In this document: positions 1 to 64,000 of the stretch, piece after piece
Layout of the letters: the number at the start of each line of letters is the position of its first letter
How positions within the stretch are numbered: the stretch's first letter is position 1
Assembly: GCA_016181765.1 (NCBI GenBank)
Contig: JACOYR010000004.1
Location: 35,320 to 99,319, forward strand
Source: Parcubacteria group bacterium
GTDB taxonomy: Bacteria > Patescibacteriota > Patescibacteriia > UBA2169
Direction: 5' to 3'
Length of the DNA stretch: 64,000 nucleotides
Notes under the pieces: generated by a model
The model's database searches: none
Told to the model about the DNA's origin: nothing
Seen by the model: the letters and a program-made list of their open reading frames with translations, nothing else
Position numbers and translations under genes: made by a program

Positions 1-1031
1 CCTGCGCCCATAAACAGCATGTCGGAGTTCCCGGGGTACAGGGCAAGCTCCGTAGCTGTCCGGGTCGTGGGAAGGGGCCGCGGAATCCAGTTGAACCCGC
101 CGTCCAGGGAGTGGTACAGGGTGGACGTGGTCCCGTAGAAAATCTCAAGCGGATTCTCCTGGTTTACCGCAACTGAATATATGTTAGCGTCCCGCGGACC
201 CGAAATCAAGGGCAAACTGGTCCAGTCCTCCCCATGGTTCAGGCTCCGCAGGAGCCCGTAGCGCGAAGCGTACACAATGCCGGATGGAACGAGCGCGTAG
301 CCGCGCGGGTCATTGGCGCCCGCAAAAGGCTTGAACTCCTCTTCAAAGTAGGACCAGTGCTCCCCCGCATCTTCGGAACGCGCGAGGCCCCTGCCGGAAA
401 CAAGCGCATACATAGTCTGGTCGCGCTGCGGGTGGAACTGCATGCGGGTGAGCGTAGTACCTGTGCCGAGCGATGCGTGCACGCGCCAGGATATGCCGGA
501 GTCGTCCGAAACCAGCAGATCGCCGATGCTCGTGGCCGCGTACACGGTCGCGGTGCGGCCGGGGCGCAGGGCAACGCTCGTGATGAGTATGCCCGGATTG
601 TCGCTGGTGTAGACGCTCTTCCACGTCACGCCCTCATCCGTTGACAGCGCTACTGTTGCGCCAACCGCCGCATAGATGCGGCTCGGGTTCTCGGGGTGTA
701 TGGCTATGTCAGCCACTCCGGTGTTCGGCAGGACCAAATCCCAAAAATGCCCCTGGTTCCACGAAAACCACAGCCCGCTCTTCTCGCTGATTGCGAACAG
801 TTTGCGCGGATCAGCCGGCGAGAACACGAACCGCGCGATATTCACCTCGCTGATGGTCTTCTCTGAAACGCGGTCCTTGTATATGGTTGAGCGCTGTTCC
901 CACGCCTCTCCATCGCTTGCGGAAACCCACACCCCGCCGTCAGACGCCGCAAGATTAGATCGTCCCGGCGTGCATGCCGCTCCGAGGAACAATGGAAATG
1001 CCAGTATGATGGCAAGTGATAAGGCGCGCAT
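1..1031 (-). CDS. BNR/Asp-box repeat (beta-propeller, Ycf48/sialidase-like) lipoprotein; C-terminal part runs off the window start
   Basis: ATG at 1031..1029 on the minus strand. It is missing from the ORF track because there is no stop codon inside the window. My translation begins MRALSLAIILAFPLFLGAAC (signal peptide with a lipobox-like Cys). Four Asp-box motifs of the SxDxGxTW type follow: STDEGVTW, SDDSGISW, SEDAGEHW, SLDGGFNW. Confidence 0.7.
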   Translation of the reverse strand, partial: MRALSLAIILAFPLFLGAACTPGRSNLAASDGGVWVSASDGEAWEQRSTIYKDRVSEKTISEVNIARFVFSPADPRKLFAISEKSGLWFSWNQGHFWDLVLPNTGVADIAIHPENPSRIYAAVGATVALSTDEGVTWKSVYTSDNPGILITSVALRPGRTATVYAATSIGDLLVSDDSGISWRVHASLGTGTTLTRMQFHPQRDQTMYALVSGRGLARSEDAGEHWSYFEEEFKPFAGANDPRGYALVPSGIVYASRYGLLRSLNHGEDWTSLPLISGPRDANIYSVAVNQENPLEIFYGTTSTLYHSLDGGFNWIPRPLPTTRTATELALYPGNSDMLFMGA

Positions 1032-1040
1032 ATTTTGTTT

Positions 1041-1814
1041 TTATAGTGAAATGATGAGGCGCTCCGCAACGAGCTGCCAGTTGCGCGCCTTGGGGTATGC
1101 CAAGGCCCGGATGAGGTCGCGCATGGCGCGGGCCAATGATTTTGAACGTGTTCCGGAAAGCCGGGAGCGCAGCTTGGGAAGCGCTTCCTGGAGCCAGGAG
1201 CGGATGTCGCCTTGGACGATGCCCGCGGAAAGCCACAAGCGCATGCGCGCAGGCGCCGAATCTGCCGCAAGCAGGGAGTGGATCAGGTGCTCCGGGCCGG
1301 TCGCGGGCCTATCCTCCCGCTCCGGGGCAACATGCAGGGCCACCACGCGCGAATACACAGTGGGAAGGATGCGCTTTGCATGATTTAAGAGCAAAAAAAT
1401 GTACGTACTATCGCTTGGCTCCTCCAAAATTTTCAAAAACGCATTCTGGGCTTCAGTGTTTAAGGTGTGCGCCTGGTTGATGATGAGCGCCTTTTTATCC
1501 GCGGCAAGGGGGGTCAGGGAAAGCCAGGACCGCGCCTCGCGCACCGTGCCGATGGTTATCACGTCTTCCTCCGGCCCAATGATTTTGATATCCGGATGCG
1601 CCATTGAATCAGCCGGAAAAAAATCTTTCAAGAACAGCCCAAGCAGTTCCATCTTGCCCGAATTCTCGGGCCCGATGAGCGCGTAGCCGTGCGCCAGCGT
1701 TTTGTTCTCTGATGCATGGTGCAGGTAAGAAAGAATATCCTGGTGCATGCATCCATTATACAAATAATTATGCAGGTGCGTCAAGGAAAAAGGTGTCAGG
1801 TACCTTTTTTTCAC
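1041..1814 (-). CDS. holB: DNA polymerase III delta-prime subunit (AAA+ clamp-loader)
   Basis: 257 aa ORF. It has a Walker-A-like GPENSGK motif, HAYLF-like HGYALIGP and the SRC-like YSRV motif, with the length typical of HolB. The true start may be an internal Met. Confidence 0.7.
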   Translation of the reverse strand: MKKRYLTPFSLTHLHNYLYNGCMHQDILSYLHHASENKTLAHGYALIGPENSGKMELLGLFLKDFFPADSMAHPDIKIIGPEEDVITIGTVREARSWLSLTPLAADKKALIINQAHTLNTEAQNAFLKILEEPSDSTYIFLLLNHAKRILPTVYSRVVALHVAPEREDRPATGPEHLIHSLLAADSAPARMRLWLSAGIVQGDIRSWLQEALPKLRSRLSGTRSKSLARAMRDLIRALAYPKARNWQLVAERLIISL

Positions 1815-1862
1815 CGTGGTACAGGGCTCTCATTTTTTTAACATGCACCTCAAGGTGAACGT

Positions 1863-2876
1863 TTAGCTGGTCGCGAGAATAGAGCGCTTGTAGGACTCAA
1901 GGTTTTCCAAAGCCACGCCCGTGCCCTTTGCCACGCACAGCAGAGCTTCGTCCGCGGTGTAGGCAGGCACGCCGGTTGCCTGGGCAATCAAGCGGTCCAT
2001 GTTCCGCAGGAGCGATGAACCGCCGGACAACACAATTCCCTTATCTATCACGTCCGCGGAAAGTTCCGGCGGCGTGCTCTGGAGCACGGTTTTGACGGAC
2101 GAGATGATGCCTTCCAGTTCAGCCTGGATTGCCTCGGTCACGTCATCGGACGACACCGTGACCGTGCGCGGCAAGCCCGACACCATGTCCCTGCCGCGCA
2201 CCTCGCTTGACATCTTCTTCTGCAGATACAAAGCAGAGCCGATGCTGATCTTGATTTCCTCGGCGCTGCGCTCGCCGATGGCCAGGTTGTACTTCTTGCG
2301 GATGTGCTCCATGATGGCCGCGTCAAACCGGTTCCCGCCGATGCGCACCGAGTTGTTTGCCACGATTCCGCCCAGCGAGATGACGGCCATTTCGCTCGTG
2401 CCGCCGCCCAGGTCTATGATCATGTGCCCGCTTGCGGAGCCAATTGGAATATTCGCGCCTATTGCCGCGGCAATGGGCTCTTTGATGATGTATGCCGCTT
2501 TTGCGCCTGCGGCAATGGTCGCGTCAATCACGGCTCTCCGCTCGGTTGAGGTGATGCCCGCAGGAACCGCAACCATCACCTCGGGCCGAAACAGCCGGAT
2601 GGATCCCACTGCCTTGTTGATGAAGTACTTGAGCATGGCCTCGGTGGTCTTGTAGTCCGCAATCACGCCCTCGCGCAAAGGCCGGGACGCCACAATGGTG
2701 TCCGGCGTGCGCCCGAGCATTTCCTTTGCCTCATCCCCCACTGCCAAGACCTCGCGGTCGCGCACCGACACCGCAACTACCGAAGGCTCGTTCAGGATAA
2801 TGCCTTTTCCGGGCACGTGCACCAGGGTGTTGGCCGTGCCCAGGTCAATGCCGATTTTTGATACAAACAGGCTCAT
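1863..2876 (-). CDS. mreB: rod shape-determining actin homologue MreB
   Basis: 337 aa. N-terminus GIDLGTANTLV, the phosphate-2 motif DLGGGTSE and overall MreB/actin-fold conservation. Confidence 0.9.
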   Translation of the reverse strand: MSLFVSKIGIDLGTANTLVHVPGKGIILNEPSVVAVSVRDREVLAVGDEAKEMLGRTPDTIVASRPLREGVIADYKTTEAMLKYFINKAVGSIRLFRPEVMVAVPAGITSTERRAVIDATIAAGAKAAYIIKEPIAAAIGANIPIGSASGHMIIDLGGGTSEMAVISLGGIVANNSVRIGGNRFDAAIMEHIRKKYNLAIGERSAEEIKISIGSALYLQKKMSSEVRGRDMVSGLPRTVTVSSDDVTEAIQAELEGIISSVKTVLQSTPPELSADVIDKGIVLSGGSSLLRNMDRLIAQATGVPAYTADEALLCVAKGTGVALENLESYKRSILATS

Positions 2877-2978
2877 AGTGAAGTCTTAACGTCAGTTCAT
2901 CTTATGCTTTTGAGCAGCGCGCGTCAAGCCAAAAACGCCCCGTTCAGAACCTCTGCTCCCGCGCCGGGCCTGCCACTC

Positions 2979-4886
2979 TTACTTTGTGAGCGTGATGGTG
3001 CGGTCGCGAGCCAGGTCCCACGCGCCCTGCACGCGGTTGCCTGATTCTTTATCCAGAACTTTTTGGGGTTCTCTCCGGTTGATGTTGAAAGGTACGGCGA
3101 GGTCAAGTTCTAATTGATGAGGAGTTGTTCCTCCCTGCTTTTGAATATACAGCGAGTATCGGCCCTCGGCAATGCGGCTCGCGAGTTCTTTCGGCAAGGT
3201 ATAGGTAAACGACAGAGTCTCCGAGGTGAGAGGCTCAATGGAAATGAACGTGCCGAACACAGTCTTTCCGTGCTCATCCGAAACCGCAACCGGCTCCTCG
3301 TTGCCCCGGGCCGCCACAAAGGTTGAGCCGCGGGGCACGTACAGCCGGGTGTAGGTCCGGTAGCGCGTGGTCTTCCAGTCAAAATCTCCGGTGTGCTCGT
3401 AGGTGACGGAAACCGTTGCGCTCATCTTCCCGTCCGCGCCCGGCGCTAATGCGTAGCTAATGGTTCGGTTGATGGCGGGATCGCTCTTGAGGCTGCCCAG
3501 ATTGGCATCAACCACGAAAAAGTAATCCCCGTCCGCGGGCGCCACCTGGCCCGCCCACTGCATGCTCTCTGCCAGGCGCTGCGCTACTTCGTCCTCAAAG
3601 TACACCAAGAGCTGCCGTTCGCCCAAAGCATCAAGCACAATGGGCACGAGCAAACGAAGCTGGTCCAGAGACATACTGAATACCTTTTCCTTGAGCTCGC
3701 GGGCCACGTCATCAATGATCTCCTTGCGGTTGTAGATGGTAATGCCCTCGCCCTTAAACCCAAGCTCAACGTGGTACGCGAGCTCATCAATCAGGTTTTG
3801 CGAAGTGAATTCCTTGCCGTTGACCGCAATCGGCCCGAGCACGCCCATCAATTCCTCCACAACCGTAGGGGTCAGAGCAATCACCCCGTCAAACCGAGAT
3901 ACCGGGCCGCGCTCATCTTTGTAAAACTGGATTGCGCGGGCCGCTGATGTGGGGAAATCCGGATCCCAGTTTGAATCCCTCAAAAACCACTGCGACTGCT
4001 TGATGTACCGCTGCAAGGGCGCGGGAGGGATCTTTTCGTTGTATGCTTTGGCCGGCTCATCCAGGTTATACACGTTGTCTGTGGTAAACGAAACCACGCC
4101 CGCGTTGCGGACCCGCAACACGCCGTACGTGCCAATGAACCCGCCGGTCGGCCGCAGCTCTGTATTATTCTGCAGGAGCAGGAGGTACGTCTTTTCGCCG
4201 GGGTACCCAAGCACGCGCGGGGCAGCCCCAATCCACGGGGACATGCGGTTAAACACGGTCTGGCCCGCCAAGAGCTTTTCCGAGAGCTGGTTTATTTTTG
4301 AATTTATTGATGAAAACCGCGTAGTGCGGCGCGCGTCTTCCAAAAACACCAGCGCCAAACCGGTCTGGTTGGCAACGCGCTCCCAAAGCACGGTTGAATC
4401 GCTTATCGCTTTCAAAAAAGCGGCTTTATCCTGCTCTGTAAGCTCGCTAAAAGAATTAACGCTCGTCTCTGACAACAGGGGCACTCCCTCTGCCCACAGG
4501 ATAACCGGCCGGGCAGACGCCAGCGAGAGCTTGCCCGCGGCGATGAGCGACCGGACGGACGCAGCTTCGTTTGAAACGAGCGGCAGGAGCGTAAATGGAT
4601 ACAGCTTGTCCAGGTCGCGCTCAAATTCGGAGAGATTGACTTCCGCCGCATCTAAAAGCGCTATGGTTCCCTGCCAGTCGCGGGCAGCTGCGGACGTTTT
4701 CAGGGGTTCCACCAGCCCGGCCATCTGCCGCGCATTACGGTATGCGTCTATCGCGAAATACCCGTAGTACACAACCAAAAACAGCGCAACCAGGCCCGCA
4801 GCCGCAATTCGCTGGTTTTTTTGGGGAACCAATTTCCGCATGCTCTCCCTGCTGAAATATGGCTTGAGGTCGGTAAGTTTAAGCAT
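2979..4886 (-). CDS. DUF4012-like membrane-anchored protein (cell-envelope / polysaccharide-cluster associated)
   Basis: 635 aa with an N-terminal TM helix. It contains the LLLQNNTELRPTGGFIGTYG block I associate with the DUF4012 family. It sits at the head of the glycosyltransferase cluster and overlaps the next GT2 gene by 8 nt. Confidence 0.6.
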   Translation of the reverse strand: MLKLTDLKPYFSRESMRKLVPQKNQRIAAAGLVALFLVVYYGYFAIDAYRNARQMAGLVEPLKTSAAARDWQGTIALLDAAEVNLSEFERDLDKLYPFTLLPLVSNEAASVRSLIAAGKLSLASARPVILWAEGVPLLSETSVNSFSELTEQDKAAFLKAISDSTVLWERVANQTGLALVFLEDARRTTRFSSINSKINQLSEKLLAGQTVFNRMSPWIGAAPRVLGYPGEKTYLLLLQNNTELRPTGGFIGTYGVLRVRNAGVVSFTTDNVYNLDEPAKAYNEKIPPAPLQRYIKQSQWFLRDSNWDPDFPTSAARAIQFYKDERGPVSRFDGVIALTPTVVEELMGVLGPIAVNGKEFTSQNLIDELAYHVELGFKGEGITIYNRKEIIDDVARELKEKVFSMSLDQLRLLVPIVLDALGERQLLVYFEDEVAQRLAESMQWAGQVAPADGDYFFVVDANLGSLKSDPAINRTISYALAPGADGKMSATVSVTYEHTGDFDWKTTRYRTYTRLYVPRGSTFVAARGNEEPVAVSDEHGKTVFGTFISIEPLTSETLSFTYTLPKELASRIAEGRYSLYIQKQGGTTPHQLELDLAVPFNINRREPQKVLDKESGNRVQGAWDLARDRTITLTK

Positions 4887-5715
4887 GGCGTTTTTCCGGC
4901 AGATTGAATCCCCACTTCCTAAAATATTTCAGGGCGCTCCCTAGATGTATCCAGGACATCTTGTTGAAGAACGATAAATAGAAATGGCTTGATACGGACG
5001 CGCGGCCGTGGTAGTGGATGATTTCCACATCCGAAAGGTACCGCACCTCAAAGCCTGCTTCCCAGAACCTGCGGCACCAGTCCGTGTCTTCCAGGAACAA
5101 AAAGAATCGCTCATCCATCAAGCCCACCTGTTTGATTGCCTCGCGCCGCGCGATCATGCACGAGCCCTGCACCCAGTCCACCTGCCGGTTGTCCGTGTGG
5201 TCCCAATCCATCATCAGGTACTTTTTGATTGCGCGCTGCGCGAACCCGAGCCGCGCAAGCGGCGTGCGGCGGTACATTAAAACCTGGGGCGAGGGGAAGC
5301 GGTACACAAAATACTGCAAGCTCCCGTCCGGCGAAAGCAATCGCGGACCCGCGATCCCGACGTTCGGGTTTGCGTCCATATAATCCGCCATTGCCTTGAG
5401 GGAGTTGTCCCAGATCACGATATCCGGATTCATGATGAGCGCATACCGCCCAGCCGAACGGCTGATGCCCAGATTATTGCCCGCGGAAAACCCCTTGTTC
5501 TCTTTAGACTCCAAAAGCTTGACCTGCGGAAACCGCGGCAAAATCTTTTCTTTGATATACGCAACCGACCCGTCCGTGGACGCGTTGTCCACGATGACAA
5601 TTTCATAATCAAGATCCGCGGTATGTTGAACCATGCCCTTGATGCAGGGCAGGAGGAAATCCTTGGTGTTGTAATTAAGTATGATGGCTGACAGGTCCAT
5701 ATTTTCGGATGTCAT
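4879..5715 (-). CDS. family 2 glycosyltransferase
   Basis: 278 aa. Motif EIVIVDNASTDGS, a DxD-type motif and GT2 length. The ATG at 5715..5713 lies inside a TGTCAT repeat element. Confidence 0.85.
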   Translation of the reverse strand: MTSENMDLSAIILNYNTKDFLLPCIKGMVQHTADLDYEIVIVDNASTDGSVAYIKEKILPRFPQVKLLESKENKGFSAGNNLGISRSAGRYALIMNPDIVIWDNSLKAMADYMDANPNVGIAGPRLLSPDGSLQYFVYRFPSPQVLMYRRTPLARLGFAQRAIKKYLMMDWDHTDNRQVDWVQGSCMIARREAIKQVGLMDERFFLFLEDTDWCRRFWEAGFEVRYLSDVEIIHYHGRASVSSHFYLSFFNKMSWIHLGSALKYFRKWGFNLPEKRHA

Positions 5716-5770
5716 TGCGAAGCGCCAATGAGGCGCTGAAGCAATCCTTGTCCCGAGCGAAGCGTGGGGA

Positions 5771-6655
5771 TTATCGTCGCAATAGGGGTACGTATATAAA
5801 TTTAAGCAGTTCGTACACGGCTACAAACGGCATGCGCCACCAGTCTCTCCATGAGAGATTTTTTTTGAGCATCAGCAAATGGTTCTTGTAACTCTCTTCT
5901 TTGGCCCAATCGTGCCGTGACTTCCTGTTACCTTTTGAGACCGCTCGTTGATGGAGAGCCATTGCTTTTATAGCTAGTCTTGATTCATAGCCCGTGCGAT
6001 TTAGCCGCCAGGCAAGGTCAGCGTCCTCTTTGTACATCCAAAACCTCTCGTCAAAGATGCCGTACTTATCTTTGGCTGATTCCAAGGCCGAAAGCCTATA
6101 AAGCGCGCATGCCCCGGACACGCCCCAGACCCTCTCTGTGGGCTCAAATTTTGCGTTTTCAAGCTTGTTTTCGCCAGTATTGGCCACCTGGCCCCAAGGC
6201 AGTATTTTAATGCCCAGTGAGTCAATTATGCCAGATTTTTGGCCAAAAGGCAATATTTTATAGGTTTTGGGGGCTACCGCGGCTATCCGACTTCCCCCCC
6301 CTGTAATCAGGGGGGGATTAAAGGGGGGGTCTGCCTCCATTTTAGCAACCATCTCCTTGAGGCACCCTTCTTGCAGTTCCACATCCGGATTCAACACTAA
6401 AACATACGGCGCTGCGCACTCCGCAAATCCTTGATTGTGCGCCCTTGCAAATCCCTTGTTGTCGTTATTGGTGATGACGCGAACTTCGGGATGATATTTT
6501 CGAACCCAATCAAGTGTCCCATCTGTTGATGCGTTGTCAATCACAAGAATATCAAAATCAACACCCTGCTGTTTTGCGATTCCCCTAAACAGGCGCTCAA
6601 GGTGTTCTTGCGAATTGTGTGTAACAATCTGGATTTGAACTTTCGGCATAATCAA
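5771..6655 (-). CDS. family 2 glycosyltransferase
   Basis: 294 aa with motif ILVIDNASTDGT. It contains an in-frame C8/G7 hairpin insertion encoding EADPPFNPPLITGGGS. Its ATG overlaps the hicA stop (ATGA). Confidence 0.85.
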   Translation of the reverse strand: MIMPKVQIQIVTHNSQEHLERLFRGIAKQQGVDFDILVIDNASTDGTLDWVRKYHPEVRVITNNDNKGFARAHNQGFAECAAPYVLVLNPDVELQEGCLKEMVAKMEADPPFNPPLITGGGSRIAAVAPKTYKILPFGQKSGIIDSLGIKILPWGQVANTGENKLENAKFEPTERVWGVSGACALYRLSALESAKDKYGIFDERFWMYKEDADLAWRLNRTGYESRLAIKAMALHQRAVSKGNRKSRHDWAKEESYKNHLLMLKKNLSWRDWWRMPFVAVYELLKFIYVPLLRR

Positions 6656-6879
6656 GAGTTAAGCAATTCAAAATACCGCTCCCTGCTCATGCCAGCGGTT
6701 TTGAGCAGGCCCTCTATGATATACACCGGAACCTGCCGATACATAGGGATGATGAGCGAACGCTTAGTGCCTGTCTTGTCATATACCAAATGGTCGCCCC
6801 TGGTTCTGATATGCGTGAAACCGTCCCGTACGAACACGTGCACCAGCTCCCTCCAATGTACCGGCGCCATCCTGGGCAT
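6652..6879 (-). CDS. hicA: HicA-family toxin (YcfA-like mRNA interferase)
   Basis: 75 aa. The sequence ELVHVFVRDGFTHIRTRGDHLVYDKTGTKRSLIIPMYRQVPVYIIEGLLKTAGMS matches the HicA/YcfA pattern (GSH-like RGDH, then PxH-type IP). Confidence 0.75.
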   Translation of the reverse strand: MPRMAPVHWRELVHVFVRDGFTHIRTRGDHLVYDKTGTKRSLIIPMYRQVPVYIIEGLLKTAGMSRERYFELLNS

Positions 6880-6882
6880 ACG

Positions 6883-7170
6883 CTAAATCGCCACGCTCAT
6901 CTTTTCGTGCTTGACAATCTCCGGAGGTTTCCACTCTTGATCGTACGTAAAACCCAGTTCTTCTAGTACATCCTTAGTCGTACCTTTACGTTCTGTCTCC
7001 TCGAAAAAAATCTCCGTGACTTCCTGTATATTTTTCCAGGCTTCCTCGACTGTATACCCGCACGACGAAAGCTGCAACAAAGGAATGTGTGCCACATACA
7101 TATCTCCTTCTTTCCAGATTTGGGTGTCCAGTTGCACAAATGATGACTGCATACGCCCACAGTATATCAA
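6883..7170 (-). CDS. hicB: HicB-family antitoxin (UPF0150-like N-terminal domain)
   Basis: 95 aa (or 89 aa from the second Met). It lies 3 nt upstream of hicA. The sequence YVAHIPLL..GYTVEEAWKNIQEVTEIFFEE is typical of HicB/UPF0150. It overlaps the 3' end of the Wzy-like gene by 4 nt. Confidence 0.7.
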   Translation of the reverse strand: MIYCGRMQSSFVQLDTQIWKEGDMYVAHIPLLQLSSCGYTVEEAWKNIQEVTEIFFEETERKGTTKDVLEELGFTYDQEWKPPEIVKHEKMSVAI

Positions 7171-8705
7171 GTATCCTGCTTTTTATCAACCAACCCCGTC
7201 ACCAACATCACGATGCTGATTCCTAAGGGATGGTTCAAGTACGGGCTTACGCCATGCGTGAGCACAACTGCAACAAGCCCGGCTAATGCGCCCAAGATGA
7301 AATAGTTCTTCTCGCGGCTCGCGATGCGCCAGCCGGACTTGAGGATGCGCCAGAGCAGATAGAGGTACGCGCCAACGCCGAGCAAGCCTATCTTCAGCCA
7401 CATCTCCAACCAGCCCAGTTCAAAGGCCGTAGTGGTGTAATTTCCGTCCGGATTATTTTTTAGCACGCGCGGGTCTTGGGATTGGTAGGTCACGCTGGTC
7501 CCGAATCCTGCGCCGAGCACCGGATGGTTCTTGATTGATTCAAGCAATGGTCGGATTTGCGCATAGCGGGACGAAACCGCTGCTTCGCCCGTGAATTTCC
7601 CGGCGCGGTTTTTTATGAGGTCAGCGTCCGCGTTGCTTGGCGGAATCGGGAACTGCATGGCAACCACGACAAGCCCTAAAGCCAATACGCCCGTGCCCGC
7701 GGTGATGGCGACAAAACGCCCGATGGTTTTGATGCGCTTGGGCATTATGACGAACAGCGCGATAATTAAAGCGACAAACGCAATAACCATTGCCAGCCAA
7801 AAACTGCGCGAAAAACTTGCAATGATGGCAGCCAAAGACAATACCAACAATCCAATAGTCATTGCGAGGCCATAGGCCGAAGCAATCTTATTGTCGCCAT
7901 AAGGCTTATTGCTTACATTAGGCTCCGTCTCGTTGTTAGGATTGCTTCGCTTCGCTCGCAATGACATAAAGAGAACACCGAGCAACATAAACACTCCGAA
8001 CACCAGCCAAATCTGGGACTGCATAAAGATGCGCGAGAGAATGGCAGTGGGATCCACGTTTGTAATTTCCGCAAGATGGCTGGCTCGCGACCATGCATAC
8101 AACACATCCTGCAATCCGAACAGTTCATGGCTGAAGATGTAAAACAAGATGACGGTCTTGGCCGCGAGGTATCCCATGGCCGCGGTTATGACAATGCCTA
8201 CGCGCCGCAGAGCGTCAGACGAAGAGAGCACATCATACATCGGAAATATCAAGGCAAAATATAAATAATTGTTGGCATCCGAAAAAACCAATCCCAGTTC
8301 ATTGCCGCGAAGTGCGCCCCATGCAATCCCCCAGCCGAGGATGACCGCAAGCGCCAAATAGGGTTTGAATAGTTTTGAATGTAAAAACTCAATCCTGCGC
8401 TTCTGCGCGGCGCGCGCTCCCCACGCCAGCATGACTGCAAGCCACAGCGCCATGCGGATTGACACCTCAAACCCGCCAATGGAAATTTCCAGCATCCTGC
8501 CGAATGAGCCAATCACCAGCTCACCAAAAACCAGCATCACCCCATGCTCAAGCCGGCGTATGGTCAAAACAATTGCGCTGACTGCAACAATGCCAAACAG
8601 CCACGCGCCTGTTTGCGGGGATGCGAATGACAGGAACGACAGCGCTTCAGCCAGAACTGCAAAAATGATTGAATATTTAAATAGAGTCATATGAGCGATT
8701 GTCAT
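7167..8705 (-). CDS. O-antigen ligase / Wzy-like polytopic membrane protein
   Basis: About 510 aa with at least 10 predicted TM helices and a large loop, as in the O-antigen ligase (Wzy_C) family. The upstream part of the ORF looks like non-coding extension. The start is uncertain (ATG 8705 or 8690). It contains an in-frame copy of the TGTCAT repeat, encoding RAKRSNPNNETEPNVSNKPYGDN. Confidence 0.65.
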   Translation of the reverse strand: MTIAHMTLFKYSIIFAVLAEALSFLSFASPQTGAWLFGIVAVSAIVLTIRRLEHGVMLVFGELVIGSFGRMLEISIGGFEVSIRMALWLAVMLAWGARAAQKRRIEFLHSKLFKPYLALAVILGWGIAWGALRGNELGLVFSDANNYLYFALIFPMYDVLSSSDALRRVGIVITAAMGYLAAKTVILFYIFSHELFGLQDVLYAWSRASHLAEITNVDPTAILSRIFMQSQIWLVFGVFMLLGVLFMSLRAKRSNPNNETEPNVSNKPYGDNKIASAYGLAMTIGLLVLSLAAIIASFSRSFWLAMVIAFVALIIALFVIMPKRIKTIGRFVAITAGTGVLALGLVVVAMQFPIPPSNADADLIKNRAGKFTGEAAVSSRYAQIRPLLESIKNHPVLGAGFGTSVTYQSQDPRVLKNNPDGNYTTTAFELGWLEMWLKIGLLGVGAYLYLLWRILKSGWRIASREKNYFILGALAGLVAVVLTHGVSPYLNHPLGISIVMLVTGLVDKKQDT

Positions 8706-8830
8706 TGCGAGGAGGCGTACTCGCCAACGAAGCAATCTTATCAGCGCGATGAGGAGGGTCATAGTAAAGACATACCTAAACGCGACGTTAAGTTTGCTTC
8801 GCCCTTGAGTACAGGGTCTCGCAATGACAA
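8700..8830. repeat. MITE-like element: two inverted ~38 nt TGTCATTGCGAG..GAAGCAATC units flanking a 54 nt core
   Basis: Left unit TGTCATTGCGAGGAGGCGTACTCGCCAACGAAGCAATC (8700-8737). Right unit in reverse orientation GTTTGCTTCGCCCTTGAGTACAGGGTCTCGCAATGACAA (8792-8830). Solo units at 5710-5747, 7939-7966 and 10889-10913. Confidence 0.6.
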
Positions 8831-8911
8831 TGGTATCATACCTTTTTTGGGCAAAAAAAACAGGGGGATCTCTCAAGACTATCCGAGAGTCCCCCTTGAT
8901 ACGCCGCAGGG

Positions 8912-9334
8912 CTACTTGCCCTTACTCCTCTTCTTTCCGCCTCCCTTGGACGCGATCAATCCTGCAATCCCACCCGTGATGGTTCCGGGTTTGGGATGGG
9001 CCTCGTCCTGCTGGGAGTGACTATGGGATGCGCCACTACCCTGCGATTTGGGCGACGGGGATGTTGGCTGTGCCCGCTTTGAACGGTCACTGGGCCGGCG
9101 CACCCTGGCCGTGTCATTCGGCGGGCCAAGCACGAGCTTCCACACCTGGACGTTGCCGCGGCCCAGACAGACCGTGCATTGGGGCGGCGCAAGCTGCAAG
9201 TCAACTTCAGCTTCATCCAGAACTGCCTGTACTTGCGGCCGCAACTTGGCGCACACCTTTTTGCACAAGCACTTGCCACTGCCTTTGCAGTGTTCACACA
9301 GCTTTGGCGTGGACACTGGTTGCCTGATTCTCAT
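8912..9334 (-). CDS. small DnaJ-type zinc-finger protein (two CxxCxGxG motifs) with C-terminal hydrophobic/poly-Lys tail
   Basis: Start ATG at 9334..9332 overlaps the stop of the upstream gene (ATGA). It carries CEHCKGSG and CTVCLGRG (canonical CxxCxGxG) plus CLCKKVC. The C-terminus is GGIAGLIASKGGGKKRSKGK. The region looks locally GC-rich. Confidence 0.55.
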   Translation of the reverse strand: MRIRQPVSTPKLCEHCKGSGKCLCKKVCAKLRPQVQAVLDEAEVDLQLAPPQCTVCLGRGNVQVWKLVLGPPNDTARVRRPSDRSKRAQPTSPSPKSQGSGASHSHSQQDEAHPKPGTITGGIAGLIASKGGGKKRSKGK

Positions 9335-10023
9335 CTCGCCGCCTCCCCATGCTCGCACAGACGCATGGTGGAAACCGCCTCCGCCTGCACAGCCTGTTTG
9401 ACGCACGGGAGAACGAGGCGAAGCCTGAACCTGGCGAACCACACGAAGCCGAACTCGAACCGGTCGACGTCCACGTAAAGCCTCTCGCGGTCGCCGAAGT
9501 AGAAGAAGGCGATGAAGAAGTTTCCTCCCGACTTGAAGAGAAAGAACGTCGCATGCCCGTCGGTGCGGAGCCAGCCGCGGTACTTCCTGATAAAGCCCAC
9601 AATCTGGCTCTGGGTCAGGCAGAGGCGGCCGGTATCAGCGGAGACCGAGCCGAACATCTGGCCGAACGTCGCGTCGCGAGCCAGTCTATAGACAGCAACC
9701 GGCGCGGCTGCTGTCGGGCCGCTCGCCTCGTTCGCACCCCAGTTGACGAAGTCCGGGTCAATGCCGCCGGTAAAAAGGTCCGTGGCGCCGGGGATGGTCT
9801 CCTGCCCGTCCGTCTCGTCTATGACGAGCGTCTTGCCGCCGGAGATGAGGCGGAGAATGGGCTCGACCCCCAATGACCCGAACCGGCCTTCGTGGAATGC
9901 CTGCAGGGCAGCGAGCGCCCGCTCCGGATCGTACGGATACTCATCCTGCCCGAGCTGGCGCAGGATTTCTCCGAGCCGCCTGCTTGCGGTTCTCTGCTGA
10001 TCGCCGGTGAGAATGTATCCCAC
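9331..10023 (-). CDS. hypothetical protein (no family recognised), first gene of a GC-rich two-gene cassette
   Basis: 230 aa. GTG start with a strong SD (GAGGGAGGA, 5 nt spacer). Translationally coupled to the zinc-finger gene downstream. Confidence 0.55.
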   Translation of the reverse strand: MGYILTGDQQRTASRRLGEILRQLGQDEYPYDPERALAALQAFHEGRFGSLGVEPILRLISGGKTLVIDETDGQETIPGATDLFTGGIDPDFVNWGANEASGPTAAAPVAVYRLARDATFGQMFGSVSADTGRLCLTQSQIVGFIRKYRGWLRTDGHATFFLFKSGGNFFIAFFYFGDRERLYVDVDRFEFGFVWFARFRLRLVLPCVKQAVQAEAVSTMRLCEHGEAAR

Positions 10024-10172
10024 GACAATCCTCCCTCTTGTAATGGCTTATACTCGCCAGCACCCCATGTGCCGACAAATACTCGCCGGTATGAAAAGAT
10101 CTACCACCCGTGAATAGCCACGGCGCTTCTGCCTCATTAATTGAGGCAATAATCTATAATACCACTTCCCCA

Positions 10173-11090
10173 CTACTTCGTCAAGTAGCGCCAGGCGCTA
10201 CGGAAAAACCACCACTGCTTTTGGACGGTTCCCGCCTGGCCGAATGACTGTCCTCCATGGTGGATGATGGACGTGCCGGGCCAGTACACTACTTTGAAGC
10301 CCGCACGCTTGGCGCGGCGGCAGAAATCAACCTCCTCAAACCAGATAAAGTACTTGTCATCCAGCGCTCCCACCCCCCCTTTGTCCCCCCCTCGGGCAGG
10401 GGGGGAAAGCTTTTCTATCGCACTGCGCCGGATGCACATAAACGCGCCCATGACCTGGTCCGCCTCTGACTCACGGGCATAGTCAAAATCTTTTGCCAGA
10501 TAATAATTCAACAAAGATGGAAACAGTTTGTACAGTTTGAAAAATATAATTGCGATGTCGCGCACACGCGGAAACCGCCGCACCGAGGGCTGGAGTGTGC
10601 CGTCCGGATTCAAGAGCTTGCATCCCAGAACGCCAATGGAGGTATCGCTCTCCATCTTATCAAACACCTTCTTGAGCGAGTTCTCGGTGAATTCGGTGTC
10701 CGGGTTCAGTAATAAAACATATTTCCCGGATGATTCTTTGATGGCGATATTGTTTGCCGCGGCAAAACCTAAATTTTTTGAATTACGAATCAGCTTGATT
10801 GTCATCCCGAGGGGGTATTCGCCCCCGAGGGATCCCTTGTACGTTCCATTTGCAGGCTGTAAGGGATTCCTCCACTCCGCTCGCCTTCGGCTCGCTTCGG
10901 TCGGAATGACATCAAAATTACTCTCCAGCATCTCCACTGTTCCATCGGATGACGCATTATCAACCACAATCACCTCAAAACCAACGCCTGCAGTATATGC
11001 ATATAAAGACTCCAGGCACTTCTCCAAAAGGCCTTTTACGTTCCAGGATATGATGATGACCGAGATATCCATACACCAGCACAGTAGCAT
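10173..11090 (-). CDS. family 2 glycosyltransferase (with two in-frame repeat-element insertions)
   Basis: 305 aa with motif EVIVVDNASSDGT and a DxD-like motif. The extra segments ASRRRAEWRNPLQPANGTYKGSLGGEYPLGMTI and SPPARGGDKGG are encoded by GC-hairpin/TGTCAT-like repeats. Confidence 0.8.
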   Translation of the reverse strand: MLLCWCMDISVIIISWNVKGLLEKCLESLYAYTAGVGFEVIVVDNASSDGTVEMLESNFDVIPTEASRRRAEWRNPLQPANGTYKGSLGGEYPLGMTIKLIRNSKNLGFAAANNIAIKESSGKYVLLLNPDTEFTENSLKKVFDKMESDTSIGVLGCKLLNPDGTLQPSVRRFPRVRDIAIIFFKLYKLFPSLLNYYLAKDFDYARESEADQVMGAFMCIRRSAIEKLSPPARGGDKGGVGALDDKYFIWFEEVDFCRRAKRAGFKVVYWPGTSIIHHGGQSFGQAGTVQKQWWFFRSAWRYLTK

Positions 11091-11412
11091 ATTTCGGGAA
11101 TAAAGGGCATTAACCCTATGTTAGCTCCTCGGCTCGGAAATGAAAAGAGTACTTTTCATTTCACTCGCTCTACGTCGCTAATAAAAAAAGAGGCCGCCCG
11201 GAAAATCCGACCGAGCGGCCCTGCCTCACCTTTCCAGGCTTCATCGCGTCACCGCGAGATCGCCGCAAGCGCGACGATGAGCAAGAGCACGGCCACAAAG
11301 AGAACACCAGTGCCGCCGTAATGGCAGAACCAGCTGTCCAGCCAGTTCCATATTCTGTCGCATTTTCTGCATTCCACGGCTCACCTCCGCCTTGTGGGCT
11401 AATAAGGAAACC

Positions 11413-11577
11413 CTAGCTTCGGACATACACCGCGCCGGCGAAAAAGCCCGAGTAGATGAACGCCAAAAACCAGTACGGAACCCCGCCGGTGATTGTCTTG
11501 AAGACCGGCAATGAAAGGACGAAAAACACGGCCCACATTCCGGCCGTGATGGCCAGCTTCACGGTCCGCGCGCTCAT
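11413..11577 (-). CDS. small membrane protein (54 aa, two TM segments)
   Basis: Translation MSARTVKLAITAGMWAVFFVLSLPVFKTITGGVPYWFLAFIYSGFFAGAVYVRS. SD AAAGGGGG lies 5 nt upstream. Its ATG overlaps the stop of an upstream 31 aa mini-ORF (ATGA). The ORF track shows a longer 87 aa version. Confidence 0.45.
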   Translation of the reverse strand: MSARTVKLAITAGMWAVFFVLSLPVFKTITGGVPYWFLAFIYSGFFAGAVYVRS

Positions 11578-11929
11578 CCCTGCCCCCTTTGCTGGCGAAT
11601 ATGGAACCTGCATACCAGCACGACGGCGACAAGCGCCGCCGAAATGGATATTACAAGCCAGGCATACATGGCTCAACCCTCCCTTTCTGACTAGAAATCC
11701 AGTTTCCTATCGCGCCCGTGCCGCCCATGCCCAGCAGAATACCGCCCGCGCACAGCATTATGGTGTTAGCCAACGCTTGCCTCCTCGAGTGAAAGTCGCT
11801 TTTTCATTTCAAGGAGCAAAACCGCCTCCTCGGTATATAGTTACACTACCTCTAATTTTTGACTTTGCCAAGACAAAAGAGGTATGCTTGTATCAATCGT
11901 TCATATCCCCATTACGAAAGAGGAAACAG

Positions 11930-12172
11930 GTGGATAAACACGAACGAGAACGGCATTGCGAAACCGCGAAGCGGCTGTACGCAGGAAGGCGCGTAAGCGT
12001 CACGTCCCGGGACTTCACTGAACCAGTAGTGCTGGACGTGCTCCGCGCGAACTCCAACCGCGGGTGCCCGTTTCAAGAGTTGTACTCCTTGTACGGCATA
12101 GACGTGCCAGGAGGCTTTGTTCGGGAGGTGGGGTTCTGGGAGGGAGACACATGCATCAACGTCATCGGCTGA
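11930..12172 (+). CDS. hypothetical small protein (80 aa)
   Basis: GTG start preceded by AAAGAGGAAACAG (good SD). Translation MDKHERERHCETAKRLYAGRRVSVTSRDFTEPVVLDVLRANSNRGCPFQELYSLYGIDVPGGFVREVGFWEGDTCINVIG. The upstream part of the 238 aa track ORF is low-complexity and rejected. Confidence 0.4.
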   Translation: MDKHERERHCETAKRLYAGRRVSVTSRDFTEPVVLDVLRANSNRGCPFQELYSLYGIDVPGGFVREVGFWEGDTCINVIG

Positions 12173-12230
12173 CCGCACGAATGCGGAAGCCAAAAAGGGC
12201 GGCTGCTCTCAAAGAGATGCGGCCGCCTCT

Positions 12231-12902
12231 TCACGTCAGGCTATGTTTTTGTTTGATCCGAGAAATAGCTGCCTGGTATTGTTTTACTTTTCTTCCAACG
12301 CCGAGTTTAGTCAAAAACGACGGCATCCAGGCGGACATGGTGCCGCCGGGCTTGACGGTAAACAGCGCCTCATCAATCCACTTCCCGACGTGCCCCTGCT
12401 CCAGCATAGTAAGCCACAAATCCCAATCTTGCAAGCGCTTGAGCGACTCGTCAAATCCCGGAAAGTGCTCCCGCCGCATAAGTGATGTGGTGTGGATATA
12501 GGGCATCTCGCGGAGCTTGTCCGCGCTGAACTCCCAGAGCCTGAACTTTTTCCATCCGAACTTGAATGATGAGTATGCGTACGACACACCCGGGTTCTCA
12601 TCAAGAACTTTTGACATTTTGGACAGCATGCCCGGCCGCATGACCACGTCCGCGTCGCAGAAGAGGATGTATTGGCCGGTTGATTCTTTGAACCCGCGAT
12701 TGCGCGCTGATGGAGCTCCTCTGTTCTCCTGCCGGATGACGCGAATGCTCGCGACATCGCTGACTGGCTCCCGCGACCCATCATCAACGATAATAATTTC
12801 AAAATTTTGAAATGTTTGATTTTTTATGGATTGCAAACATTGCGCAAGCTCTTTGGCGTGGTTATAGACGGGGATGATAATGGAAATTATGGGTGAGTTC
12901 AT
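12231..12902 (-). CDS. family 2 glycosyltransferase
   Basis: 223 aa. Motifs IIIPVYNHAKELAQCLQSI and EIIIVDDGS, and a DxD-like FCDADV. Confidence 0.85.
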   Translation of the reverse strand: MNSPIISIIIPVYNHAKELAQCLQSIKNQTFQNFEIIIVDDGSREPVSDVASIRVIRQENRGAPSARNRGFKESTGQYILFCDADVVMRPGMLSKMSKVLDENPGVSYAYSSFKFGWKKFRLWEFSADKLREMPYIHTTSLMRREHFPGFDESLKRLQDWDLWLTMLEQGHVGKWIDEALFTVKPGGTMSAWMPSFLTKLGVGRKVKQYQAAISRIKQKHSLT

Positions 12903-13939
12903 ATTTCTGTTTTCTGATAACCGTTTTCTATCTGCGTAATAATTGCCTCCGCAATCTGCCCGATATTACCCGGCTCAACCAAAACGCCATTATCCCCCAC
13001 GGCCTCGGGCACGCCGCCCACGCGTGACCCTATGACGGGTTTATTAAACATCTGCGCTTCTTTGTACACAATGCCATAGCCCTCAAAATCATTGGGATCG
13101 TCTGTGGGGGTGAGTATAAAGCAATCGCAGGCCGAGAGCCAGGCATACTTCTCCTCATCGCTCACTTCGCCGGTGAACATAACGTGTCCGCCCCGGCTGG
13201 ACAGTTCCAGCTCCCGCCTCTCTGTTCCATCGCCGACCACCACGTACACGAGCTCCGGAACAATCTTCCAAACCTCGCGCAATGAGCGCAACACAACATC
13301 AATCCCCTTTCGCTTTACCAGGCGGCCGACCGAAAGCAGGATCGGCCGTGCGCCGAGCGCGTACTTTTGGCGGAGTTCGGCTGCATGCGCCCGGTAGCGG
13401 GCGGGGTCAACCTTCGGAACGCGCGGGTAAGAAACGCGCGCGCGTGAAGGGTCAATGCCGTATTTTAGAAGCAATTGGCTCGTTGCACGGCTGTTCGCAA
13501 TAATCTCGGAAGCTTCGCGCAGAATCCTTGATGCCCACCATCGCTTCCAGGCTGAACGCCGCGCCATCACCAAATCAAGGCCGTGCACGTACACGCGATA
13601 CGGAATTTTGAATCTCCACTTCCACCACAAGGCGGCATAGCCAATAGGCAGGATATGGGAAATCCAGAGATAATCAGGCCGACCACCCCCTAACCCCCTC
13701 CTGGATACAGGAGGGGGAATCGCGCGCCACAACAATGGCAGCCAGTGCGGCCACTTGTCCCAGAAATGCTCCTCGGCCCTCATGACCCGAACCAACTCGC
13801 GTGACGCGCCAACTTCGCCGGCGAGATAGGTCGCAACCCCGCCATATTTCGGGGCCCCCAGCGATTCCTGCGGAATCGTCTGGGGTAAACTCGGCGGGTA
13901 CTCAAGCGTGAGCAGCAAGGGATGTTTTCTGTTCGGCAT
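12899..13939 (-). CDS. GT4-family (GT-B fold) glycosyltransferase with two in-frame palindromic insertions
   Basis: C-terminal GT4 signature EGYGIVYKEAQMFNKPVIGSRVGGVPE. N-terminal EYPP..GGVATY motif is split by an inserted segment. A second insertion PPPVSRRGLGGGRPDY is encoded by a GC-hairpin element. Start taken at MPNRK (13939), ahead of the EYPP block. Confidence 0.8.
   Translation of the reverse strand: MPNRKHPLLLTLEYPPSLPQTIPQESLGAPKYGGVATYLAGEVGASRELVRVMRAEEHFWDKWPHWLPLLWRAIPPPVSRRGLGGGRPDYLWISHILPIGYAALWWKWRFKIPYRVYVHGLDLVMARRSAWKRWWASRILREASEIIANSRATSQLLLKYGIDPSRARVSYPRVPKVDPARYRAHAAELRQKYALGARPILLSVGRLVKRKGIDVVLRSLREVWKIVPELVYVVVGDGTERRELELSSRGGHVMFTGEVSDEEKYAWLSACDCFILTPTDDPNDFEGYGIVYKEAQMFNKPVIGSRVGGVPEAVGDNGVLVEPGNIGQIAEAIITQIENGYQKTEI
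13683..13719. repeat. GC-hairpin repeat element, copy inside the GT4 coding sequence
   Basis: CCACCCCCTAACCCCCTCCT-ggatac-AGGAGGGGGAA. Same family as the copies at 21065, 37428 and 37563. Confidence 0.7.
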
Positions 13940-13943
13940 AGCG

Positions 13944-15386
13944 CTAGCGGCTGACCACGGATTTGAGCCACTGCCAGTCCTCTGACGTGTACGCGCGCAG
14001 GAGGAGGAGCAGCATGCCGTACAAGATGATCGCAACCGGGATGATGATGAGGAACGAGTACTCGCCCCGCAGATAGAGCACTACTTGCCCCATGAGAGCG
14101 GACGCAGCAACAATTTTAACGAGGCTTACTGCGAACCGCGCCGTGAATGTGGGGACGATATGGCGCGAGCGCACCCAGCCCAAGAACACAATCAAGATGC
14201 TGCAGAAGAGCGAGGCGTACACAGCCCCTAAAAATCCGTACAGCGGAATCAGGATCAGGTTTAAGCCCACGAACGCGGTTAACTGGATGCACCGGTTTAC
14301 GGTGTTGGCGCGCTCGTTGCCGGTCGCGTTCAAGAGCGACCCGAACGGGAACTCAACGTACAAGAACACCACGGCCCAGATGAGTATCTTGAGCGCAGGA
14401 ATGGAAGCGCTAAACTCGGGCCAAATCACGGTGATGATGGGATCCGCGAGCAGGTAGATGCCCACCGCAATGGGCAGGCTCACCGAGAAGAGGAGCTGCA
14501 AAGTCCGGGAAAAGATTGACTGCAGGCGCTCCTCTGATTCAACCGCATAGCGCGACATGGCCGGGTACACGGCCGCGGTGATGGCGAGCGCCACAAACGG
14601 GAACGTGAACACGATTTTCGCGGGAATGGCGTACAGGCCGACTGCCTCATCACCCACTAAGTTCTTAATCAAAATTGAATCAATGGTGTTGTACGCCTTA
14701 ATGAACCCGGCAGCCAAAAAAAACGGGGCCGCGCGCTCCATCCACTCCCGCGCAAGGGGCACGTTAATGCGCAGCCGGAAATCCAATGTTGTTTTGCGCT
14801 TGATGAGCACTGCGGAAAATATGACGTGGAACAAGCTGCCTGCCCCGATCACCAGAAGCAATGCGCGCAAGTCGGATGTTTTGGAAACCACAAAAAGCCC
14901 TGCCCCAAAAATGATGATCTGGAATATAACCGTTCCAAGCGCTTCGTAGAACAGGTTCTGCCGGGCGCGGAATACGGCGTAAAAGTAGGCGGTGAACGCG
15001 TCCATCACCATGATGACCGAGGTGATGGCGAGCAGGATCCGCAGTTCGCGCCCGTACCCCAGGGCCAACGTTACTCCGTGGAGCGCCAAAATGGCGGCAA
15101 ACGCCAAAAACATCCGGATGCCGAAGAGCGCGGTAAAGCGCTCTTTCTGCTTTGCGGGGTCCTGGCTGAACGTGCGTATGGCGAGCGGCACAATCCCGAA
15201 GTCAGCCACCAGGGAAAAAAATGCGGCAAACGAGAGCGCGAAAATGTAGGCGCCGAGCAATTCGGGCCCCAGGGCGCGCGCGAGCACGCTGAAGTACCCA
15301 AAGGAAAGGATTTTTTGGAACACCAGAGCCGCGGTGTACACGGCGCCCGAACGGGCGACTTGTTTGGGGTGGTGCATCTGCGGCAT
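13944..15386 (-). CDS. polysaccharide flippase (Wzx / MOP-superfamily)
   Basis: 480 aa with about 12-14 TM helices. Length and topology are typical of oligosaccharide flippases. Positioned at the end of the GT cluster. Confidence 0.75.
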   Translation of the reverse strand: MPQMHHPKQVARSGAVYTAALVFQKILSFGYFSVLARALGPELLGAYIFALSFAAFFSLVADFGIVPLAIRTFSQDPAKQKERFTALFGIRMFLAFAAILALHGVTLALGYGRELRILLAITSVIMVMDAFTAYFYAVFRARQNLFYEALGTVIFQIIIFGAGLFVVSKTSDLRALLLVIGAGSLFHVIFSAVLIKRKTTLDFRLRINVPLAREWMERAAPFFLAAGFIKAYNTIDSILIKNLVGDEAVGLYAIPAKIVFTFPFVALAITAAVYPAMSRYAVESEERLQSIFSRTLQLLFSVSLPIAVGIYLLADPIITVIWPEFSASIPALKILIWAVVFLYVEFPFGSLLNATGNERANTVNRCIQLTAFVGLNLILIPLYGFLGAVYASLFCSILIVFLGWVRSRHIVPTFTARFAVSLVKIVAASALMGQVVLYLRGEYSFLIIIPVAIILYGMLLLLLRAYTSEDWQWLKSVVSR

Positions 15387-15414
15387 ACTGCTATACTAGC
15401 ACCTTTTTGAGAGA

Positions 15415-15849
15415 TTACCGCTTTGACCACTGCGGGCTGCGGCGCGCGCGCTTCTTGCCCGGCTTCTTGCGCTCCTTGACCCTGCGGTCAACCGTCATAA
15501 ATCCCGCGGCGCGCAGCGCGGGCTTTAATTCCGCGTTATGCGAAACGAGCGCGCGCGCAATGCCCAGGCGCACCGCTTCGGCTTGGCCGTGGGCTCCGCC
15601 CCCGAACACGGACGCGTTTACGTCGTAGGCCTTGTCCGTGCCCAGTGCGGAAAGCGAAGCCCGGGCGATGTCTGCAAGGTCAGGCCGCGGAAAGTAATCC
15701 GAAAGCTCGCGCTTGTTCACCACGAATTTTCCGCTGCCGCGCACGTAGAGCTGTACGGAGGCGCTGGCGCTCTTCCGGCGGCCGATGCCGCGGATGTACT
15801 TGCGGCCCTTAAACTGGTTCTTCTCGCTTGTCTTTTCTTCGGTAACCAT
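15415..15849 (-). CDS. rpsI: 30S ribosomal protein S9
   Basis: C-terminus GGGAHGQAEAVRLGIARAL..DRRVKERKK..KRARRSPQWSKR is the classic S9 sequence. Confidence 0.9.
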   Translation of the reverse strand: MVTEEKTSEKNQFKGRKYIRGIGRRKSASASVQLYVRGSGKFVVNKRELSDYFPRPDLADIARASLSALGTDKAYDVNASVFGGGAHGQAEAVRLGIARALVSHNAELKPALRAAGFMTVDRRVKERKKPGKKRARRSPQWSKR

Positions 15850-15853
15850 CTTA

Positions 15854-16213
15854 TTATTCTTTCGCCCCTCTAATGGCTAATCGCTTGATCATGCTCTTGC
15901 GCAGGGAGTTCTTGGGCAGCATGCCGTACACGGCGCGCTTGAGCACTTCTTCGGGACGGCGGTTCAAAAGCTGGCGGAGGCTCTCGCTCCTCAAGCTCCC
16001 CGGGCGCCTGGTAGGGCGAAAGTAGAGCTTTTGGTCCATCTTGTCGCCGGTGATTCTCATCTTGGCGTAATTTTCAACCACCACGGCATCGCCGCAGTCT
16101 TGATACGGCACGTACGAAGCCTTGTTTTTTCCCATGAGCAGCCGGGCCGCCTGGGAGGCGATCCTGCCCAAGGGAATTCCGGATGCGTCTATGGTGTGGG
16201 TGGTGCGCTGCAT
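15854..16213 (-). CDS. rplM: 50S ribosomal protein L13
   Basis: 119 aa from MQRTT. GIPLGRIASQAARLLMGK..YVPYQDCGD aligns with the L13 N-terminus; YGMLPKN is also present. The longer track ORF has a non-coding-looking N-extension. Confidence 0.85.
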   Translation of the reverse strand: MQRTTHTIDASGIPLGRIASQAARLLMGKNKASYVPYQDCGDAVVVENYAKMRITGDKMDQKLYFRPTRRPGSLRSESLRQLLNRRPEEVLKRAVYGMLPKNSLRKSMIKRLAIRGAKE

Positions 16214-16232
16214 ATCGCTCGCTCTATGTCGC

Positions 16233-16583
16233 CTATACGAATGAAATGATAGCCTGCAGGCCGGAGTCGCCCGGCCGAGGGGTGGTTTTGCGGATCCGCA
16301 GGTACCCGCCCGGGCGGCCCTTATACTTGGGGCCGATAACCTCAAACAGCTTTTTGACGGCCCGCTTGTTGGCCAGGGAAATGACGGCCCTGCGGCGGCG
16401 CGCCACCGAATCGTCCGCGGCGCTCGTCACCAGTTTTTCCGCGTACGGGCGCAAAGCCTTTGCCTTTGCTTCCGTGGTTTCAATTGAATCGTACAGCACC
16501 AAGCTCGCCGCAAGCTGGCGCAAGAGCGCGCGCCGCTGCGAAGCGGTACTCCTCAATTTATTGGCTTTTTTCTGGTGCCGCAT
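16233..16583 (-). CDS. rplQ: 50S ribosomal protein L17
   Basis: 116 aa. MRHQKKANKLRSTASQRRALLRQLAASL is the L17 signature N-terminus. Confidence 0.9.
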   Translation of the reverse strand: MRHQKKANKLRSTASQRRALLRQLAASLVLYDSIETTEAKAKALRPYAEKLVTSAADDSVARRRRAVISLANKRAVKKLFEVIGPKYKGRPGGYLRIRKTTPRPGDSGLQAIISFV

Positions 16584-16592
16584 ATCTGATGC

Positions 16593-17393
16593 TTATTCTT
16601 TGGCCTCCTCCTCTTTCGCGCCTGCTTCTCCGGATCCCGGCTCCTCTGGTTCGGCTTCATCCGCGGCTTCCGAATCATCATCACCGGATTCCATAAGCGC
16701 ATCAAATTCGCTCACCAGCTTAAAGTGGCCGGAAAGGATGCCCGCGGCCTGCTTAACCGCGTCCGAAACCGTAATCGTGCCGTTCGTTTCAATCTGCATG
16801 ATGATTTTATCGTAATCGGTCCGGTCCCCCACGCGCACGTTGTCCACCTGGTAGCCCACCTGGTGCACGGGCGTGAAGATAGAATCAATGGCAATGGCGT
16901 TCACCTCCAAGTGCTCCTCTTTGCCGCGCGATTCCACGGTGTCATACCCGCGGCCGGGCCGCACCCACAACGCCATATCCACGGACGCAGCTTTATCGGT
17001 GAGCGTCATGATGACTTGGTCCGGGTTCGCGATCTCAATGTCGCTCGACTTCTCAATGTCGCCGGCGGTCACGGCCTGCTCTCCGGAGACGTTCAGCTTG
17101 AGCAAAACGGACTCGTTTGAAAAACTTTTGAGGTTCACGCGCTTCAAATTCAGCGAGATGTCCACCACGTCTTCTTTTACGTACTCAATGCTCGTAAACT
17201 CATGGGTCGCGCCCTTGATCTTGAATGCGTAAATCGCGGCTCCAGGCAGGGATCCGAGGAGCACGCGCCGCAAGGCGTTGGCAAGGGTCGGGCCGTATCC
17301 CGGATACAGCGGCTCAATGGTGAGTTCGCCCGCAAACTCGCTGCCGTCTCTCGGCGCAACCTTTATTTTTTTGGGGAGTGGAATAGATTCCAT
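16593..17393 (-). CDS. rpoA: DNA-directed RNA polymerase alpha subunit
   Basis: 266 aa. GYGPTLANALRRVLLGSLPGAAI matches the RpoA N-terminal domain. It has a short acidic C-terminal tail instead of a full CTD. Confidence 0.85.
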   Translation of the reverse strand: MESIPLPKKIKVAPRDGSEFAGELTIEPLYPGYGPTLANALRRVLLGSLPGAAIYAFKIKGATHEFTSIEYVKEDVVDISLNLKRVNLKSFSNESVLLKLNVSGEQAVTAGDIEKSSDIEIANPDQVIMTLTDKAASVDMALWVRPGRGYDTVESRGKEEHLEVNAIAIDSIFTPVHQVGYQVDNVRVGDRTDYDKIIMQIETNGTITVSDAVKQAAGILSGHFKLVSEFDALMESGDDDSEAADEAEPEEPGSGEAGAKEEEAKE

Positions 17394-17411
17394 AGCTGTA
17401 GTTTAAAAAAA

Positions 17412-18038
17412 TTATCTGGAGTAAAATTCAACGATTCTGCGGACGTTGATCTCGCGGCGCGGCTCGGTGACGTCGGGAAGAGCCACTACCGCGGCTTCGG
17501 CTTCGGCCGTGCGGCTAAGCCAGGAAGCGGGAGTGCGGTTGATTGCTTTCACTGCTTCCGAAAAACGCGGATTCTTCGCAACCCGGTCTATAACCGTGAT
17601 GGCGGCGCCCACAGGCACGAGCATGGAAGGGGTGCTCGCCTTTTTGCCGTTTACCCGAATGTGGCCGTGGTTCACCATCTGCCGCGCCGCGGGCCGCGTT
17701 TTTGCAAATCCCAGGCGGTACACCACGTTATCCAGCCTGCTTTCAAGCATGCCGAGCATCACGTCGCCCGTGTCCCCTTGGGCGCGGATGGCTTTTTGGT
17801 AGTAATTGCGGAACTGGCGCTCCAGAATGCCGTACATGCGCTTGGCTTTCTGTTTTTCCCGGAGCTGTATGCCGTAGTTGGAGACTTTGGCGCGCAAACC
17901 GCGCGGGCCGTGCATGCCCGGAAAATAGCTCTTGCGCGAAAGCGGCGATTTGGCGGTTCCGGCCTTATCCAAATCCGGGTGCAAATCAACCCCCTCTCTG
18001 CGCGAACGCTTGTATTTTGGCGATAGGTCTCGTGCCAT
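17412..18038 (-). CDS. rpsD: 30S ribosomal protein S4
   Basis: 208 aa. MARDLSPKYKRSRREG and the S4 domain VNGKKASTPSMLVPVG. Confidence 0.9.
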   Translation of the reverse strand: MARDLSPKYKRSRREGVDLHPDLDKAGTAKSPLSRKSYFPGMHGPRGLRAKVSNYGIQLREKQKAKRMYGILERQFRNYYQKAIRAQGDTGDVMLGMLESRLDNVVYRLGFAKTRPAARQMVNHGHIRVNGKKASTPSMLVPVGAAITVIDRVAKNPRFSEAVKAINRTPASWLSRTAEAEAAVVALPDVTEPRREINVRRIVEFYSR

Positions 18039-18043
18039 ACTGG

Positions 18044-18493
18044 TTAGACTCTGCGCGGCTTTTTGGCGCGCGGGCCGTTGTGCGGCACCGGCGTCTTGTC
18101 TTTAATTGATTGGATGGCTAATCCCAAGCCCGAAAGCGCGCGGATTGCTGCGTCCCGCCCCATGCCCACGCCCTTCACCACCACGTCAACCTGGGATAAT
18201 CCGGATTGTTTCACGAAATCAGCGAGCCCGCGCACCACCACTCCGGCTGCGTACGGGGTAGATTTCTTTGGCCCCTTGAATCCCGCTTTGCCCGAGGAAG
18301 CCCAGGCAACCACGTTGCCGGTTCCGTCCGCAATGGAAACCATAGTGTTGTTGTAGGTAGCATTCACGTAGGCAACCCCTTTTTTGAGGGAAACCTTGGA
18401 CTTCTTCTTGCGCTTGGGAGCGGCCTTTGCTTTGGAACCGGACTTCTTCGGCGTCGGCGCAGGAGTAACTGGATTTTGTGCTTCTTCGGTCAT
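18044..18493 (-). CDS. rpsK: 30S ribosomal protein S11
   Basis: C-terminal ADGTGNVVAWASSGKAGFKGPKKSTPYAAG..DVVVKGVGMGRDAAIRAL is the S11 core. It has a Lys/Ala-rich N-extension. Confidence 0.9.
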   Translation of the reverse strand: MTEEAQNPVTPAPTPKKSGSKAKAAPKRKKKSKVSLKKGVAYVNATYNNTMVSIADGTGNVVAWASSGKAGFKGPKKSTPYAAGVVVRGLADFVKQSGLSQVDVVVKGVGMGRDAAIRALSGLGLAIQSIKDKTPVPHNGPRAKKPRRV

Positions 18494-18500
18494 AGGGGGT

Positions 18501-18896
18501 TTAGGTCTTCTGGGCTGTCGGCTTCTTGCCGCTGGTTGCAGTCTTGCGCACGTTTCCGCGCACGGTCCGGGAGTTGGTCTTGGTGCGCTGGCCGCGCACG
18601 GGCAAGTGCCGGCTGTGGCGCAAACCGCGCCAGGTTCCGATCTCTTTCAAACGCTTGATGTTCCCATGCACCAGCCGCACCAAATCTCCCTCTAGCACAA
18701 TCTTGTTGCCGTCAATCACGGTGCGGATGCGGTTCACCTCTTCCTCGGTCAAATCCTTGCACCGCTTGGATTCGCCAATGTTGGCGCTCGCAAGCACTTT
18801 CCCGCTCGTTCTGCGGCCAATGCCCTTGAGGTAGGAGAGGGCGACCACAATCCGTTTGTTGTCCGGGAGCGTTACTCCCGCAATGCGTACTGCCAT
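18501..18896 (-). CDS. rpsM: 30S ribosomal protein S13
   Basis: [31 protein letters not shown] is the S13 signature. Confidence 0.9.
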
Positions 18897-18924
18897 TCTT
18901 CGTCTAAAACTTACATAATTATTC

Positions 18925-19038
18925 TTAACCCTGCCGCTGCTTATGCTTCGGGTTCTTGCAAATCACGACCAGGCGCCCCTTGCGGCGCACCACCTTGCAG
19001 TCTCTGCAGATCTTTTTTACCGAAGCGCGAACTTTCAT
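18925..19038 (-). CDS. rpmJ: 50S ribosomal protein L36
   Basis: Not in the ORF track (too short). My translation of the minus strand is [37 protein letters not shown], 37 aa, with the canonical L36 zinc-ribbon pattern. It sits in the expected position between infA and rpsM. Confidence 0.85.
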
Positions 19039-19044
19039 ACTGTT

Positions 19045-19299
19045 TTAATACCGATAGGTAATCCTGCCTTTGCCCGTGTCATAGGGGCTCATCTCCACCT
19101 TGACCTTGTCAAACGGGAGCAGGCGAATTTTAAACATCCGCATCTTGCCCGAGAGATGGGCAAGGATTTCGTGCCCGTTCTCCAGCTCCACCTTAAAGGT
19201 CGCGTTGGGAAGCAATTCCAGAACCTGGCCGTCTACCTCAATAAATCCCTTGCGGTTTACATTAAATCCCTGGGGCTCGGCCGTATTTTTTTGATCCAT
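19045..19299 (-). CDS. infA: translation initiation factor IF-1
   Basis: 84 aa. The S1-like OB fold [27 protein letters not shown]...I.PFDKV.VE.SPYD is the IF-1 hallmark. Confidence 0.9.
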
Positions 19300-19403
19300 G
19301 AAAAATCAAGTAAAAAGAAACCATTCAAGAGCTTTCGCTCTTAAGATAAGCCTATCAGTAAGCTCACTTTTTGCTTGGTATATAGGCGTTTATAGGTATG
19401 GTT

Positions 19404-19432
19404 ATACTAATAGAGTCTTTGAATAGTGTCAA
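19404..19432 (-). promoter_or_regulatory. sigma70-like promoter for the infA-rpmJ-rpsM-rpsK-rpsD-rpoA-rplQ operon
   Basis: On the minus strand: TTGACA (19432..19427), 17 nt spacer, TAGTAT (19409..19404). This is about 105 nt upstream of the infA ATG. A small hairpin (AAGAGCGAAAGCTCTT) lies in the leader. Confidence 0.5.
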
Positions 19433-19469
19433 GGGCTCCCTTGTGGGAAGCCAAAATGCCCGGTTTTGG

Positions 19470-20357
19470 CTAGGCCACCAGGAGCACGCCCGCGAACATC
19501 AGGGCAATGGCCGCGAATTTCTGTACGAGCACCCTGCGGCCTGCCTCCTCATGCAGGATGCGCGGGAACCAGGCGCTTAGAATCACGGCATAGAGCAGGA
19601 CAAAAAACGGCTGGGTTGATGCGAGCGCATTCACCAGGGTGATGTACCCGCCCAAGGCCGCAAACATAAAAATAAAGCTCGCGGCAAAATCCATGGACTC
19701 TATGCACCCGAGGATGATGAATACTTTTTTCCCGTGTTCTTTTGCGGTAGCGCGGATATCCGGGTAAGCTCTGATGAGCAGGGGGATAAGGACAATAGTT
19801 TGCCCCGCGTACATATAAAAAAGAGCCGTCCAGTACCCTGCCGCATCCAACAAGTATTTAGTGGCAATATTGCCAATGGCAACCAACACCGCGCAGAGCG
19901 CCATAAGCCAGAAAGCCTTATTCGGGGTCATGCGCCTGCCCGCGGCTTTTGGGGAAAGCAGCAGTGCGCCGAGCACAATGGCCGCGATTCCGAGGTATGT
20001 TTTTCCGGTAAAAAGTTCATTGAGAAAAATACCGGCAAGCAGTGCCGTAAAGAGCGGCACCACGTGGAGCAAGGGCGCAATGCGGGATATTTCCTCTGCT
20101 GTAATGGCATTAAAATAAAAAATTCCTGCAATCATATACAGGGCGCCGCCGGCCATGCCCAAAAGCCCGAGGTTCCGGGGAACCTCTTCAACGGTCCCCG
20201 AAAGCAACAGGACAAGAGCCGTGGTTCCGGCAAAAACCAAGGAGAGCGAAAACATCACCAGCGGATTTTTTACGTACCTGCTGACGACGTGCTTGTCCAG
20301 CACATTCACCCCGGCCCACAGCGCGGCGGATAGAATTGCAAAAAACTGCCAAGCCAT
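19470..20357 (-). CDS. EamA/DMT-superfamily transporter
   Basis: 295 aa with 10 TM helices arranged as two EamA-like halves. Confidence 0.7.
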   Translation of the reverse strand: MAWQFFAILSAALWAGVNVLDKHVVSRYVKNPLVMFSLSLVFAGTTALVLLLSGTVEEVPRNLGLLGMAGGALYMIAGIFYFNAITAEEISRIAPLLHVVPLFTALLAGIFLNELFTGKTYLGIAAIVLGALLLSPKAAGRRMTPNKAFWLMALCAVLVAIGNIATKYLLDAAGYWTALFYMYAGQTIVLIPLLIRAYPDIRATAKEHGKKVFIILGCIESMDFAASFIFMFAALGGYITLVNALASTQPFFVLLYAVILSAWFPRILHEEAGRRVLVQKFAAIALMFAGVLLVA

Positions 20358-20406
20358 TTAATTTAATTTGAAGTGAATGTATTTTCCAAATTTTACGTCT
20401 TGCATG

Positions 20407-21060
20407 CTATTTCTTGTTACGCATATCCATAAGATACATGTCCTTTTGGGTGCGGTATACCAGGACGAATGAATATGCAAAGAGGAGCGCGGCAAGGTAG
20501 GGCAAGGCTTTTTCAAACCACGGAACGCCAAGGTATATGATGCCCGCATTCAAAAGGATGATGGCAAGCCGGTACTCTGTGGGCCCGAACCCCAGGGACC
20601 CGATTTTGAACGCGTTGTACGCTGAAAACGAGAGAAAGGTGCTTACCGGGATGATGGTGCACGCGATGAAGAAGATGAAAAGCGCAAGCAGCGCGGATGC
20701 ATCAACCAAGAGCGCATACCCGATGAATACGCTAGCCGCGAACACAAAGTCCAATAGGTGGTCCGTGTAAAATCCCCAGCGCGCAAAACCGGAATTCCGG
20801 TAGCGACCAACAGCGCCATCCAGAGAGTCAGTGAGCCAGTGCAGTACCATGATGCCGGACGCGGCCCAGAGCCACCGGATGTCTGCCGCGGCCCAGTAAG
20901 AAAACCAGATAATGCCAGCGCTCCATGCAAGCGAAGCAAGGGTCAAATTCACGCCGTTCAAAAACCGCGGCGCTCGCGGCGCCATTGCGCCTACCAGCTT
21001 GTGCTCCCACGCGCTCAAGATGGAGGTGTTGATTTTCTTGTTTCCGTCAAACAGTTCCAT
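20407..21060 (-). CDS. CDP-alcohol phosphatidyltransferase family protein
   Basis: Motif DSLDGAVGR (the D-x2-D-G-x2-A-R class) in a 6-TM protein. Start taken at MELFDG. Upstream codons of the track ORF run into the GC-hairpin element. Confidence 0.7.
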   Translation of the reverse strand: MELFDGNKKINTSILSAWEHKLVGAMAPRAPRFLNGVNLTLASLAWSAGIIWFSYWAAADIRWLWAASGIMVLHWLTDSLDGAVGRYRNSGFARWGFYTDHLLDFVFAASVFIGYALLVDASALLALFIFFIACTIIPVSTFLSFSAYNAFKIGSLGFGPTEYRLAIILLNAGIIYLGVPWFEKALPYLAALLFAYSFVLVYRTQKDMYLMDMRNKK

Positions 21061-21064
21061 AGTA

Positions 21065-21102
21065 CCACCCCCTTGCCCCCTCCTCATTAGAGGAGGGGGG
21101 AA
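21065..21102. repeat. GC-hairpin repeat element at the murC / CDP-alcohol-PT junction
   Basis: CCACCCCCTTGCCCCCTCCTC-atta-GAGGAGGGGGGAA. The first 22 nt are identical to the copy at 37563. Confidence 0.7.
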
Positions 21103-22493
21103 TGTTTGGTTAAGTTCCGCGCAACTCGGTCCACGTCACCCGCGCCCATGATAATGACCACGTCATTGGGTTTGATTTTTTCTTTGAGCTGCTTTTCAGC
21201 ATCTTTGAGGTCAGGCGCGTACGTGACTTTAACGTCTCGCGACTTTTTTATGGCTTCAACCAAATCCTTCGACGACACGTCCTGGTCGCGCGAATCCTCG
21301 CGGCCGGACACGTCGTAAATTTCGCTGATGATGACCTCGTCAGCCCTGCCGAATGAATCCGCAAATTCATTAAACAGTTTCTTGGTGCGGTTGCGGTGGT
21401 GCGGCTGGAACAGGGCCAGGATGCGGTGGAAGGGGTACCAGTCCCGGGCTGCTCTGAGCGTAGCGCGGATTCCGTCCGGATGATGGCCGTAATCAGAGAT
21501 GACTAAAGCCTTGCGGTACTCGCCCGCCAGCTCAAACCTGCGCCAGGTCCCTTTGAACTTGGAGAGCGCTTTCAAAATTTTTTTGCGCGGAACTCCGGCC
21601 GAATCCGCCGCAACCGCGGCCGCAACCGCATTGGCCAGGTTGTGCTCCCCGGGCACGTGCATTTTGGCGTACCCCCAATCCTCGCTGTTGTCGCAGATGT
21701 TGAAGCTCAAATTCCCCACCCAGCCGCGCTCCCCGGACGTCTGGGCAATGCCTGCGGCGCGCACCCCGGAATTCCCCTTGACCCCGAACGTGCGCTTCAT
21801 GCCCCTCGGGATTTCAAGCGCTCTGCTCGCTTCGTCATCCCTGTTTATAATCACTATGCCGCTCTTGGAAACTGAATCAACCCACGCCTGAAAATGTTTG
21901 ATTATGTCATTCGTGTCCTTGTAAAAATCAAGGTGGTCAGCGCTGATGTTGGTGATGACTGCAATCAGAGGCTTGTAGTTGAGCATCTTGGCCGCGTACT
22001 CATCCGCCTCAATCACGAGCCAATCGGACTTTCCGATGCGAATATTGGAATCCCACTGCGCGACCCGCGTGCCCACCACCGCCGTGGGGTCATAGCCCGC
22101 TTCTTCAAGCATCAAGCCGACCATGGCCGTGGTAGTTGATTTGCCGTTGGTGCCCGAAATTGCAATGACCTTTTTGCCGCGCGAGAATGCTCCCCAGAAT
22201 CCGGCTGCCGGCATTTGTTTGATGCCGCGTCCGGCCGCCTGCATGCGCAGGGCATCGGTTTTTGGAACCGCCTCTGAATAGATGAGCACATCAACGCCAT
22301 CCGGGAGTTCCACATTCGCGCCGCGGGCAGCAACGCGAGCGCCCATGCGGACAAGCTCGTCCGTGATATCGCTCCGGGCCGTGTCAAACCCGGATACGTG
22401 CACACGGTGGTGCAGCAGCAATTTGGCAATGGCAGACACGCTAATGCCGCCAATGCCCGCCAGGTATGCATGCTTGAACTGCTTGAGGTTCAT
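21087..22493 (-). CDS. murC: UDP-N-acetylmuramate--L-alanine ligase
   Basis: 468 aa. N-terminal Rossmann motif YLAGIGGISVSAIAKLL, ATP-site ISGTNGKSTTTAM and Mur ligase middle and C-terminal domains. The last five codons (HSPLL) and the stop are supplied by a GC-hairpin element. Confidence 0.9.
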   Translation of the reverse strand: MNLKQFKHAYLAGIGGISVSAIAKLLLHHRVHVSGFDTARSDITDELVRMGARVAARGANVELPDGVDVLIYSEAVPKTDALRMQAAGRGIKQMPAAGFWGAFSRGKKVIAISGTNGKSTTTAMVGLMLEEAGYDPTAVVGTRVAQWDSNIRIGKSDWLVIEADEYAAKMLNYKPLIAVITNISADHLDFYKDTNDIIKHFQAWVDSVSKSGIVIINRDDEASRALEIPRGMKRTFGVKGNSGVRAAGIAQTSGERGWVGNLSFNICDNSEDWGYAKMHVPGEHNLANAVAAAVAADSAGVPRKKILKALSKFKGTWRRFELAGEYRKALVISDYGHHPDGIRATLRAARDWYPFHRILALFQPHHRNRTKKLFNEFADSFGRADEVIISEIYDVSGREDSRDQDVSSKDLVEAIKKSRDVKVTYAPDLKDAEKQLKEKIKPNDVVIIMGAGDVDRVARNLTKHSPLL

Positions 22494-23563
22494 ATGACTG
22501 CCGGTGAGCCCCCGAGCGACGCAATGATGTTTACCATGCGCTCCCGGGCGCCCTCTTTTAAGAGCCCGGCTAGGGCGCGGCCGAGCGCCTCGCGCTTTTC
22601 GGGCGATTCCAAAAGTTCGCGCACGCGCCGCACCACGGTTTCGTCTAGTTGGTCCTGCCGGTACACCACTGCCGCGCGCTCGCGGAGGCAGTAAAAGGCA
22701 TTGTCTTCCTGGTGCGTGCCAGGCATAGGGATGATGATGGCCGCCTTTCTGAGGTGCCCCAGTTCGGTAATAGTTCCTATGCCCCCGCGGGTGATGGCCA
22801 GGTCAGCGGCTGCCAAGGCGTGCGGCATGAGCGGACCTAAAAACTCAACCTGGCGGTAGCGCTCGTGCGTTTGAGAGGGATCCATTTTGCCGCGGCCCGC
22901 AAGGTGGACCACATTAGCCGCGCGGGTGAGGCTTAAGAGGTGCTTCCACACCCACGCGTTCAGGGCTTCTGCCCCGCTTGAGCCGCCGGTAATGAGCACC
23001 ACCGGGAGCGTTGCATCAAAATGAAATTCAGAGGCCGCAGCCAGGGGGTTTGCTTCTTTAAGCGCGTCCCGGGCCGGATTGCCGATCCACTCTGCCTTGG
23101 CCTTGGGGAAATCTTCTAAAGACTTTTTGAAGCTCACCGTAATCTTGGACGCGAAAGGCGCGCACAGCTTGTTGGAGAGCGTGGGGCGGATGTCCTGCTG
23201 GTGGATGATGATCTTTTTCCGGAACAGCCACCCGGCCCAGATAACAGGCACGGAAACGAACGAGCCCGCGCCAATGATCACATCCGGCTTTTCAACCATC
23301 ACAATCAAGAGGCTCCGCAGGAACGCGAGCGCCAAAAAGAAAGGGTCAACCAGCACGCGCAGGGAAAAGTACCTGCGCAGCTTGATGGCAGGCACCCACT
23401 CGTACCCAATGGAAAGGGGCCCGATCAGGGACCGCTCAATGCCGCTCCTGGTGCCCACCCAAAACCAGTCCCAGCTTTTATGCTGCTTCTTCGCCTCCTC
23501 GTACATTGCGATGAGCGGGTTTACGGACCCGAGGGTCCCGCCGCCCGCGAGCAGGATTTTCAT
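22490..23563 (-). CDS. murG: undecaprenyldiphospho-muramoylpentapeptide beta-N-acetylglucosaminyltransferase
   Basis: 357 aa, GT28 fold. N-terminus KILLAGGGTLGSVNP..; position between ftsW and murC. Confidence 0.9.
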   Translation of the reverse strand: MKILLAGGGTLGSVNPLIAMYEEAKKQHKSWDWFWVGTRSGIERSLIGPLSIGYEWVPAIKLRRYFSLRVLVDPFFLALAFLRSLLIVMVEKPDVIIGAGSFVSVPVIWAGWLFRKKIIIHQQDIRPTLSNKLCAPFASKITVSFKKSLEDFPKAKAEWIGNPARDALKEANPLAAASEFHFDATLPVVLITGGSSGAEALNAWVWKHLLSLTRAANVVHLAGRGKMDPSQTHERYRQVEFLGPLMPHALAAADLAITRGGIGTITELGHLRKAAIIIPMPGTHQEDNAFYCLRERAAVVYRQDQLDETVVRRVRELLESPEKREALGRALAGLLKEGARERMVNIIASLGGSPAVI

Positions 23564-23582
23564 AATGATGCCCTATGATGCC

Positions 23583-24710
23583 CTATGATGCCCTGTTCAT
23601 TTTGGAAATATTCAAAAGGATGCCGATCGCAACCAAGGTCACGACCAGCGAGCTTCCGCCGTAGGATACCAAGGGGAGCGTCAAACCAGTCAAGGGCAGT
23701 ACCCCGAGCATGGCGCCTATGTTGATGAACGCCTGCAGCGCAATCCACGTGCCCACTCCAAAAGCGGCCAGCTTGCCGAATCCGTCCCCCGCGCTCCGGG
23801 AAATGCGGATGCACTGCCAAAAAAAGAATAAAAACAGCGCCAGCACGAGCATGCTGCCCGCAAATCCGAGCTCTTCGGCAATGACCGCGAAAATGGAGTC
23901 CCCGGTCACCTCGGGCAGGTAGAGGTATTTTTGCAAGGACCGGGTGAGCCCGCGCCCGAATATCCCGCCCGAGCCCACGGCCAGGAGCGCCTGGGTGATG
24001 TGGTACCCCGCTCCCTGCGGGTCGGCCGAAGGGTCCAGAAACGCCGTAAACCGCGCAAGGCGGTACGGGGCGAGCGCGATCGCGGCTCCCAAGGCAACAG
24101 CTCCCGCGCCCAAGAGCCCGGCCAAGTGCTTGAGATCAGCGCCGCCCACAAAGTACATGCTTATGGCAATGGCGCAGATGATAATCAGGGTCCCCAAATC
24201 AGGCTGTTTGAGGATGAGGAACGCAATGGCGCCGAGCACGATGGTGAGCGGCAAGAGCCCGGTGTAAAAATCCCGTATGCCCGCCCGCCCGCGCTCCGAG
24301 AGCCAGGCCGCAAGGTACAAAATCAGGGTGAGTTTGGCCAGTTCGCTCGGCTGGAACCCGAACGGCCCGAGGTTGAGCCAGCGCTGCGCGCCCTGGCCCG
24401 CGATGCCGATTCCGGGCACCAACACGAGCACCAGGAGCGCCACGCTCGCAAGGAGAATGACAAACGACCAGCGCTGCCAGACCCGGTAGTCAATGCGGTA
24501 GGCAAGGTACGCCGCACCGAGCCCGAGCAGAAGGGCTATGAGCTGGCGCTTGATGAAGAAGTTGGGATCCCCGAACCGCTCAATGCCGACGGCAACGGAC
24601 GCGGAAAAAAGCATCAAGAGCCCGAACACCAGAATGGCCCCGCTCGCCGCAAAGAGCGGAATGTGGAGCGCGCTTCTCGGCGCTTGTTTGTGCGTGTACC
24701 GCGCGGTCAT
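23583..24710 (-). CDS. ftsW: SEDS-family peptidoglycan polymerase FtsW/RodA
   Basis: 375 aa, 10 TM helices, conserved SEDS blocks (for example GGSSLVVT near the C-terminus). It sits between murD and murG. Confidence 0.85.
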   Translation of the reverse strand: MTARYTHKQAPRSALHIPLFAASGAILVFGLLMLFSASVAVGIERFGDPNFFIKRQLIALLLGLGAAYLAYRIDYRVWQRWSFVILLASVALLVLVLVPGIGIAGQGAQRWLNLGPFGFQPSELAKLTLILYLAAWLSERGRAGIRDFYTGLLPLTIVLGAIAFLILKQPDLGTLIIICAIAISMYFVGGADLKHLAGLLGAGAVALGAAIALAPYRLARFTAFLDPSADPQGAGYHITQALLAVGSGGIFGRGLTRSLQKYLYLPEVTGDSIFAVIAEELGFAGSMLVLALFLFFFWQCIRISRSAGDGFGKLAAFGVGTWIALQAFINIGAMLGVLPLTGLTLPLVSYGGSSLVVTLVAIGILLNISKMNRAS

Positions 24711-26023
24711 AGGCCGGACACTGCCTTGCTGAAATCATCCCCGCGCGCGAACTCGTGCGGCCACAGGTTAAAGCTCGCTGCCGCAGGAGAGAACAGGATA
24801 ATGTCGCCCTTTGAAGCGGCAGAGGCGGCAATGCGTACGAGCACCCCAAGGTCGTTGTGGCCCGCAGTAAGCTTTTTGAATCCGGCCAAAGCTTTCTTCT
24901 GTTTGGCGCTCGCATCCCCAACCAGCAGGTGCGCCTGGCTGCAGTATTTGATAACGGAGCGCGCCCACTCGGTGAACACGAGCTTTTTGTCGGCCCCGCC
25001 GGCGATGAGGATGATATTCTTGCGCCTCCCGCCGAAGCGTTCCAATGCCGCAATGCCCGCCTCGGGCGTGGTCGCGGTCGTGTCGTTGACGTACACAACG
25101 CCCTTCTTGACGGCAATAATCTCCTGCCTGCCCGAAAGCACGGGCGGATTTTTTAAAACACTCCTGATGTCCCGGGCAGAAACGCCGTACTGTTTTGCCG
25201 CGGCAATCGCGGCCACCGCGTTTTCCAGGTTGTGGCGCCCGGCAAGCGCCATGCCCTTCATCAACGCACGGTGCTCGCCCTTTGAAAAGAATACCGCGTT
25301 TGGCGCCGCTTCCTTATGCCACTGCGCGAGCAGGCTATCATCTTTGTTGAGGATCAATATATGCTCGGCGGCCTGGTGCCGGAAAATTTCTTTTTTGGAC
25401 GCGTAGTAGTGCGCCAGGCTCTGGTAGCGGTTCAAATGGTCCGGGTATAAATTGGTGACCACCGCAATGTCCGGCGCGCCGCGCACGATGTTGAGGCCCT
25501 CAAGCTGCCAGCTGGAGAGCTCCAAAACCGCGAGGTGATGAGGTGTCATGCGGTCCAGCACATCCAGCATGAACGAGGTTTTGATGTTGCCCGCGAGCAC
25601 GGTGCGGGGATTTTTCTTTTTGCACATTGCGGCAATCAGGCTCGCGGTGGTGGATTTGCCGCGCGTGCCGGTAACCGCAATAATCGGGGCCTCGCACCGG
25701 TCAAAAAACAAGCTCGCCTCGTTATACACGGGCTTATTGAGCCTTCGGCCGAGCTGCAGGTACCGAGACTCTTTGGGCACGCCCGGGTTGTACACCACAT
25801 AATCAGCCCATTTCACGTCTCGCTCGCGGTGCCTGCCCAGCACATACACAATACCCGTCTGCTTTGCCAGCGCTTTTATGGACGGCTCAAGCAGCTTCCG
25901 GTCGCGCAGATCGGAAATAACAAGCTTGGCGCCATGCTTATGTAGCCACCGTGCCGTTGCCGCGCCCCCGCCGTGCAAACCCAGGCCCAGGAGCAGGATC
26001 TTTTTTCCGGCAATCGGAATCAT
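24707..26023 (-). CDS. murD: UDP-N-acetylmuramoylalanine--D-glutamate ligase
   Basis: 438 aa. N-terminus KKILLLGLGLHGGGAATARWLHKHGAKLVISD (MurD Rossmann) and P-loop VTGTRGKSTT. Confidence 0.9.
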   Translation of the reverse strand: MIPIAGKKILLLGLGLHGGGAATARWLHKHGAKLVISDLRDRKLLEPSIKALAKQTGIVYVLGRHRERDVKWADYVVYNPGVPKESRYLQLGRRLNKPVYNEASLFFDRCEAPIIAVTGTRGKSTTASLIAAMCKKKNPRTVLAGNIKTSFMLDVLDRMTPHHLAVLELSSWQLEGLNIVRGAPDIAVVTNLYPDHLNRYQSLAHYYASKKEIFRHQAAEHILILNKDDSLLAQWHKEAAPNAVFFSKGEHRALMKGMALAGRHNLENAVAAIAAAKQYGVSARDIRSVLKNPPVLSGRQEIIAVKKGVVYVNDTTATTPEAGIAALERFGGRRKNIILIAGGADKKLVFTEWARSVIKYCSQAHLLVGDASAKQKKALAGFKKLTAGHNDLGVLVRIAASAASKGDIILFSPAAASFNLWPHEFARGDDFSKAVSGL

Positions 26024-27078
26024 ACCAGCGCCGCATCAATCAAAAACAGAATCACCCCGAGCACGGCCGTGACCGAGGCAATCACCCAGAACCGCATCAC
26101 GATTTTGGGCTCGCTCCAGCCGATTGCCTCAAAGTGGTGGTGGATCGGGGTTGATATGAAAATCTTCCTGCCAAACCCTTTCTTTGAAATTGTCTGGATG
26201 ATGACGCTGCCTGATTCTATGACAAACAATAAGCCCACCACCGGCAAAAACAGGGCCGTATTTGTGAGCATGGCAACAATGCCGAGCGTGACCCCAAGCC
26301 CCATGGCTCCGGTATCCCCCATAAAGAACCGGGCCGGGTTGATGTTGAACCATAAAAACGCAAGGAGGCTGCCCACAATCACCCCGCAGAACGTGGCAAG
26401 CTCAAAGCGGCCGGAAATGAAAGCCATGGCGCCGAACGCCCCGAACGCGGCCAAGAGCAAGCCTCCGGCCAGGCCGTCCAGGCCGTCTGATTCGTTCACC
26501 GAGAACGCGGTTGCCACGATGATGAATACAAAAATGGGCACGTACCACCACCCGATTGCAAACGTGCCGAAGAACGGGACGTGCAGCAAATCCCACTCAA
26601 GCTTGTAGAAAAACCACCACGAGCCCGCGAGCGCGATGAGCGTGTAGATGATGAGGCGGTGCCACACGTTCAAACCGCCTTTGAAGGCGCCTCGCGCGCG
26701 GATGTTGAACCAGTCATCAGCCAAACCAACCAAGGATGAAGCAACCAGGGCGCCGAGCGGCAGGAGCGTTTCCCCGCGGTCCAAAAAATTGAACCGTGCC
26801 GCGCTTGATTCAGGAAAAAATTTTTCAACGTAAAAAAACACCAGCGCGAGCAGGAGCACTGTAACCCACACCAGCACCCCTCCCATGGTCGGGGTCCCGG
26901 CTTTCTTTTGGTGCAGCCGGGCAAACACCGGCGCCTGGGAGCTCGCGCGTATTGCCTTGCCCAGCTTATACTTGTACAAAAAGTGCGTCAGCAAGGGCGT
27001 TAAGGCAAACGCGATCACGAACCCAAGCGTGGTGAGGATAAAAATTTTAATCACCGGAAACAAGGATGGAACGTCCAT
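26020..27078 (-). CDS. mraY: phospho-N-acetylmuramoyl-pentapeptide transferase
   Basis: 352 aa polytopic membrane protein. Conserved MraY blocks (GLDGLAGG, HHHFE-like TPIHHHFE). Confidence 0.9.
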   Translation of the reverse strand: MDVPSLFPVIKIFILTTLGFVIAFALTPLLTHFLYKYKLGKAIRASSQAPVFARLHQKKAGTPTMGGVLVWVTVLLLALVFFYVEKFFPESSAARFNFLDRGETLLPLGALVASSLVGLADDWFNIRARGAFKGGLNVWHRLIIYTLIALAGSWWFFYKLEWDLLHVPFFGTFAIGWWYVPIFVFIIVATAFSVNESDGLDGLAGGLLLAAFGAFGAMAFISGRFELATFCGVIVGSLLAFLWFNINPARFFMGDTGAMGLGVTLGIVAMLTNTALFLPVVGLLFVIESGSVIIQTISKKGFGRKIFISTPIHHHFEAIGWSEPKIVMRFWVIASVTAVLGVILFLIDAALV

Positions 27079-27079
27079 G

Positions 27080-27406
27080 TTACGAAAGCCCTTTGAGTAC
27101 GGCTAATACCAATGAGACGAGTAGAATCATCTCCATCAAAAACGTCAGGCCCCCGAGCACGGCCTGCCACAGTTTGTTTCCGAAAAACGCGGACCGCGCC
27201 ACCAGCATGTTCACTGCGAGGATGACCGTGCCGAGCGTGGGAAACAAAAATAAATCGTATTTGGGGCCGAACCGGTCCAAGCCGAAGTAAATGGTGTAGT
27301 GCAGAGGCACAAAATCCTCGGATACCGAGAACCGCCACCCGGCAATGAACCACAGGATTCCGAGCTCCTTGATTTTAGACAATTGCATGCCCTCATCATA
27401 CAACAT
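27080..27406 (-). CDS. small membrane protein (3 predicted TM segments), dcw-cluster associated
   Basis: 108 aa hydrophobic ORF directly upstream of mraY. No recognisable family. Not FtsL-like in topology. Confidence 0.5.
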   Translation of the reverse strand: MLYDEGMQLSKIKELGILWFIAGWRFSVSEDFVPLHYTIYFGLDRFGPKYDLFLFPTLGTVILAVNMLVARSAFFGNKLWQAVLGGLTFLMEMILLVSLVLAVLKGLS

Positions 27407-27415
27407 TTTTGCCGG

Positions 27416-27865
27416 TTAGTCCACACCCATGCACTTGGCGCACCTGCACCCCTTGGGCTTGATGCGGTCATCAAAGTACTCCTTGCCGTAGTCGTACGTG
27501 AGCTCTTCCCCGGGCTTGATGTTCCGCCGGGCATAGACCTTGATGCGCTTTCCGTAGATGTCGGTCTCGCAGTTGGGGCGGCAGGAGTGGTTGATGTACC
27601 GCGCCGCGTTGCGGCGCGAAGAGCCGTCCACGGCCCAGTTGCGGTTTATCTGGAACAGGTACTTGGTATTGCGCTCCTGGGCTTTGGCGTCCGGAAGCAC
27701 TTGGCCCCGGTACTCAATCACAAACTGCCCGCGCCTGATTGCCTCTCGGGCAAACAAGCCCAAGCCCGCCGTGGCGCGGCGCACGGATACTGGCGCGGGC
27801 TTCTGCTTTGGCCTGCCTGCCCGCCGTATCGGCGGGCCGATTTTTTTGGGGGTTGATGAAGCCAT
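27416..27865 (-). CDS. SET-domain protein (putative protein-lysine methyltransferase)
   Basis: 149 aa. RYINHSCRPNCE (SET NHSC motif), ELTYDYG (ELxYDY) and a Cys-rich post-SET CRCAKC. Confidence 0.8.
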   Translation of the reverse strand: MASSTPKKIGPPIRRAGRPKQKPAPVSVRRATAGLGLFAREAIRRGQFVIEYRGQVLPDAKAQERNTKYLFQINRNWAVDGSSRRNAARYINHSCRPNCETDIYGKRIKVYARRNIKPGEELTYDYGKEYFDDRIKPKGCRCAKCMGVD

Positions 27866-28015
27866 AAACTGCTATGATAGCGCATCATAGCGGTTGATGC
27901 AAGCAACCTAATACAATTACTTTGGGGAATGGCTGGTAATTCCGAAACAACGTTATTCCTTCCACTTAATGGAACACCCCATGGAGGGGGGTTTTGATTT
28001 GCACGAGCCTGAATT

Positions 28016-28882
28016 TCAGATATTTTTATTTCTGATCTGTCGCGCGTTCTTGCCGGTAATTGCGCTGTTTCCGGTTTTTTTCTCTATGGACTTTCGGGCC
28101 GCGCCAGCCACGCTCCCGCCTTCGCGCGCCACGGTTTTATTTTCATCCAAATTTTTCGGTTCTCTTTTTTCCGATATTTCAGTGGTCGCGGTTTCGGCAA
28201 GCATATTCAAAACCAATTCCAAATTAGTCATATTGTCCCGCAGATTTTCTTTTTTCAGCCCTTTGAGATTTTTATACTCCTTGGTGGTCAATCCGGCCCA
28301 TGCCCGGCTTATCTCATCGGTTAGAATTGCAAACTCCAGACCTTGTTTCATGCCCCGTTTTTCCCATTCATCAGTAAGCGCTTTGCGGATTTCAATGCTT
28401 TTGAGGCGCTGATTGACCCACTCCGGGCTGTATCCTTTTTGCAGGTATGTTTTTAAGGCACGATTAATGGCCAATTCGGGATCTGCTGTTTCTTCCAAGC
28501 GCTCATAGCCCACTTGCGCCAGCCAAAGCTTAAATGGTTCGGCATTTGGCGAAGGTATTGACTGGATGAGCCGGAGCATAACCTCTGTATCGGTGGCATC
28601 TGTGGCATAATATTTGCCATCTTTAGCCATAAATTTCAGTTCGTGACATTTTGTCACGGACTGACTACCTTCTTCTTTTAGTCTTTGTTTTAACTTTCTC
28701 CAATATGCCCCGGCATCAATACTGTTAGTTAACACTCTCACCACATCAATCACAGAAAAATACCAGAGTTCTTTTTCATCATCCCAGTGGCGGCGAATTT
28801 GATTGCCCTCAAAAAGCGCGATGGATTTATTTTTTGATTGTTTCTTTTCGTTGTTCATATATAATCCGTTGCCATTTTCCAT
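28016..28882 (-). CDS. Bro-N / KilA-N-like DNA-binding domain protein (DinD/antirepressor-like)
   Basis: 288 aa. The N-terminal block IALFEGNQIRRHWDDEKELWYFSVIDVVRVL fits the Bro-N pattern (F.G..IR...D.E.WF...DV...L). The rest is alpha-helical. Confidence 0.55.
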   Translation of the reverse strand: MENGNGLYMNNEKKQSKNKSIALFEGNQIRRHWDDEKELWYFSVIDVVRVLTNSIDAGAYWRKLKQRLKEEGSQSVTKCHELKFMAKDGKYYATDATDTEVMLRLIQSIPSPNAEPFKLWLAQVGYERLEETADPELAINRALKTYLQKGYSPEWVNQRLKSIEIRKALTDEWEKRGMKQGLEFAILTDEISRAWAGLTTKEYKNLKGLKKENLRDNMTNLELVLNMLAETATTEISEKREPKNLDENKTVAREGGSVAGAARKSIEKKTGNSAITGKNARQIRNKNI

Positions 28883-28890
28883 TCTATCTC

Positions 28891-29196
28891 TTATTTGACA
28901 AATTGACTACCAAAAGCCCTGTGCAATATAGATTGCTCCAAAGCCGCCAAATCATCACGGGTTGATTTTTGGTATTCCTTTAGCCGCCGAACCTTCTCGG
29001 CAAGCTGGTGAAATGGGATGGTGAAATGGGGACATGACCCATTTTTGATGACCCATATTTCCCGTTTCTGCGTGACCAGCCGGAAATGACTCAATCGGTT
29101 GTAGTAGCTCTTATAGGAATACGCGATGAACTCGCTTGCATAACTCACCCAACCAAGCCCTTCGCAAAATTTATTTCTTACCCTTGCCGAAAACAA
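28891..29196 (-). pseudogene. remnant of a type I restriction-modification S subunit (HsdS C-terminal fragment)
   Basis: 101 aa ORF whose end LAEKVRRLKEYQKSTRDDLAALEQSILHRAFGSQFVK resembles the conserved C-terminal helix of HsdS (..L..LKQSILQKAF.G..). No complete target-recognition domains and no hsdM or hsdR nearby. Confidence 0.35.
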
Positions 29197-29692
29197 AATC
29201 TAGAGTAGGATCTAATTCTTTTAATAATTTTTTATGTTCTTGGAGAATTTCTTCTTGAATTTTTATTGATTCAGCCATACACCAATCACGTATAAGTTCA
29301 TAATTTTTGTTTTCCTTGCAATCTTTAGCTATCCCCTTTCCTTCAACCTCTTCCTTCATCATGTTTATTGCGAGTATAGAGATACATGCTTTTTTATCAT
29401 CTATGTATTGAGATAGCCCTGTATAACCCACTATTAGGTCGCTAAAGTCATCTCCATGTTTTGAGAATATAATCGCTATTTTAATCGCTTCTTTAATTTC
29501 GTCTTTTGAATAAGGCAATATAGAAATTGGCGCTCCAAAAACCATATAAGCTGATTTTTCCATTATCTTCCCATAATCATTGATTATTTTTTCAGCTTCT
29601 TTGACATCCATAGAGGGGAGAAAAAAGGTTTCAGGAATTGTTTTTATTGAGGGAACGATGACCTTGGTGGCGGTGATGGTGGGTGGATTCAT
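29171..29692 (-). CDS. hypothetical protein (AT-rich island)
   Basis: About 173 aa from MNPPTIT. No recognisable domain. Codon usage matches the AT-rich island. Confidence 0.45.
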   Translation of the reverse strand: MNPPTITATKVIVPSIKTIPETFFLPSMDVKEAEKIINDYGKIMEKSAYMVFGAPISILPYSKDEIKEAIKIAIIFSKHGDDFSDLIVGYTGLSQYIDDKKACISILAINMMKEEVEGKGIAKDCKENKNYELIRDWCMAESIKIQEEILQEHKKLLKELDPTLDFVFGKGKK

Positions 29693-29705
29693 GTTGATAT
29701 AAGGC

Positions 29706-31043
29706 TCATCTAAACAAACTTTTGAACCAACTTTGAATTCTCGAAAAGAAAATAAAATTAAGTTTTGACTCCGTCGTTTTCTCATTGCTGGTTTCAAAAT
29801 CAGTAATAATATCTTCTACGACAAATTGATTAGTTGTATTTATTTCTTCTGCAGTCTGTTCTGGCTCAATCTGGACGCACGAATTACCAACTTCTCTATA
29901 CCCGTCATCACACAGCCACACATCTGTTAGGCTTTCTACAGCATGCGCATGTTCTGGAATTTGTATGCAATATTTTTTATTTAACGAAAGAGCATATCCT
30001 TCATTACAATGGATACTTGCTTCTTTTTCTTCCCTAACCACTTCGCTAGAAAGCACCCTAGCTCCTGTTTCATTCTCTGTAGTTGTAGCCTCTATACCGG
30101 GTTGAGTATTTGTAGATTTATCAATAGATGGCGTAGCTACCACAGGAGTAGTAGGAGTATCTTGTTCTACAGTGGCAGGAGAAGCAAAAATTGGTTCGCG
30201 TTGATTTTGTTTATCACTATTGAATAGATTAACCCTTGAATTAAGATTATTCAACAATTGCTCGTAAGAATTGTCTACTTCCTCTATGCACCTCTCATTT
30301 TCAAAAATATACCCATAGTCACACTCGCATGTTTTCGAAGAAGAATCGTAACTTGAATAATAACCATAATTATCATGGCAGTATGAATCACCATCTACAC
30401 AGGTTTGCCCCCCAAATAAATTCGTATCCAGAACATACCCTCTGCCACACTTACAACTATCGGTTAAAATATCGTGTTCAGCATTCCATCCCAGCAACTC
30501 TTGACAATAATCATCTCGCGACACACACTTCCCGCCATTCAAAATATAGCCATAACTACATTTACACGAACTAGTCAGGGAGTTATAACTTGAATTATAG
30601 CCATACAAATTCCTACAATAGGTATTGCCAGAAACACATTCCTTATCACCAAAAATATTCGTATCCACTACATAGCTATAATTACACTCACATCCACCAG
30701 ACAACGAATCATATGAAGAGTTTAAAGGACACGAAGGCCTAGAAGGAATTGAGGGGGTTAGGAAATCGTAATTCAATGAAGGATATGTGTAATCAGGCGC
30801 TGGGGTGGTATAGCCAGTACCACCATCGCCCCAATGGCTATGTATAGGATCAGATGGTTGTGGTAATCCTTTATTGTTATGACAGTGGTACTCGCCATAA
30901 GACAACCCCCAAGAACTGCAGTTCGTTCTACAAGTATGGCAACCCGAGCCATCAGTGCCCCCGGGATGAGCGAAAGTAGAATCCGATAATCCAAATATGA
31001 CAAAGGTTGCCCCCAGTAGTATGAAAAAAAATCTAAGGCGCAT
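29706..31043 (-). CDS. secreted protein with N-terminal His/Cys-rich module and four tandem ~40 aa Cys-rich repeats
   Basis: 445 aa. Signal peptide MRLRFFFILLGATFVIFGLSDSTFA. N-terminal module HPGGTDGSGCHTCRTNCSSWGLSYGEYHCH. Four repeats of the form C(E/K)CxYGYxL..xxCVxxDxYC. A Thr/Pro-rich linker and an acidic C-terminal domain follow. Confidence 0.6.
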   Translation of the reverse strand: MRLRFFFILLGATFVIFGLSDSTFAHPGGTDGSGCHTCRTNCSSWGLSYGEYHCHNNKGLPQPSDPIHSHWGDGGTGYTTPAPDYTYPSLNYDFLTPSIPSRPSCPLNSSYDSLSGGCECNYSYVVDTNIFGDKECVSGNTYCRNLYGYNSSYNSLTSSCKCSYGYILNGGKCVSRDDYCQELLGWNAEHDILTDSCKCGRGYVLDTNLFGGQTCVDGDSYCHDNYGYYSSYDSSSKTCECDYGYIFENERCIEEVDNSYEQLLNNLNSRVNLFNSDKQNQREPIFASPATVEQDTPTTPVVATPSIDKSTNTQPGIEATTTENETGARVLSSEVVREEKEASIHCNEGYALSLNKKYCIQIPEHAHAVESLTDVWLCDDGYREVGNSCVQIEPEQTAEEINTTNQFVVEDIITDFETSNEKTTESKLNFIFFSRIQSWFKSLFR

Positions 31044-31070
31044 AATCTAATAGTGAGTCGGAAAACCTAT

Positions 31071-32537
31071 CTAAAGTTCCCATTTAAAGTAACGATTCAC
31101 CGCATATTCAACGCCTACGCGGAAACGATTAGTGCGCTTATCATTCTCAATTTCATGAATTTCCCGATCTAGCGCATCAATTTCTGATTTAACGCGATTT
31201 TTTTCTTTTTCTTTCATCTCATGATAACGCCTATCTATATCGCCAATACTTTCTTTAAGGACTTTCTCGTTCTGTGTAATTAGAGCATCCTTCCTTGTAT
31301 GAATATTTGTTATGTCTGTCTTTGTAGTTCTCACTTGGTTAAAAATTTTTTTTAAATGAGAATGTAGCCGCTTTACCGTGGGAGATGAGACAAAAAGGCC
31401 TTCAAATGGCTTTATTGCTGTACGCGATATCAACTCAATGATGAATAACACTAAACACACCAACCATTTAATTCCATATGTAATACTGCCGAGGAATGAT
31501 TTGATCGTCCTCCAAACAAGGCTCCACTCGGTATGGCTCAAAAATAATGCGGCAAGAAAACCAACCCCAAAAAATAGGGCTATATATACAAGGTCACTAA
31601 AATTTTCGTTTATATTTTCACGGCGATAAAAGTACAAAGAAACTGGAATACTTATAAGTGTAACAATACCTATCAATAGCGCTATTGCCTCAAACAACTT
31701 TTTCAATAAACTAGGACACGACTTGTGGTTGTGAAAAAATTTTACACCCTCAAAAGCGAAAACCATAATAACCATAAAAGCAATTGTAAATTGGATCAGA
31801 CTTATCCCGTCACCACGGTTCCACACGGGGATTGCGTCTATATTGAGTCGTGAGCTAATGTAATAATCTACAATGAGCAACACAATAAAAATCACAATTG
31901 GCCACCAATGCGCAACAGCACTAAATCCATCAAGCGATGTAGTTAATTTATCGTGCGTGTCCAATAGCCATTTTTTTGATGCTACTGTGATTGGATTTTT
32001 TCTTGCCTTTTGCTTCTCTTCTCTGTACTCCTTTTCCGCATCAAGAAGCGCAATAGTTAATCTTTCTTTTTCTGATTCAAATTTTGTCAATTTCTCAACC
32101 AAGCTCTGCAGTTCTATATCAAGTTTTTGAATTTCATTCTCCAAAGATTGCTTAAAATTGTTTAAATGTTTTTCTGCGTACTCGTGTTCATTTTTTAAAT
32201 TTTGCTCAAGACGCGCGACAAACTCTTTGCGTTCTTCTTCTAATTTAGTTTTTTTTAATCTCAATATTTCAATACGCTCCTGCATATTCGTCATAAATTT
32301 CGGCTTCGGAACACTATCCCAAATTCTGGACTTAGCTATGCCATGCTGTTTGTCTAGTGGCTCATTTTTAAACGAAGTATCAATTTCATTAAGAATACGA
32401 CGATTCAAATTCTTAGTAGCGATTCTGCCAACATTAACGCCGCGACCGAAACGGCTTGTATAGTACACAATAGTGGCCAGTAATGCAGCCCCTCCAATAC
32501 CCGGCACTGCGATTGCGATGATTTGCCAGTAATTCAT
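31071..32537 (-). CDS. membrane protein with flanking coiled-coil regions (unknown function)
   Basis: 488 aa. N-terminal TM, long heptad-like KE-rich helix, four central TM helices and a C-terminal coiled coil. No family recognised. Confidence 0.5.
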   Translation of the reverse strand: MNYWQIIAIAVPGIGGAALLATIVYYTSRFGRGVNVGRIATKNLNRRILNEIDTSFKNEPLDKQHGIAKSRIWDSVPKPKFMTNMQERIEILRLKKTKLEEERKEFVARLEQNLKNEHEYAEKHLNNFKQSLENEIQKLDIELQSLVEKLTKFESEKERLTIALLDAEKEYREEKQKARKNPITVASKKWLLDTHDKLTTSLDGFSAVAHWWPIVIFIVLLIVDYYISSRLNIDAIPVWNRGDGISLIQFTIAFMVIMVFAFEGVKFFHNHKSCPSLLKKLFEAIALLIGIVTLISIPVSLYFYRRENINENFSDLVYIALFFGVGFLAALFLSHTEWSLVWRTIKSFLGSITYGIKWLVCLVLFIIELISRTAIKPFEGLFVSSPTVKRLHSHLKKIFNQVRTTKTDITNIHTRKDALITQNEKVLKESIGDIDRRYHEMKEKEKNRVKSEIDALDREIHEIENDKRTNRFRVGVEYAVNRYFKWEL

Positions 32538-32541
32538 ATAG

Positions 32542-33918
32542 TTATCTACAAAGATGATTTAAATAAATACTGCGTTTAATTTGTGCGAAGCTCTCATCTT
32601 CGTCCTCATTCTTAAAAAGTTTAATACAAGCGTTAGAAGAGATAACAGCATTAAAAGTCGCGCCAATATCACTAATATACCGTTGAGGGCAAACGAGCGA
32701 AATATTGTAGAGAGGGTATTTCACCCTGGCTTCTTCTTGTGCTATTTCTGAATCAATCTCCTGGTGCTCTGTAATGTATTTTCTCTGTTGAGCGCTATTA
32801 TTATTATTCTGCTGTTGAAAATATGCCCCACAATCTTGCAAAAATTTCGCGTATGAATCTGATTCTATTTGGTATGTATTTTTCCAACCATATGTTTTAG
32901 GAAGACCAGTCATCGTGCCAGCAGTAACAATAACAACTTTATCATCCGACTCTTTCATAGAACTTAAATTCTCAACAGAAGGATCAAGGTAAAGCTTTTG
33001 TTGTGTGAACCAATCTTTAAAAGTATTTTGTAACACATCAGTCTCGTGCCAAGTACAACTAAATTTATCATTATTTTTAATGTCGCAAGTATGCTCTTTA
33101 ACAGTAGTTATATAAAGCACTTCAGTTTTTCGAGAATCGTCTCTTTCTTTTGCCATTCTAAAAATTGGGTATGATCGTTTTAACTCCAAAGTTAGTGTGC
33201 TGCCGTTTTCGGCTTTTGTTTCAAACTGCAAAGTGTCGCTGGAAGGAAGTTCTGATATGTATCCATTCACAATTCGAGTTATTTCTTTAATGTCATTTGA
33301 AGTAGTGGGCGCAAGAACCAACTTTGTTGTTGTGTTTGAATTTGTAAGTGTGGTAGTAAATGGGGGTTGTAATTCGGTATCTTCCCCTTCAATTTTTTGA
33401 CGCAGTTCAACCCAAACCTGTGGAGTAATCACTTCAGAATATCCATCCGCAATAAACTTAACTTTGTTTGCGATAGGATCAATCTCAAATGACTTTTTGA
33501 AATCCAGATTTTTCTGTTTATTGAGTATTGCGCTCCATACGCCAGGAGATTCTTGATCTCTTGCTTCATAAGGAAGAATAATAAGACAATAATCATCCAC
33601 ATCTGCACCCCTGAAAGTAAAAGCCGTATTGCCTTCTTTTTGATTACAAATAGAATCGAGAGGAGGAGGGTCCACAATCTTAAACATCCCAAACACAATC
33701 CCAGCCACAATCAAAATAATTACAGTAGCAACAATAATCGTTTCCTGTGTATCCTTGCGCTCTTTTAATCTATCACTCCCTGGCGGGACCTGTGGGTGTG
33801 TATCCATCATAGGAAGTAACGTTATCTCCTCTAGCCGTTGTTTCTCAATTTCTTTTCCACAGTTAGGACAAAAATTGTCTTTCTCTTTAAGTTGTTCTCC
33901 GCACTTACTGCAATACAT
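32542..33918 (-). CDS. zinc-ribbon / single-pass membrane protein with large extracytoplasmic domain (unknown function)
   Basis: 458 aa. N-terminus MYCSKCGEQLKEKDNFCPNCG (CxxC..CxxC zinc ribbon), one TM helix (IIVATVIILIVAGIVFGMF), then a roughly 370 aa Ser/Thr/Asn-rich ectodomain. Confidence 0.5.
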   Translation of the reverse strand: MYCSKCGEQLKEKDNFCPNCGKEIEKQRLEEITLLPMMDTHPQVPPGSDRLKERKDTQETIIVATVIILIVAGIVFGMFKIVDPPPLDSICNQKEGNTAFTFRGADVDDYCLIILPYEARDQESPGVWSAILNKQKNLDFKKSFEIDPIANKVKFIADGYSEVITPQVWVELRQKIEGEDTELQPPFTTTLTNSNTTTKLVLAPTTSNDIKEITRIVNGYISELPSSDTLQFETKAENGSTLTLELKRSYPIFRMAKERDDSRKTEVLYITTVKEHTCDIKNNDKFSCTWHETDVLQNTFKDWFTQQKLYLDPSVENLSSMKESDDKVVIVTAGTMTGLPKTYGWKNTYQIESDSYAKFLQDCGAYFQQQNNNNSAQQRKYITEHQEIDSEIAQEEARVKYPLYNISLVCPQRYISDIGATFNAVISSNACIKLFKNEDEDESFAQIKRSIYLNHLCR

Positions 33919-33944
33919 ATCCGAACCATAGCTAAATAAGCTTA

Positions 33945-34175
33945 TTATGGCAAGCTCTCACATGCCTCACCATCTTTATTCCCATCTAGCCGATGAATAT
34001 CATTACTTACCCCGCCACAGGACTCAAACACACGCTGTGCTTCTGCGCGTGTCTTAAAATCTGAACAGTTATAGGCATTGCTGTCACAAATTGTGTTGTT
34101 GGATGAGCCAGCGCTGCAACCTGTCAACGCCAAACTGGCAAGGAGCAGTAGCAAGATGTAGTGTAGTTGTCGCAT
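33945..34175 (-). CDS. Excalibur (extracellular Ca-binding) domain lipoprotein
   Basis: 76 aa from MRQLHY. Lipobox LTGC. DxDxDGxxCE-type motif LDGNKDGEACE. Near-identical to the C-terminal 55 aa of the adjacent thermonuclease. Confidence 0.6.
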   Translation of the reverse strand: MRQLHYILLLLLASLALTGCSAGSSNNTICDSNAYNCSDFKTRAEAQRVFESCGGVSNDIHRLDGNKDGEACESLP

Positions 34176-34197
34176 ATAATTTAGTTTAATGCCAAAT

Positions 34198-35091
34198 TTA
34201 AGGTAAACTCTCGCACGCCTCGCCATCGCCATCCGCATCAAGACGATGGATGTCGTTTGCCACGCCGCCACACTGCTCAAACGCGGCCTGGGCTTCTGCG
34301 TGCGTTGTAAAGTTACTGCAGTTGTAAACATTGTTTGAACAATCGTACTGGCCTTGCGCTTGTGGCTCTGTATCTGGTTCTATAGTCGAGGGGGGTGGAG
34401 CGCTTGGTGCTGGCTCCCCTTGCTCTACTTCATCTGCGTCCGCGCACACGCCATCCGCCCACAGACCGCGCTTTGCTACGCGCGCCTCGTCCTCGGCTTG
34501 TTTAAATTGTTCTTGATACTTATATGGCAGGTTGTAGGTGTATTCGTGTCCATACCCCTCGCGTATCATCAAGTCGCTAAAGTTGGCGCCATCTTCAAAA
34601 AAAACGTAACGAAGCAAACGGCTGTACTTGTCGCGCTCGCCCTGGGTTGGATCTGCTTCCAGTCGGACACGATTACCGCTTAATACCTCCTTGGCTTTGT
34701 TGGATGCCTCTATGCCAAAACACTGTACTGGCTTTCGGGGATCAACTGTTTCTGGCGTGTCTATGCCAATGAGGCGTATAGTTTCGCTTGAGCCGTCCAT
34801 GTCAACAGCAATCGTATCCCCGTCAACTACTCTCACAACATCATATAATACTTCATCTGTGCTGGTTGCATTTTTATCCGTGTCATTATGTCCTTCAACT
34901 GGTTCAATAGCATCGTCATCTACGGCTGATTCATTTGAAACACTTGCGCCTTCAGCTTGTTGATTTTGGTCTGAAATATTCTGTGTCGGCGCGCTCGCGG
35001 ATTGACTTTTTGCATTACGAACATTATCTGAAGAAGATGTACATCCGCTTAATATAATAGATAAAATACTTAAAACAACGATCTTCTTCAT
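34198..35091 (-). CDS. thermonuclease (SNase-like) lipoprotein with C-terminal Excalibur domain
   Basis: 297 aa. Lipobox ILSGC. SNase core VDGDTIAV..IRLIGIDTPE..GE..ASNKAKEVL..RLLRYVF..REGYG. The C-terminus is an Excalibur motif LDADGDGEACE. Confidence 0.75.
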   Translation of the reverse strand: MKKIVVLSILSIILSGCTSSSDNVRNAKSQSASAPTQNISDQNQQAEGASVSNESAVDDDAIEPVEGHNDTDKNATSTDEVLYDVVRVVDGDTIAVDMDGSSETIRLIGIDTPETVDPRKPVQCFGIEASNKAKEVLSGNRVRLEADPTQGERDKYSRLLRYVFFEDGANFSDLMIREGYGHEYTYNLPYKYQEQFKQAEDEARVAKRGLWADGVCADADEVEQGEPAPSAPPPSTIEPDTEPQAQGQYDCSNNVYNCSNFTTHAEAQAAFEQCGGVANDIHRLDADGDGEACESLP

Positions 35092-35231
35092 AAAATTTTA
35101 TGGTTGTTATAAGGATATATGGCCTAACGTTTCGGCATATGATGCTGTATGAGCAATACGGGTGGAGTGAAGCGGAACCGCATACACGCCGTTGTACGAT
35201 GTAATGAAAAAAGTTTTAATTTCTAGTGCAA

Positions 35232-36464
35232 TTATTTTCTTGCTATTTTTTCCATAATTTTATGGTCATTTCCGAATCTGCACATCGCATCGCAGTTTCC
35301 ACTAAGATCTGACGATAAGATGTATCGTATGTCCAATCCCTTTTCTTTGACCGATGGTCTGCTGAGTTGGATTTTAATATCTTTTTCTCTTTCATCCGGT
35401 ATCGCAATGTAAAGTTTTGAACTATGTAATGGCAATGACAGTGATAAATCAGCAAGCCGCAAAATACCTGAATAAATTGATGTGCTTTTTTCTACTTCAA
35501 AAGCGCACACAATTATATTCGTGCCTTTTACAAACCAAACAACATCAATCAAACAAATAGTCTTGAATATATCTTGGTTTACATCTAACTCGGGAAACTT
35601 ATTTAAGCTGATGAAAGAAAATTTATTATCCCGATAGGTCTTTGAACGATCATTTGCGGCGGCAATTACGTCATATCCGAGTGCGTGGCCGATCTTAAGT
35701 AATTGATATTGCATCTCTGTATGCAATTCATCTTCGTGTTTTTCATTCTCAACTTTTGAATGGCGTTTATGAAGTTGTGCCAATATTTTTTCCCGATCTT
35801 TTTCTGAAAGTGACGCTCCTTTATCCACTAAAATATTGTTTGCCCCTATTTCGAATAAAAATCCCGCAAATGCACCTAAATCATTTGAAAAATGCCTTAG
35901 AAATTCATTATTTTTTTGAATTATTATCTCTCTCATTTTTAAGTATTCTTTCCAAGAACCCAATTTGATTTTTTCACGAAATAAAGTATTAAAACCTTTT
36001 ACGATTGCCGTATTGCATGGCGGAATAATTGTTGGATGCAGAAAATATAAAATACTACCAACTGCAGGTCCAAGCCCTTTAATATTTTTTTCATTCAGTT
36101 TTATGATTTCCGATATGATTGTTTCTTTGTTTGAGGTATTTAAACAATTTTCTAAAAATTGACCGAAATATTTTTTATTTTCCTGATTTTCATAGATATC
36201 CGGTATTCTTAATTTCGGTTTCCAATAAAATGGATGAGCCGCCCCTTCAAATACTTCTTTTTGTTCAGTAATGCAATTAAGAACAAACTCCAGTGAACTG
36301 CCCTTAAAGTCGTTTGGGAAATGCCCATTTTTTATGTCGTCAATTACCTGAATTACACCTCTTCTTACAGAACGAAAAGCTTTCAGTCTCTCTTCGCTAT
36401 TTACAAACCAAGTATGGTAAACCAAGTCATGGTTGTTTTTATATTGTTTGATAAGCTCGTCCAT
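35232..36464 (-). CDS. putative PD-(D/E)xK-fold nuclease with HhH-like motif (restriction-endonuclease-like)
   Basis: 410 aa and AT-rich. IKGLGPAVGSILYFLHP resembles a helix-hairpin-helix. Near the C-terminus IDVVWF..IIVCAFEVEKS fits the D..(D/E)xK nuclease core. No adjacent methyltransferase. Confidence 0.4.
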   Translation of the reverse strand: MDELIKQYKNNHDLVYHTWFVNSEERLKAFRSVRRGVIQVIDDIKNGHFPNDFKGSSLEFVLNCITEQKEVFEGAAHPFYWKPKLRIPDIYENQENKKYFGQFLENCLNTSNKETIISEIIKLNEKNIKGLGPAVGSILYFLHPTIIPPCNTAIVKGFNTLFREKIKLGSWKEYLKMREIIIQKNNEFLRHFSNDLGAFAGFLFEIGANNILVDKGASLSEKDREKILAQLHKRHSKVENEKHEDELHTEMQYQLLKIGHALGYDVIAAANDRSKTYRDNKFSFISLNKFPELDVNQDIFKTICLIDVVWFVKGTNIIVCAFEVEKSTSIYSGILRLADLSLSLPLHSSKLYIAIPDEREKDIKIQLSRPSVKEKGLDIRYILSSDLSGNCDAMCRFGNDHKIMEKIARK

Positions 36465-36575
36465 AATCTAAAGATACCTTTTATGATTATTTCTAAAACC
36501 ATTAGTGGAAAGAAATACTAAAACTTTTCATTATTTCGCCTAACTACTTGCTACCCCAAACACGCACAATGTGTA

Positions 36576-37265
36576 CTATTTCTTTTGCTTAAAAATAAAT
36601 ATCACAAACAAACCTATAACCACAAAATCAATCGCACCCCACAACGTCTTGTTATACAAATAAATAGGCATGATTGGATTAAACAGAATAGCAACAGCTA
36701 CAAAGCACCAAAACCAAAATCCTTTTTTCCGCAATGCCCGGTATAAGTAGTAGGCGTAGTAAATAGACGAGGCAGTCACAATAATCTTGGTAATAGTATA
36801 AAAACCATACGGCATCGGAAATACTGACAGAAACAGCACTATTGAGCTTACTATGGCGGGCCATCGGTAGAATTCAAGTTTGGAATGAACATGCGCCATA
36901 TGATTTTGCTCTGATTTTATCTTATTTGAGTGTAATAAATCCGTATTACGGCCATTTTCTTCTGTCTTTTCTACACTAGAAACATCACCGCCTAACAAAT
37001 ATATGCCATTTTTATAAACCACGACATCATGGCCAATAATCGTATTTATCTTATAACGATATTGCCTAATATGGTCTTCGGAGTAATCCTTTTCCCTATC
37101 CAAAAAATCGCCAATATCCGTTACTGTACCTTGCTTATTTGCGCATAAAAAAACAAGCACGCGGTAAGCGTTGCCGGTTAAGCGTAACTCCTTATTATGT
37201 TCATCAAAAACTTGCCTGCTATTAGTATCTAAACTAAAAAATTTATGTTTATACAACATATTCAT
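36576..37265 (-). CDS. ToxR/CadC-like membrane-anchored transcriptional regulator (OmpR-type winged HTH + C-terminal TM domain)
   Basis: 229 aa. The N-terminal ~90 aa (..ELRLTGNAYRVLVFLCANKQGTVTD..L..) fit the OmpR/PhoB C-terminal wHTH pattern. The C-terminal half has 3-4 TM helices. Confidence 0.5.
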   Translation of the reverse strand: MNMLYKHKFFSLDTNSRQVFDEHNKELRLTGNAYRVLVFLCANKQGTVTDIGDFLDREKDYSEDHIRQYRYKINTIIGHDVVVYKNGIYLLGGDVSSVEKTEENGRNTDLLHSNKIKSEQNHMAHVHSKLEFYRWPAIVSSIVLFLSVFPMPYGFYTITKIIVTASSIYYAYYLYRALRKKGFWFWCFVAVAILFNPIMPIYLYNKTLWGAIDFVVIGLFVIFIFKQKK

Positions 37266-37427
37266 CTCGTATTGTTGCTGTCAATCTATCATTTTCCAGC
37301 CTAAAAATCAACCCAAAACTCCCGCCTCCTCGGTGGGCAGACGGCTCATCCCAAAACAGCCGATCGGCTCATTTACACCATTTGAGCCGATCGCGGCCCG
37401 GATATGAGCCGATTTACCATCCCCCAA

Positions 37428-37464
37428 CCACCCCCTCGCCCCCTCCTTGGTAAAGGAGGGGGAA
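37428..37464. repeat. GC-hairpin repeat element (island / pilus-operon boundary, copy 1)
   Basis: CCACCCCCTCGCCCCCTCCTT-ggta-AAGGAGGGGGAA. Confidence 0.7.
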
Positions 37465-37508
37465 TTAATCGCGGCCGCTTGAAGCGTCCGCGCCACTCCC
37501 TATCATCC

Positions 37509-37543
37509 CCTTGTATCAAATCATCACTTTCTGGTATAATACA
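37509..37543 (+). promoter_or_regulatory. putative sigma70 promoter (extended -10) for the pilus operon
   Basis: TTGTAT (-35), 18 nt spacer, TGgTATAAT, about 75 nt upstream of the pilB ATG. The leader contains a GC-hairpin repeat element. Confidence 0.45.
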
Positions 37544-37562
37544 CACAGGCAAAAATATCACC

Positions 37563-37602
37563 ACCCCCTTGCCCCCTCCTTAAAATAAAAGGAGGGGGAA
37601 CG
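37563..37602. repeat. GC-hairpin repeat element (pilB leader, copy 2)
   Basis: CCACCCCCTTGCCCCCTCCTT-aaaataa-AAGGAGGGGGAA. Confidence 0.7.
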
Positions 37603-37617
37603 CGAAAGTAAAATAAA

Positions 37618-39384
37618 ATGCTCTCCGATAAAAAAACAAAAGAAATACTGGAACAAAACAATCTCCTTGAGGCAAGCGAAGTTGCCAAGTACCAGGAAGA
37701 GGCGGAAAAGAAGAATCTTCAGCTGGATGACTACCTGCTCCAGGCAGGGGTCGTGACCGAAGACATCCTCTACAGCGCGGTCGCAACCACGCACCAGGCG
37801 CCGTTTGTGAACCTCAAGGACCAGGCCATTGATAAGGATGTCCTGTTTTTGATACCCGAGCCCATTGCCACCACCTACCACATCATCGCGTTCGCGAAGA
37901 CGGATAAGGACATTTCGGTTGCCATGATTGACCCGGATGACGTGCAGACCATTGAGTTCATCCAGCGCAAAACGAGCCTGCCCGTAAAAGTGCACATCGC
38001 GACCCCGAGCGCCATTGCCGAGGCTGCCAAAGCCTACCACCAGAGCCTGGAAACCGAGCTTGCGGGCATCAACAAAAAAACCGGCGGAATCGGAGTGGGC
38101 GCGGAACTGCCGGAGAAGGATGAAAACGGCAAACCCAAGGACTTGGAAAACCTGGCCCGGGACGTGCCCGTGATCCGCGTGGTGGACACTTTGCTTGAGT
38201 ACGCAATTTTTGAAGGGGCCTCGGACATCCACATAGAGCCCGGCGAAATCAACCTGCTCATCCGGTTCAGGATTGACGGAATCCTGCGCGAGGTCATGAA
38301 TCTGCCGCGCGCGCTCGCGGACGGGATTGTGGCGCGCATCAAAATCCTCTCCAACTTAAAGCTTGACGAGCACCGGCTCCCCCAGGACGGCAGGTTTAAG
38401 ATTGAAACCAAAGACTACAAAATATCGTTCCGCGTGTCCATCATCCCGGTGTTTGACGGGGAAAAGGTGGTGATGCGCTTGCTGGATGAGGGAAAGAAAA
38501 TGCTTGATTTGCCCGCGCTCGGGTTGAATGACCAGGCCCTGGAACTCGTAAAGCAGAACATTGCAAAGCCGCACGGCATGATTCTCGTGACCGGGCCAAC
38601 CGGCTCCGGCAAGACGACCACCTTGTACACCATGATGCACATTTTGAATACCCCGAAGGTGAACATCTCAACCATTGAGGACCCCATTGAGTACCGCATG
38701 CCCCGCATCAACCAGTCCCAGGTAAACCCCAAGATTGAATTCACGTTCGCGCGCGGGCTTCGCGCACTGTTGCGGCAGGACCCAAACATCATCATGGTCG
38801 GCGAGATTCGCGACTCGGAGACCGCGAACATTGCCGTGAACGCGGCCATGACCGGGCATTTGGTGCTCTCCACCTTGCACACCAATGACGCGCCCACCAC
38901 GCTCCCCCGCTTGGTTGACATGGGTATTGAGCCGTTCCTGGTTTCAACCACCGTAAACGTGATCATGGCCCAGCGGTTGGTGCGCAAGCTCTGCAAGCAC
39001 TGCCTCACCAGCTACACCATGACTGCTGATGAGGTGAAGAGGCTGGAAAAGGACCACGGCATTAACCTGGCAACACTCATGGCGCTCGTGTCCAAGGCAG
39101 AGGGAGACCAAACGGGCGCCGAAGACGTCGGGGCCATCCTGTTCTTTAAGGGCAAGGGCTGCAACAAATGCGGGGGACAAGGCTACAAGGGCAGAATCGG
39201 GATTTACGAAGTCCTGCCCATGACCGATTCCATGAAGCACCTGGTGTCAAGCGGGGCCACTTCCCAAGAGATCCATGACGAAGCGCGCAAAGCAGGCATG
39301 ATCACCATCCTGGAAGACGGGTTCTTGAAAGCCAAGCAGGGCATTACGAGCATTGAGGAAGTGTTGAGGGTCACTAAAGAGTAA
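37618..39384 (+). CDS. pilB: type IV pilus assembly ATPase PilB (GspE-family)
   Basis: 588 aa. N-terminal GspE_N-like domain, Walker A GPTGSGKTTTLY, Asp box, Walker B and a tetra-Cys motif CKHC..CNKCGG. Confidence 0.9.
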   Translation: MLSDKKTKEILEQNNLLEASEVAKYQEEAEKKNLQLDDYLLQAGVVTEDILYSAVATTHQAPFVNLKDQAIDKDVLFLIPEPIATTYHIIAFAKTDKDISVAMIDPDDVQTIEFIQRKTSLPVKVHIATPSAIAEAAKAYHQSLETELAGINKKTGGIGVGAELPEKDENGKPKDLENLARDVPVIRVVDTLLEYAIFEGASDIHIEPGEINLLIRFRIDGILREVMNLPRALADGIVARIKILSNLKLDEHRLPQDGRFKIETKDYKISFRVSIIPVFDGEKVVMRLLDEGKKMLDLPALGLNDQALELVKQNIAKPHGMILVTGPTGSGKTTTLYTMMHILNTPKVNISTIEDPIEYRMPRINQSQVNPKIEFTFARGLRALLRQDPNIIMVGEIRDSETANIAVNAAMTGHLVLSTLHTNDAPTTLPRLVDMGIEPFLVSTTVNVIMAQRLVRKLCKHCLTSYTMTADEVKRLEKDHGINLATLMALVSKAEGDQTGAEDVGAILFFKGKGCNKCGGQGYKGRIGIYEVLPMTDSMKHLVSSGATSQEIHDEARKAGMITILEDGFLKAKQGITSIEEVLRVTKE

Positions 39385-39388
39385 GCTG

Positions 39389-40591
39389 ATGGAAGAACAA
39401 ACAACCACTGAAAATGCGCCCTTGAAAACCGGCGCGCACAAGAAGATTGAGCAGAATTCCGGAACGTCCACCGGAGCTTTTGAAGCGCTTGAGCAAAAGA
39501 TTTTAAATCCCCAGGGAATCAACGCCAAGTTTGACAAGTGGACTGATTTCGCGCGCGCGGTCAAGGAAGAAGAAAAAATATTCTTTACCCAGAATTTGGG
39601 AGTGATGTTAAAGAGCGGCCTCTCCGCTTCGCGCGCCCTGCGGACCTTGACCCTGCAGTCATCCAACCCCAAGTTCCAACGCGCTCTGGCTGTGATTACG
39701 CGCTCCGTGGAAAAAGGCCAGCCCATCGCGACTGCCATGGAAGCGTACACCAGCATATTTCCCCCGATATTCGTAAACATGATACGCGCCGGGGAGAAAT
39801 CCGGCCAGCTGGAGCGCGTATTGAAAGAGCTCACCAACCAGCTCAAGCGCTCGCACGAATTGCGCGCCAAAGTAAAAGGCGCCATGATGTACCCGGTGGT
39901 GGTGATGGTGGCAATGATCCTGATCGGCGCGGGCATGCTGGTGTTCGTGATTCCAAAACTGCTCGGCATCTTTAAGGAGGTGAATGCGGAACTGCCCTTG
40001 CCCACCCAAATCCTGATTACCGTAAGCACTGCGCTGAATGAGCACATCCTCATTTACGGGCCCGCGTTTGTCCTCTCGGTTGGGGCGTTGATATACGCGA
40101 CCCGGAAAGGGCCGGGCCAGCGCATATGGCACTCAATGATTTTGCGCATGCCCGTGATTTCAAAAATCGCGGTCAAAATCAATCTCGCCAAAATCGCGCG
40201 CACCCTGGGGTCTTTGATGGCAACGGACATGCCGGTTGTTGATTCGTTGAAATTAACCGGCGGCGTGGTATCAAACATTCACTACCGCCTGTCCTTGGCG
40301 GCGGTTGCCGGCGAGGTGGAAAAGGGCAAAACAATCTCCTCGGAGCTTGGCAATTTCAGCAAGCTCTACCCCCCGGTTGCCCAGCAGATGATACAGGTGG
40401 GCGAGGAAACCGGGGAAATCGGGAATATCCTGATACAGCTCGCGGAGTTCTACGAGGAAGACGTCAAGCAGACCATGGAATCCCTGCCCACCATCATTGA
40501 ACCGATTATGATATTAATCCTCGGGGGGGCCGTGGGAGGCATGGCAATCGCGGTCATCATGCCCATGTTCTCTTTAGCAAATGCTGTGTAG
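39389..40591 (+). CDS. pilC: type IV pilus platform protein PilC (GspF-family)
   Basis: 400 aa with two GspF repeats and three TM segments. Immediately downstream of pilB. Confidence 0.85.
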   Translation: MEEQTTTENAPLKTGAHKKIEQNSGTSTGAFEALEQKILNPQGINAKFDKWTDFARAVKEEEKIFFTQNLGVMLKSGLSASRALRTLTLQSSNPKFQRALAVITRSVEKGQPIATAMEAYTSIFPPIFVNMIRAGEKSGQLERVLKELTNQLKRSHELRAKVKGAMMYPVVVMVAMILIGAGMLVFVIPKLLGIFKEVNAELPLPTQILITVSTALNEHILIYGPAFVLSVGALIYATRKGPGQRIWHSMILRMPVISKIAVKINLAKIARTLGSLMATDMPVVDSLKLTGGVVSNIHYRLSLAAVAGEVEKGKTISSELGNFSKLYPPVAQQMIQVGEETGEIGNILIQLAEFYEEDVKQTMESLPTIIEPIMILILGGAVGGMAIAVIMPMFSLANAV

Positions 40592-40621
40592 AGCCAAAGG
40601 GTTTGCAGGGGGCGCCATTTA

Positions 40622-41074
40622 ATGCAAAAATTCAAAAATAAGTTTAAGGCGCTCACGCTGATTGAACTTTTGGCGGTGATTGCAATCATGGGTGTGCTCG
40701 CTTCAATAAGCGCGGGCTTTATCCGCGCGTACCAGCCCAACATTAAGCTGTACACGGAAACACGGCAGCTGCACGAGGCCCTGGAGGAAGCGCGTTCGCG
40801 CACCATCGCGGAACAGCAGGCGTACGGGGTCAGATTTTTCCGGGAACAGGGCCGGTACGAGCTCGTAAGCCTGGAGGGAGCCGGCACGGTGATTGGCGCC
40901 TACACCCTGCCCAATGAAGTATGGTTCGCAAGCATTGCGGCGTTTGAAAATGATACGGCCCAATTCAACAAAGCAGGGGCTGCGCGCGAATCCGGGGACG
41001 TGGCGCTCCAAAATTCAAACAGCGACCAGCGCACCGTATCCATCAACCCTTCGGGGTACATAGAAACCAAATAA
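40622..41074 (+). CDS. prepilin-type N-terminal cleavage/methylation domain protein (pilin/pseudopilin)
   Basis: Class III signal peptide KALTLIELLAVIAIMGVLASIS (G/F-TLIE motif). Confidence 0.8.
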   Translation: MQKFKNKFKALTLIELLAVIAIMGVLASISAGFIRAYQPNIKLYTETRQLHEALEEARSRTIAEQQAYGVRFFREQGRYELVSLEGAGTVIGAYTLPNEVWFASIAAFENDTAQFNKAGAARESGDVALQNSNSDQRTVSINPSGYIETK

Positions 41075-41075
41075 C

Positions 41076-41498
41076 ATGAAACGCGCGCGCGACAACAGAG
41101 GCATAACATTAGTTGAAGTGCTCATCAGCATGGCCGTGCTCTCAATCGGCATCCTGGGCTTGCTCCAGGCGTTTCCGCTCGCAACCAGAACCGAGCGCTC
41201 TTTGGAAATGGAGGCCATAGCAAACCACTTGGCGCAGGAAAAGATGGAATCGTTCCAGGCGCTTGCGTATGAGGACATTGCGATTGGTACGCTTGAGAGC
41301 GGCGTGGCTGCGGACGCGGACATCACGAGCCCATTCTACATCTTTACCCGCACCACCACCGTGGCCTATGTGGACCAAAACCTCGCAACCAGCCAAACCG
41401 ACCTGGATCTCAAGCGCATCAGCATCACCATTTCCTGGCCCCGGCCTTCGGGAGCCGGCACCAGCACCACTTCGCTCGTAACGTTACGGAGCAAATAA
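41076..41498 (+). CDS. prepilin-type minor pilin (PilV/GspI-like)
   Basis: RGITLVEVLISMAVLSIGILGL prepilin leader and hydrophobic helix. Confidence 0.75.
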   Translation: MKRARDNRGITLVEVLISMAVLSIGILGLLQAFPLATRTERSLEMEAIANHLAQEKMESFQALAYEDIAIGTLESGVAADADITSPFYIFTRTTTVAYVDQNLATSQTDLDLKRISITISWPRPSGAGTSTTSLVTLRSK

Positions 41499-41499
41499 C

Positions 41500-42060
41500 A
41501 TGAAATCACAGGGCGGATTTACGCTGTTTGAAACCCTCATCGCCATGACCATTGGCGTGACGCTCTTGGGCTTGCTGTTTTCCATCTACAGCCTCTCAAC
41601 CAAGTCCCTCTCTCTCGGCCAGGCCCGGGCAGAGTTGACCCAGACTTCCCGCAGCGTGATAGAGCGCATCACCCGCGACGTCCGCGAAACGCAGAGCCTC
41701 GCATCTCCCCTTCCGCCGGACGCCGATGACCCGGGGAATCCTCCTGTATCCGAACTGCAGATGGAAGACGGGCACGCAGGGACTCTGCAATATATCCGCT
41801 ATTACCTGGACGGCGCAAATGTGGGCCGCCAAACCGTGCAGTACTACTTTATGGAAGAGCCGGAGATTTTGGTGCCGTACAACGCGGAAGACGAGCTCGG
41901 CAATCCGCCGGTGGTGAATATTATTGAAGACAATGTGGTGGGCCAGTATGTGAACAGCATGCTATTCTACGGCCAGAACCCGATATACGTTGAGCTTGAG
42001 CTTGAAAAAAACGCAGTCACGCACGCCACGCGCACCACGCTCTATGGAAGAAACCTCTAA
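41500..42060 (+). CDS. prepilin-type minor pilin (PilW/GspJ-like)
   Basis: GGFTLFETLIAMTIGVTLLGLLFS prepilin leader. Confidence 0.75.
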   Translation: MKSQGGFTLFETLIAMTIGVTLLGLLFSIYSLSTKSLSLGQARAELTQTSRSVIERITRDVRETQSLASPLPPDADDPGNPPVSELQMEDGHAGTLQYIRYYLDGANVGRQTVQYYFMEEPEILVPYNAEDELGNPPVVNIIEDNVVGQYVNSMLFYGQNPIYVELELEKNAVTHATRTTLYGRNL

Positions 42061-43261
42061 CACCAAACAAAAAGGCTTCCTCTTGATAGCTTCCCTGTTC
42101 GTGCTCTCAACCATGATGGTGATAGTCGGCTTTTACGTGTCCTCGGTAACACAGGAGGTGAAAGTCGCCTCAATCGTTGATACCGCGCCCCAGGCATACT
42201 ACCTGGCCGAAGCAGGGATTGTGGACGCGCGCTGGAAGCTTTCCAATGACGCGGCGTACAAAACGAACTTTGAGACAAACCCTTCGTGGAGCACGTCTTT
42301 TACGCGCACTGACGCGCTCATTCCCGGAGCCTCGTACGCCGTGAGCATAGAGAACAGCGGGCTCGCGAATGCCGTGATTACCGCAACCTCAACCGTGTCC
42401 GTGCGCGACACGCAAACCCAGCGCGTGGTGCGCGCGAACGCGTTTAAGGCCTTAAACGACACCCCGACCGCGGGCATTGCCGTGTACGCGAAAGGCGAAC
42501 TCTACGGAGCCGGCTCAAACGTTTCCGCAATCGGAGGTGATTTTTATGCGGGAAGCGAGATTGACTTGAATTTGTTCAGCTCCTGGACAACGGATGGGGA
42601 CGCCTTGTCAGCCGGCACGATTGACGTAAGCATTACCTCGGACCTTTCTGCAACCGGCGTGTATGACCAGGGCAATCCGCCCATTCCCGGATACATAGAC
42701 ATGCCGCAGATTGATTTTGACTCAAGCGACCCAAGCTCGTTCAAATCACGGGCAAACCAGACCTACAATACCGGAGAGTGGAACCAGCTCTTGCGCGATT
42801 TTCCGGTTTTGACTCTTGAGGGCATCACGTATGTGACCGGCAACGCGGAAATCAAAAAAGGCACCGCCCTCACCATCAACGGAATACTCGTGGCGGACGG
42901 ATCCATCAAGATCGGAAACGGCTACTCGTCCCAGCAGGACCCGGCCCGCGTGATCGTGAATAAAACACCGGGCGAGCCCTCGGGCCTCATTGCCAAGAAT
43001 GACATAGACATCGGGGGATACAGCTCGGACATAGACGTCGCGGGCCTCATCTACGCGGGCTCGCGGCTGCGCGTGCTGGACGGCATGACCCAGAACGTCA
43101 CGCTGGACGTTGCCGGCGGCATTGTGGCGCAGAACGTTGAGGTCCTGGTTGCCTGGCAGCCCCTGACCGTGACCTTTGACCAGGCCGCGGTGAGCGACGC
43201 GCTCGGAGAGCCCTTGTTCTCGCAGGTCATTATCACGGACCATTGGGAGGAAGAGTACTAA
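42044..43261 (+). CDS. PilX/GspK-like minor pilin (large, non-canonical leader)
   Basis: Start taken at MEETSNTKQKGFLLIASLFVLSTMMVIVGFYVSS. The PilX_N-like hydrophobic segment is followed by a roughly 350 aa beta-rich domain. Confidence 0.6.
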   Translation: MEETSNTKQKGFLLIASLFVLSTMMVIVGFYVSSVTQEVKVASIVDTAPQAYYLAEAGIVDARWKLSNDAAYKTNFETNPSWSTSFTRTDALIPGASYAVSIENSGLANAVITATSTVSVRDTQTQRVVRANAFKALNDTPTAGIAVYAKGELYGAGSNVSAIGGDFYAGSEIDLNLFSSWTTDGDALSAGTIDVSITSDLSATGVYDQGNPPIPGYIDMPQIDFDSSDPSSFKSRANQTYNTGEWNQLLRDFPVLTLEGITYVTGNAEIKKGTALTINGILVADGSIKIGNGYSSQQDPARVIVNKTPGEPSGLIAKNDIDIGGYSSDIDVAGLIYAGSRLRVLDGMTQNVTLDVAGGIVAQNVEVLVAWQPLTVTFDQAAVSDALGEPLFSQVIITDHWEEEY

Positions 43262-43284
43262 GTATGGTATCATACGAATGAAGG

Positions 43285-43370
43285 TGTGCAGGCGATGTAA
43301 ATTTTTTTGCGAGAATGATGGAGCGAAGCGACCCTTCGGAGTAAAAAAATTTACATCGCCGAACACCTGA
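43285..43370. repeat. large imperfect palindrome in the pilX-like / pilM intergenic region
   Basis: Perfect 18 bp arms GGCGATGTAAATTTTTTT / AAAAAAATTTACATCGCC, extendable to about 25 bp, around a 34 nt loop that has its own small hairpin (CGAAG..CTTCG). Confidence 0.6.
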
Positions 43371-43374
43371 TACT

Positions 43375-44418
43375 ATGGACATTCTCACAGATACATTTGA
43401 CGCATTCGGGCTGGACATAGGCGACCGGTCCCTCAAAGCCGTGCACCTTGCGGGCCGCGGCAAAAACATCCGGGTGCGCACGCACGGCTCTTGCGAGGTG
43501 CCCAAGGGCGTGTTTGAGAAGGGAACATTGGTTGCGCCGGACAAGCTGTGCGCGTCCCTGCGCGCCCTGCTTGCATCATGCGCCCCGAAAAAAATCAAAA
43601 CCCGCTACGTGCACGCCTGTTTGCCGGAAACCCACACCTTCATCAAGCTCCTTGAGTTTTCGGATGTTTCGGGGCCGGAGCTCGGCGCGCGGGTGCGGGA
43701 GGAACTGCCGAGCCACGTTCCGCTGGATATTGATGACGCGTACATTGACTGGACCGTGGTGGGAACCACGGATCAAGGCGGCCTCCGCGTGCTCGCCGGG
43801 GCCATTCCCAAGCAAACGTCAGACTCCTACACCAACGCGCTACGGGCATGCGGGCTCATTCCCCTCTCCTTGCAGGTGGAGGCCCAGGCAATCGTGCGGG
43901 CGCTGGTTGACCGGAACGCGCCCCTGCAGGGGCCGCTCGCCATTGTGGACATCGGCGCCACGCGCTCAAGCTTTATACTGTACGACCGGGGCTCAATCCA
44001 GTTCACGGTGAGCATCCCCTCATCCGGCGAAGATGCGACCGAAGCAATCGCGTCCAAATTATCTATTTCCTACGAAGAAGCCGAGAACGCCAAGCGCACC
44101 ATGGGCCTGGATCCAGGATTAGGAGAGGGAACCGTGGCTAAAATCCTTGCCCCTATGGCGCTCTCCCTCACAAGCGCTATACAAAAAAACTGCATGTTCT
44201 ACGGGGAGCACTTTCCGGGGACTCAACCGGTTGCGGGCATTCTCTTGTGCGGGGGCGGGGCGGCCATGCCCGGATTTTTGGGCACGCTCTCGGATACCAT
44301 GCCCGGCATTGCCATTGCCCACGGCAACCCCGTTCTGCACGTGGCAGGCGGGGAAGAAGCGGGGCTCGGGCTCTCGCACACCACGGCAATCGGCTTGGCT
44401 TTGACACAGCTCATCTGA
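43375..44418 (+). CDS. pilM: type IV pilus assembly protein PilM (actin-like ATPase fold)
   Basis: 347 aa. N-terminus FGLDIGDRSLKAV and internal DIGATRSSF, the actin-fold phosphate motifs typical of PilM/FtsA. Confidence 0.8.
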   Translation: MDILTDTFDAFGLDIGDRSLKAVHLAGRGKNIRVRTHGSCEVPKGVFEKGTLVAPDKLCASLRALLASCAPKKIKTRYVHACLPETHTFIKLLEFSDVSGPELGARVREELPSHVPLDIDDAYIDWTVVGTTDQGGLRVLAGAIPKQTSDSYTNALRACGLIPLSLQVEAQAIVRALVDRNAPLQGPLAIVDIGATRSSFILYDRGSIQFTVSIPSSGEDATEAIASKLSISYEEAENAKRTMGLDPGLGEGTVAKILAPMALSLTSAIQKNCMFYGEHFPGTQPVAGILLCGGGAAMPGFLGTLSDTMPGIAIAHGNPVLHVAGGEEAGLGLSHTTAIGLALTQLI

Positions 44419-44419
44419 C

Positions 44420-44977
44420 ATGCGCCAACCCTACCTCAACTTAATTCCGGAAGCGCACAAGCTCGTGCTGGCGCGCGAGCGCATGTTCTACTTTGTGCAC
44501 ACCATTGTCGGGATACTCGTGGTGGCGCTTGCCGCAAACAGCATCCTCCTCATCCTCGCCCGCTTTATCCTGGTAGACTACGCAAACCAGCTGAAAGACG
44601 ACACGTCGCTGGTTTCGGTGCGGCACTCCAGCTTGCACAAGGAAGTCCAGCGCATCAACCGCGCGCTTTCGGACACTGCCCAGGTCCAGGCCAATTTCGT
44701 GAAATACAGCGATCTGCTCTCGGATGTGGCGGTACTCCTGGGAAACGGCGTCACCATTGACTTTTTGCACGTAAACACGGATGCAAACACCTTGCGCGTG
44801 ACCGGAACTGCCCAAAACCGCGAGGCGCTGGTTCGCGCGCAGGACGCCCTCAAATCCCTGCCCGGCGTGGTTTCACTGGATTCACCGCTTGAGAATTTCC
44901 TTGAGCGCGAAAACATCAGCTTCCGGTTCAATGCGGTGCTTTTGGACAACATTTACCATAATCCCCCGGCCGAATAG
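44420..44977 (+). CDS. pilN: PilN-like bitopic pilus assembly protein
   Basis: 185 aa. Short cytoplasmic N-terminus (LNLIPE motif), one TM helix and a periplasmic domain. Directly downstream of pilM. Confidence 0.7.
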   Translation: MRQPYLNLIPEAHKLVLARERMFYFVHTIVGILVVALAANSILLILARFILVDYANQLKDDTSLVSVRHSSLHKEVQRINRALSDTAQVQANFVKYSDLLSDVAVLLGNGVTIDFLHVNTDANTLRVTGTAQNREALVRAQDALKSLPGVVSLDSPLENFLERENISFRFNAVLLDNIYHNPPAE

Positions 44978-44980
44978 CCT

Positions 44981-45538
44981 ATGCGAGGACTTCTGAAAAA
45001 CCGATTCATGATATCAACCATTGCGTTCGCCCTGCTCCTGGTGGCGCTCGCAGCGCTCATCATATTCCCCTCGTACCGCGAAATCAAGGTCATCAACCAG
45101 CAAGTCCTGGAGGAGCGCATGAGGCTGGAAAAACTCTACACCCAGGGGCAATTGCAGAAGGCGGTGCAGCAGAACTATGAATCAATCAAACAGGAGATCG
45201 GGTTCCTGGATGAGGTCATGCTCGCTGAACGCGAAGAGCTCGCCTACATCACGGCCGTGGAACGCGTTGCCGAAGAGGCGGGGGTTGAGCTTGACCTCGC
45301 AATCGGGGATGCAAAGCGCGTGCCGGACCAGCGCTTCTCGGAACTCGGATTCACGCTTACGGCGCGGGGCGATTGGGAACAGCTGGTGCGCTTTGTCGGG
45401 CGCTTGGAGTCACTGCCCTACTACACGAACATTTCCGAAATGACCACAAGCGCGCGCGAGAACGAGCCCGGCGCGAGCAGGCACGCGGCCATGACCATTG
45501 GAGCCGCCACGTACTGGAGGATTCCGTCCATTCAATGA
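44981..45538 (+). CDS. pilO: PilO-like bitopic pilus assembly protein
   Basis: 185 aa. N-terminal TM, coiled-coil, then a ferredoxin-like PilO-type domain. Confidence 0.65.
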   Translation: MRGLLKNRFMISTIAFALLLVALAALIIFPSYREIKVINQQVLEERMRLEKLYTQGQLQKAVQQNYESIKQEIGFLDEVMLAEREELAYITAVERVAEEAGVELDLAIGDAKRVPDQRFSELGFTLTARGDWEQLVRFVGRLESLPYYTNISEMTTSARENEPGASRHAAMTIGAATYWRIPSIQ

Positions 45539-45545
45539 TACCCGC

Positions 45546-45911
45546 ATGAATCTCCCTTTTTTGCACAAACGAAACACAACCGCGGCCCCCGGCGATTTGG
45601 ACAAGCTCCACGCGGTGCGGCTTGGGGTGATTACTGTAATCGCGCTCTTGCTCGCGAGCGTGTTGGTGTTTTTGTACCGCGACTTTTACCAGACCATTGT
45701 CCAGGCAAAACAAGTAATCGTGCTCAAGCAGGAGGTGGCCCTGGAGAACATTGACCTGAAGCTCTGGAACAGCGTGTCCGCAATCCATAAGTACAAAATA
45801 GCGCCTCAAGCGGCCGGACCCATTGCTGACCCGTTTAAGACGGTCACCATTCCCGCCCCCGAGCCCCCGAGCCAGGCCGAACCTGGGGCGGGCGCGTCCG
45901 ATGCGCTATGA
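45546..45911 (+). CDS. small bitopic membrane protein (possible PilP-like component)
   Basis: About 121 aa from MNLPFLHK, one TM helix and a Pro-rich tail. It overlaps the pilO end in another frame. Weak assignment. Confidence 0.4.
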   Translation: MNLPFLHKRNTTAAPGDLDKLHAVRLGVITVIALLLASVLVFLYRDFYQTIVQAKQVIVLKQEVALENIDLKLWNSVSAIHKYKIAPQAAGPIADPFKTVTIPAPEPPSQAEPGAGASDAL

Positions 45912-46849
45912 TGAACAACGTGCACAAAACTGAATTCAGCGCATTCACCTGGCACAACGTGACTGACAACGGGGAACAGGAGATCCGGTATCTGCGGGAT
46001 AAGTTTGGCTTTGAATCCGCTGACTTGCAGGTGGTGGCAAGCCCCCCGCTGCGGCCCAAGCTTGACCTGAACCCCGCGTACCTCTTTATCGTGCTCCCCT
46101 ATCCGGTGCACGAGCGCAAGACCAGTGTGGTCACCACGAGCGAGTTGGACCTGTTTCTGATGAAGAACGCGGTAGTCACGGTGCATAAAAATGAAATCCA
46201 GGCCCTGCGGGACATAAGCCAGCGCATGGAGGCGGAGCCGCGGTTTCGGGAAAAGTACAGCCGCGCGAACCCGCTCAAGTTCACGCTGGACATGATAGAA
46301 ACCCTTGATCTTTCGCTCTACCCCATGCTTGACCACTTCTCCTGGGACATAGACGCCATAGACAAAATTCTCTTCACGGGCCGCGAACGCGAGCTCGTGG
46401 GCTCAATCCTCGCCATCAAGCGCAACATCGTGGCCGTGCGCAAATCCCTGGGCGGCCAGAAAGACGTAATTGAAGAAATGCAGGAGCACGCCAAAGAGTA
46501 CGTGGGCGCCAAAGCCCTGGACCGCGCCACGGAAGCGCAGTTCAGGAACATCAGAAACCTCTCAAAAGACCTGTGGGTGCAGATGGAGAACCATATGGCA
46601 ACCATTGGCGCGCTCCAGCAGACCAACGAATCCTTGATTTCGTTCCGCTTAAACGACATCATGAAGACGCTCACCATGCTCTCGTTGGTTGTGTTTCCCT
46701 TAACGCTCCTCGCCGCAATCTTCGGCATGAACACCACCGGCGGCATGCCGTTTGTGGAAAGCATGGGCGGGTTCTGGCGGGTCATCGCAATCATGCTCTC
46801 GGGCATGCTCTTTATGCTCTACTGGTTCAAGCGGCATCGGTGGATATAA
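45908..46849 (+). CDS. corA: CorA-family Mg2+/Co2+ transporter
   Basis: 313 aa. Two C-terminal TM helices with the GMN motif (FGMNTTGGMP). Confidence 0.85.
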   Translation: MMNNVHKTEFSAFTWHNVTDNGEQEIRYLRDKFGFESADLQVVASPPLRPKLDLNPAYLFIVLPYPVHERKTSVVTTSELDLFLMKNAVVTVHKNEIQALRDISQRMEAEPRFREKYSRANPLKFTLDMIETLDLSLYPMLDHFSWDIDAIDKILFTGRERELVGSILAIKRNIVAVRKSLGGQKDVIEEMQEHAKEYVGAKALDRATEAQFRNIRNLSKDLWVQMENHMATIGALQQTNESLISFRLNDIMKTLTMLSLVVFPLTLLAAIFGMNTTGGMPFVESMGGFWRVIAIMLSGMLFMLYWFKRHRWI

Positions 46850-46854
46850 AAAGA

Positions 46855-46898
46855 ACCCTCCCAAGACTCCAGCGCGCTGGCCGAAATCTTGAGAGGGT
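46855..46898. terminator. putative bidirectional hairpin between convergent corA and the large GTPase-like gene
   Basis: 11 bp imperfect stem ACCCTCCCAAGA / TCTTGAGAGGGT around a 20 nt loop. No clean U-tract on either side. Confidence 0.35.
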
Positions 46899-46984
46899 CC
46901 GTACAAAGGACTACGTACTGAAGAGCGATGCCTCCTTTCTGCGGGGGCGTTGTTGATGTTGGTGTATGTTGAGGTGTCGGTGAG

Positions 46985-49900
46985 TTACGGGCCGCCGACA
47001 GCTGCGCCGCGGGCCGGGTGCATGACCTGGTTCGGGTAGGTGACTCCGAAGTCCAGGAACCACTCATCCGGCTGGAAGAACTGCGCCGCCAGGATGCAGA
47101 CCATGTCCGCGGTCGGAATGGTTTCCTTGAACATGCTCCGGATCCTGACCGCTTCCGCGCCGCCTTCGGCAGTGTTCATAACTACATCATGGGCGTACGC
47201 GCACCAGTTGGCGAACGCCTGCACCGCGAGGTTTGAGGCCTCCCCGCACTCCAGGCCGCCTGCCTTCGCGCACCTCTCTATCCAGGATTCGTGCGCAGCC
47301 TGGTACCGCTTGTGCCGGGACACTAGGTCCAGGGCGTATGCCAACTTCTTTGCCCGAAGGCTCCGTTCCTCAAAACCTCCCAGGTGATTGATGAACCTAA
47401 CGTGCCACACCCCCCGGGCATCCTGGAACAGCGGGCACTCGGGGTGCATGGGCTCATCCGGGCCAAGGATCGCAACCCGGACTCCCTTCTCGGTTACGAA
47501 CGAGAGCCGCGCCCATGCCGCATCCGGATGCGCGGGATTGTATTCCGCGATACCCGGATTCAAAAGGAGCGCTGCAGCCGCGCGCCGGTGCCAGCGCGCG
47601 GTCTCCTCATCCGCGATCCGCGGGGCGTGCCGGTACCGGCCCAGGGGGAACACGGTCAGAGTCTCGGTGAATCCGCTCCGGTTGGTGTCGTCCCTCCGCT
47701 CCCGGGCTTCAGCGTTGATGGCTTCCTCAAGCACGGCATCGTCCTCGCACAAACTTGCGATTGCCGAGCTCGGCAGGGTGTCCACCTGCTTGAACACGAA
47801 CACAGCGGGAACATCCGCGTAGAATACGCGCACCTCGCCCCTGCTGAACCGGAGCGTTTCAACGAATCCGGCGAGCGATCGGGGGCACACCAGCACCGTG
47901 CGCCGGGTCGGGCCCTCAAGTTCCTGCAGACCCTGCTCGTCGATGCGGATGAACGGCTCGGACTCCCGCAGGTGGTCTGCGATGAACTGCCGCGCGTCCG
48001 GGTGCCTGGTGAAGAGATCCTCAAACGATACGGAAATACCGTCCGGCACGCCGATGATATCCTCAAACGGGCAATCCGTGCGCGCAAGCGCGTCCGGCGA
48101 ATCCCAGGAGAACATGGACGCAAAGGCAGATGCAACCGCGCCCTCATCCACAACCAGCGAAGCCGCAAGCGCCTGGTCGTCCGGGAACAGCGAAAGCCGA
48201 ACCGCCGACTTCTCGGCGCGGCCCTGCACGAGCGCTTTCTCCACCTCATCGCGCGCGCGGCCAACTTCCGCGGCGAGATCATCGCGCGCCGCCGTAAAGA
48301 GCGCAATCTGCGCGTCCAGCTCCGCACACACCAGGCCGCGGAGCGCAGCCATTTTGGCGGTGAGCATATGCCGGAGCACGGCTCCCGCAATGGTGCTGAT
48401 CCCTTGGACCATGGATGATACTGCATCATTCAGGTCCTTGTCGGCTTTCGCGCGCGCGGAAGCGATAGCCGGGGATGGTATATTGAAGAGCGCCCGAAAC
48501 CATCCCGGTTGCAAGGCCTCGGCCACAGCATGGGAAGACTTCGCGTCCACAACAGCCGAGCCGGCGCTGATCGCGGCAGATCTGTCCGCGGACAGGAAGT
48601 GGTCCACGGGCCTCTGCTCGGTTCCCTCTCGCGAGTCAAGGGACACCCGAGCCGCAACAAGCGCATCCAGAACGCGGAGCACTCCCATATTCGGAAGCGC
48701 ATTGCGGACCCGCGTTCGCAGATCTGTGATGCGGTCGCCCGCAATCCGAAACACTTCTGCTTCCGGCAATTGGGCATCCACGAACTCGGGGATGGACCGG
48801 ATTGCAGCGACCGTTGCCAAACCGGTTGCCGCGGGATCGTGGATCAGATCCTCCCGAAGCTTGATCTGGTCAAAGACCGGCGCCAGGGACGCGCCCTCGT
48901 TAGCCGAGCGCATCACCCGCTGTTCCCACTGCTCTATGGTCCGCCGGGCGCCGGCTTGCGTAATCGGAGCCGCGAGCGCGGCCGGCTCCGAACCCGGATT
49001 CCCCTCGCGCATGCGGCCAAGCACTGCCGCGCGCTTGCCGAGCGCCGCGATCCGCGGCAACTCGCGCCAGAGCTCGCACACGTGCAGCGCGATAGAGCTC
49101 CACACGAACGGCATGCGCATGGCAGCCGGAACCGCCTTGGCCATGTCCTCGTGCAGCTCAACCGCGAGGAACGATGCCAGTTCCGGAACCTGGGACAAAT
49201 AGTACAGGTAGTCAGCAACCATCCGCTGGGCGTCCTCAAACGAGAGCGCCTGGTCCTTGTCGTTCTTGCCTTCCACCAGAATGATCTGGCCCAGGCAGCC
49301 GGGCTCCACATCCTCGGAAAACCCCGGAAGCAAACCGCCGAAGTGGGGATGGTCTGGATCCGTGCCCAGGAGCACCAACCGGTCCCAGATGCGCGCTGCC
49401 GCAGCCATGATGATCTTGTGCCTGCGGTCGCGCTGGGGATCCCCGGTGATCGGGTACAGCTCCGGCCCCAAGACAATGAGGCGCTGGATCAGCCCGGGGT
49501 TCATCTGCCACCTCCACGCCGCGTGCATGATCGCGGATGCGAGGCCCGTCCCCCCGGTTCCGGCCACGTAGCTGACCTCGCGATCAGCTGACGCGAGCGA
49601 CCGGTCCGCGGAGTCAAACGAGGCATCCACAAATGCGAGCCACTGGGTCACGTGCTGGCGCTCCATGGCGTTCAGCGCAGCCGCAATCACGGGCTGCTTG
49701 TCCACGCCCGAACGCCCTAGGTTGCACCCCGGAAGCCCGTGCCGGGACTGGAGGAACTGAAGCGGCAGATCACGCTCCCACTCCCTCTCATGCTGCCCAA
49801 ACACGGCAGTAAAGTTGGTGACCGACCTGCCCAGGACGTACTCCCTAAGCCAGGGCGAGCGCCGAGTCCGGGATAACAGCTTGTTATTGTTGAGGCAGGC

Positions 49901-50134
49901 GTCTACTGCTCCGATCCGTACCTGCCGGCTGCGGCGCGGGTTTAACCGCAGCATTTGGTCCACCTGCACACCGACCAAGCTGCCCGCGCCGCCGCAGAAC
50001 TGCATCACGTGCCTTCTGTACCGGGTGTCGGCCGCCTCGTTGGCGGGCTCCGCGGCAACAACCGGCTCATGGCGCTCTGGCGCGCCCGCACCCGGACTTT
50101 CGTCCACTGCGGCCGCAACGATTGTGTCTGCCAT
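46985..50134 (-). CDS. large (1049 aa) protein with N-terminal FtsZ/tubulin-superfamily-like GTPase motifs and ~700 aa alpha-helical C-terminal extension
   Basis: T1-like FCGGAGSLVG, T2-like IGAVDACLNN, T3-like GLPGCNLGRSG, T4-like SYVAGTGGTGLASAI and a T7-like LSFEDAQ. Start ATG at 50134 overlaps the stop of the upstream vWA gene by 1 nt (TGATG). SD AGGAGG. Family assignment is inference. Confidence 0.5.
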   Translation of the reverse strand: MADTIVAAAVDESPGAGAPERHEPVVAAEPANEAADTRYRRHVMQFCGGAGSLVGVQVDQMLRLNPRRSRQVRIGAVDACLNNNKLLSRTRRSPWLREYVLGRSVTNFTAVFGQHEREWERDLPLQFLQSRHGLPGCNLGRSGVDKQPVIAAALNAMERQHVTQWLAFVDASFDSADRSLASADREVSYVAGTGGTGLASAIMHAAWRWQMNPGLIQRLIVLGPELYPITGDPQRDRRHKIIMAAAARIWDRLVLLGTDPDHPHFGGLLPGFSEDVEPGCLGQIILVEGKNDKDQALSFEDAQRMVADYLYYLSQVPELASFLAVELHEDMAKAVPAAMRMPFVWSSIALHVCELWRELPRIAALGKRAAVLGRMREGNPGSEPAALAAPITQAGARRTIEQWEQRVMRSANEGASLAPVFDQIKLREDLIHDPAATGLATVAAIRSIPEFVDAQLPEAEVFRIAGDRITDLRTRVRNALPNMGVLRVLDALVAARVSLDSREGTEQRPVDHFLSADRSAAISAGSAVVDAKSSHAVAEALQPGWFRALFNIPSPAIASARAKADKDLNDAVSSMVQGISTIAGAVLRHMLTAKMAALRGLVCAELDAQIALFTAARDDLAAEVGRARDEVEKALVQGRAEKSAVRLSLFPDDQALAASLVVDEGAVASAFASMFSWDSPDALARTDCPFEDIIGVPDGISVSFEDLFTRHPDARQFIADHLRESEPFIRIDEQGLQELEGPTRRTVLVCPRSLAGFVETLRFSRGEVRVFYADVPAVFVFKQVDTLPSSAIASLCEDDAVLEEAINAEARERRDDTNRSGFTETLTVFPLGRYRHAPRIADEETARWHRRAAAALLLNPGIAEYNPAHPDAAWARLSFVTEKGVRVAILGPDEPMHPECPLFQDARGVWHVRFINHLGGFEERSLRAKKLAYALDLVSRHKRYQAAHESWIERCAKAGGLECGEASNLAVQAFANWCAYAHDVVMNTAEGGAEAVRIRSMFKETIPTADMVCILAAQFFQPDEWFLDFGVTYPNQVMHPARGAAVGGP

Positions 50135-51918
50135 CAGATGTAAACCTCCTCGGTTGATAGTTCTTGAACTGTTGGTTGGATGACGGCGCTATCTGCCGCA
50201 ACACTGGGCACTACTGCCCCATCCACCTGGTATGCCTGATTCACTGCATCCAGGATCTGGACTGACTGGGCAACCAGGGGGTACATCTTCCCGGGCTGCA
50301 TCGGAACCCTGTCTATGCCCGCCGCACTCCCGGAAAGCGGGAACATGCTGCATGGAACGCGCGGGCCGATGTAGATGCCGTTCGGAGTCGGAACGACGGC
50401 GATGTTCCTCACCTCAAACCACGTGCTCCTGATCGGCCTCACTTGGCCATTGCAGGCAATGTGCCCCACAACACCGCTGGTATCCTGCGGCAGCGCTCGG
50501 CTGGTAACAGTATGCTCGCTCCAGGCCCGCATGCGCCGAGCAGCCACGAAAAGCATCGCAACAGCGAACACAAGGATCGCGGCAATGCCGAGGAGCTTGT
50601 CCGGAATCCAATCCCGGTACAGCCATGCCCGCCGCTCCGCGAGAATGGCAGGCCGGTTCCCACGCTCCGTAAGGCTCACGCTCCCATGCGGCACGAGCTT
50701 CACCTTGCACGGGACTGGCCGTGAGAGCGGCCAGAGCACGTCCCCGGGAGGCGGCGACTCTTCGTTGAATGCGACAAAGACCTCAACTTCTGCCTTGTCC
50801 GGAATCACGAGTCCCTCGGAAAACGGGATTGGCTCGCTTTCGGAACCGCGGATCTTCCAGAACCCGAGCACATGTGCGGCATCGCTTGAGTTCTCGGAAT
50901 CTGCAACTAGAACCGCAGTAAAAAGCTCGCCGGATGCCCGCGTTGGCGCATCCAGCAAAAGCTCATACACTCCGGCCAAGTACATCTCTCCAAGGCCGGA
51001 AACCAAAATCCGGGCCGGCTCGTTAAGATTTGCCCATGAGTAGGAGCCGTTCAGCTCCCGGTCAATGGCCTCAAACCGCTTGCGCACATCAGCCCAGGAT
51101 CCGGCCGGGTACACCGGGAAATCCGCATTCCCGAACAAGCTGCGCAGGTGCACCTCCCCTGGGTACTCCATATCGCGTGTGTTCACAGACACAAGCTCCA
51201 CCGAGAACATGCCTTTGCGTTCCTGCGGAACGCGGGACATGCACTCCTGGAGCGCTTCCTGGAAAAACCACGAATCCTGGCCGGCAGGCTCATCATTCCA
51301 GCCGTCTCCCACAATGGTCGCGTGGAACCGGATTCCGGACTCTTTCAACTCAATGAACCCGTTCTCCATGTCAGTCAGGAGCGGGAGCGCGTAGTTGGTG
51401 TACGCGGTTTCGGCTTTCCCGAAAGCGTGCCTGGTCAGGTAGTCCTTTACCATTGCGGCAAGTACTGCGCGCCCCGAGTCCGAGGCTGCCGTTGGCCAGG
51501 GCACATAGCTCGTACCCACCAGGCGCACGGTTACTTTGTTCGCGCCGGACACGGCAAGAATCCGGTCGCGGACAATTGCCGCGGCCTCGTCACGTTCCTC
51601 CTCTGAAAGCGAAGCCGAGATGTCCAAATACACCACCTCATGGTACGTGCCGTTGGGCGTGTTCCACCCAGGAACCTCAACGCCGCCGTGCACAGGCAAG
51701 GCTGATTCCGCCGCTGGCGCGGCGCGCTCAACCAAAGGCGCGCTTACACCGGCCGTATCACGATCCCACACCGTACGAACCGGAGGGACCATGGTCTCCC
51801 CGGTGTGCGATGGGTCATCATCCGGAACACCCATATTGGGGTCAAAACCGCACCCGAACACGGAAACAGTCCCTAACGCGGCAGCGCACAACGCCAAAAA
51901 CAACTTTCTCTCGCGCAT
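50134..51918 (-). CDS. von Willebrand factor A (vWA) domain membrane lipoprotein
   Basis: 594 aa. Lipoprotein signal LGTVSVFGC. MIDAS-like VVYLDISASL (DxSxS) with downstream T and D residues (IVGDGWND). TM helix LLGIAAILVFAVAMLFVAA at about aa 440 and a C-terminal domain. SD GGGAGGG 8 nt upstream of the ATG. Own promoter upstream. Confidence 0.55.
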   Translation of the reverse strand: MRERKLFLALCAAALGTVSVFGCGFDPNMGVPDDDPSHTGETMVPPVRTVWDRDTAGVSAPLVERAAPAAESALPVHGGVEVPGWNTPNGTYHEVVYLDISASLSEEERDEAAAIVRDRILAVSGANKVTVRLVGTSYVPWPTAASDSGRAVLAAMVKDYLTRHAFGKAETAYTNYALPLLTDMENGFIELKESGIRFHATIVGDGWNDEPAGQDSWFFQEALQECMSRVPQERKGMFSVELVSVNTRDMEYPGEVHLRSLFGNADFPVYPAGSWADVRKRFEAIDRELNGSYSWANLNEPARILVSGLGEMYLAGVYELLLDAPTRASGELFTAVLVADSENSSDAAHVLGFWKIRGSESEPIPFSEGLVIPDKAEVEVFVAFNEESPPPGDVLWPLSRPVPCKVKLVPHGSVSLTERGNRPAILAERRAWLYRDWIPDKLLGIAAILVFAVAMLFVAARRMRAWSEHTVTSRALPQDTSGVVGHIACNGQVRPIRSTWFEVRNIAVVPTPNGIYIGPRVPCSMFPLSGSAAGIDRVPMQPGKMYPLVAQSVQILDAVNQAYQVDGAVVPSVAADSAVIQPTVQELSTEEVYI

Positions 51919-51995
51919 TTCGGCATCCCTCCCGTGAATAGTGCGAGTGATTGCTTACTGATTGTCAATGTTCTGTTTTTGTTTGCTAGATGATA

Positions 51996-52024
51996 TTTAT
52001 ACTATATTATATTAGAATTGTCAA
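51996..52024 (-). promoter_or_regulatory. sigma70-like promoter for the vWA/GTPase-like operon
   Basis: Minus strand: TTGACA (52024..52019), 17 nt spacer, TATAAA (52001..51996). About 70 nt upstream of the vWA gene start. Confidence 0.5.
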
Positions 52025-52032
52025 TAATTTTC

Positions 52033-52076
52033 AAAAAAAGAACCCTCTGCCTCTCAAAACCGAGAAAGACAGAGGG
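52033..52076 (-). terminator. Rho-independent terminator of the coiled-coil protein gene
   Basis: Minus strand: stem CCCTCTG..CAGAGGG followed by TTCTTTTTTTG. It lies 60 nt downstream of the 52139 stop. Confidence 0.6.
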
Positions 52077-52138
52077 TTTTGGACGTATGGCCAACAAACA
52101 ATAGCGAGTGTACAGAGTGAACAGCTACTGGGTGCGGC

Positions 52139-53881
52139 TCACTCCCTTGCCTTCGGGCGCGTTGCGCGTCCGCGCACCGGATGCGCTTCACGGCCATTGT
52201 CTTGCCCTGGACCCGATGTATCCGCAAGCCGTGCCGACTCGGGTGCCGGCTTGCCGCGCTCCAGCGCAGGCCGGGCTTCTCCGCCGAGCAGTGCGGCTGC
52301 GTCCAGGCGGAATCCATCCTGAATCCCGCGGTCCGACATGCCTGCCGCGCGCAAGGCAATGGCTGCCTGCACGCGAGTGCTCTCGCTGTTGATAAGCCCG
52401 GCGGCTTCATTGAGCCGCGCCCGGACAGCCGGAATCGTATTCGCGACAATAACGACGCGTGCCTGTATGTCCACTTCCGAGACGCGCCGCGCCACCTCGG
52501 CTTGCGCGTGGGCCTCAACCGCGTCCTTGAGCTCCTGGTCGCGCTGTGCGATCCCCTCCTCCAGACTCTTGAGGAGCGGCCGCACGAACTCTTCGCGCGC
52601 AACCTGGAGCACGATCAGAGTGAGCGCTTCGCGGTCAGCGCCTGGAATGCGGTCCAGAAACTCCTGGACTTTAGGACGCTGATCTTCTGTGCGCTTCTTC
52701 AGCCGCGCTTCTTCTGCCTCGAGGCTCGCGCGCTTCTCTTCCAGCTTCGCGATGAGTTCCGTGCGGTCATCAGGCGTGATTCGCGCATCATTCCTGACCT
52801 GCTGTCCGATGCTTGGAACGGACCCGAGGTCCGCCCTTTCAATCGCGCGGCCAAGGCCAGTAAGCGCGTTTGCGCGCTGCTTTTCCTTGAGCTCTGCCTC
52901 GCGTTCATCAAGCGCGTGGTAGAGCTCATCCTTGCGCTCCCGGGAAATCGCGGCAGCCGCCACGATTTCCCGCGTCGCCGCAACGTCGTCCGTGCCCTTG
53001 ACCGCGGCTGTGAGGTGTACCTCGGCGCGCTTCTCCCACGCGGCTATGAGCCGTGCCGCGTTCTCCGCGTCCAAGGCTCCCGTCTGGGCGCTCTCGGACA
53101 CACGGCCGCGAATCGGCCAGAACTTGTCCCGACCCTCGGAAGCGATGGACGCGCTGATCTCGCGAACCAGAGCTTCCTGCGCCTCCTCGCGCTTGCGGAT
53201 GTGCTCCGGCGGCCGGACATCAACCGTCACGTCCTTGAACGAAAACACGTTGCCCTCGTTCGCAAGCCCCGCAAGCGCGCCCTTCATAGCATCTCGAATC
53301 TCGCTTGCAAGCTGTGACTCCCGGGACACGCCTGCATGTCCCGGCAACCCGAGAACCCTGTGCTCGGAGTATGTCCGGCTGCCGAGAATCTCGGCAAACG
53401 GGCTTGTGAGCATGTCCCGAGCAGCCTGCCAATCCCCGGACAGGACGTACGGCAGGCCCTGCTGGGTGCGCGCGAGCAACGCAGGCATGCTGGCGACCTG
53501 GGCCGTGCCGCAGACTACCACGTCCAGTGGAATTGCCTCGCCCGCGCCAGGCTTGGTCGGAATGCCCGGGTAGATCCACTGGAAGCTGAACGTGTTCGTG
53601 TGTACCACAAATGGCATCATGCTGTCTATCGCCGGGCTCTCGCCCCGGGCGACGACCCGAAGCCCTGTCGGCGTCATCACGAGGAATGTGGCGCCGGCGC
53701 GCGAGAGCAAGCGCCTGCGGACCGGTGCCAATTTCGCGGCGAGCGATGCTCTCGGCGCCGTGATGATGAGGGGCACCGCACCAGACTGGTCACCCCTCCC
53801 CAGAAACTCCAGGTCCTCGGACACATTGACTCGGTCCAGCGTTGTGACGCTGGTCCCGGTTACTGCAATCTTCTGTGCCAT
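52139..53881 (-). CDS. hypothetical protein: N-terminal ~220 aa globular domain + long Glu/Arg/Ala-rich coiled-coil
   Basis: Start taken at ATG (MAQKIAVTG) preceded by AAGGAGGGG with 7 nt spacer. The ORF track starts 12 codons earlier at a TTG. No family recognised. Separately terminated from the downstream vWA operon. Confidence 0.55.
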   Translation of the reverse strand: MAQKIAVTGTSVTTLDRVNVSEDLEFLGRGDQSGAVPLIITAPRASLAAKLAPVRRRLLSRAGATFLVMTPTGLRVVARGESPAIDSMMPFVVHTNTFSFQWIYPGIPTKPGAGEAIPLDVVVCGTAQVASMPALLARTQQGLPYVLSGDWQAARDMLTSPFAEILGSRTYSEHRVLGLPGHAGVSRESQLASEIRDAMKGALAGLANEGNVFSFKDVTVDVRPPEHIRKREEAQEALVREISASIASEGRDKFWPIRGRVSESAQTGALDAENAARLIAAWEKRAEVHLTAAVKGTDDVAATREIVAAAAISRERKDELYHALDEREAELKEKQRANALTGLGRAIERADLGSVPSIGQQVRNDARITPDDRTELIAKLEEKRASLEAEEARLKKRTEDQRPKVQEFLDRIPGADREALTLIVLQVAREEFVRPLLKSLEEGIAQRDQELKDAVEAHAQAEVARRVSEVDIQARVVIVANTIPAVRARLNEAAGLINSESTRVQAAIALRAAGMSDRGIQDGFRLDAAALLGGEARPALERGKPAPESARLADTSGPGQDNGREAHPVRGRATRPKARE

Positions 53882-53984
53882 CACTTGCCCCTCCTTCAGG
53901 TGGGCGTACTTGCGCAAAGGTTAGGGTTGATTCAGCGAATTTGTACACAACACTGATTTTCAAATAACAACAAAACTACAGTTA

Positions 53985-54052
53985 GTTATACATAATTGCT
54001 TATTTTTGTCAAGTTTTTGCACATTGACAAATAAATAGAAATGTGATATTAA
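53985..54052. promoter_or_regulatory. divergent back-to-back promoters with an inverted-repeat putative operator
   Basis: Minus: TTGACA (54012..54007), 16 nt spacer, TATAAC (53990..53985), serving the coiled-coil gene. Plus: TTGACA (54024-54029), 17 nt spacer, TATTAA (54047-54052), serving the 54168 operon. The -35 boxes form TTGTCAA-N12-TTGACAA, a perfect 7 bp inverted repeat. Confidence 0.5.
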
Positions 54053-54167
54053 GACTAAAGAAATCTAACTCGGTCGTTGACAACCTATTATTTAGGATAC
54101 AACACAAACAAAATCACCTGACTTCCCGCAACTTCCACAGCGCAACTATTGCGAAGGAGATGATCGC

Positions 54168-54407
54168 ATGAACGCAGCAACAGCGCCTGGCCAAAGCCAG
54201 ACAGTGGAACAGGCCAGGGAACGCGCGCGCCAGAAAGCGGCGCAGATCACGGAACAGATGGCTGTGGCAAAGACCGCGGCCGCTGTCCGGGCTATCCTGG
54301 ACACCCTGCCCGGCGCAAACCAGGTCGGCGAACTTACGCCTGATGATTTGGCCAGGCTTACGGAGCATGGCCAGTCCCTGGAGCCGAGCCGACCCCAGCC
54401 GCAATGA
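54168..54407 (+). CDS. small hydrophilic protein (79 aa), first gene of plus-strand operon
   Basis: SD GAAGGAG 8 nt upstream. Stop overlaps the next gene start (ATGA). Ala/Gln-rich and helical. Confidence 0.5.
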   Translation: MNAATAPGQSQTVEQARERARQKAAQITEQMAVAKTAAAVRAILDTLPGANQVGELTPDDLARLTEHGQSLEPSRPQPQ

Positions 54408-54937
54408 CGAACAAGCGCGCGCACATCAAGCGCGTGCTCATCCGGTGCGGCGAGTTTGATCTCGCCCGCGCGCGGACCGTGGGCCTCGTCACGCCATTCC
54501 TGGGAACTAAGCCAAAGCGCTGGAGAAAAGAGCGCACAGGCGGGCTGCTGGACGGTCCGCAGTACCACGCGGAAAACCCGGACGACACACAAGAAATCCG
54601 GGATCACCTAAAGGCGCTCGCAGATACCCGGCGCAGAAGCATCAAGCGCGCGCGCCGATGGTTTTGCCTGTGCTCGCTCATACTACTCTTCGCGGGCCCG
54701 GTCCTGGTGATGCTTACCAAGGCTCCGGTCACCCGTCTAGATATCATCCCGTTCATTGTGCGCCATCCCTTCATGATGGCGGCAGTTCCGATCTCATTCG
54801 CGGCGATCCTCGCCGCGAACCGCATTCCAGGACATGGCATCGCGTGGATAGGGGCGCTCCAGGGAAACTGGATGGCCAAACTCTTCGCTATCACGGCCTG
54901 GATCTGGCTCTTCACCATGATACTCACCCACTCCTAG
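54404..54937 (+). CDS. membrane protein (3-4 TM), unknown function
   Basis: 177 aa. Translationally coupled to the preceding gene. Basic N-terminus then hydrophobic helices. Confidence 0.5.
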   Translation: MTNKRAHIKRVLIRCGEFDLARARTVGLVTPFLGTKPKRWRKERTGGLLDGPQYHAENPDDTQEIRDHLKALADTRRRSIKRARRWFCLCSLILLFAGPVLVMLTKAPVTRLDIIPFIVRHPFMMAAVPISFAAILAANRIPGHGIAWIGALQGNWMAKLFAITAWIWLFTMILTHS

Positions 54938-54951
54938 AAGCAGAGGCTACC

Positions 54952-55587
54952 ATGAATCAGCAACAGCGCGGAGGCCAAGGCCGCCGCAACAGAAACCGCG
55001 GAGGTGGCGGGCAGGGCGGCAACGCCCTGAACATCCCAGGTGTTCCGCAGCAGGTAATCAGGAACGCGCTGGACCAGATAGAGGTCGGCGAACTCGGAGA
55101 TGAAATCCTTGACCATCTGCAGGCAGACGGCCGAAGAGCTGAAGAGAGGCACAGGGCCGACATCGCCAAGATGGCCGCTGAAACCGATCGTGTCAAAGTA
55201 GAAACCGAAGCAAAGCGGGCTACGGACGCGAGGGCTGCCGAAAAAGATCGCAAAGAGGCGGAATCCGCGTCCAAGGCTTCGCGGCAGAAAGCGAACTTCT
55301 TGGTTGCGCAAGCCTTGTCCGAGTACCTTGCGAGCATCAACGGCATCACGGCGCTCGCAGAGCTCCATCGCAGGCGGATCACGGTCCAGTTCCTGGACAA
55401 ACTCACTCCGGCTGCATTGGAGCACTTCCGCGCCTCGCTCGGGCAGATGGCTCAAGAGGGCGCCGAAAACACGTCCGATAAAATCCAAAAAATACTTGCG
55501 CTACTCGGGAAAACCGAGAGCGACACCGAACGGTTCCGCATCGCATGTGCGCTCGGGCTCTTGCCCGAGCAGTACCAGAGGAGTTGA
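54952..55587 (+). CDS. hypothetical protein with N-terminal Arg/Gly-rich (RGG-like) segment and coiled-coil
   Basis: 211 aa from MNQQQRGGQGRRNRNRGGGGQGG. SD-like GCAGAGG upstream. The upstream part of the 309 aa track ORF overlaps the previous gene and is rejected. Confidence 0.5.
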   Translation: MNQQQRGGQGRRNRNRGGGGQGGNALNIPGVPQQVIRNALDQIEVGELGDEILDHLQADGRRAEERHRADIAKMAAETDRVKVETEAKRATDARAAEKDRKEAESASKASRQKANFLVAQALSEYLASINGITALAELHRRRITVQFLDKLTPAALEHFRASLGQMAQEGAENTSDKIQKILALLGKTESDTERFRIACALGLLPEQYQRS

Positions 55588-55589
55588 AG

Positions 55590-56288
55590 ATGAAAAAACT
55601 CAATGAGATATTCAACAAATTGTTTGAAGAGACGGTTGGCCAGGTTGGCGCGGGCTTTGTGAACCGGACCATCCTCGGAGGGAGCGGGGAACCGGTGCAG
55701 GTATCGGTTCCACGGATCTCGGGGCTGCATACGTTCCGCGCGGGCATTCTGCCGAGCCTCGGGCTTGCTGATGAAAGCGCGTTCGGCGGGGACATAGCCC
55801 TGTTCAATGAATGGGCCGCCAGACTCTACGGCACATCCGCAAATCCGGTCATTGCCGAGTTCATCGGGAAGTTGGTGCGCCTGCGCCAAACCGAGCCCTG
55901 GAGGGCAACACTCCTGCGCGTCATCATCACCAAGCATCCACACGAGGCCGCGCAGCGCCAGATACTCGTATTCCTCGCGAACAGCAGCGGGTACGACGAT
56001 TTCTACAACAGAGTCTGCATGCTCGTTCCGGAGAAGCAGTTGTCAACCAAAGCCGGCGAGTGGCTGCGCCGAAACGTCCTGAATTGGGGCGCCGTAAAGA
56101 AACACGCGCGCTCCGGCCGAGATTTCACTGTGCGGCACGCGCGGCGCGGCGACAGCTATGTCGCCCGCACCGCGGTACCCCCGGTCCGCGCAAAGCGCGT
56201 GGCGTGGAACGCAAGCCTGGATCGCACAGCGCGCCGCATTGAGCAGAACGGCGGCAGGCTCTCCACTAAGTGGTGGCTCCCCTTCTGA
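55590..56288 (+). CDS. hypothetical protein (232 aa)
   Basis: Start MKKLNEIF preceded by GAGGAG. It starts 3 nt after the previous stop. No family recognised. Confidence 0.5.
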   Translation: MKKLNEIFNKLFEETVGQVGAGFVNRTILGGSGEPVQVSVPRISGLHTFRAGILPSLGLADESAFGGDIALFNEWAARLYGTSANPVIAEFIGKLVRLRQTEPWRATLLRVIITKHPHEAAQRQILVFLANSSGYDDFYNRVCMLVPEKQLSTKAGEWLRRNVLNWGAVKKHARSGRDFTVRHARRGDSYVARTAVPPVRAKRVAWNASLDRTARRIEQNGGRLSTKWWLPF

Positions 56289-56320
56289 ACCCAACACACC
56301 AAAAACAAGGAGTAAGGACA

Positions 56321-58735
56321 ATGAGCGGACTTCTGAAAGAACTGCTGGAAATCCTCCTGGGATTCCTGCGGTTTGACTTCCGGGTCACGTGGGCAGTCGC
56401 ATCCGGCGCCGCCAGGCGCCTGTTTGTCTCCATCGGCATTGAGCTCATCGCCATCGTGGCCTTCGCCGCCCTGGCGCAGTTCAATCCGTACTGGTATCTG
56501 GCCTGCGCCGGTGCCACTCTGGCCATCTCCGTGTACCAGTACGCGTTTCTCGCGGCAATCACGATTCCCATGGCCGCGAATTTCGCGCTTGAGCATCAGC
56601 TCTCGCTGGTCCTGGTCCAGATTCTGGGTGCGGCCCAAGTGCCGCTCGCCAAAATCGCAACTGCGGTAGCCGAGTTCCGGGGGAAGATCGGCCAGATCAT
56701 CGCCCAGCCCGAAGGGGAAATCGGCGATTCCATCATGACGCTCCTCCTCCAAGTTGTAAGGCCATTGGAGCTGCCGAACGCCATCGTGAACCTGGCCGCG
56801 GATCCCATGATCGCGGTTATCAGGGCCGTGGACAAATCCATCCAGGAGCTGCCCGGAAAAACCTGGCAGCAAATCAAAAAGGTTGCCGGCCCGGTGCTCT
56901 CCGGCTTCCTGGTGTTCCAGTGGTTCAGTGTCGCCGGATGGGCGCTGCTCGCGGCGAGCCCGCCCGCCATCGTGTGGGCTCCGATATTCGCGGCAGCAGT
57001 CGGCGCGATTCTCACGCTGCTCGCGATTCCAAGCCGCAAAGAACAACACCCGCGCACGCGGTTTGAGAATGCCATGCTCTGGGTGCTCGGTGTGTCTCTC
57101 GTGTACGCAGCCTACATGTACTACGATGAATCGCTGTTCGTGCTCCCGCTGCTCGTGGTGCCGATCATGGCCGCACTCCTCTTTGCCCTCGCGTGTTGGG
57201 GATTGCGGTTTGGAGGCAGCATGCTGGTACTGGTTGTGGGTGTATGGGGCATTGTCTCGCCCCAGCACTGGCTCGCAACCCGGAACTCGTTCGGCGGCTT
57301 GAACCAGAGCGCGCCCGAGTACGCGGAAGTGCGCAATCCCTGCCAGGCGTACCAGCCTGGCCGCGGCAGGACCTACGTCCGTGATCCGACCATCAAGCCC
57401 CTCAAAGAGGGAGATGTATTGCGGCTCGCGCGCAGCTCTTCGTTTGAGTCTCCGACAAGCGATTCAAAAGACAACCTCTGGCTGGAAATGGTTGGAGTGG
57501 TTGATGTTGCCACGGGTATGGTTGACCCAGGCGCCAAGAACTTCTGGGTACCCTTGGGCTACGTCAAGCAAACCGGCTGGGATCCTGCGGAGGTGGCAGT
57601 CGGCGCAACCGGAGGCGCGCAGGGCGCCTTGCCCTACAATCCCTACGCCATCTGGGACCAGACCGCAGAACCGCCGGTCAAAGTGGCAAGCTTCAACCCG
57701 GGGTTGGACGCGCCCGCCGAAGTGCGGCCCAACACCACTCCGCTCATGCACCCGCTCGGCGACTACCGCATCACGCCCATTGTCTACTATGGCACCATCC
57801 GGCAACGGGACGGCATGCGGAACTGGAGCGATGTGTTCCCGGCTTCCGTTGGCACGCCAGTGCGCGCTGGCGCGGCAGGAACCGTGATCGCCGTGCATCC
57901 GGCCAAACGCCACGAGGTAAGCGCTATCGTGCTTCGCCACGACAACAGTGAACGAGGCACGTTCTACACGCGCTACCTGGAGGTGGGCACGATCCTGGTT
58001 GCCGTGGGAAACACAGTCAGCCAGGGAGATACTATCGCGCGATCCGACGGCAGGCCCGGAGCCAGCGGTACAATGAGCGACGCGCAAGAACCCCACATCG
58101 GGTTTGAGGTGTGGGCCGTCGTAGAGGGTCCCAACACCTGGTTTCCGGTGGACACTATGCGGTGGATCAATGGAGTGGCCGCCCAGAAAGTGGTGATAGC
58201 GCCCCAGGAATTCACCGCCTACCCCCTGTACCCCATCCCCGGAACCGAAGACGAGTATGAGGTTCCGGTCAACCGGCCCGTAAGTATTCTCGCGGACCGC
58301 GTACGGTTGGGGAATCTAGTGGACATCCGGGTTCTCTCTCCAGAAGCGGGCTATGTCATCAACGGCCGGGAGGAACACCGCGCCTACTTCCGGGAGCCCA
58401 TCGCGCTGTTGGGCAAACCGTACCCCAAGGTCAAGGGTACGGACGCGTTCGTGTGGCAGACCTACTCCTTCTACACGGACCACGAACAGGCAAAGTACGG
58501 CCAGCTCATTGCCGGCATCAACGGCTTTGAGACTGCGTATGGCCTGCACTACGGCGCAACGAGGTTCACGGCGGAGGAAGACGGCGCCGTCTGCATCGGC
58601 ATCAACGAGGCGGTGGGCATCCGCGCGAATAACGAGCGCTTGGTGGATGCGTCCGCCGACAACTACGTCAGGGACTCAACCCGTGATGTGGTCCGCGTCA
58701 AGGTCGCCATCAGGCGCGGCGGTTCCGCAATCTGA
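56321..58735 (+). CDS. polytopic membrane protein (about 9-10 TM) with C-terminal degenerate M23/LytM-like peptidase domain
   Basis: About 805 aa from MSGLLKELLE (SD AAGGAG). The N-terminal ~330 aa are hydrophobic. The C-terminal region GDYRITPIVYYG..VGTPVRAGAAGTVIAVH..GTFYTRYLEVGTILVAVGNTVSQGDTIARSDGRPGASGT..PHIGFEVW follows M23 topology but lacks the full HxH (HIGFE), so it is probably non-catalytic. Confidence 0.55.
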   Translation: MSGLLKELLEILLGFLRFDFRVTWAVASGAARRLFVSIGIELIAIVAFAALAQFNPYWYLACAGATLAISVYQYAFLAAITIPMAANFALEHQLSLVLVQILGAAQVPLAKIATAVAEFRGKIGQIIAQPEGEIGDSIMTLLLQVVRPLELPNAIVNLAADPMIAVIRAVDKSIQELPGKTWQQIKKVAGPVLSGFLVFQWFSVAGWALLAASPPAIVWAPIFAAAVGAILTLLAIPSRKEQHPRTRFENAMLWVLGVSLVYAAYMYYDESLFVLPLLVVPIMAALLFALACWGLRFGGSMLVLVVGVWGIVSPQHWLATRNSFGGLNQSAPEYAEVRNPCQAYQPGRGRTYVRDPTIKPLKEGDVLRLARSSSFESPTSDSKDNLWLEMVGVVDVATGMVDPGAKNFWVPLGYVKQTGWDPAEVAVGATGGAQGALPYNPYAIWDQTAEPPVKVASFNPGLDAPAEVRPNTTPLMHPLGDYRITPIVYYGTIRQRDGMRNWSDVFPASVGTPVRAGAAGTVIAVHPAKRHEVSAIVLRHDNSERGTFYTRYLEVGTILVAVGNTVSQGDTIARSDGRPGASGTMSDAQEPHIGFEVWAVVEGPNTWFPVDTMRWINGVAAQKVVIAPQEFTAYPLYPIPGTEDEYEVPVNRPVSILADRVRLGNLVDIRVLSPEAGYVINGREEHRAYFREPIALLGKPYPKVKGTDAFVWQTYSFYTDHEQAKYGQLIAGINGFETAYGLHYGATRFTAEEDGAVCIGINEAVGIRANNERLVDASADNYVRDSTRDVVRVKVAIRRGGSAI

Positions 58736-58837
58736 ATCACATATCAACTAGGAGGGGAAACACAAAAACAAAAACACAAAACATATGCGGCGTAACGCTC
58801 GCATATGTTCGTTCGTTCCACTGCGCCAATGCAGTCG

Positions 58838-58892
58838 GTCCCCCGCCTATTGATAGGTCAAGTCTGATCTCTCAAGCGGGGGATCTTTTTTT
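58838..58892 (+). terminator. Rho-independent terminator after the plus-strand operon
   Basis: Stem CCCCCGC..GCGGGGG with an internally structured loop, followed by ATCTTTTTTT. Confidence 0.6.
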
Positions 58893-58927
58893 ACGCAAAT
58901 TTCCTCAAGGGTTTCCCTCTCAATTTC

Positions 58928-60013
58928 CTATTTCCTGCTCCGCTTCTCCCACGCAACGAGCAGGGGGGACGCGAGGAAGATGGACGAGTAGGTTCCGGCA
59001 ACCACGCCGATCATCAGAGCCAGCACAAAGTTCTTGATGGACTCCCCGCCGAAGAGGTACACCGCGAGCAGAACAACGAACGTGGTAAGGGCTGTAAACA
59101 CGGACCTGCGGACAGTTTCGTTGACGCTCGTGTTCACGATCCATTCAAACTCGTGCTTCCAGTGGTCGCGGGACAAATTCTCCCGCGTCCTGTCAAACAC
59201 CACAATGGTGTCATTCACTGAGTACCCGAGGATGGTTAAAAGCGCCGTCACAAACAGGATGTCCACCTCAACGCCCGCAAGCTTTCCCAACACCGCGAAT
59301 ATGCCCGTGGGGATTGCCACGTCATGGATGAGAGCAATAATTGCGGTGATGCCGTACTTCCAGCTGGAGACGGGCTTGGACACTTTCCGGAACGCCCAGG
59401 CAATGTAGAGTATAATGGAAATAATCACCGCAATGATGGCGTACGCGGACTTCTGCTTGAGCTCCTGCCCAATGGTCGGGCCGATTGACTCAAACCTATC
59501 TTCACTTACAAGCACAAGCCCGCCAATGGTAGTGACCGGCGATGAGATAACCGCTCCCCCGTCGCCCTCAACCTGAATGTCAACGGGGTTGCCCTGGCTG
59601 TCAGTTGCCTGAATCTTGGGTACTCCGGCAGGAGCGCTCTCTGGCTTGGCAGCCTCTTTGGAGCGTTCACTCTCGGGCAGTTGGCCAGCGAACTCCGTAT
59701 TCAAGCGCCCCGCAATGGCCTGGTGCTCTTCCTCGCTTATATCCCGAAACCGCAGTAAAAACCCATGCTCCCCGGTTTTCTGGACCTGCACTGAATCAAT
59801 AAGTTTTGTTCCATTCTCATCAGGGCGGGTGAGTATTTCGGCGATGGATGCGGCATCAGCCTCAATCCGCTCGTCAACCGTAATTTCCAAGAGCGATCCG
59901 CCCGTAAAATCAATGCCCAAGCGCAAGCCGAATACCGCAACCGCAAGAACGCTTGCTCCGACGAGCACCCCTGAAATGGCGAAATAGATGTTGCTGTGCT
60001 TGATGATTTGCAT
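58928..60013 (-). CDS. secF: protein translocase subunit SecF
   Basis: 361 aa. N-terminus FAISGVLVGASVLAVAVFGLRLGIDFTGGS, six TM helices, the usual SecD/F periplasmic domain. Confidence 0.85.
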   Translation of the reverse strand: MQIIKHSNIYFAISGVLVGASVLAVAVFGLRLGIDFTGGSLLEITVDERIEADAASIAEILTRPDENGTKLIDSVQVQKTGEHGFLLRFRDISEEEHQAIAGRLNTEFAGQLPESERSKEAAKPESAPAGVPKIQATDSQGNPVDIQVEGDGGAVISSPVTTIGGLVLVSEDRFESIGPTIGQELKQKSAYAIIAVIISIILYIAWAFRKVSKPVSSWKYGITAIIALIHDVAIPTGIFAVLGKLAGVEVDILFVTALLTILGYSVNDTIVVFDRTRENLSRDHWKHEFEWIVNTSVNETVRRSVFTALTTFVVLLAVYLFGGESIKNFVLALMIGVVAGTYSSIFLASPLLVAWEKRSRK

Positions 60014-60019
60014 AGGATA

Positions 60020-61714
60020 TTAGGCGCCCCAGAGCCACCTCTGCTTGGAGAGCCATCTGCTGCGGCCCGCGAATTCAATAAACACGCGCGTGATGATGAT
60101 GGCGCTGAACATGGAAACCAGGACCCCGATGCCGAGCGTAATGGCAAAGCCCTTTACCACGCTGGAACCGAACCACGCGAGGATCAGGCACGTGATGAGC
60201 GTTGATGCGTTTGAGTCGCGGATGGAATTCCACGCGCGGTCAAAGGCAACCCCAACCGCGTGCCCGAACGCATTGCCCAGGCGCAGCTCTTCCCGGAGCC
60301 GCTCAAAAATCAAAACATTCGCGTCCACGGCCATGCCGATGGAGAGCAAGAACCCGGCAATGCCGGCCAAGGTCAGGGTGACGGGAATGAGCTTGAAAAA
60401 CGAAAACACGATTGCCGCGTACCACACGAGCGCGAGAACGGCGAGCAAGCCCGCGGCCCGATAGATGCCGAGCATGAGGAGCCCTACGAGCGCGAATCCG
60501 ATTAAGCCCGCGGTAATGCTCTTTGCAACCGAGGCAGTGCCAAGCGTGGGGCCCACGGTCTGCTGGGAAATGAGGTTAATGGGCACGGGCAATGCCCCGG
60601 CGTTCAAGCGTTCCACGAGCTCGCGCGCCTCGGGAATAGTGAAATTTCCGGTGATGACCGCCTGGCCGCCCGGGATCCGGTTCTGCACCACGGGCGCGGA
60701 AATCAAACCTCCGTCAAGAAAAATGCCAATGCGCTTTCCCACGTTTTTGTCCGTGAGCTCTTCAAACAGCCTGGCTCCCTCATCATCAAACTGCAAGCCG
60801 ACCTGGCTGGCCCCGGAGTAGCTGTCAAACTGCACTTCACTGCGATTGAGCTGCTTGCCGCCGAGCTCGGTTTGGGCCCAGGGCTGGTAGTCCGGCACGT
60901 CCCCTTCCAGGCTCTGGGTGCGGAACAGGATGTGCCGTGCGCGCACCTCTTCCGCTTCAAAACCCGTATCATCCGTAACCACGCGCGATTCCAGGCGCTG
61001 GATGATGTGGTACCCGAACTCGGTTTCAACGGGCTCAAGCGTGGTTTCGCCTTCCCCGACAAGCTCGCCATAGAGCACGTCCCCGAAGGGCTTCACTAAA
61101 AGTTCACGCCGCATGAAACCCAAATCCCCGCCCGCTTGCGCGCTGCCCGGGTCCTCGGAGAGTTCAGTCGCAAGCTCCGCAAAGTTCTGGCCTTGCGCAT
61201 CTATGATTTTCTGGATGGTTTCTTCGGCTTTCTTGAACTGGGAAGCGTTGAACTGCTCGCGCTTTGCCCGTTCTTCCGCGCTTACGGGCACTGGTTCCGG
61301 AGCAATGGCTTCGGTCTTAAATTCCAAGAGCGGGGTTGCGCCGATCTGGCGAATGGCTTCGTTGACATCAAACACGCCGGCAAGCTCCACAATGATGCGC
61401 AGGTGCTCACCAACTTTCGCGGTCTGCACCACGGGCTCGGAAACGCCCAGGGCATTGACTCTCGCCTCTATGACGTCGCGCACTCCGGAAATCGCGGTCT
61501 CGGCGTCATCCAGCCCAACCTGGGACGTGTCAGCCTCATAGACGAGATGCGCGCCTCCCTGCAAATCAAGCCCCAGGTGGGTCCTGAACCGCTCAAACCA
61601 GTACTTTGCCGGCCATTTCGCGGGGAGCGTGTCAAGAAAAATAGACCCGGAAATAAATCCAAGGACTATGATGAGCGCGAATAGTATCCAAACTTGTTGC
61701 CGGGTGCTAGCCAT
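60020..61714 (-). CDS. secD: protein translocase subunit SecD
   Basis: 564 aa. N-terminal TM, large periplasmic domain (LGLDLQGG), C-terminal six TM helices. Directly upstream of secF. Confidence 0.85.
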   Translation of the reverse strand: MASTRQQVWILFALIIVLGFISGSIFLDTLPAKWPAKYWFERFRTHLGLDLQGGAHLVYEADTSQVGLDDAETAISGVRDVIEARVNALGVSEPVVQTAKVGEHLRIIVELAGVFDVNEAIRQIGATPLLEFKTEAIAPEPVPVSAEERAKREQFNASQFKKAEETIQKIIDAQGQNFAELATELSEDPGSAQAGGDLGFMRRELLVKPFGDVLYGELVGEGETTLEPVETEFGYHIIQRLESRVVTDDTGFEAEEVRARHILFRTQSLEGDVPDYQPWAQTELGGKQLNRSEVQFDSYSGASQVGLQFDDEGARLFEELTDKNVGKRIGIFLDGGLISAPVVQNRIPGGQAVITGNFTIPEARELVERLNAGALPVPINLISQQTVGPTLGTASVAKSITAGLIGFALVGLLMLGIYRAAGLLAVLALVWYAAIVFSFFKLIPVTLTLAGIAGFLLSIGMAVDANVLIFERLREELRLGNAFGHAVGVAFDRAWNSIRDSNASTLITCLILAWFGSSVVKGFAITLGIGVLVSMFSAIIITRVFIEFAGRSRWLSKQRWLWGA

Positions 61715-61940
61715 GATGCTGTTTCATCTCAAAATCTTCCAAAACATCCCCTTCAGAGAGCCCTTTCCCTTTGAGCGCCTCGCGTACGGTTCGCGCGCCC
61801 GCGAGGAATGTATCCTTTTTCAACAACAAAATTCGGTGCTTAAGGGCATCCTCAACAAACGACTTCTCGCTCGCATAGCCATGCGCTTTTGCAGCGGAAG
61901 AAACCTCTTTTTCCAATGTTTCTGATAAAGTAACAACCAT
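61707..61940 (-). CDS. ribbon-helix-helix (CopG/Arc-like) small protein, possible antitoxin/regulator
   Basis: 77 aa. Predicted beta-strand VVTLS followed by two helices (ETLEKEVSSAAKAHG / SEKSFVEDALKHRI). Overlaps the secD start by 8 nt. Confidence 0.4.
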   Translation of the reverse strand: MVVTLSETLEKEVSSAAKAHGYASEKSFVEDALKHRILLLKKDTFLAGARTVREALKGKGLSEGDVLEDFEMKQHHG

Positions 61941-61954
61941 ATGAGCTTATAGTA

Positions 61955-62182
61955 TCATAATATGCACTTACCGGCAATGTACTCAAATCTTTTTACGTTG
62001 CGGCCGTCCACTTCCACTTCTCCCATAAACATCGCCAAAGGCCGCACCCATAAACGGGACGCTGTATTGTTATAAAGCGCTTCATACACCACAAGGTCTT
62101 CCAGGGTTTCGCTGTGCTTTGCCGGCCCGATAACCCGATACTCGCCGCCCTTGTAGTGCCTGTATATTCCTAATGCAAGCAT
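61955..62182 (-). CDS. DUF1653-family small protein
   Basis: About 75 aa from MLALGIYRHYKGGEYRVIG..YEALY..W.RP..F...VEVDG, the DUF1653 hallmark (YRHYKGGEY). Confidence 0.6.
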   Translation of the reverse strand: MLALGIYRHYKGGEYRVIGPAKHSETLEDLVVYEALYNNTASRLWVRPLAMFMGEVEVDGRNVKRFEYIAGKCIL

Positions 62183-62183
62183 G

Positions 62184-62792
62184 TTATTTCCTTCCGATAA
62201 TCTGCAGCCAAGTGGTTTTATGCATTGGCGTGGCAGATTCAAATACTGCTTCCATACCAAGTTCTTTTAGATAGCCGCGCAATTCTTCCTTGGTAAAATA
62301 ACTGAAAAACCGTTCGTATTGGTATCCATAACCCTCCTCAACCACAACCTGTTCCTCGTCCTGCCCCTCCCACTTCTCTTTGACTGCAATGTAGAGATGT
62401 CCGCCTTTTTTCAATCGGCTGGCCAGGCCTTTCAGTACGGCAATGACTTCTTTTTTTGGAATGTGCAGAAGTGAAGCTTGGCTAAAAATTCCATCAAACT
62501 CCCGCTCAAGCGTTCCGGCATCTTTCATGTCTATCACTAAAAACTCAACACCCGGAACGTCCCGCTTGGCGATTTCAATCAGCTTATCGGAAAAATCAAT
62601 GCCTAAAACACACAGTCCTTTTTCCGAAAGATATTTTGATTTAACACCCGCGCCGCAACCCACGTCCAGCACAGAACCGCCTTTCGGCAAAAACGAAACA
62701 AACGCATCTGTTCCCTCAACCCACCATGAATCACTCTTATGATCTTTATACCAATCTTCCGCGATTCGATTGTAGGTGTCTTTAAGATTCAT
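62184..62792 (-). CDS. class I SAM-dependent methyltransferase
   Basis: 202 aa with motif I VLDVGCGAGVKSKYL and a post-I acidic residue. Rossmann-fold MTase. Confidence 0.8.
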   Translation of the reverse strand: MNLKDTYNRIAEDWYKDHKSDSWWVEGTDAFVSFLPKGGSVLDVGCGAGVKSKYLSEKGLCVLGIDFSDKLIEIAKRDVPGVEFLVIDMKDAGTLEREFDGIFSQASLLHIPKKEVIAVLKGLASRLKKGGHLYIAVKEKWEGQDEEQVVVEEGYGYQYERFFSYFTKEELRGYLKELGMEAVFESATPMHKTTWLQIIGRK

Positions 62793-63213
62793 GCGAGCCG
62801 CCTATCTTTGTTAAAAATTCAGTCGGCGCAACAATGGGAATGCCATCAAATGACCCCAACTCCAGGAGGTGGCGGTCTCCGGAAACGATAAAGGAAGCCC
62901 GGGCCGCAAGCGCGCAGGATAAGAACTTGTCGTCTTTTGGATCCTCGGCAACCACATCAATCGGAAACCGCTCTCCCGGAACGTACTCTGCTACCTCCCA
63001 AAACTCCTCTACCAAAGCCTGCGGCGTTTTTCCGATTGACGCAAATACGCGCGTGAACTTTGGCCGGTTGAGCACGTCCAGCAGCTCATCCATTGTATCC
63101 CGCGACACGCACAGGGTAATGACTCCTGACCGCGCAAACTCAAAAATGTCGCTCGTGCTCCCGCGCCACAGCAACGCTGATACCAAAACGTTCGTGTCCA
63201 GCACTACGCGCAT
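62782..63213 (-). CDS. PIN-domain nuclease (VapC-like toxin)
   Basis: 143 aa. MRVVLDTNVLVSAL plus downstream acidic residues (D..E..D) with PIN spacing. Confidence 0.75.
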   Translation of the reverse strand: MRVVLDTNVLVSALLWRGSTSDIFEFARSGVITLCVSRDTMDELLDVLNRPKFTRVFASIGKTPQALVEEFWEVAEYVPGERFPIDVVAEDPKDDKFLSCALAARASFIVSGDRHLLELGSFDGIPIVAPTEFLTKIGGSHES

Positions 63214-63221
63214 ACCAACTG

Positions 63222-63467
63222 CTATGGCCGCCCGGAACGAACCTCACGAACCGTGTCATCAATATCTTTTGCCGTAATGCCCCTCCCCGCGGACTTAAGC
63301 TTTTTCCAGGTCTTCCAAAATTCCGGCTCCGGCTCCGGCACCCGCTTGAGCGTAATCATGTCTTCCGATGAAATCATAAGCACGTCAGCGCCTTCCCAGG
63401 ACTTTTGCAGATCCTTGGGCAAAAAATCCACTTTGTCCTTATCAAGTTTTACCGTCTGCGTGGTCAT
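63222..63467 (-). CDS. AbrB/MazE-like (SpoVT-AbrB fold) antitoxin partner of the PIN toxin
   Basis: About 81 aa from MTTQTVKLDKDKVDFLPKDLQKSWEGADVLMISSEDMITLKRV, the swapped-hairpin pattern. Lies 8 nt upstream of the PIN gene. Confidence 0.55.
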   Translation of the reverse strand: MTTQTVKLDKDKVDFLPKDLQKSWEGADVLMISSEDMITLKRVPEPEPEFWKTWKKLKSAGRGITAKDIDDTVREVRSGRP

Positions 63468-63520
63468 AGTATCTGTATGATACCAATTGTTAGGGGTGGT
63501 GTCCAGCGTGCGCAAGCATA

Positions 63521-64000
<480 letters not shown>

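Follow-up and report, generated by a model that had tools for sequence, protein, structure and literature searches.

Nearest described systems

Operons in which a gene of the FtsZl1 family (Pfam Tubulin_2, PF13809) is found together with a vWA gene have been predicted to function in membrane remodelling (Makarova & Koonin 2010, PMC2875224), and family-specific inserts separating loops T1 and T4 are noted in the same paper (PMC2875224). Of the known systems, these operons appear by analogy to be the closest to the seven-gene locus described here. Both place a large divergent protein, FtsZ/tubulin-like (in our case tentatively so) and enlarged by helical or coiled-coil regions and by C-terminal ones, beside a vWA protein in which the MIDAS is intact and a signal peptide or transmembrane segments are present; lineage-specific membrane proteins belong to both, and the function of both is known by prediction only. 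The Gly-rich motifs of our 1049-aa protein are about 145 residues apart, which is reminiscent of the T1-T4 inserts. In contrast to FtsZl1, however, none of the six members of the 1049-aa protein family matches Pfam Tubulin (PF00091) or Tubulin_2 (PF13809), even at E <= 1. The degenerate-LytM protein, the SPFH-like protein and the products of genes AB, C and D are not described in the FtsZl1-vWA operons, whereas the Ser/Thr kinases, P-loop GTPases and OmpA that are frequent in those operons are absent from our module, which has a fixed divergent arrangement with three promoters.

Another point of comparison is provided by degenerate LytM factors, such as EnvC with FtsEX, NlpD, ActS, DipM and SpoIIQ, whose M23/LytM fold, like that of protein E in our locus, is missing residues needed for catalysis or zinc binding. 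LytM factors without catalytic activity serve as regulators of other hydrolases (PMC8416486), and degenerate LytM domains act as activators or adaptors, not as peptidases (PMC8416486, PMC12505981). Protein E differs from these factors in that its LytM domain is joined to a membrane part with about seven helices and followed by C-terminal β-rich domains, in that the catalytic residues lost differ among its orthologues, and in its surroundings, with no LysM, coiled-coil or FtsX partner at the module and no amidase nearby.

Gene content and conservation

In the window (the whole stretch of 64 kb that was analysed), the boundaries and overlaps of the genes were mapped across the locus, together with their ribosome-binding sites. 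As judged from sequence comparison, it represents a very rare, conserved, membrane-associated set of seven genes in Parcubacteria-type bacteria. The same layout is conserved in loci L001 and L006, at the same chromosomal position, and also in L009 and L010, with proteins only about 20-25% identical and with a Dus flank in place of the pil and SecDF genes. In the window and in L006 the locus lies between the pil genes and SecDF, while the SecDF side is seen in L001 and the pil side in L011; the locus has no adjacent integrase or transposase. The layout of three promoters and three terminators is the same in five loci, and within-locus profile searches recover matching partners for E, the vWA protein, the 1049-aa protein, C and D. 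Since two very distant loci, differing in their flanks, have all seven genes together in this layout, we regard the genes as one module, in keeping with the preliminary description, which had joined the two divergent gene groups. The family is extremely rare, with five matches among 1.84 billion representatives, and its proteins diverge much faster than those of the neighbouring genes (42-64% identity to L001, versus 81-87% for SecD and SecF). The M23 domain is the only component of the module that reaches a curated family threshold, and searches of the locus proteins brought up neither a helix-turn-helix nor a DNA-binding domain of another kind.

Minus-strand genes

46853..46900, minus strand: terminator-like hairpin after the 1049-aa gene (20-bp stem and T run)
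46985..50134, minus strand: gene for the soluble 1049-aa protein (N-terminal α/β domain, helical stalk at about 360-640, C-terminal α/β domain)
50134..51918, minus strand: gene for the vWA-like lipoprotein (594 aa; lipobox G22-C23)
51962..51973, minus strand: downstream box GAACATTGACAA in the vWA-gene leader, with TTGACAA 56 nt past the -35
51996..52024, minus strand: promoter P_vwa (TTGACA at 52024-52019, 17 nt, TATAAA at 52001-51996)
52041..52078, minus strand: strong intrinsic terminator after gene cc (15-bp stem, T7 run; -25.6 kcal/mol, z = -4.5)
52139..53881, minus strand: 580-aa gene cc (β-rich N-domain ending in DVRPPE, then a long charged helical region)

The vWA assignment, already made in the preliminary description, is well supported by sequence motifs. 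The MIDAS consists of D99-x-S101-x-S103, T174 and D205; its DxSxS and DG aspartate are intact in all six orthologues and its threonine in five of them, and the orthologues from L009 and L010 produce sub-threshold matches to Pfam VWA and VWA_2 (E = 2e-4 to 1.6e-3). A transmembrane helix (437-465) is followed by a cytoplasmic tail of about 130 aa. The stop codon of this gene overlaps the start of the 1049-aa gene (TGATG).

Identification of the 1049-aa protein, which has invariant GGxGS (48-52) and GTGGTG (192-197) motifs, as a tubulin/FtsZ-like NTPase is only suggestive. Its predicted model (pLDDT 63, with residues 222-348 unreliable) does give Foldseek local matches to TubZ, CetZ, FtsZ and tubulins at probabilities of 0.84-1.0, in line with what had been proposed earlier, but their E-values are 0.086 or worse, Pfam gives no match, and hhalign against E. 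coli FtsZ is not significant (P = 0.55). Two UDP-glycosyltransferase Rossmann folds match the model equally well.

Likewise only suggestive is the relationship of the 580-aa protein to the SPFH/Band 7 proteins (HflK/C, QmcA, flotillins). Its mixed α/β domain ends in DVRPPE, in register with DVRPP of E. coli QmcA (hhalign P = 0.0036, at a probability of only 9%), and is followed by charged helices; distant orthologues in L009 and L010 add an N-terminal transmembrane hairpin, which is the layout of the SPFH family. The version from the clade of the window, however, has no membrane anchor, and searches for a Pfam Band_7 match and for a PDB sequence match found neither. A hairpin with a T-run occupies the same position after cc in L001, L006, L009 and L010. 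This terminator and P_vwa intervene between the divergent promoter region and the vWA and 1049-aa genes, which had been thought to share that region with the plus-strand operon; cc is the only minus-strand gene driven from it.

Plus-strand operon and protein E

54168..54937, plus strand: gene AB, here two ORFs of 79 aa (54168-54407) and 177 aa (54404-54937)
54952..55587, plus strand: gene C (211 aa; RGG/Q-rich N-terminus, charged helical middle, conserved C-terminal part)
55590..56288, plus strand: gene D (232 aa; soluble, basic C-terminal tail)
56321..58735, plus strand: gene E (804 aa; about seven transmembrane helices, degenerate LytM/M23, β-rich C-terminal part)
58866..58892, plus strand: terminator-like hairpin and T7 run after gene E

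Little space separates the plus-strand genes, of which E is the last. The first two ORFs, previously taken for ATGA-coupled genes of a five-gene operon, exist as a pair because of an 88-nt deletion at 54384|54385 in this assembly; a second deletion, at 54755|54756, removes 78 nt in frame. AB is intact, at 311 aa (a helical cytoplasmic N-part and three transmembrane helices), in four independent assemblies that elsewhere match this one at 100% over up to 12 kb, so that the operon natively comprises four genes, AB-C-D-E. The AB orthologues are 297 and 310 aa long. Family searches with C and D gave no match.

The N-terminal third of E is hydrophobic. Hydropathy and the positive-inside rule place about seven transmembrane helices (range 7-9, rather than the 9-10 reported before) within residues 34-314; the predicted model, with a pLDDT of 40, is too poor to use, and the topology and the non-LytM domains are drawn from hydropathy alone. 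The cytoplasmic loop of E, roughly 100 aa long, is conserved, and the extracytoplasmic region comes after the membrane part. Pfam Peptidase_M23 is matched by residues 506-598 with 41.2 bits, above the gathering score of 28.7, and the LytM region has weak NCBIfam matches to ActS, DipM, SpoIIQ and MepM/ShyA. The second motif is HIG instead of HxH, as had been noticed, but this is not the only loss: the first metal-binding motif, HxxxD, is replaced by RNWSD, so that E retains only one zinc ligand out of three. None of the six family members has the full set of catalytic residues, and which one is missing differs by lineage. The LytM domain of E is thus predicted to be non-catalytic, as originally proposed.

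Divergent promoter region

53941..53952: 12-mer TTGTACACAACA of the cc leader, identical between the window, L001 and L006
53985..53990, minus strand: -10 hexamer TATAAC of P_cc, 16 nt past the -35
54005..54012, minus strand: left repeat arm TTTGTCAA, read on the minus strand as the P_cc -35 TTGACA (54012-54007); kept in five of five loci
54005-54031: inverted repeat TTTGTCAA-N11-TTGACAAA (arms 8 nt, spacer 11 nt)
54024..54031, plus strand: right repeat arm TTGACAAA, containing the -35 TTGACA (54024-54029) of P_AB, the plus-operon promoter
54044..54052, plus strand: extended -10 of P_AB, TG-a-TATTAA, exactly 17 nt past the -35
54072..54083, plus strand: downstream box GGTCGTTGACAA, part of the plus-operon 5' leader (TTGACAA 53 nt past the -35); a candidate operator

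The region between cc and the plus-strand operon is AT-rich (GC 0.38), as first described, but 286 nt long instead of 250, with the start of cc taken as ATG 53881 (preceded by a GGAGG site and aligned with the N-termini of orthologues) and not TTG 53917. The two back-to-back sigma70-like promoters recognized there earlier hold up well: the -35 hexamer, 16-17-nt spacing, TGn extension and -10 hexamer are conserved across five loci, even between those whose proteins are only about 20% identical, and the TGn plus hexamer at 17 nt, as in P_AB, recurs in L001, L006, L009 and L010. The intergenic core, including the -10 of P_cc, is identical at 54 of 55 nt between the window and L001, compared with 56-72% DNA identity in the flanking genes. 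The inverted repeat is perfect, although its spacer is N11 and not N12, and it is present in all five complete loci. The 64-kb window has a single perfect repeat of this kind, built of TTGACA-type hexamers, where shuffled sequences give an expectation of 0.00.

TTGnCAA is in itself a 7-bp palindrome, and it recurs in the leaders, at a distance of about 42-56 nt past the -35: after P_AB and P_vwa in most loci, after P_cc only in L009. A 12-mer identical to GGTCGTTGACAA is found in the vWA-gene leader of L009, a distant locus.

A possible envelope-spanning complex

Our preferred reading, to which we assign a probability of about one half, is that of one conserved membrane-associated module of three sigma70-type units with an envelope-spanning function. 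P_cc would drive the 580-aa gene up to its terminator, P_vwa the vWA lipoprotein gene with the translationally coupled 1049-aa gene, and P_AB the genes AB-C-D-E. The products may assemble into a complex that exposes outside the membrane a MIDAS-bearing vWA domain and a non-catalytic LytM domain, the latter binding peptidoglycan, or a hydrolase or other partner protein, without cleaving. Cytoplasmic tails and loops would connect to the 1049-aa protein, which has a helical stalk and may be an NTPase of the tubulin/FtsZ type, and perhaps also to the 580-aa protein as an SPFH-like scaffold. The lipobox, transmembrane segments and charge distribution back the proposed topology. Such a system would resemble what has been predicted for the FtsZl1-vWA operons and, in its logic, FtsEX-EnvC.

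Alternative explanations

The preliminary description saw in TTTGTCAA-N11-TTGACAAA exactly the geometry of an operator through which a dimeric repressor silences both divergent transcripts together. The arms, it is true, extend beyond TTGACA to 8 nt and are identical in five loci, the repeat is unique within the window, and the additional TTGACAA boxes in the leaders make a TTGnCAA-binding factor conceivable. Any pair of consensus -35 hexamers facing outward, however, produces such a repeat automatically, and the variation of the spacer (10, 11, 11, 11 and 14 nt, with no conservation of its sequence) would put the half-sites on different helical faces, which argues against a single dimeric operator. 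The locus proteins offer no DNA-binding domain, and the vWA and 1049-aa genes, having their own promoter, are beyond direct control. We consider this explanation unlikely and interpret the palindrome, on sequence grounds, as the outward-facing consensus -35 hexamers of P_cc and P_AB. The arrangement resembles other back-to-back divergent sigma70 promoters in having consensus TTGACA elements about 11 bp apart, each with a -10 at 16-17 nt and one with TGn, and differs in the lengthening of the hexamers to TTGACAAA on both sides in all loci and in the additional leader boxes. Co-regulation, if any, would more readily come from promoter overlap or from the recurring TTGnCAA leader box.

Two further alternatives concern function, and we find both as improbable as the operator. 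Combinations of vWA proteins and NTPases are known from predicted conflict systems, and the very sparse distribution of the module, the rapid divergence of its proteins and the different neighbourhood in L009 and L010 would all suit an anti-phage or inter-microbial conflict system, with an NTPase, a vWA protein and membrane effectors, rather than an envelope-housekeeping or surface apparatus. None of the eight ORFs of the window matches PADLOC at E <= 1, however; PHROG matches are limited to the M23 domain, no relative turned up in viral contigs, no recognisable effector is present, and the sole enzyme-like domain has lost catalytic residues in all six members of its family. The fixed position between pil genes and SecDF (window, L006), away from any integrase or transposase, also speaks against this reading. 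In the other scenario, a variant of our own model, E is a fused FtsX-EnvC-like protein driven by the 1049-aa protein, and its degenerate LytM domain activates a separate amidase in division or cell separation. The likeness of this domain to known activators, its weak NCBIfam matches and the regulation of other hydrolases by inactive LytM factors (PMC8416486) fit, and the conserved cytoplasmic loop could take the input; yet an amidase gene is absent in or beside every locus, no similarity to FtsX could be detected for the membrane domain of E, a general division factor would be far more widespread than this module, and the vWA, SPFH-like, C and D components would be left without a role. Overall, the observations of the preliminary description are partly confirmed and its interpretation partly supported; for the secretion-related role it also raised, we find no evidence.

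An envelope-spanning complex of the architecture that we favour would couple a cytoplasmic element, nucleotide-dependent or scaffolding, to events at the cell wall or surface. Should the deletion in AB prove genuine, this strain may be one in which the module is decaying.

Gene organization

Inspection of the ORF listing and of start codons gives the following gene set, shown together with the hairpins found at its ends:

46853-46900, minus strand: hairpin with a 20-bp stem, ending the vWA/1049-aa unit
50134-46985, minus strand: 1049-aa gene; its ATG overlaps the stop of the preceding vWA gene (TGATG; 1-nt overlap)
51918-50134, minus strand: 594-aa vWA-like gene
53881-52139, minus strand: 580-aa gene; ATG start with a GGAGG site, in register with the N-termini of its orthologues
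54168-54407, plus strand: gene A, 79 aa
54404-54937, plus strand: gene B, 177 aa
54952-55587, plus strand: gene C, 211 aa
55590-56288, plus strand: gene D, 232 aa
56321-58735, plus strand: gene E, 804 aa
58866-58892, plus strand: hairpin and T7 run, ending the plus operon

A and B had been described as an ATGA-coupled pair at the head of a five-gene operon, a description that the comparison with other assemblies overturns. In the loci of two related genomes (L001 and L006), A and B are the two ends of one protein, with lengths of 297 and 310 aa. When four independent assemblies made from other sequencing runs (L012-L015) are aligned with the window, identity is 100% along as much as 12 kb, save for two clean gaps in the window, of 88 nt between 54384 and 54385 and of 78 nt between 54755 and 54756; L015 covers the second gap only. 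The other three assemblies have a single 311-aa AB ORF, and the ATGA overlap of A and B in the window exists because the 88-nt gap shifts the reading frame. As judged from these alignments, the native plus operon is AB-C-D-E. The two deletions, which change the gene count of the operon in the window, reflect either variation between strains or an artefact of MAG assembly. The methodological lesson is that a deletion in just one assembly can produce what looks like a "translationally coupled small-gene pair".

In the window, the locus lies between a flank of type IV pilus genes plus CorA and a flank of SecF and SecD. CorA (45908-46849) lies between the pilus genes and the 1049-aa gene; it is absent in L006 and in the partial locus L011, where PilO and the 1049-aa gene are parted only by a small gene of 119 or 135 aa (L006 13306-13665, L011 5013-5420). 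SecD (window 60020-61714; L001 13662-15356; L012 8700-10394) contains, according to precomputed annotation, internal Pfam matches to parvulin-type PPIases (Rotamase, Rotamase_3); such a fusion or insertion is unusual for SecD. The small genes clustered 3' of SecD (61707-63536; annotation taken from the identical assembly L012) encode a DUF1653 protein, a SAM methyltransferase, and a PIN_3-domain protein, whose gene is followed by a small ORF with which it may form a toxin-antitoxin pair. Farther away, between MraY and pilB, there is an island of low GC content (28000-37300; GC 0.37-0.42, with about 0.57 around it), all of it on the minus strand, which encodes a Bro-N protein, a zinc-ribbon protein, a secreted SNase+Excalibur nuclease, a DUF6804 protein and several orphans, and which was probably acquired horizontally.

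Conservation and phyletic distribution

The seven genes and their divergent order are the same in every locus long enough to judge (L011 stops after the vWA gene), also in two very distant ones, L009 and L010, in which the homologues of the 1049-aa protein are about 20-24% identical to it, and the flank is made of Dus instead of the pil genes and SecDF. Profiles built from close orthologues pick out the positional equivalents in L009 and L010, strongly for E (membrane domain included), the vWA protein and the 1049-aa protein, more weakly for C and D, and marginally for the 580-aa protein. The test set beforehand for the proposal that the two divergons make up one module was whether either occurs by itself, and neither was found alone in any recovered locus. 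Conserved co-occurrence thus supports a single envelope module, whose function we infer only from topology and domain content. When the window is compared with L001, SecD and SecF are 81-87% identical and the locus proteins 42-64%, so that the locus diverges faster than its neighbours.

Relatives are extremely few. When 1.84 billion representative proteins were searched exhaustively by HMMER with the 1049-aa profile, only five matches were obtained. Word-indexed searches with E and with the 1049-aa protein found no more than three proteins apiece, close orthologues only, and the six-sequence profile added nothing new in such a search. A scan of 185,579 species genomes recovered only two already-known loci, and a scan of viral contigs recovered no relative. 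The taxonomic labels of the records disagree: GTDB-representative records L007 and L008, which are the same contigs as L002 and L006, are labelled 'uncultured Gammaproteobacteria bacterium', and the NCBI label of the window E and of its partial homologue P0007 is 'Parcubacteria group bacterium'. One of the two labels is likely to be wrong.

Divergent promoters and the inverted repeat

The preliminary description placed two back-to-back sigma70-like promoters between the 580-aa gene and gene A, saw their -35 hexamers as a perfect inverted repeat, TTGTCAA-N12-TTGACAA, and interpreted the repeat as the operator of a dimeric repressor. The promoters and the repeat are there, but the spacer is N11, not N12: the element reads TTTGTCAA-N11-TTGACAAA at 54005-54031, and is single-copy in the window against 0.00 copies expected from shuffles. 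Its right arm is a consensus -35, TTGACA (54024-54029), with an extended -10, TG-a-TATTAA, exactly 17 nt on (promoter P_AB of the plus operon); the left arm is, on the minus strand, also TTGACA, with TATAAC after 16 nt (P_cc, the promoter of the 580-aa gene). A generic promoter scan overlooked both promoters, as neither -10 hexamer ends in T. We compared the region in the five complete loci (window, L001 and L006 from related genomes, and the very distant L009 and L010). Both arms, as TTGACAAA, were found in the orthologous intergenic region of every one of the five, along with the 16-17-nt spacing, TGn and a -10-like hexamer, and a 55-nt block over the minus-strand promoter is identical at 54 of 55 positions between the window and L001, whereas DNA identity in the neighbouring genes is only 56-72%. 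Both observations show that the divergent promoters are real, constrained elements.

The operator interpretation as first stated is not supported. Two outward-facing consensus -35 hexamers make an inverted repeat by construction, so no repressor is needed to explain it. The fixed centre-to-centre distance of half-sites that is expected of a dimeric-repressor operator was not found among the five loci, though the arms themselves are conserved: the arm-to-arm spacer is 11, 11, 14, 10 and 11 nt long and its sequence is not conserved, and such variability argues against a rigid dimer bridging both arms. Searches of Pfam and NCBIfam revealed no DNA-binding domain in any protein of the locus, and a regulator might be encoded elsewhere. 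The more general lesson is one of method, as two outward-facing consensus -35 boxes mimic a palindromic operator. Nor is there any sign of a known RNA in the conserved intergenic block: an Rfam search of the whole window found no RNA family. Inspection of the block showed no small ORF.

The divergent region had also been thought to be shared with the whole GTPase/vWA locus on the minus strand. This holds for the 580-aa gene but not for the vWA and 1049-aa genes. Between the 580-aa and vWA genes there is a strong intrinsic terminator at 52041-52078 (15-bp stem with -25.6 kcal/mol and z = -4.5, then a T7 run), and directly after it a third promoter, P_vwa, TTGACA-17 nt-TATAAA (52024-51996); the same layout is seen in the other four loci. 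On the minus strand, therefore, the 580-aa gene is the only one driven directly from the divergent region, and the vWA and 1049-aa genes are predicted to be a transcription unit of their own, which ends at the 46853-46900 hairpin. Transcripts of the three units are predicted to begin near 54059 on the plus strand, and near 53978 and 51989 on the minus strand.

An additional TTGACAA is found in the leaders, about 42-56 nt 3' of the -35, often with GGNC(N) before it. The window, L001 and L009 have it at both P_AB and P_vwa, and L009 also at P_cc; L006 has it at P_AB and, with one mismatch, at P_vwa, and L010 has a one-mismatch copy at P_vwa. A 12-mer in the P_AB leader of the window, GGTCGTTGACAA, recurs unchanged in the P_vwa leader of L009. 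The core TTGnCAA reads as a short palindrome, and 5 of the 13 copies of TTGACAA in the 64-kb window fall in the 506 nt of the two intergenic regions. Counts over the whole window, allowing one mismatch to GGNCNTTGACAA, give 7 occurrences against 5 expected, an enrichment that is not significant, so the case for the box rests on its position across loci and not on counts. By this measure the leader boxes are the best candidates for a system-specific operator. Their possible role as second promoters was considered and rejected on inspection, as they have no -10-like hexamer at 16-18 nt.

Protein E and its LytM domain

The M23-like region of E, suspected from the sequence, was confirmed by profile search: residues 506-598 match Peptidase_M23 (PF01551) with 41.2 bits, the gathering score being 28.7, and orthologues of E score 35.4, 28.7 and 43.1 bits. 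NCBIfam gives weak matches to ShyA, MepM, DipM, SpoIIQ and ActS. We took HxxxD, the His of YxHL, and HxH as the marks of an active M23 enzyme. The second catalytic His had been reported missing from E; alignment to ShyA agrees, with HIG in place of HxH, but the loss is wider, as the window E also has RNWSD for HxxxD and Glu for the YxHL His (YLEV). In two other family members, P0002 and P0003, both His motifs are lost or deleted. The E protein of L006 has kept both zinc motifs (HWGSD and HLH) and has YMEV instead of the YxHL His; that of L009 has kept HQGID and has FLH; and that of L010 has YLGVD and TLY, with only YGHL kept. Because all six members lack at least one catalytic or zinc-binding residue, and different ones are lost in different lineages, the pattern indicates that the LytM domain of E has been retained as a fold rather than as a catalyst.

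Hydropathy places the hydrophobic segments of E between residues 34 and 314, and the predicted number of transmembrane helices is about 7, fewer than the 9-10 proposed at first. In the same prediction, about 100 aa (~85-191) form a cytoplasmic loop, and the C-terminal half, some 490 aa, is extracytoplasmic; the charged loop 239-249 and the basic N-terminus indicate an N-in topology. About 45 residues, corresponding to two transmembrane helices of the window E (~255-300), are missing from the L006 orthologue (L006 1027-3267), and loss of such a helical hairpin would preserve the topology. An AlphaFold model of E from a 3-sequence alignment was too poor (pLDDT 40), and its Foldseek results, being meaningless, were set aside.

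Other proteins of the module

Searches of all eight window ORFs against Pfam, NCBIfam, PADLOC and PHROGs detected the M23 domain only. The 594-aa protein has a lipobox (G22-C23), a predicted transmembrane helix (437-465) and a predicted cytoplasmic tail of about 130 aa. It has a MIDAS motif with canonical spacing, D99-x-S101-x-S103, T174 (+75) and D205 (+31); DxSxS and the DG aspartate are conserved in all six orthologues, and the MIDAS threonine in five of them. The window protein and its close orthologues have no VWA or VWA_2 match in Pfam at E <= 1. The L009 and L010 orthologues, which are demonstrably homologous to it, score just below the thresholds in L009 (VWA, 21.6 bits, threshold 23.8; VWA_2, 22.3 bits, threshold 27) and sub-threshold in L010 (VWA_2, 19.4 bits). 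We consider the vWA assignment well supported.

The tubulin-like nature of the 1049-aa protein, proposed in the preliminary description, is plausible, at roughly even odds. On the one hand, its AlphaFold model (six sequences; pLDDT 63, pTM 0.39) consists of an N-terminal alpha/beta domain, a long helical stalk with one helix of about 85 residues, and a C-terminal alpha/beta domain, and the high-probability local matches of this model in a Foldseek search of PDB are mostly TubZ, CetZ, FtsZ and tubulins, along with two UDP-glycosyltransferases. The local match to TubZ (4ei7) has a probability of 1.00 and an rmsd of 4.5 over 196 columns; the best E-value for a tubulin-type structure is 0.086, and no Foldseek match of any kind reaches E <= 1e-3. 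Two Gly-rich motifs follow predicted strands: GGxGS (48-52), with G48 and G49 after strand 41-47, is invariant in full only in the four closest members, and GTGGTG (192-197) has G194, G195 and G197, after strand 185-191, invariant in all six. These are compatible with, and not specific for, the Gly-rich T1 loop and the GGGTGSG-type T4 signature of FtsZ/tubulin, and no T7 loop was identified. On the other hand, none of the six family members matches Tubulin or Tubulin_2 (PF00091, PF13809) at E <= 1, the 1049-aa protein matches no other family either, and hhalign of the N-domain with E. coli FtsZ is not significant (P = 0.55). The stalk has non-specific Foldseek matches to dynamin-like proteins and alpha-pore-forming toxins, and a Foldseek search of viral structures was uninformative. 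Sequence searches of PDB, single-sequence and profile-based, found nothing relevant for the 1049-aa, vWA and 580-aa proteins.

The N-domain of the 580-aa protein ends in DVRPPE and is followed by a charged helical region; in L009 and L010 the orthologue begins with a transmembrane hairpin at its N-terminus. Alignment by hhalign with E. coli QmcA, HflK and HflC puts DVRPPE in register with DVRPPA (P = 0.0036), but with a probability of 9%, and there is no SPFH/Band 7 match in Pfam or among PDB sequences. An SPFH-type scaffold is a lead here and not a finding. C has an RGG/Q-rich N-terminus in the window clade, and D a basic C-terminal tail; neither matches any family. A weak GAAD match at the C-terminus of C (E = 0.14) was dropped, as it was not seen again in orthologues, and an MCM2_N match on the same protein was set aside as reflecting a low-complexity charged region.

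Comparison with known systems

The nearest described class is that of the FtsZl1 (Tubulin_2)-vWA operons, predicted to encode membrane-remodelling complexes (Makarova and Koonin, PMC2875224; see also PMC9871819). The module resembles them in having a divergent, possibly FtsZ-like protein with helical extensions and with inserts between what would be the T1 and T4 loops, next to it a MIDAS-vWA protein that carries membrane signals, and membrane partners specific to the lineage. The two genes overlap here by 1 nt, and the vWA protein has an intact MIDAS, a lipobox and a transmembrane helix. In contrast to those operons, profile-level membership fails, and the partner set is new. We class the module as kin of the predicted, uncharacterised FtsZ-like/vWA membrane complexes, with two of its key folds only putatively assigned.

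The degenerate LytM domain of E recalls EnvC, NlpD, ActS, DipM and SpoIIQ (PMC8416486), and of the features of hydrolase activators of the EnvC/NlpD/ActS type, which bind and activate a peptidoglycan amidase, E shows the degenerate active site. A cytoplasmic NTPase signalling through a membrane domain to LytM would recall FtsEX-EnvC (PMC12505981); unlike in that system, there is no similarity to FtsX, and no amidase gene was found in any locus. Nothing points to a defence or phage origin: the eight window ORFs have no PADLOC match at E <= 1, and neither PHROGs nor viral contigs give any pointer.

Bacteria of the candidate phyla radiation have tiny genomes, and their cell biology is largely unknown. 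We give roughly one chance in five to the fullest reading of the locus, as a previously undescribed envelope-spanning apparatus of Parcubacteria/CPR, in which a new, highly divergent branch of the tubulin/FtsZ superfamily with a helical stalk, an SPFH-like scaffold, an extracellular MIDAS-vWA lipoprotein and a polytopic protein with a LytM domain turned from enzyme into binding module would serve host-cell attachment or contact, or lineage-specific envelope remodelling, its three promoters being tied together by a system-specific TTGnCAA box. The combination of rarity and conserved architecture is striking. A block of seven genes, about 12 kb in all, keeps its order in lineages that are very divergent, and hardly any relatives can be detected elsewhere. 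If the 1049-aa protein is an NTPase of the tubulin/FtsZ superfamily, coupled both to an adhesin-like vWA protein and to a LytM membrane protein that is non-catalytic, the FtsZl1-vWA class would gain a new family and a new partner set, and the module would be a concrete, testable candidate for linking cytoplasm, wall and surface in these organisms.
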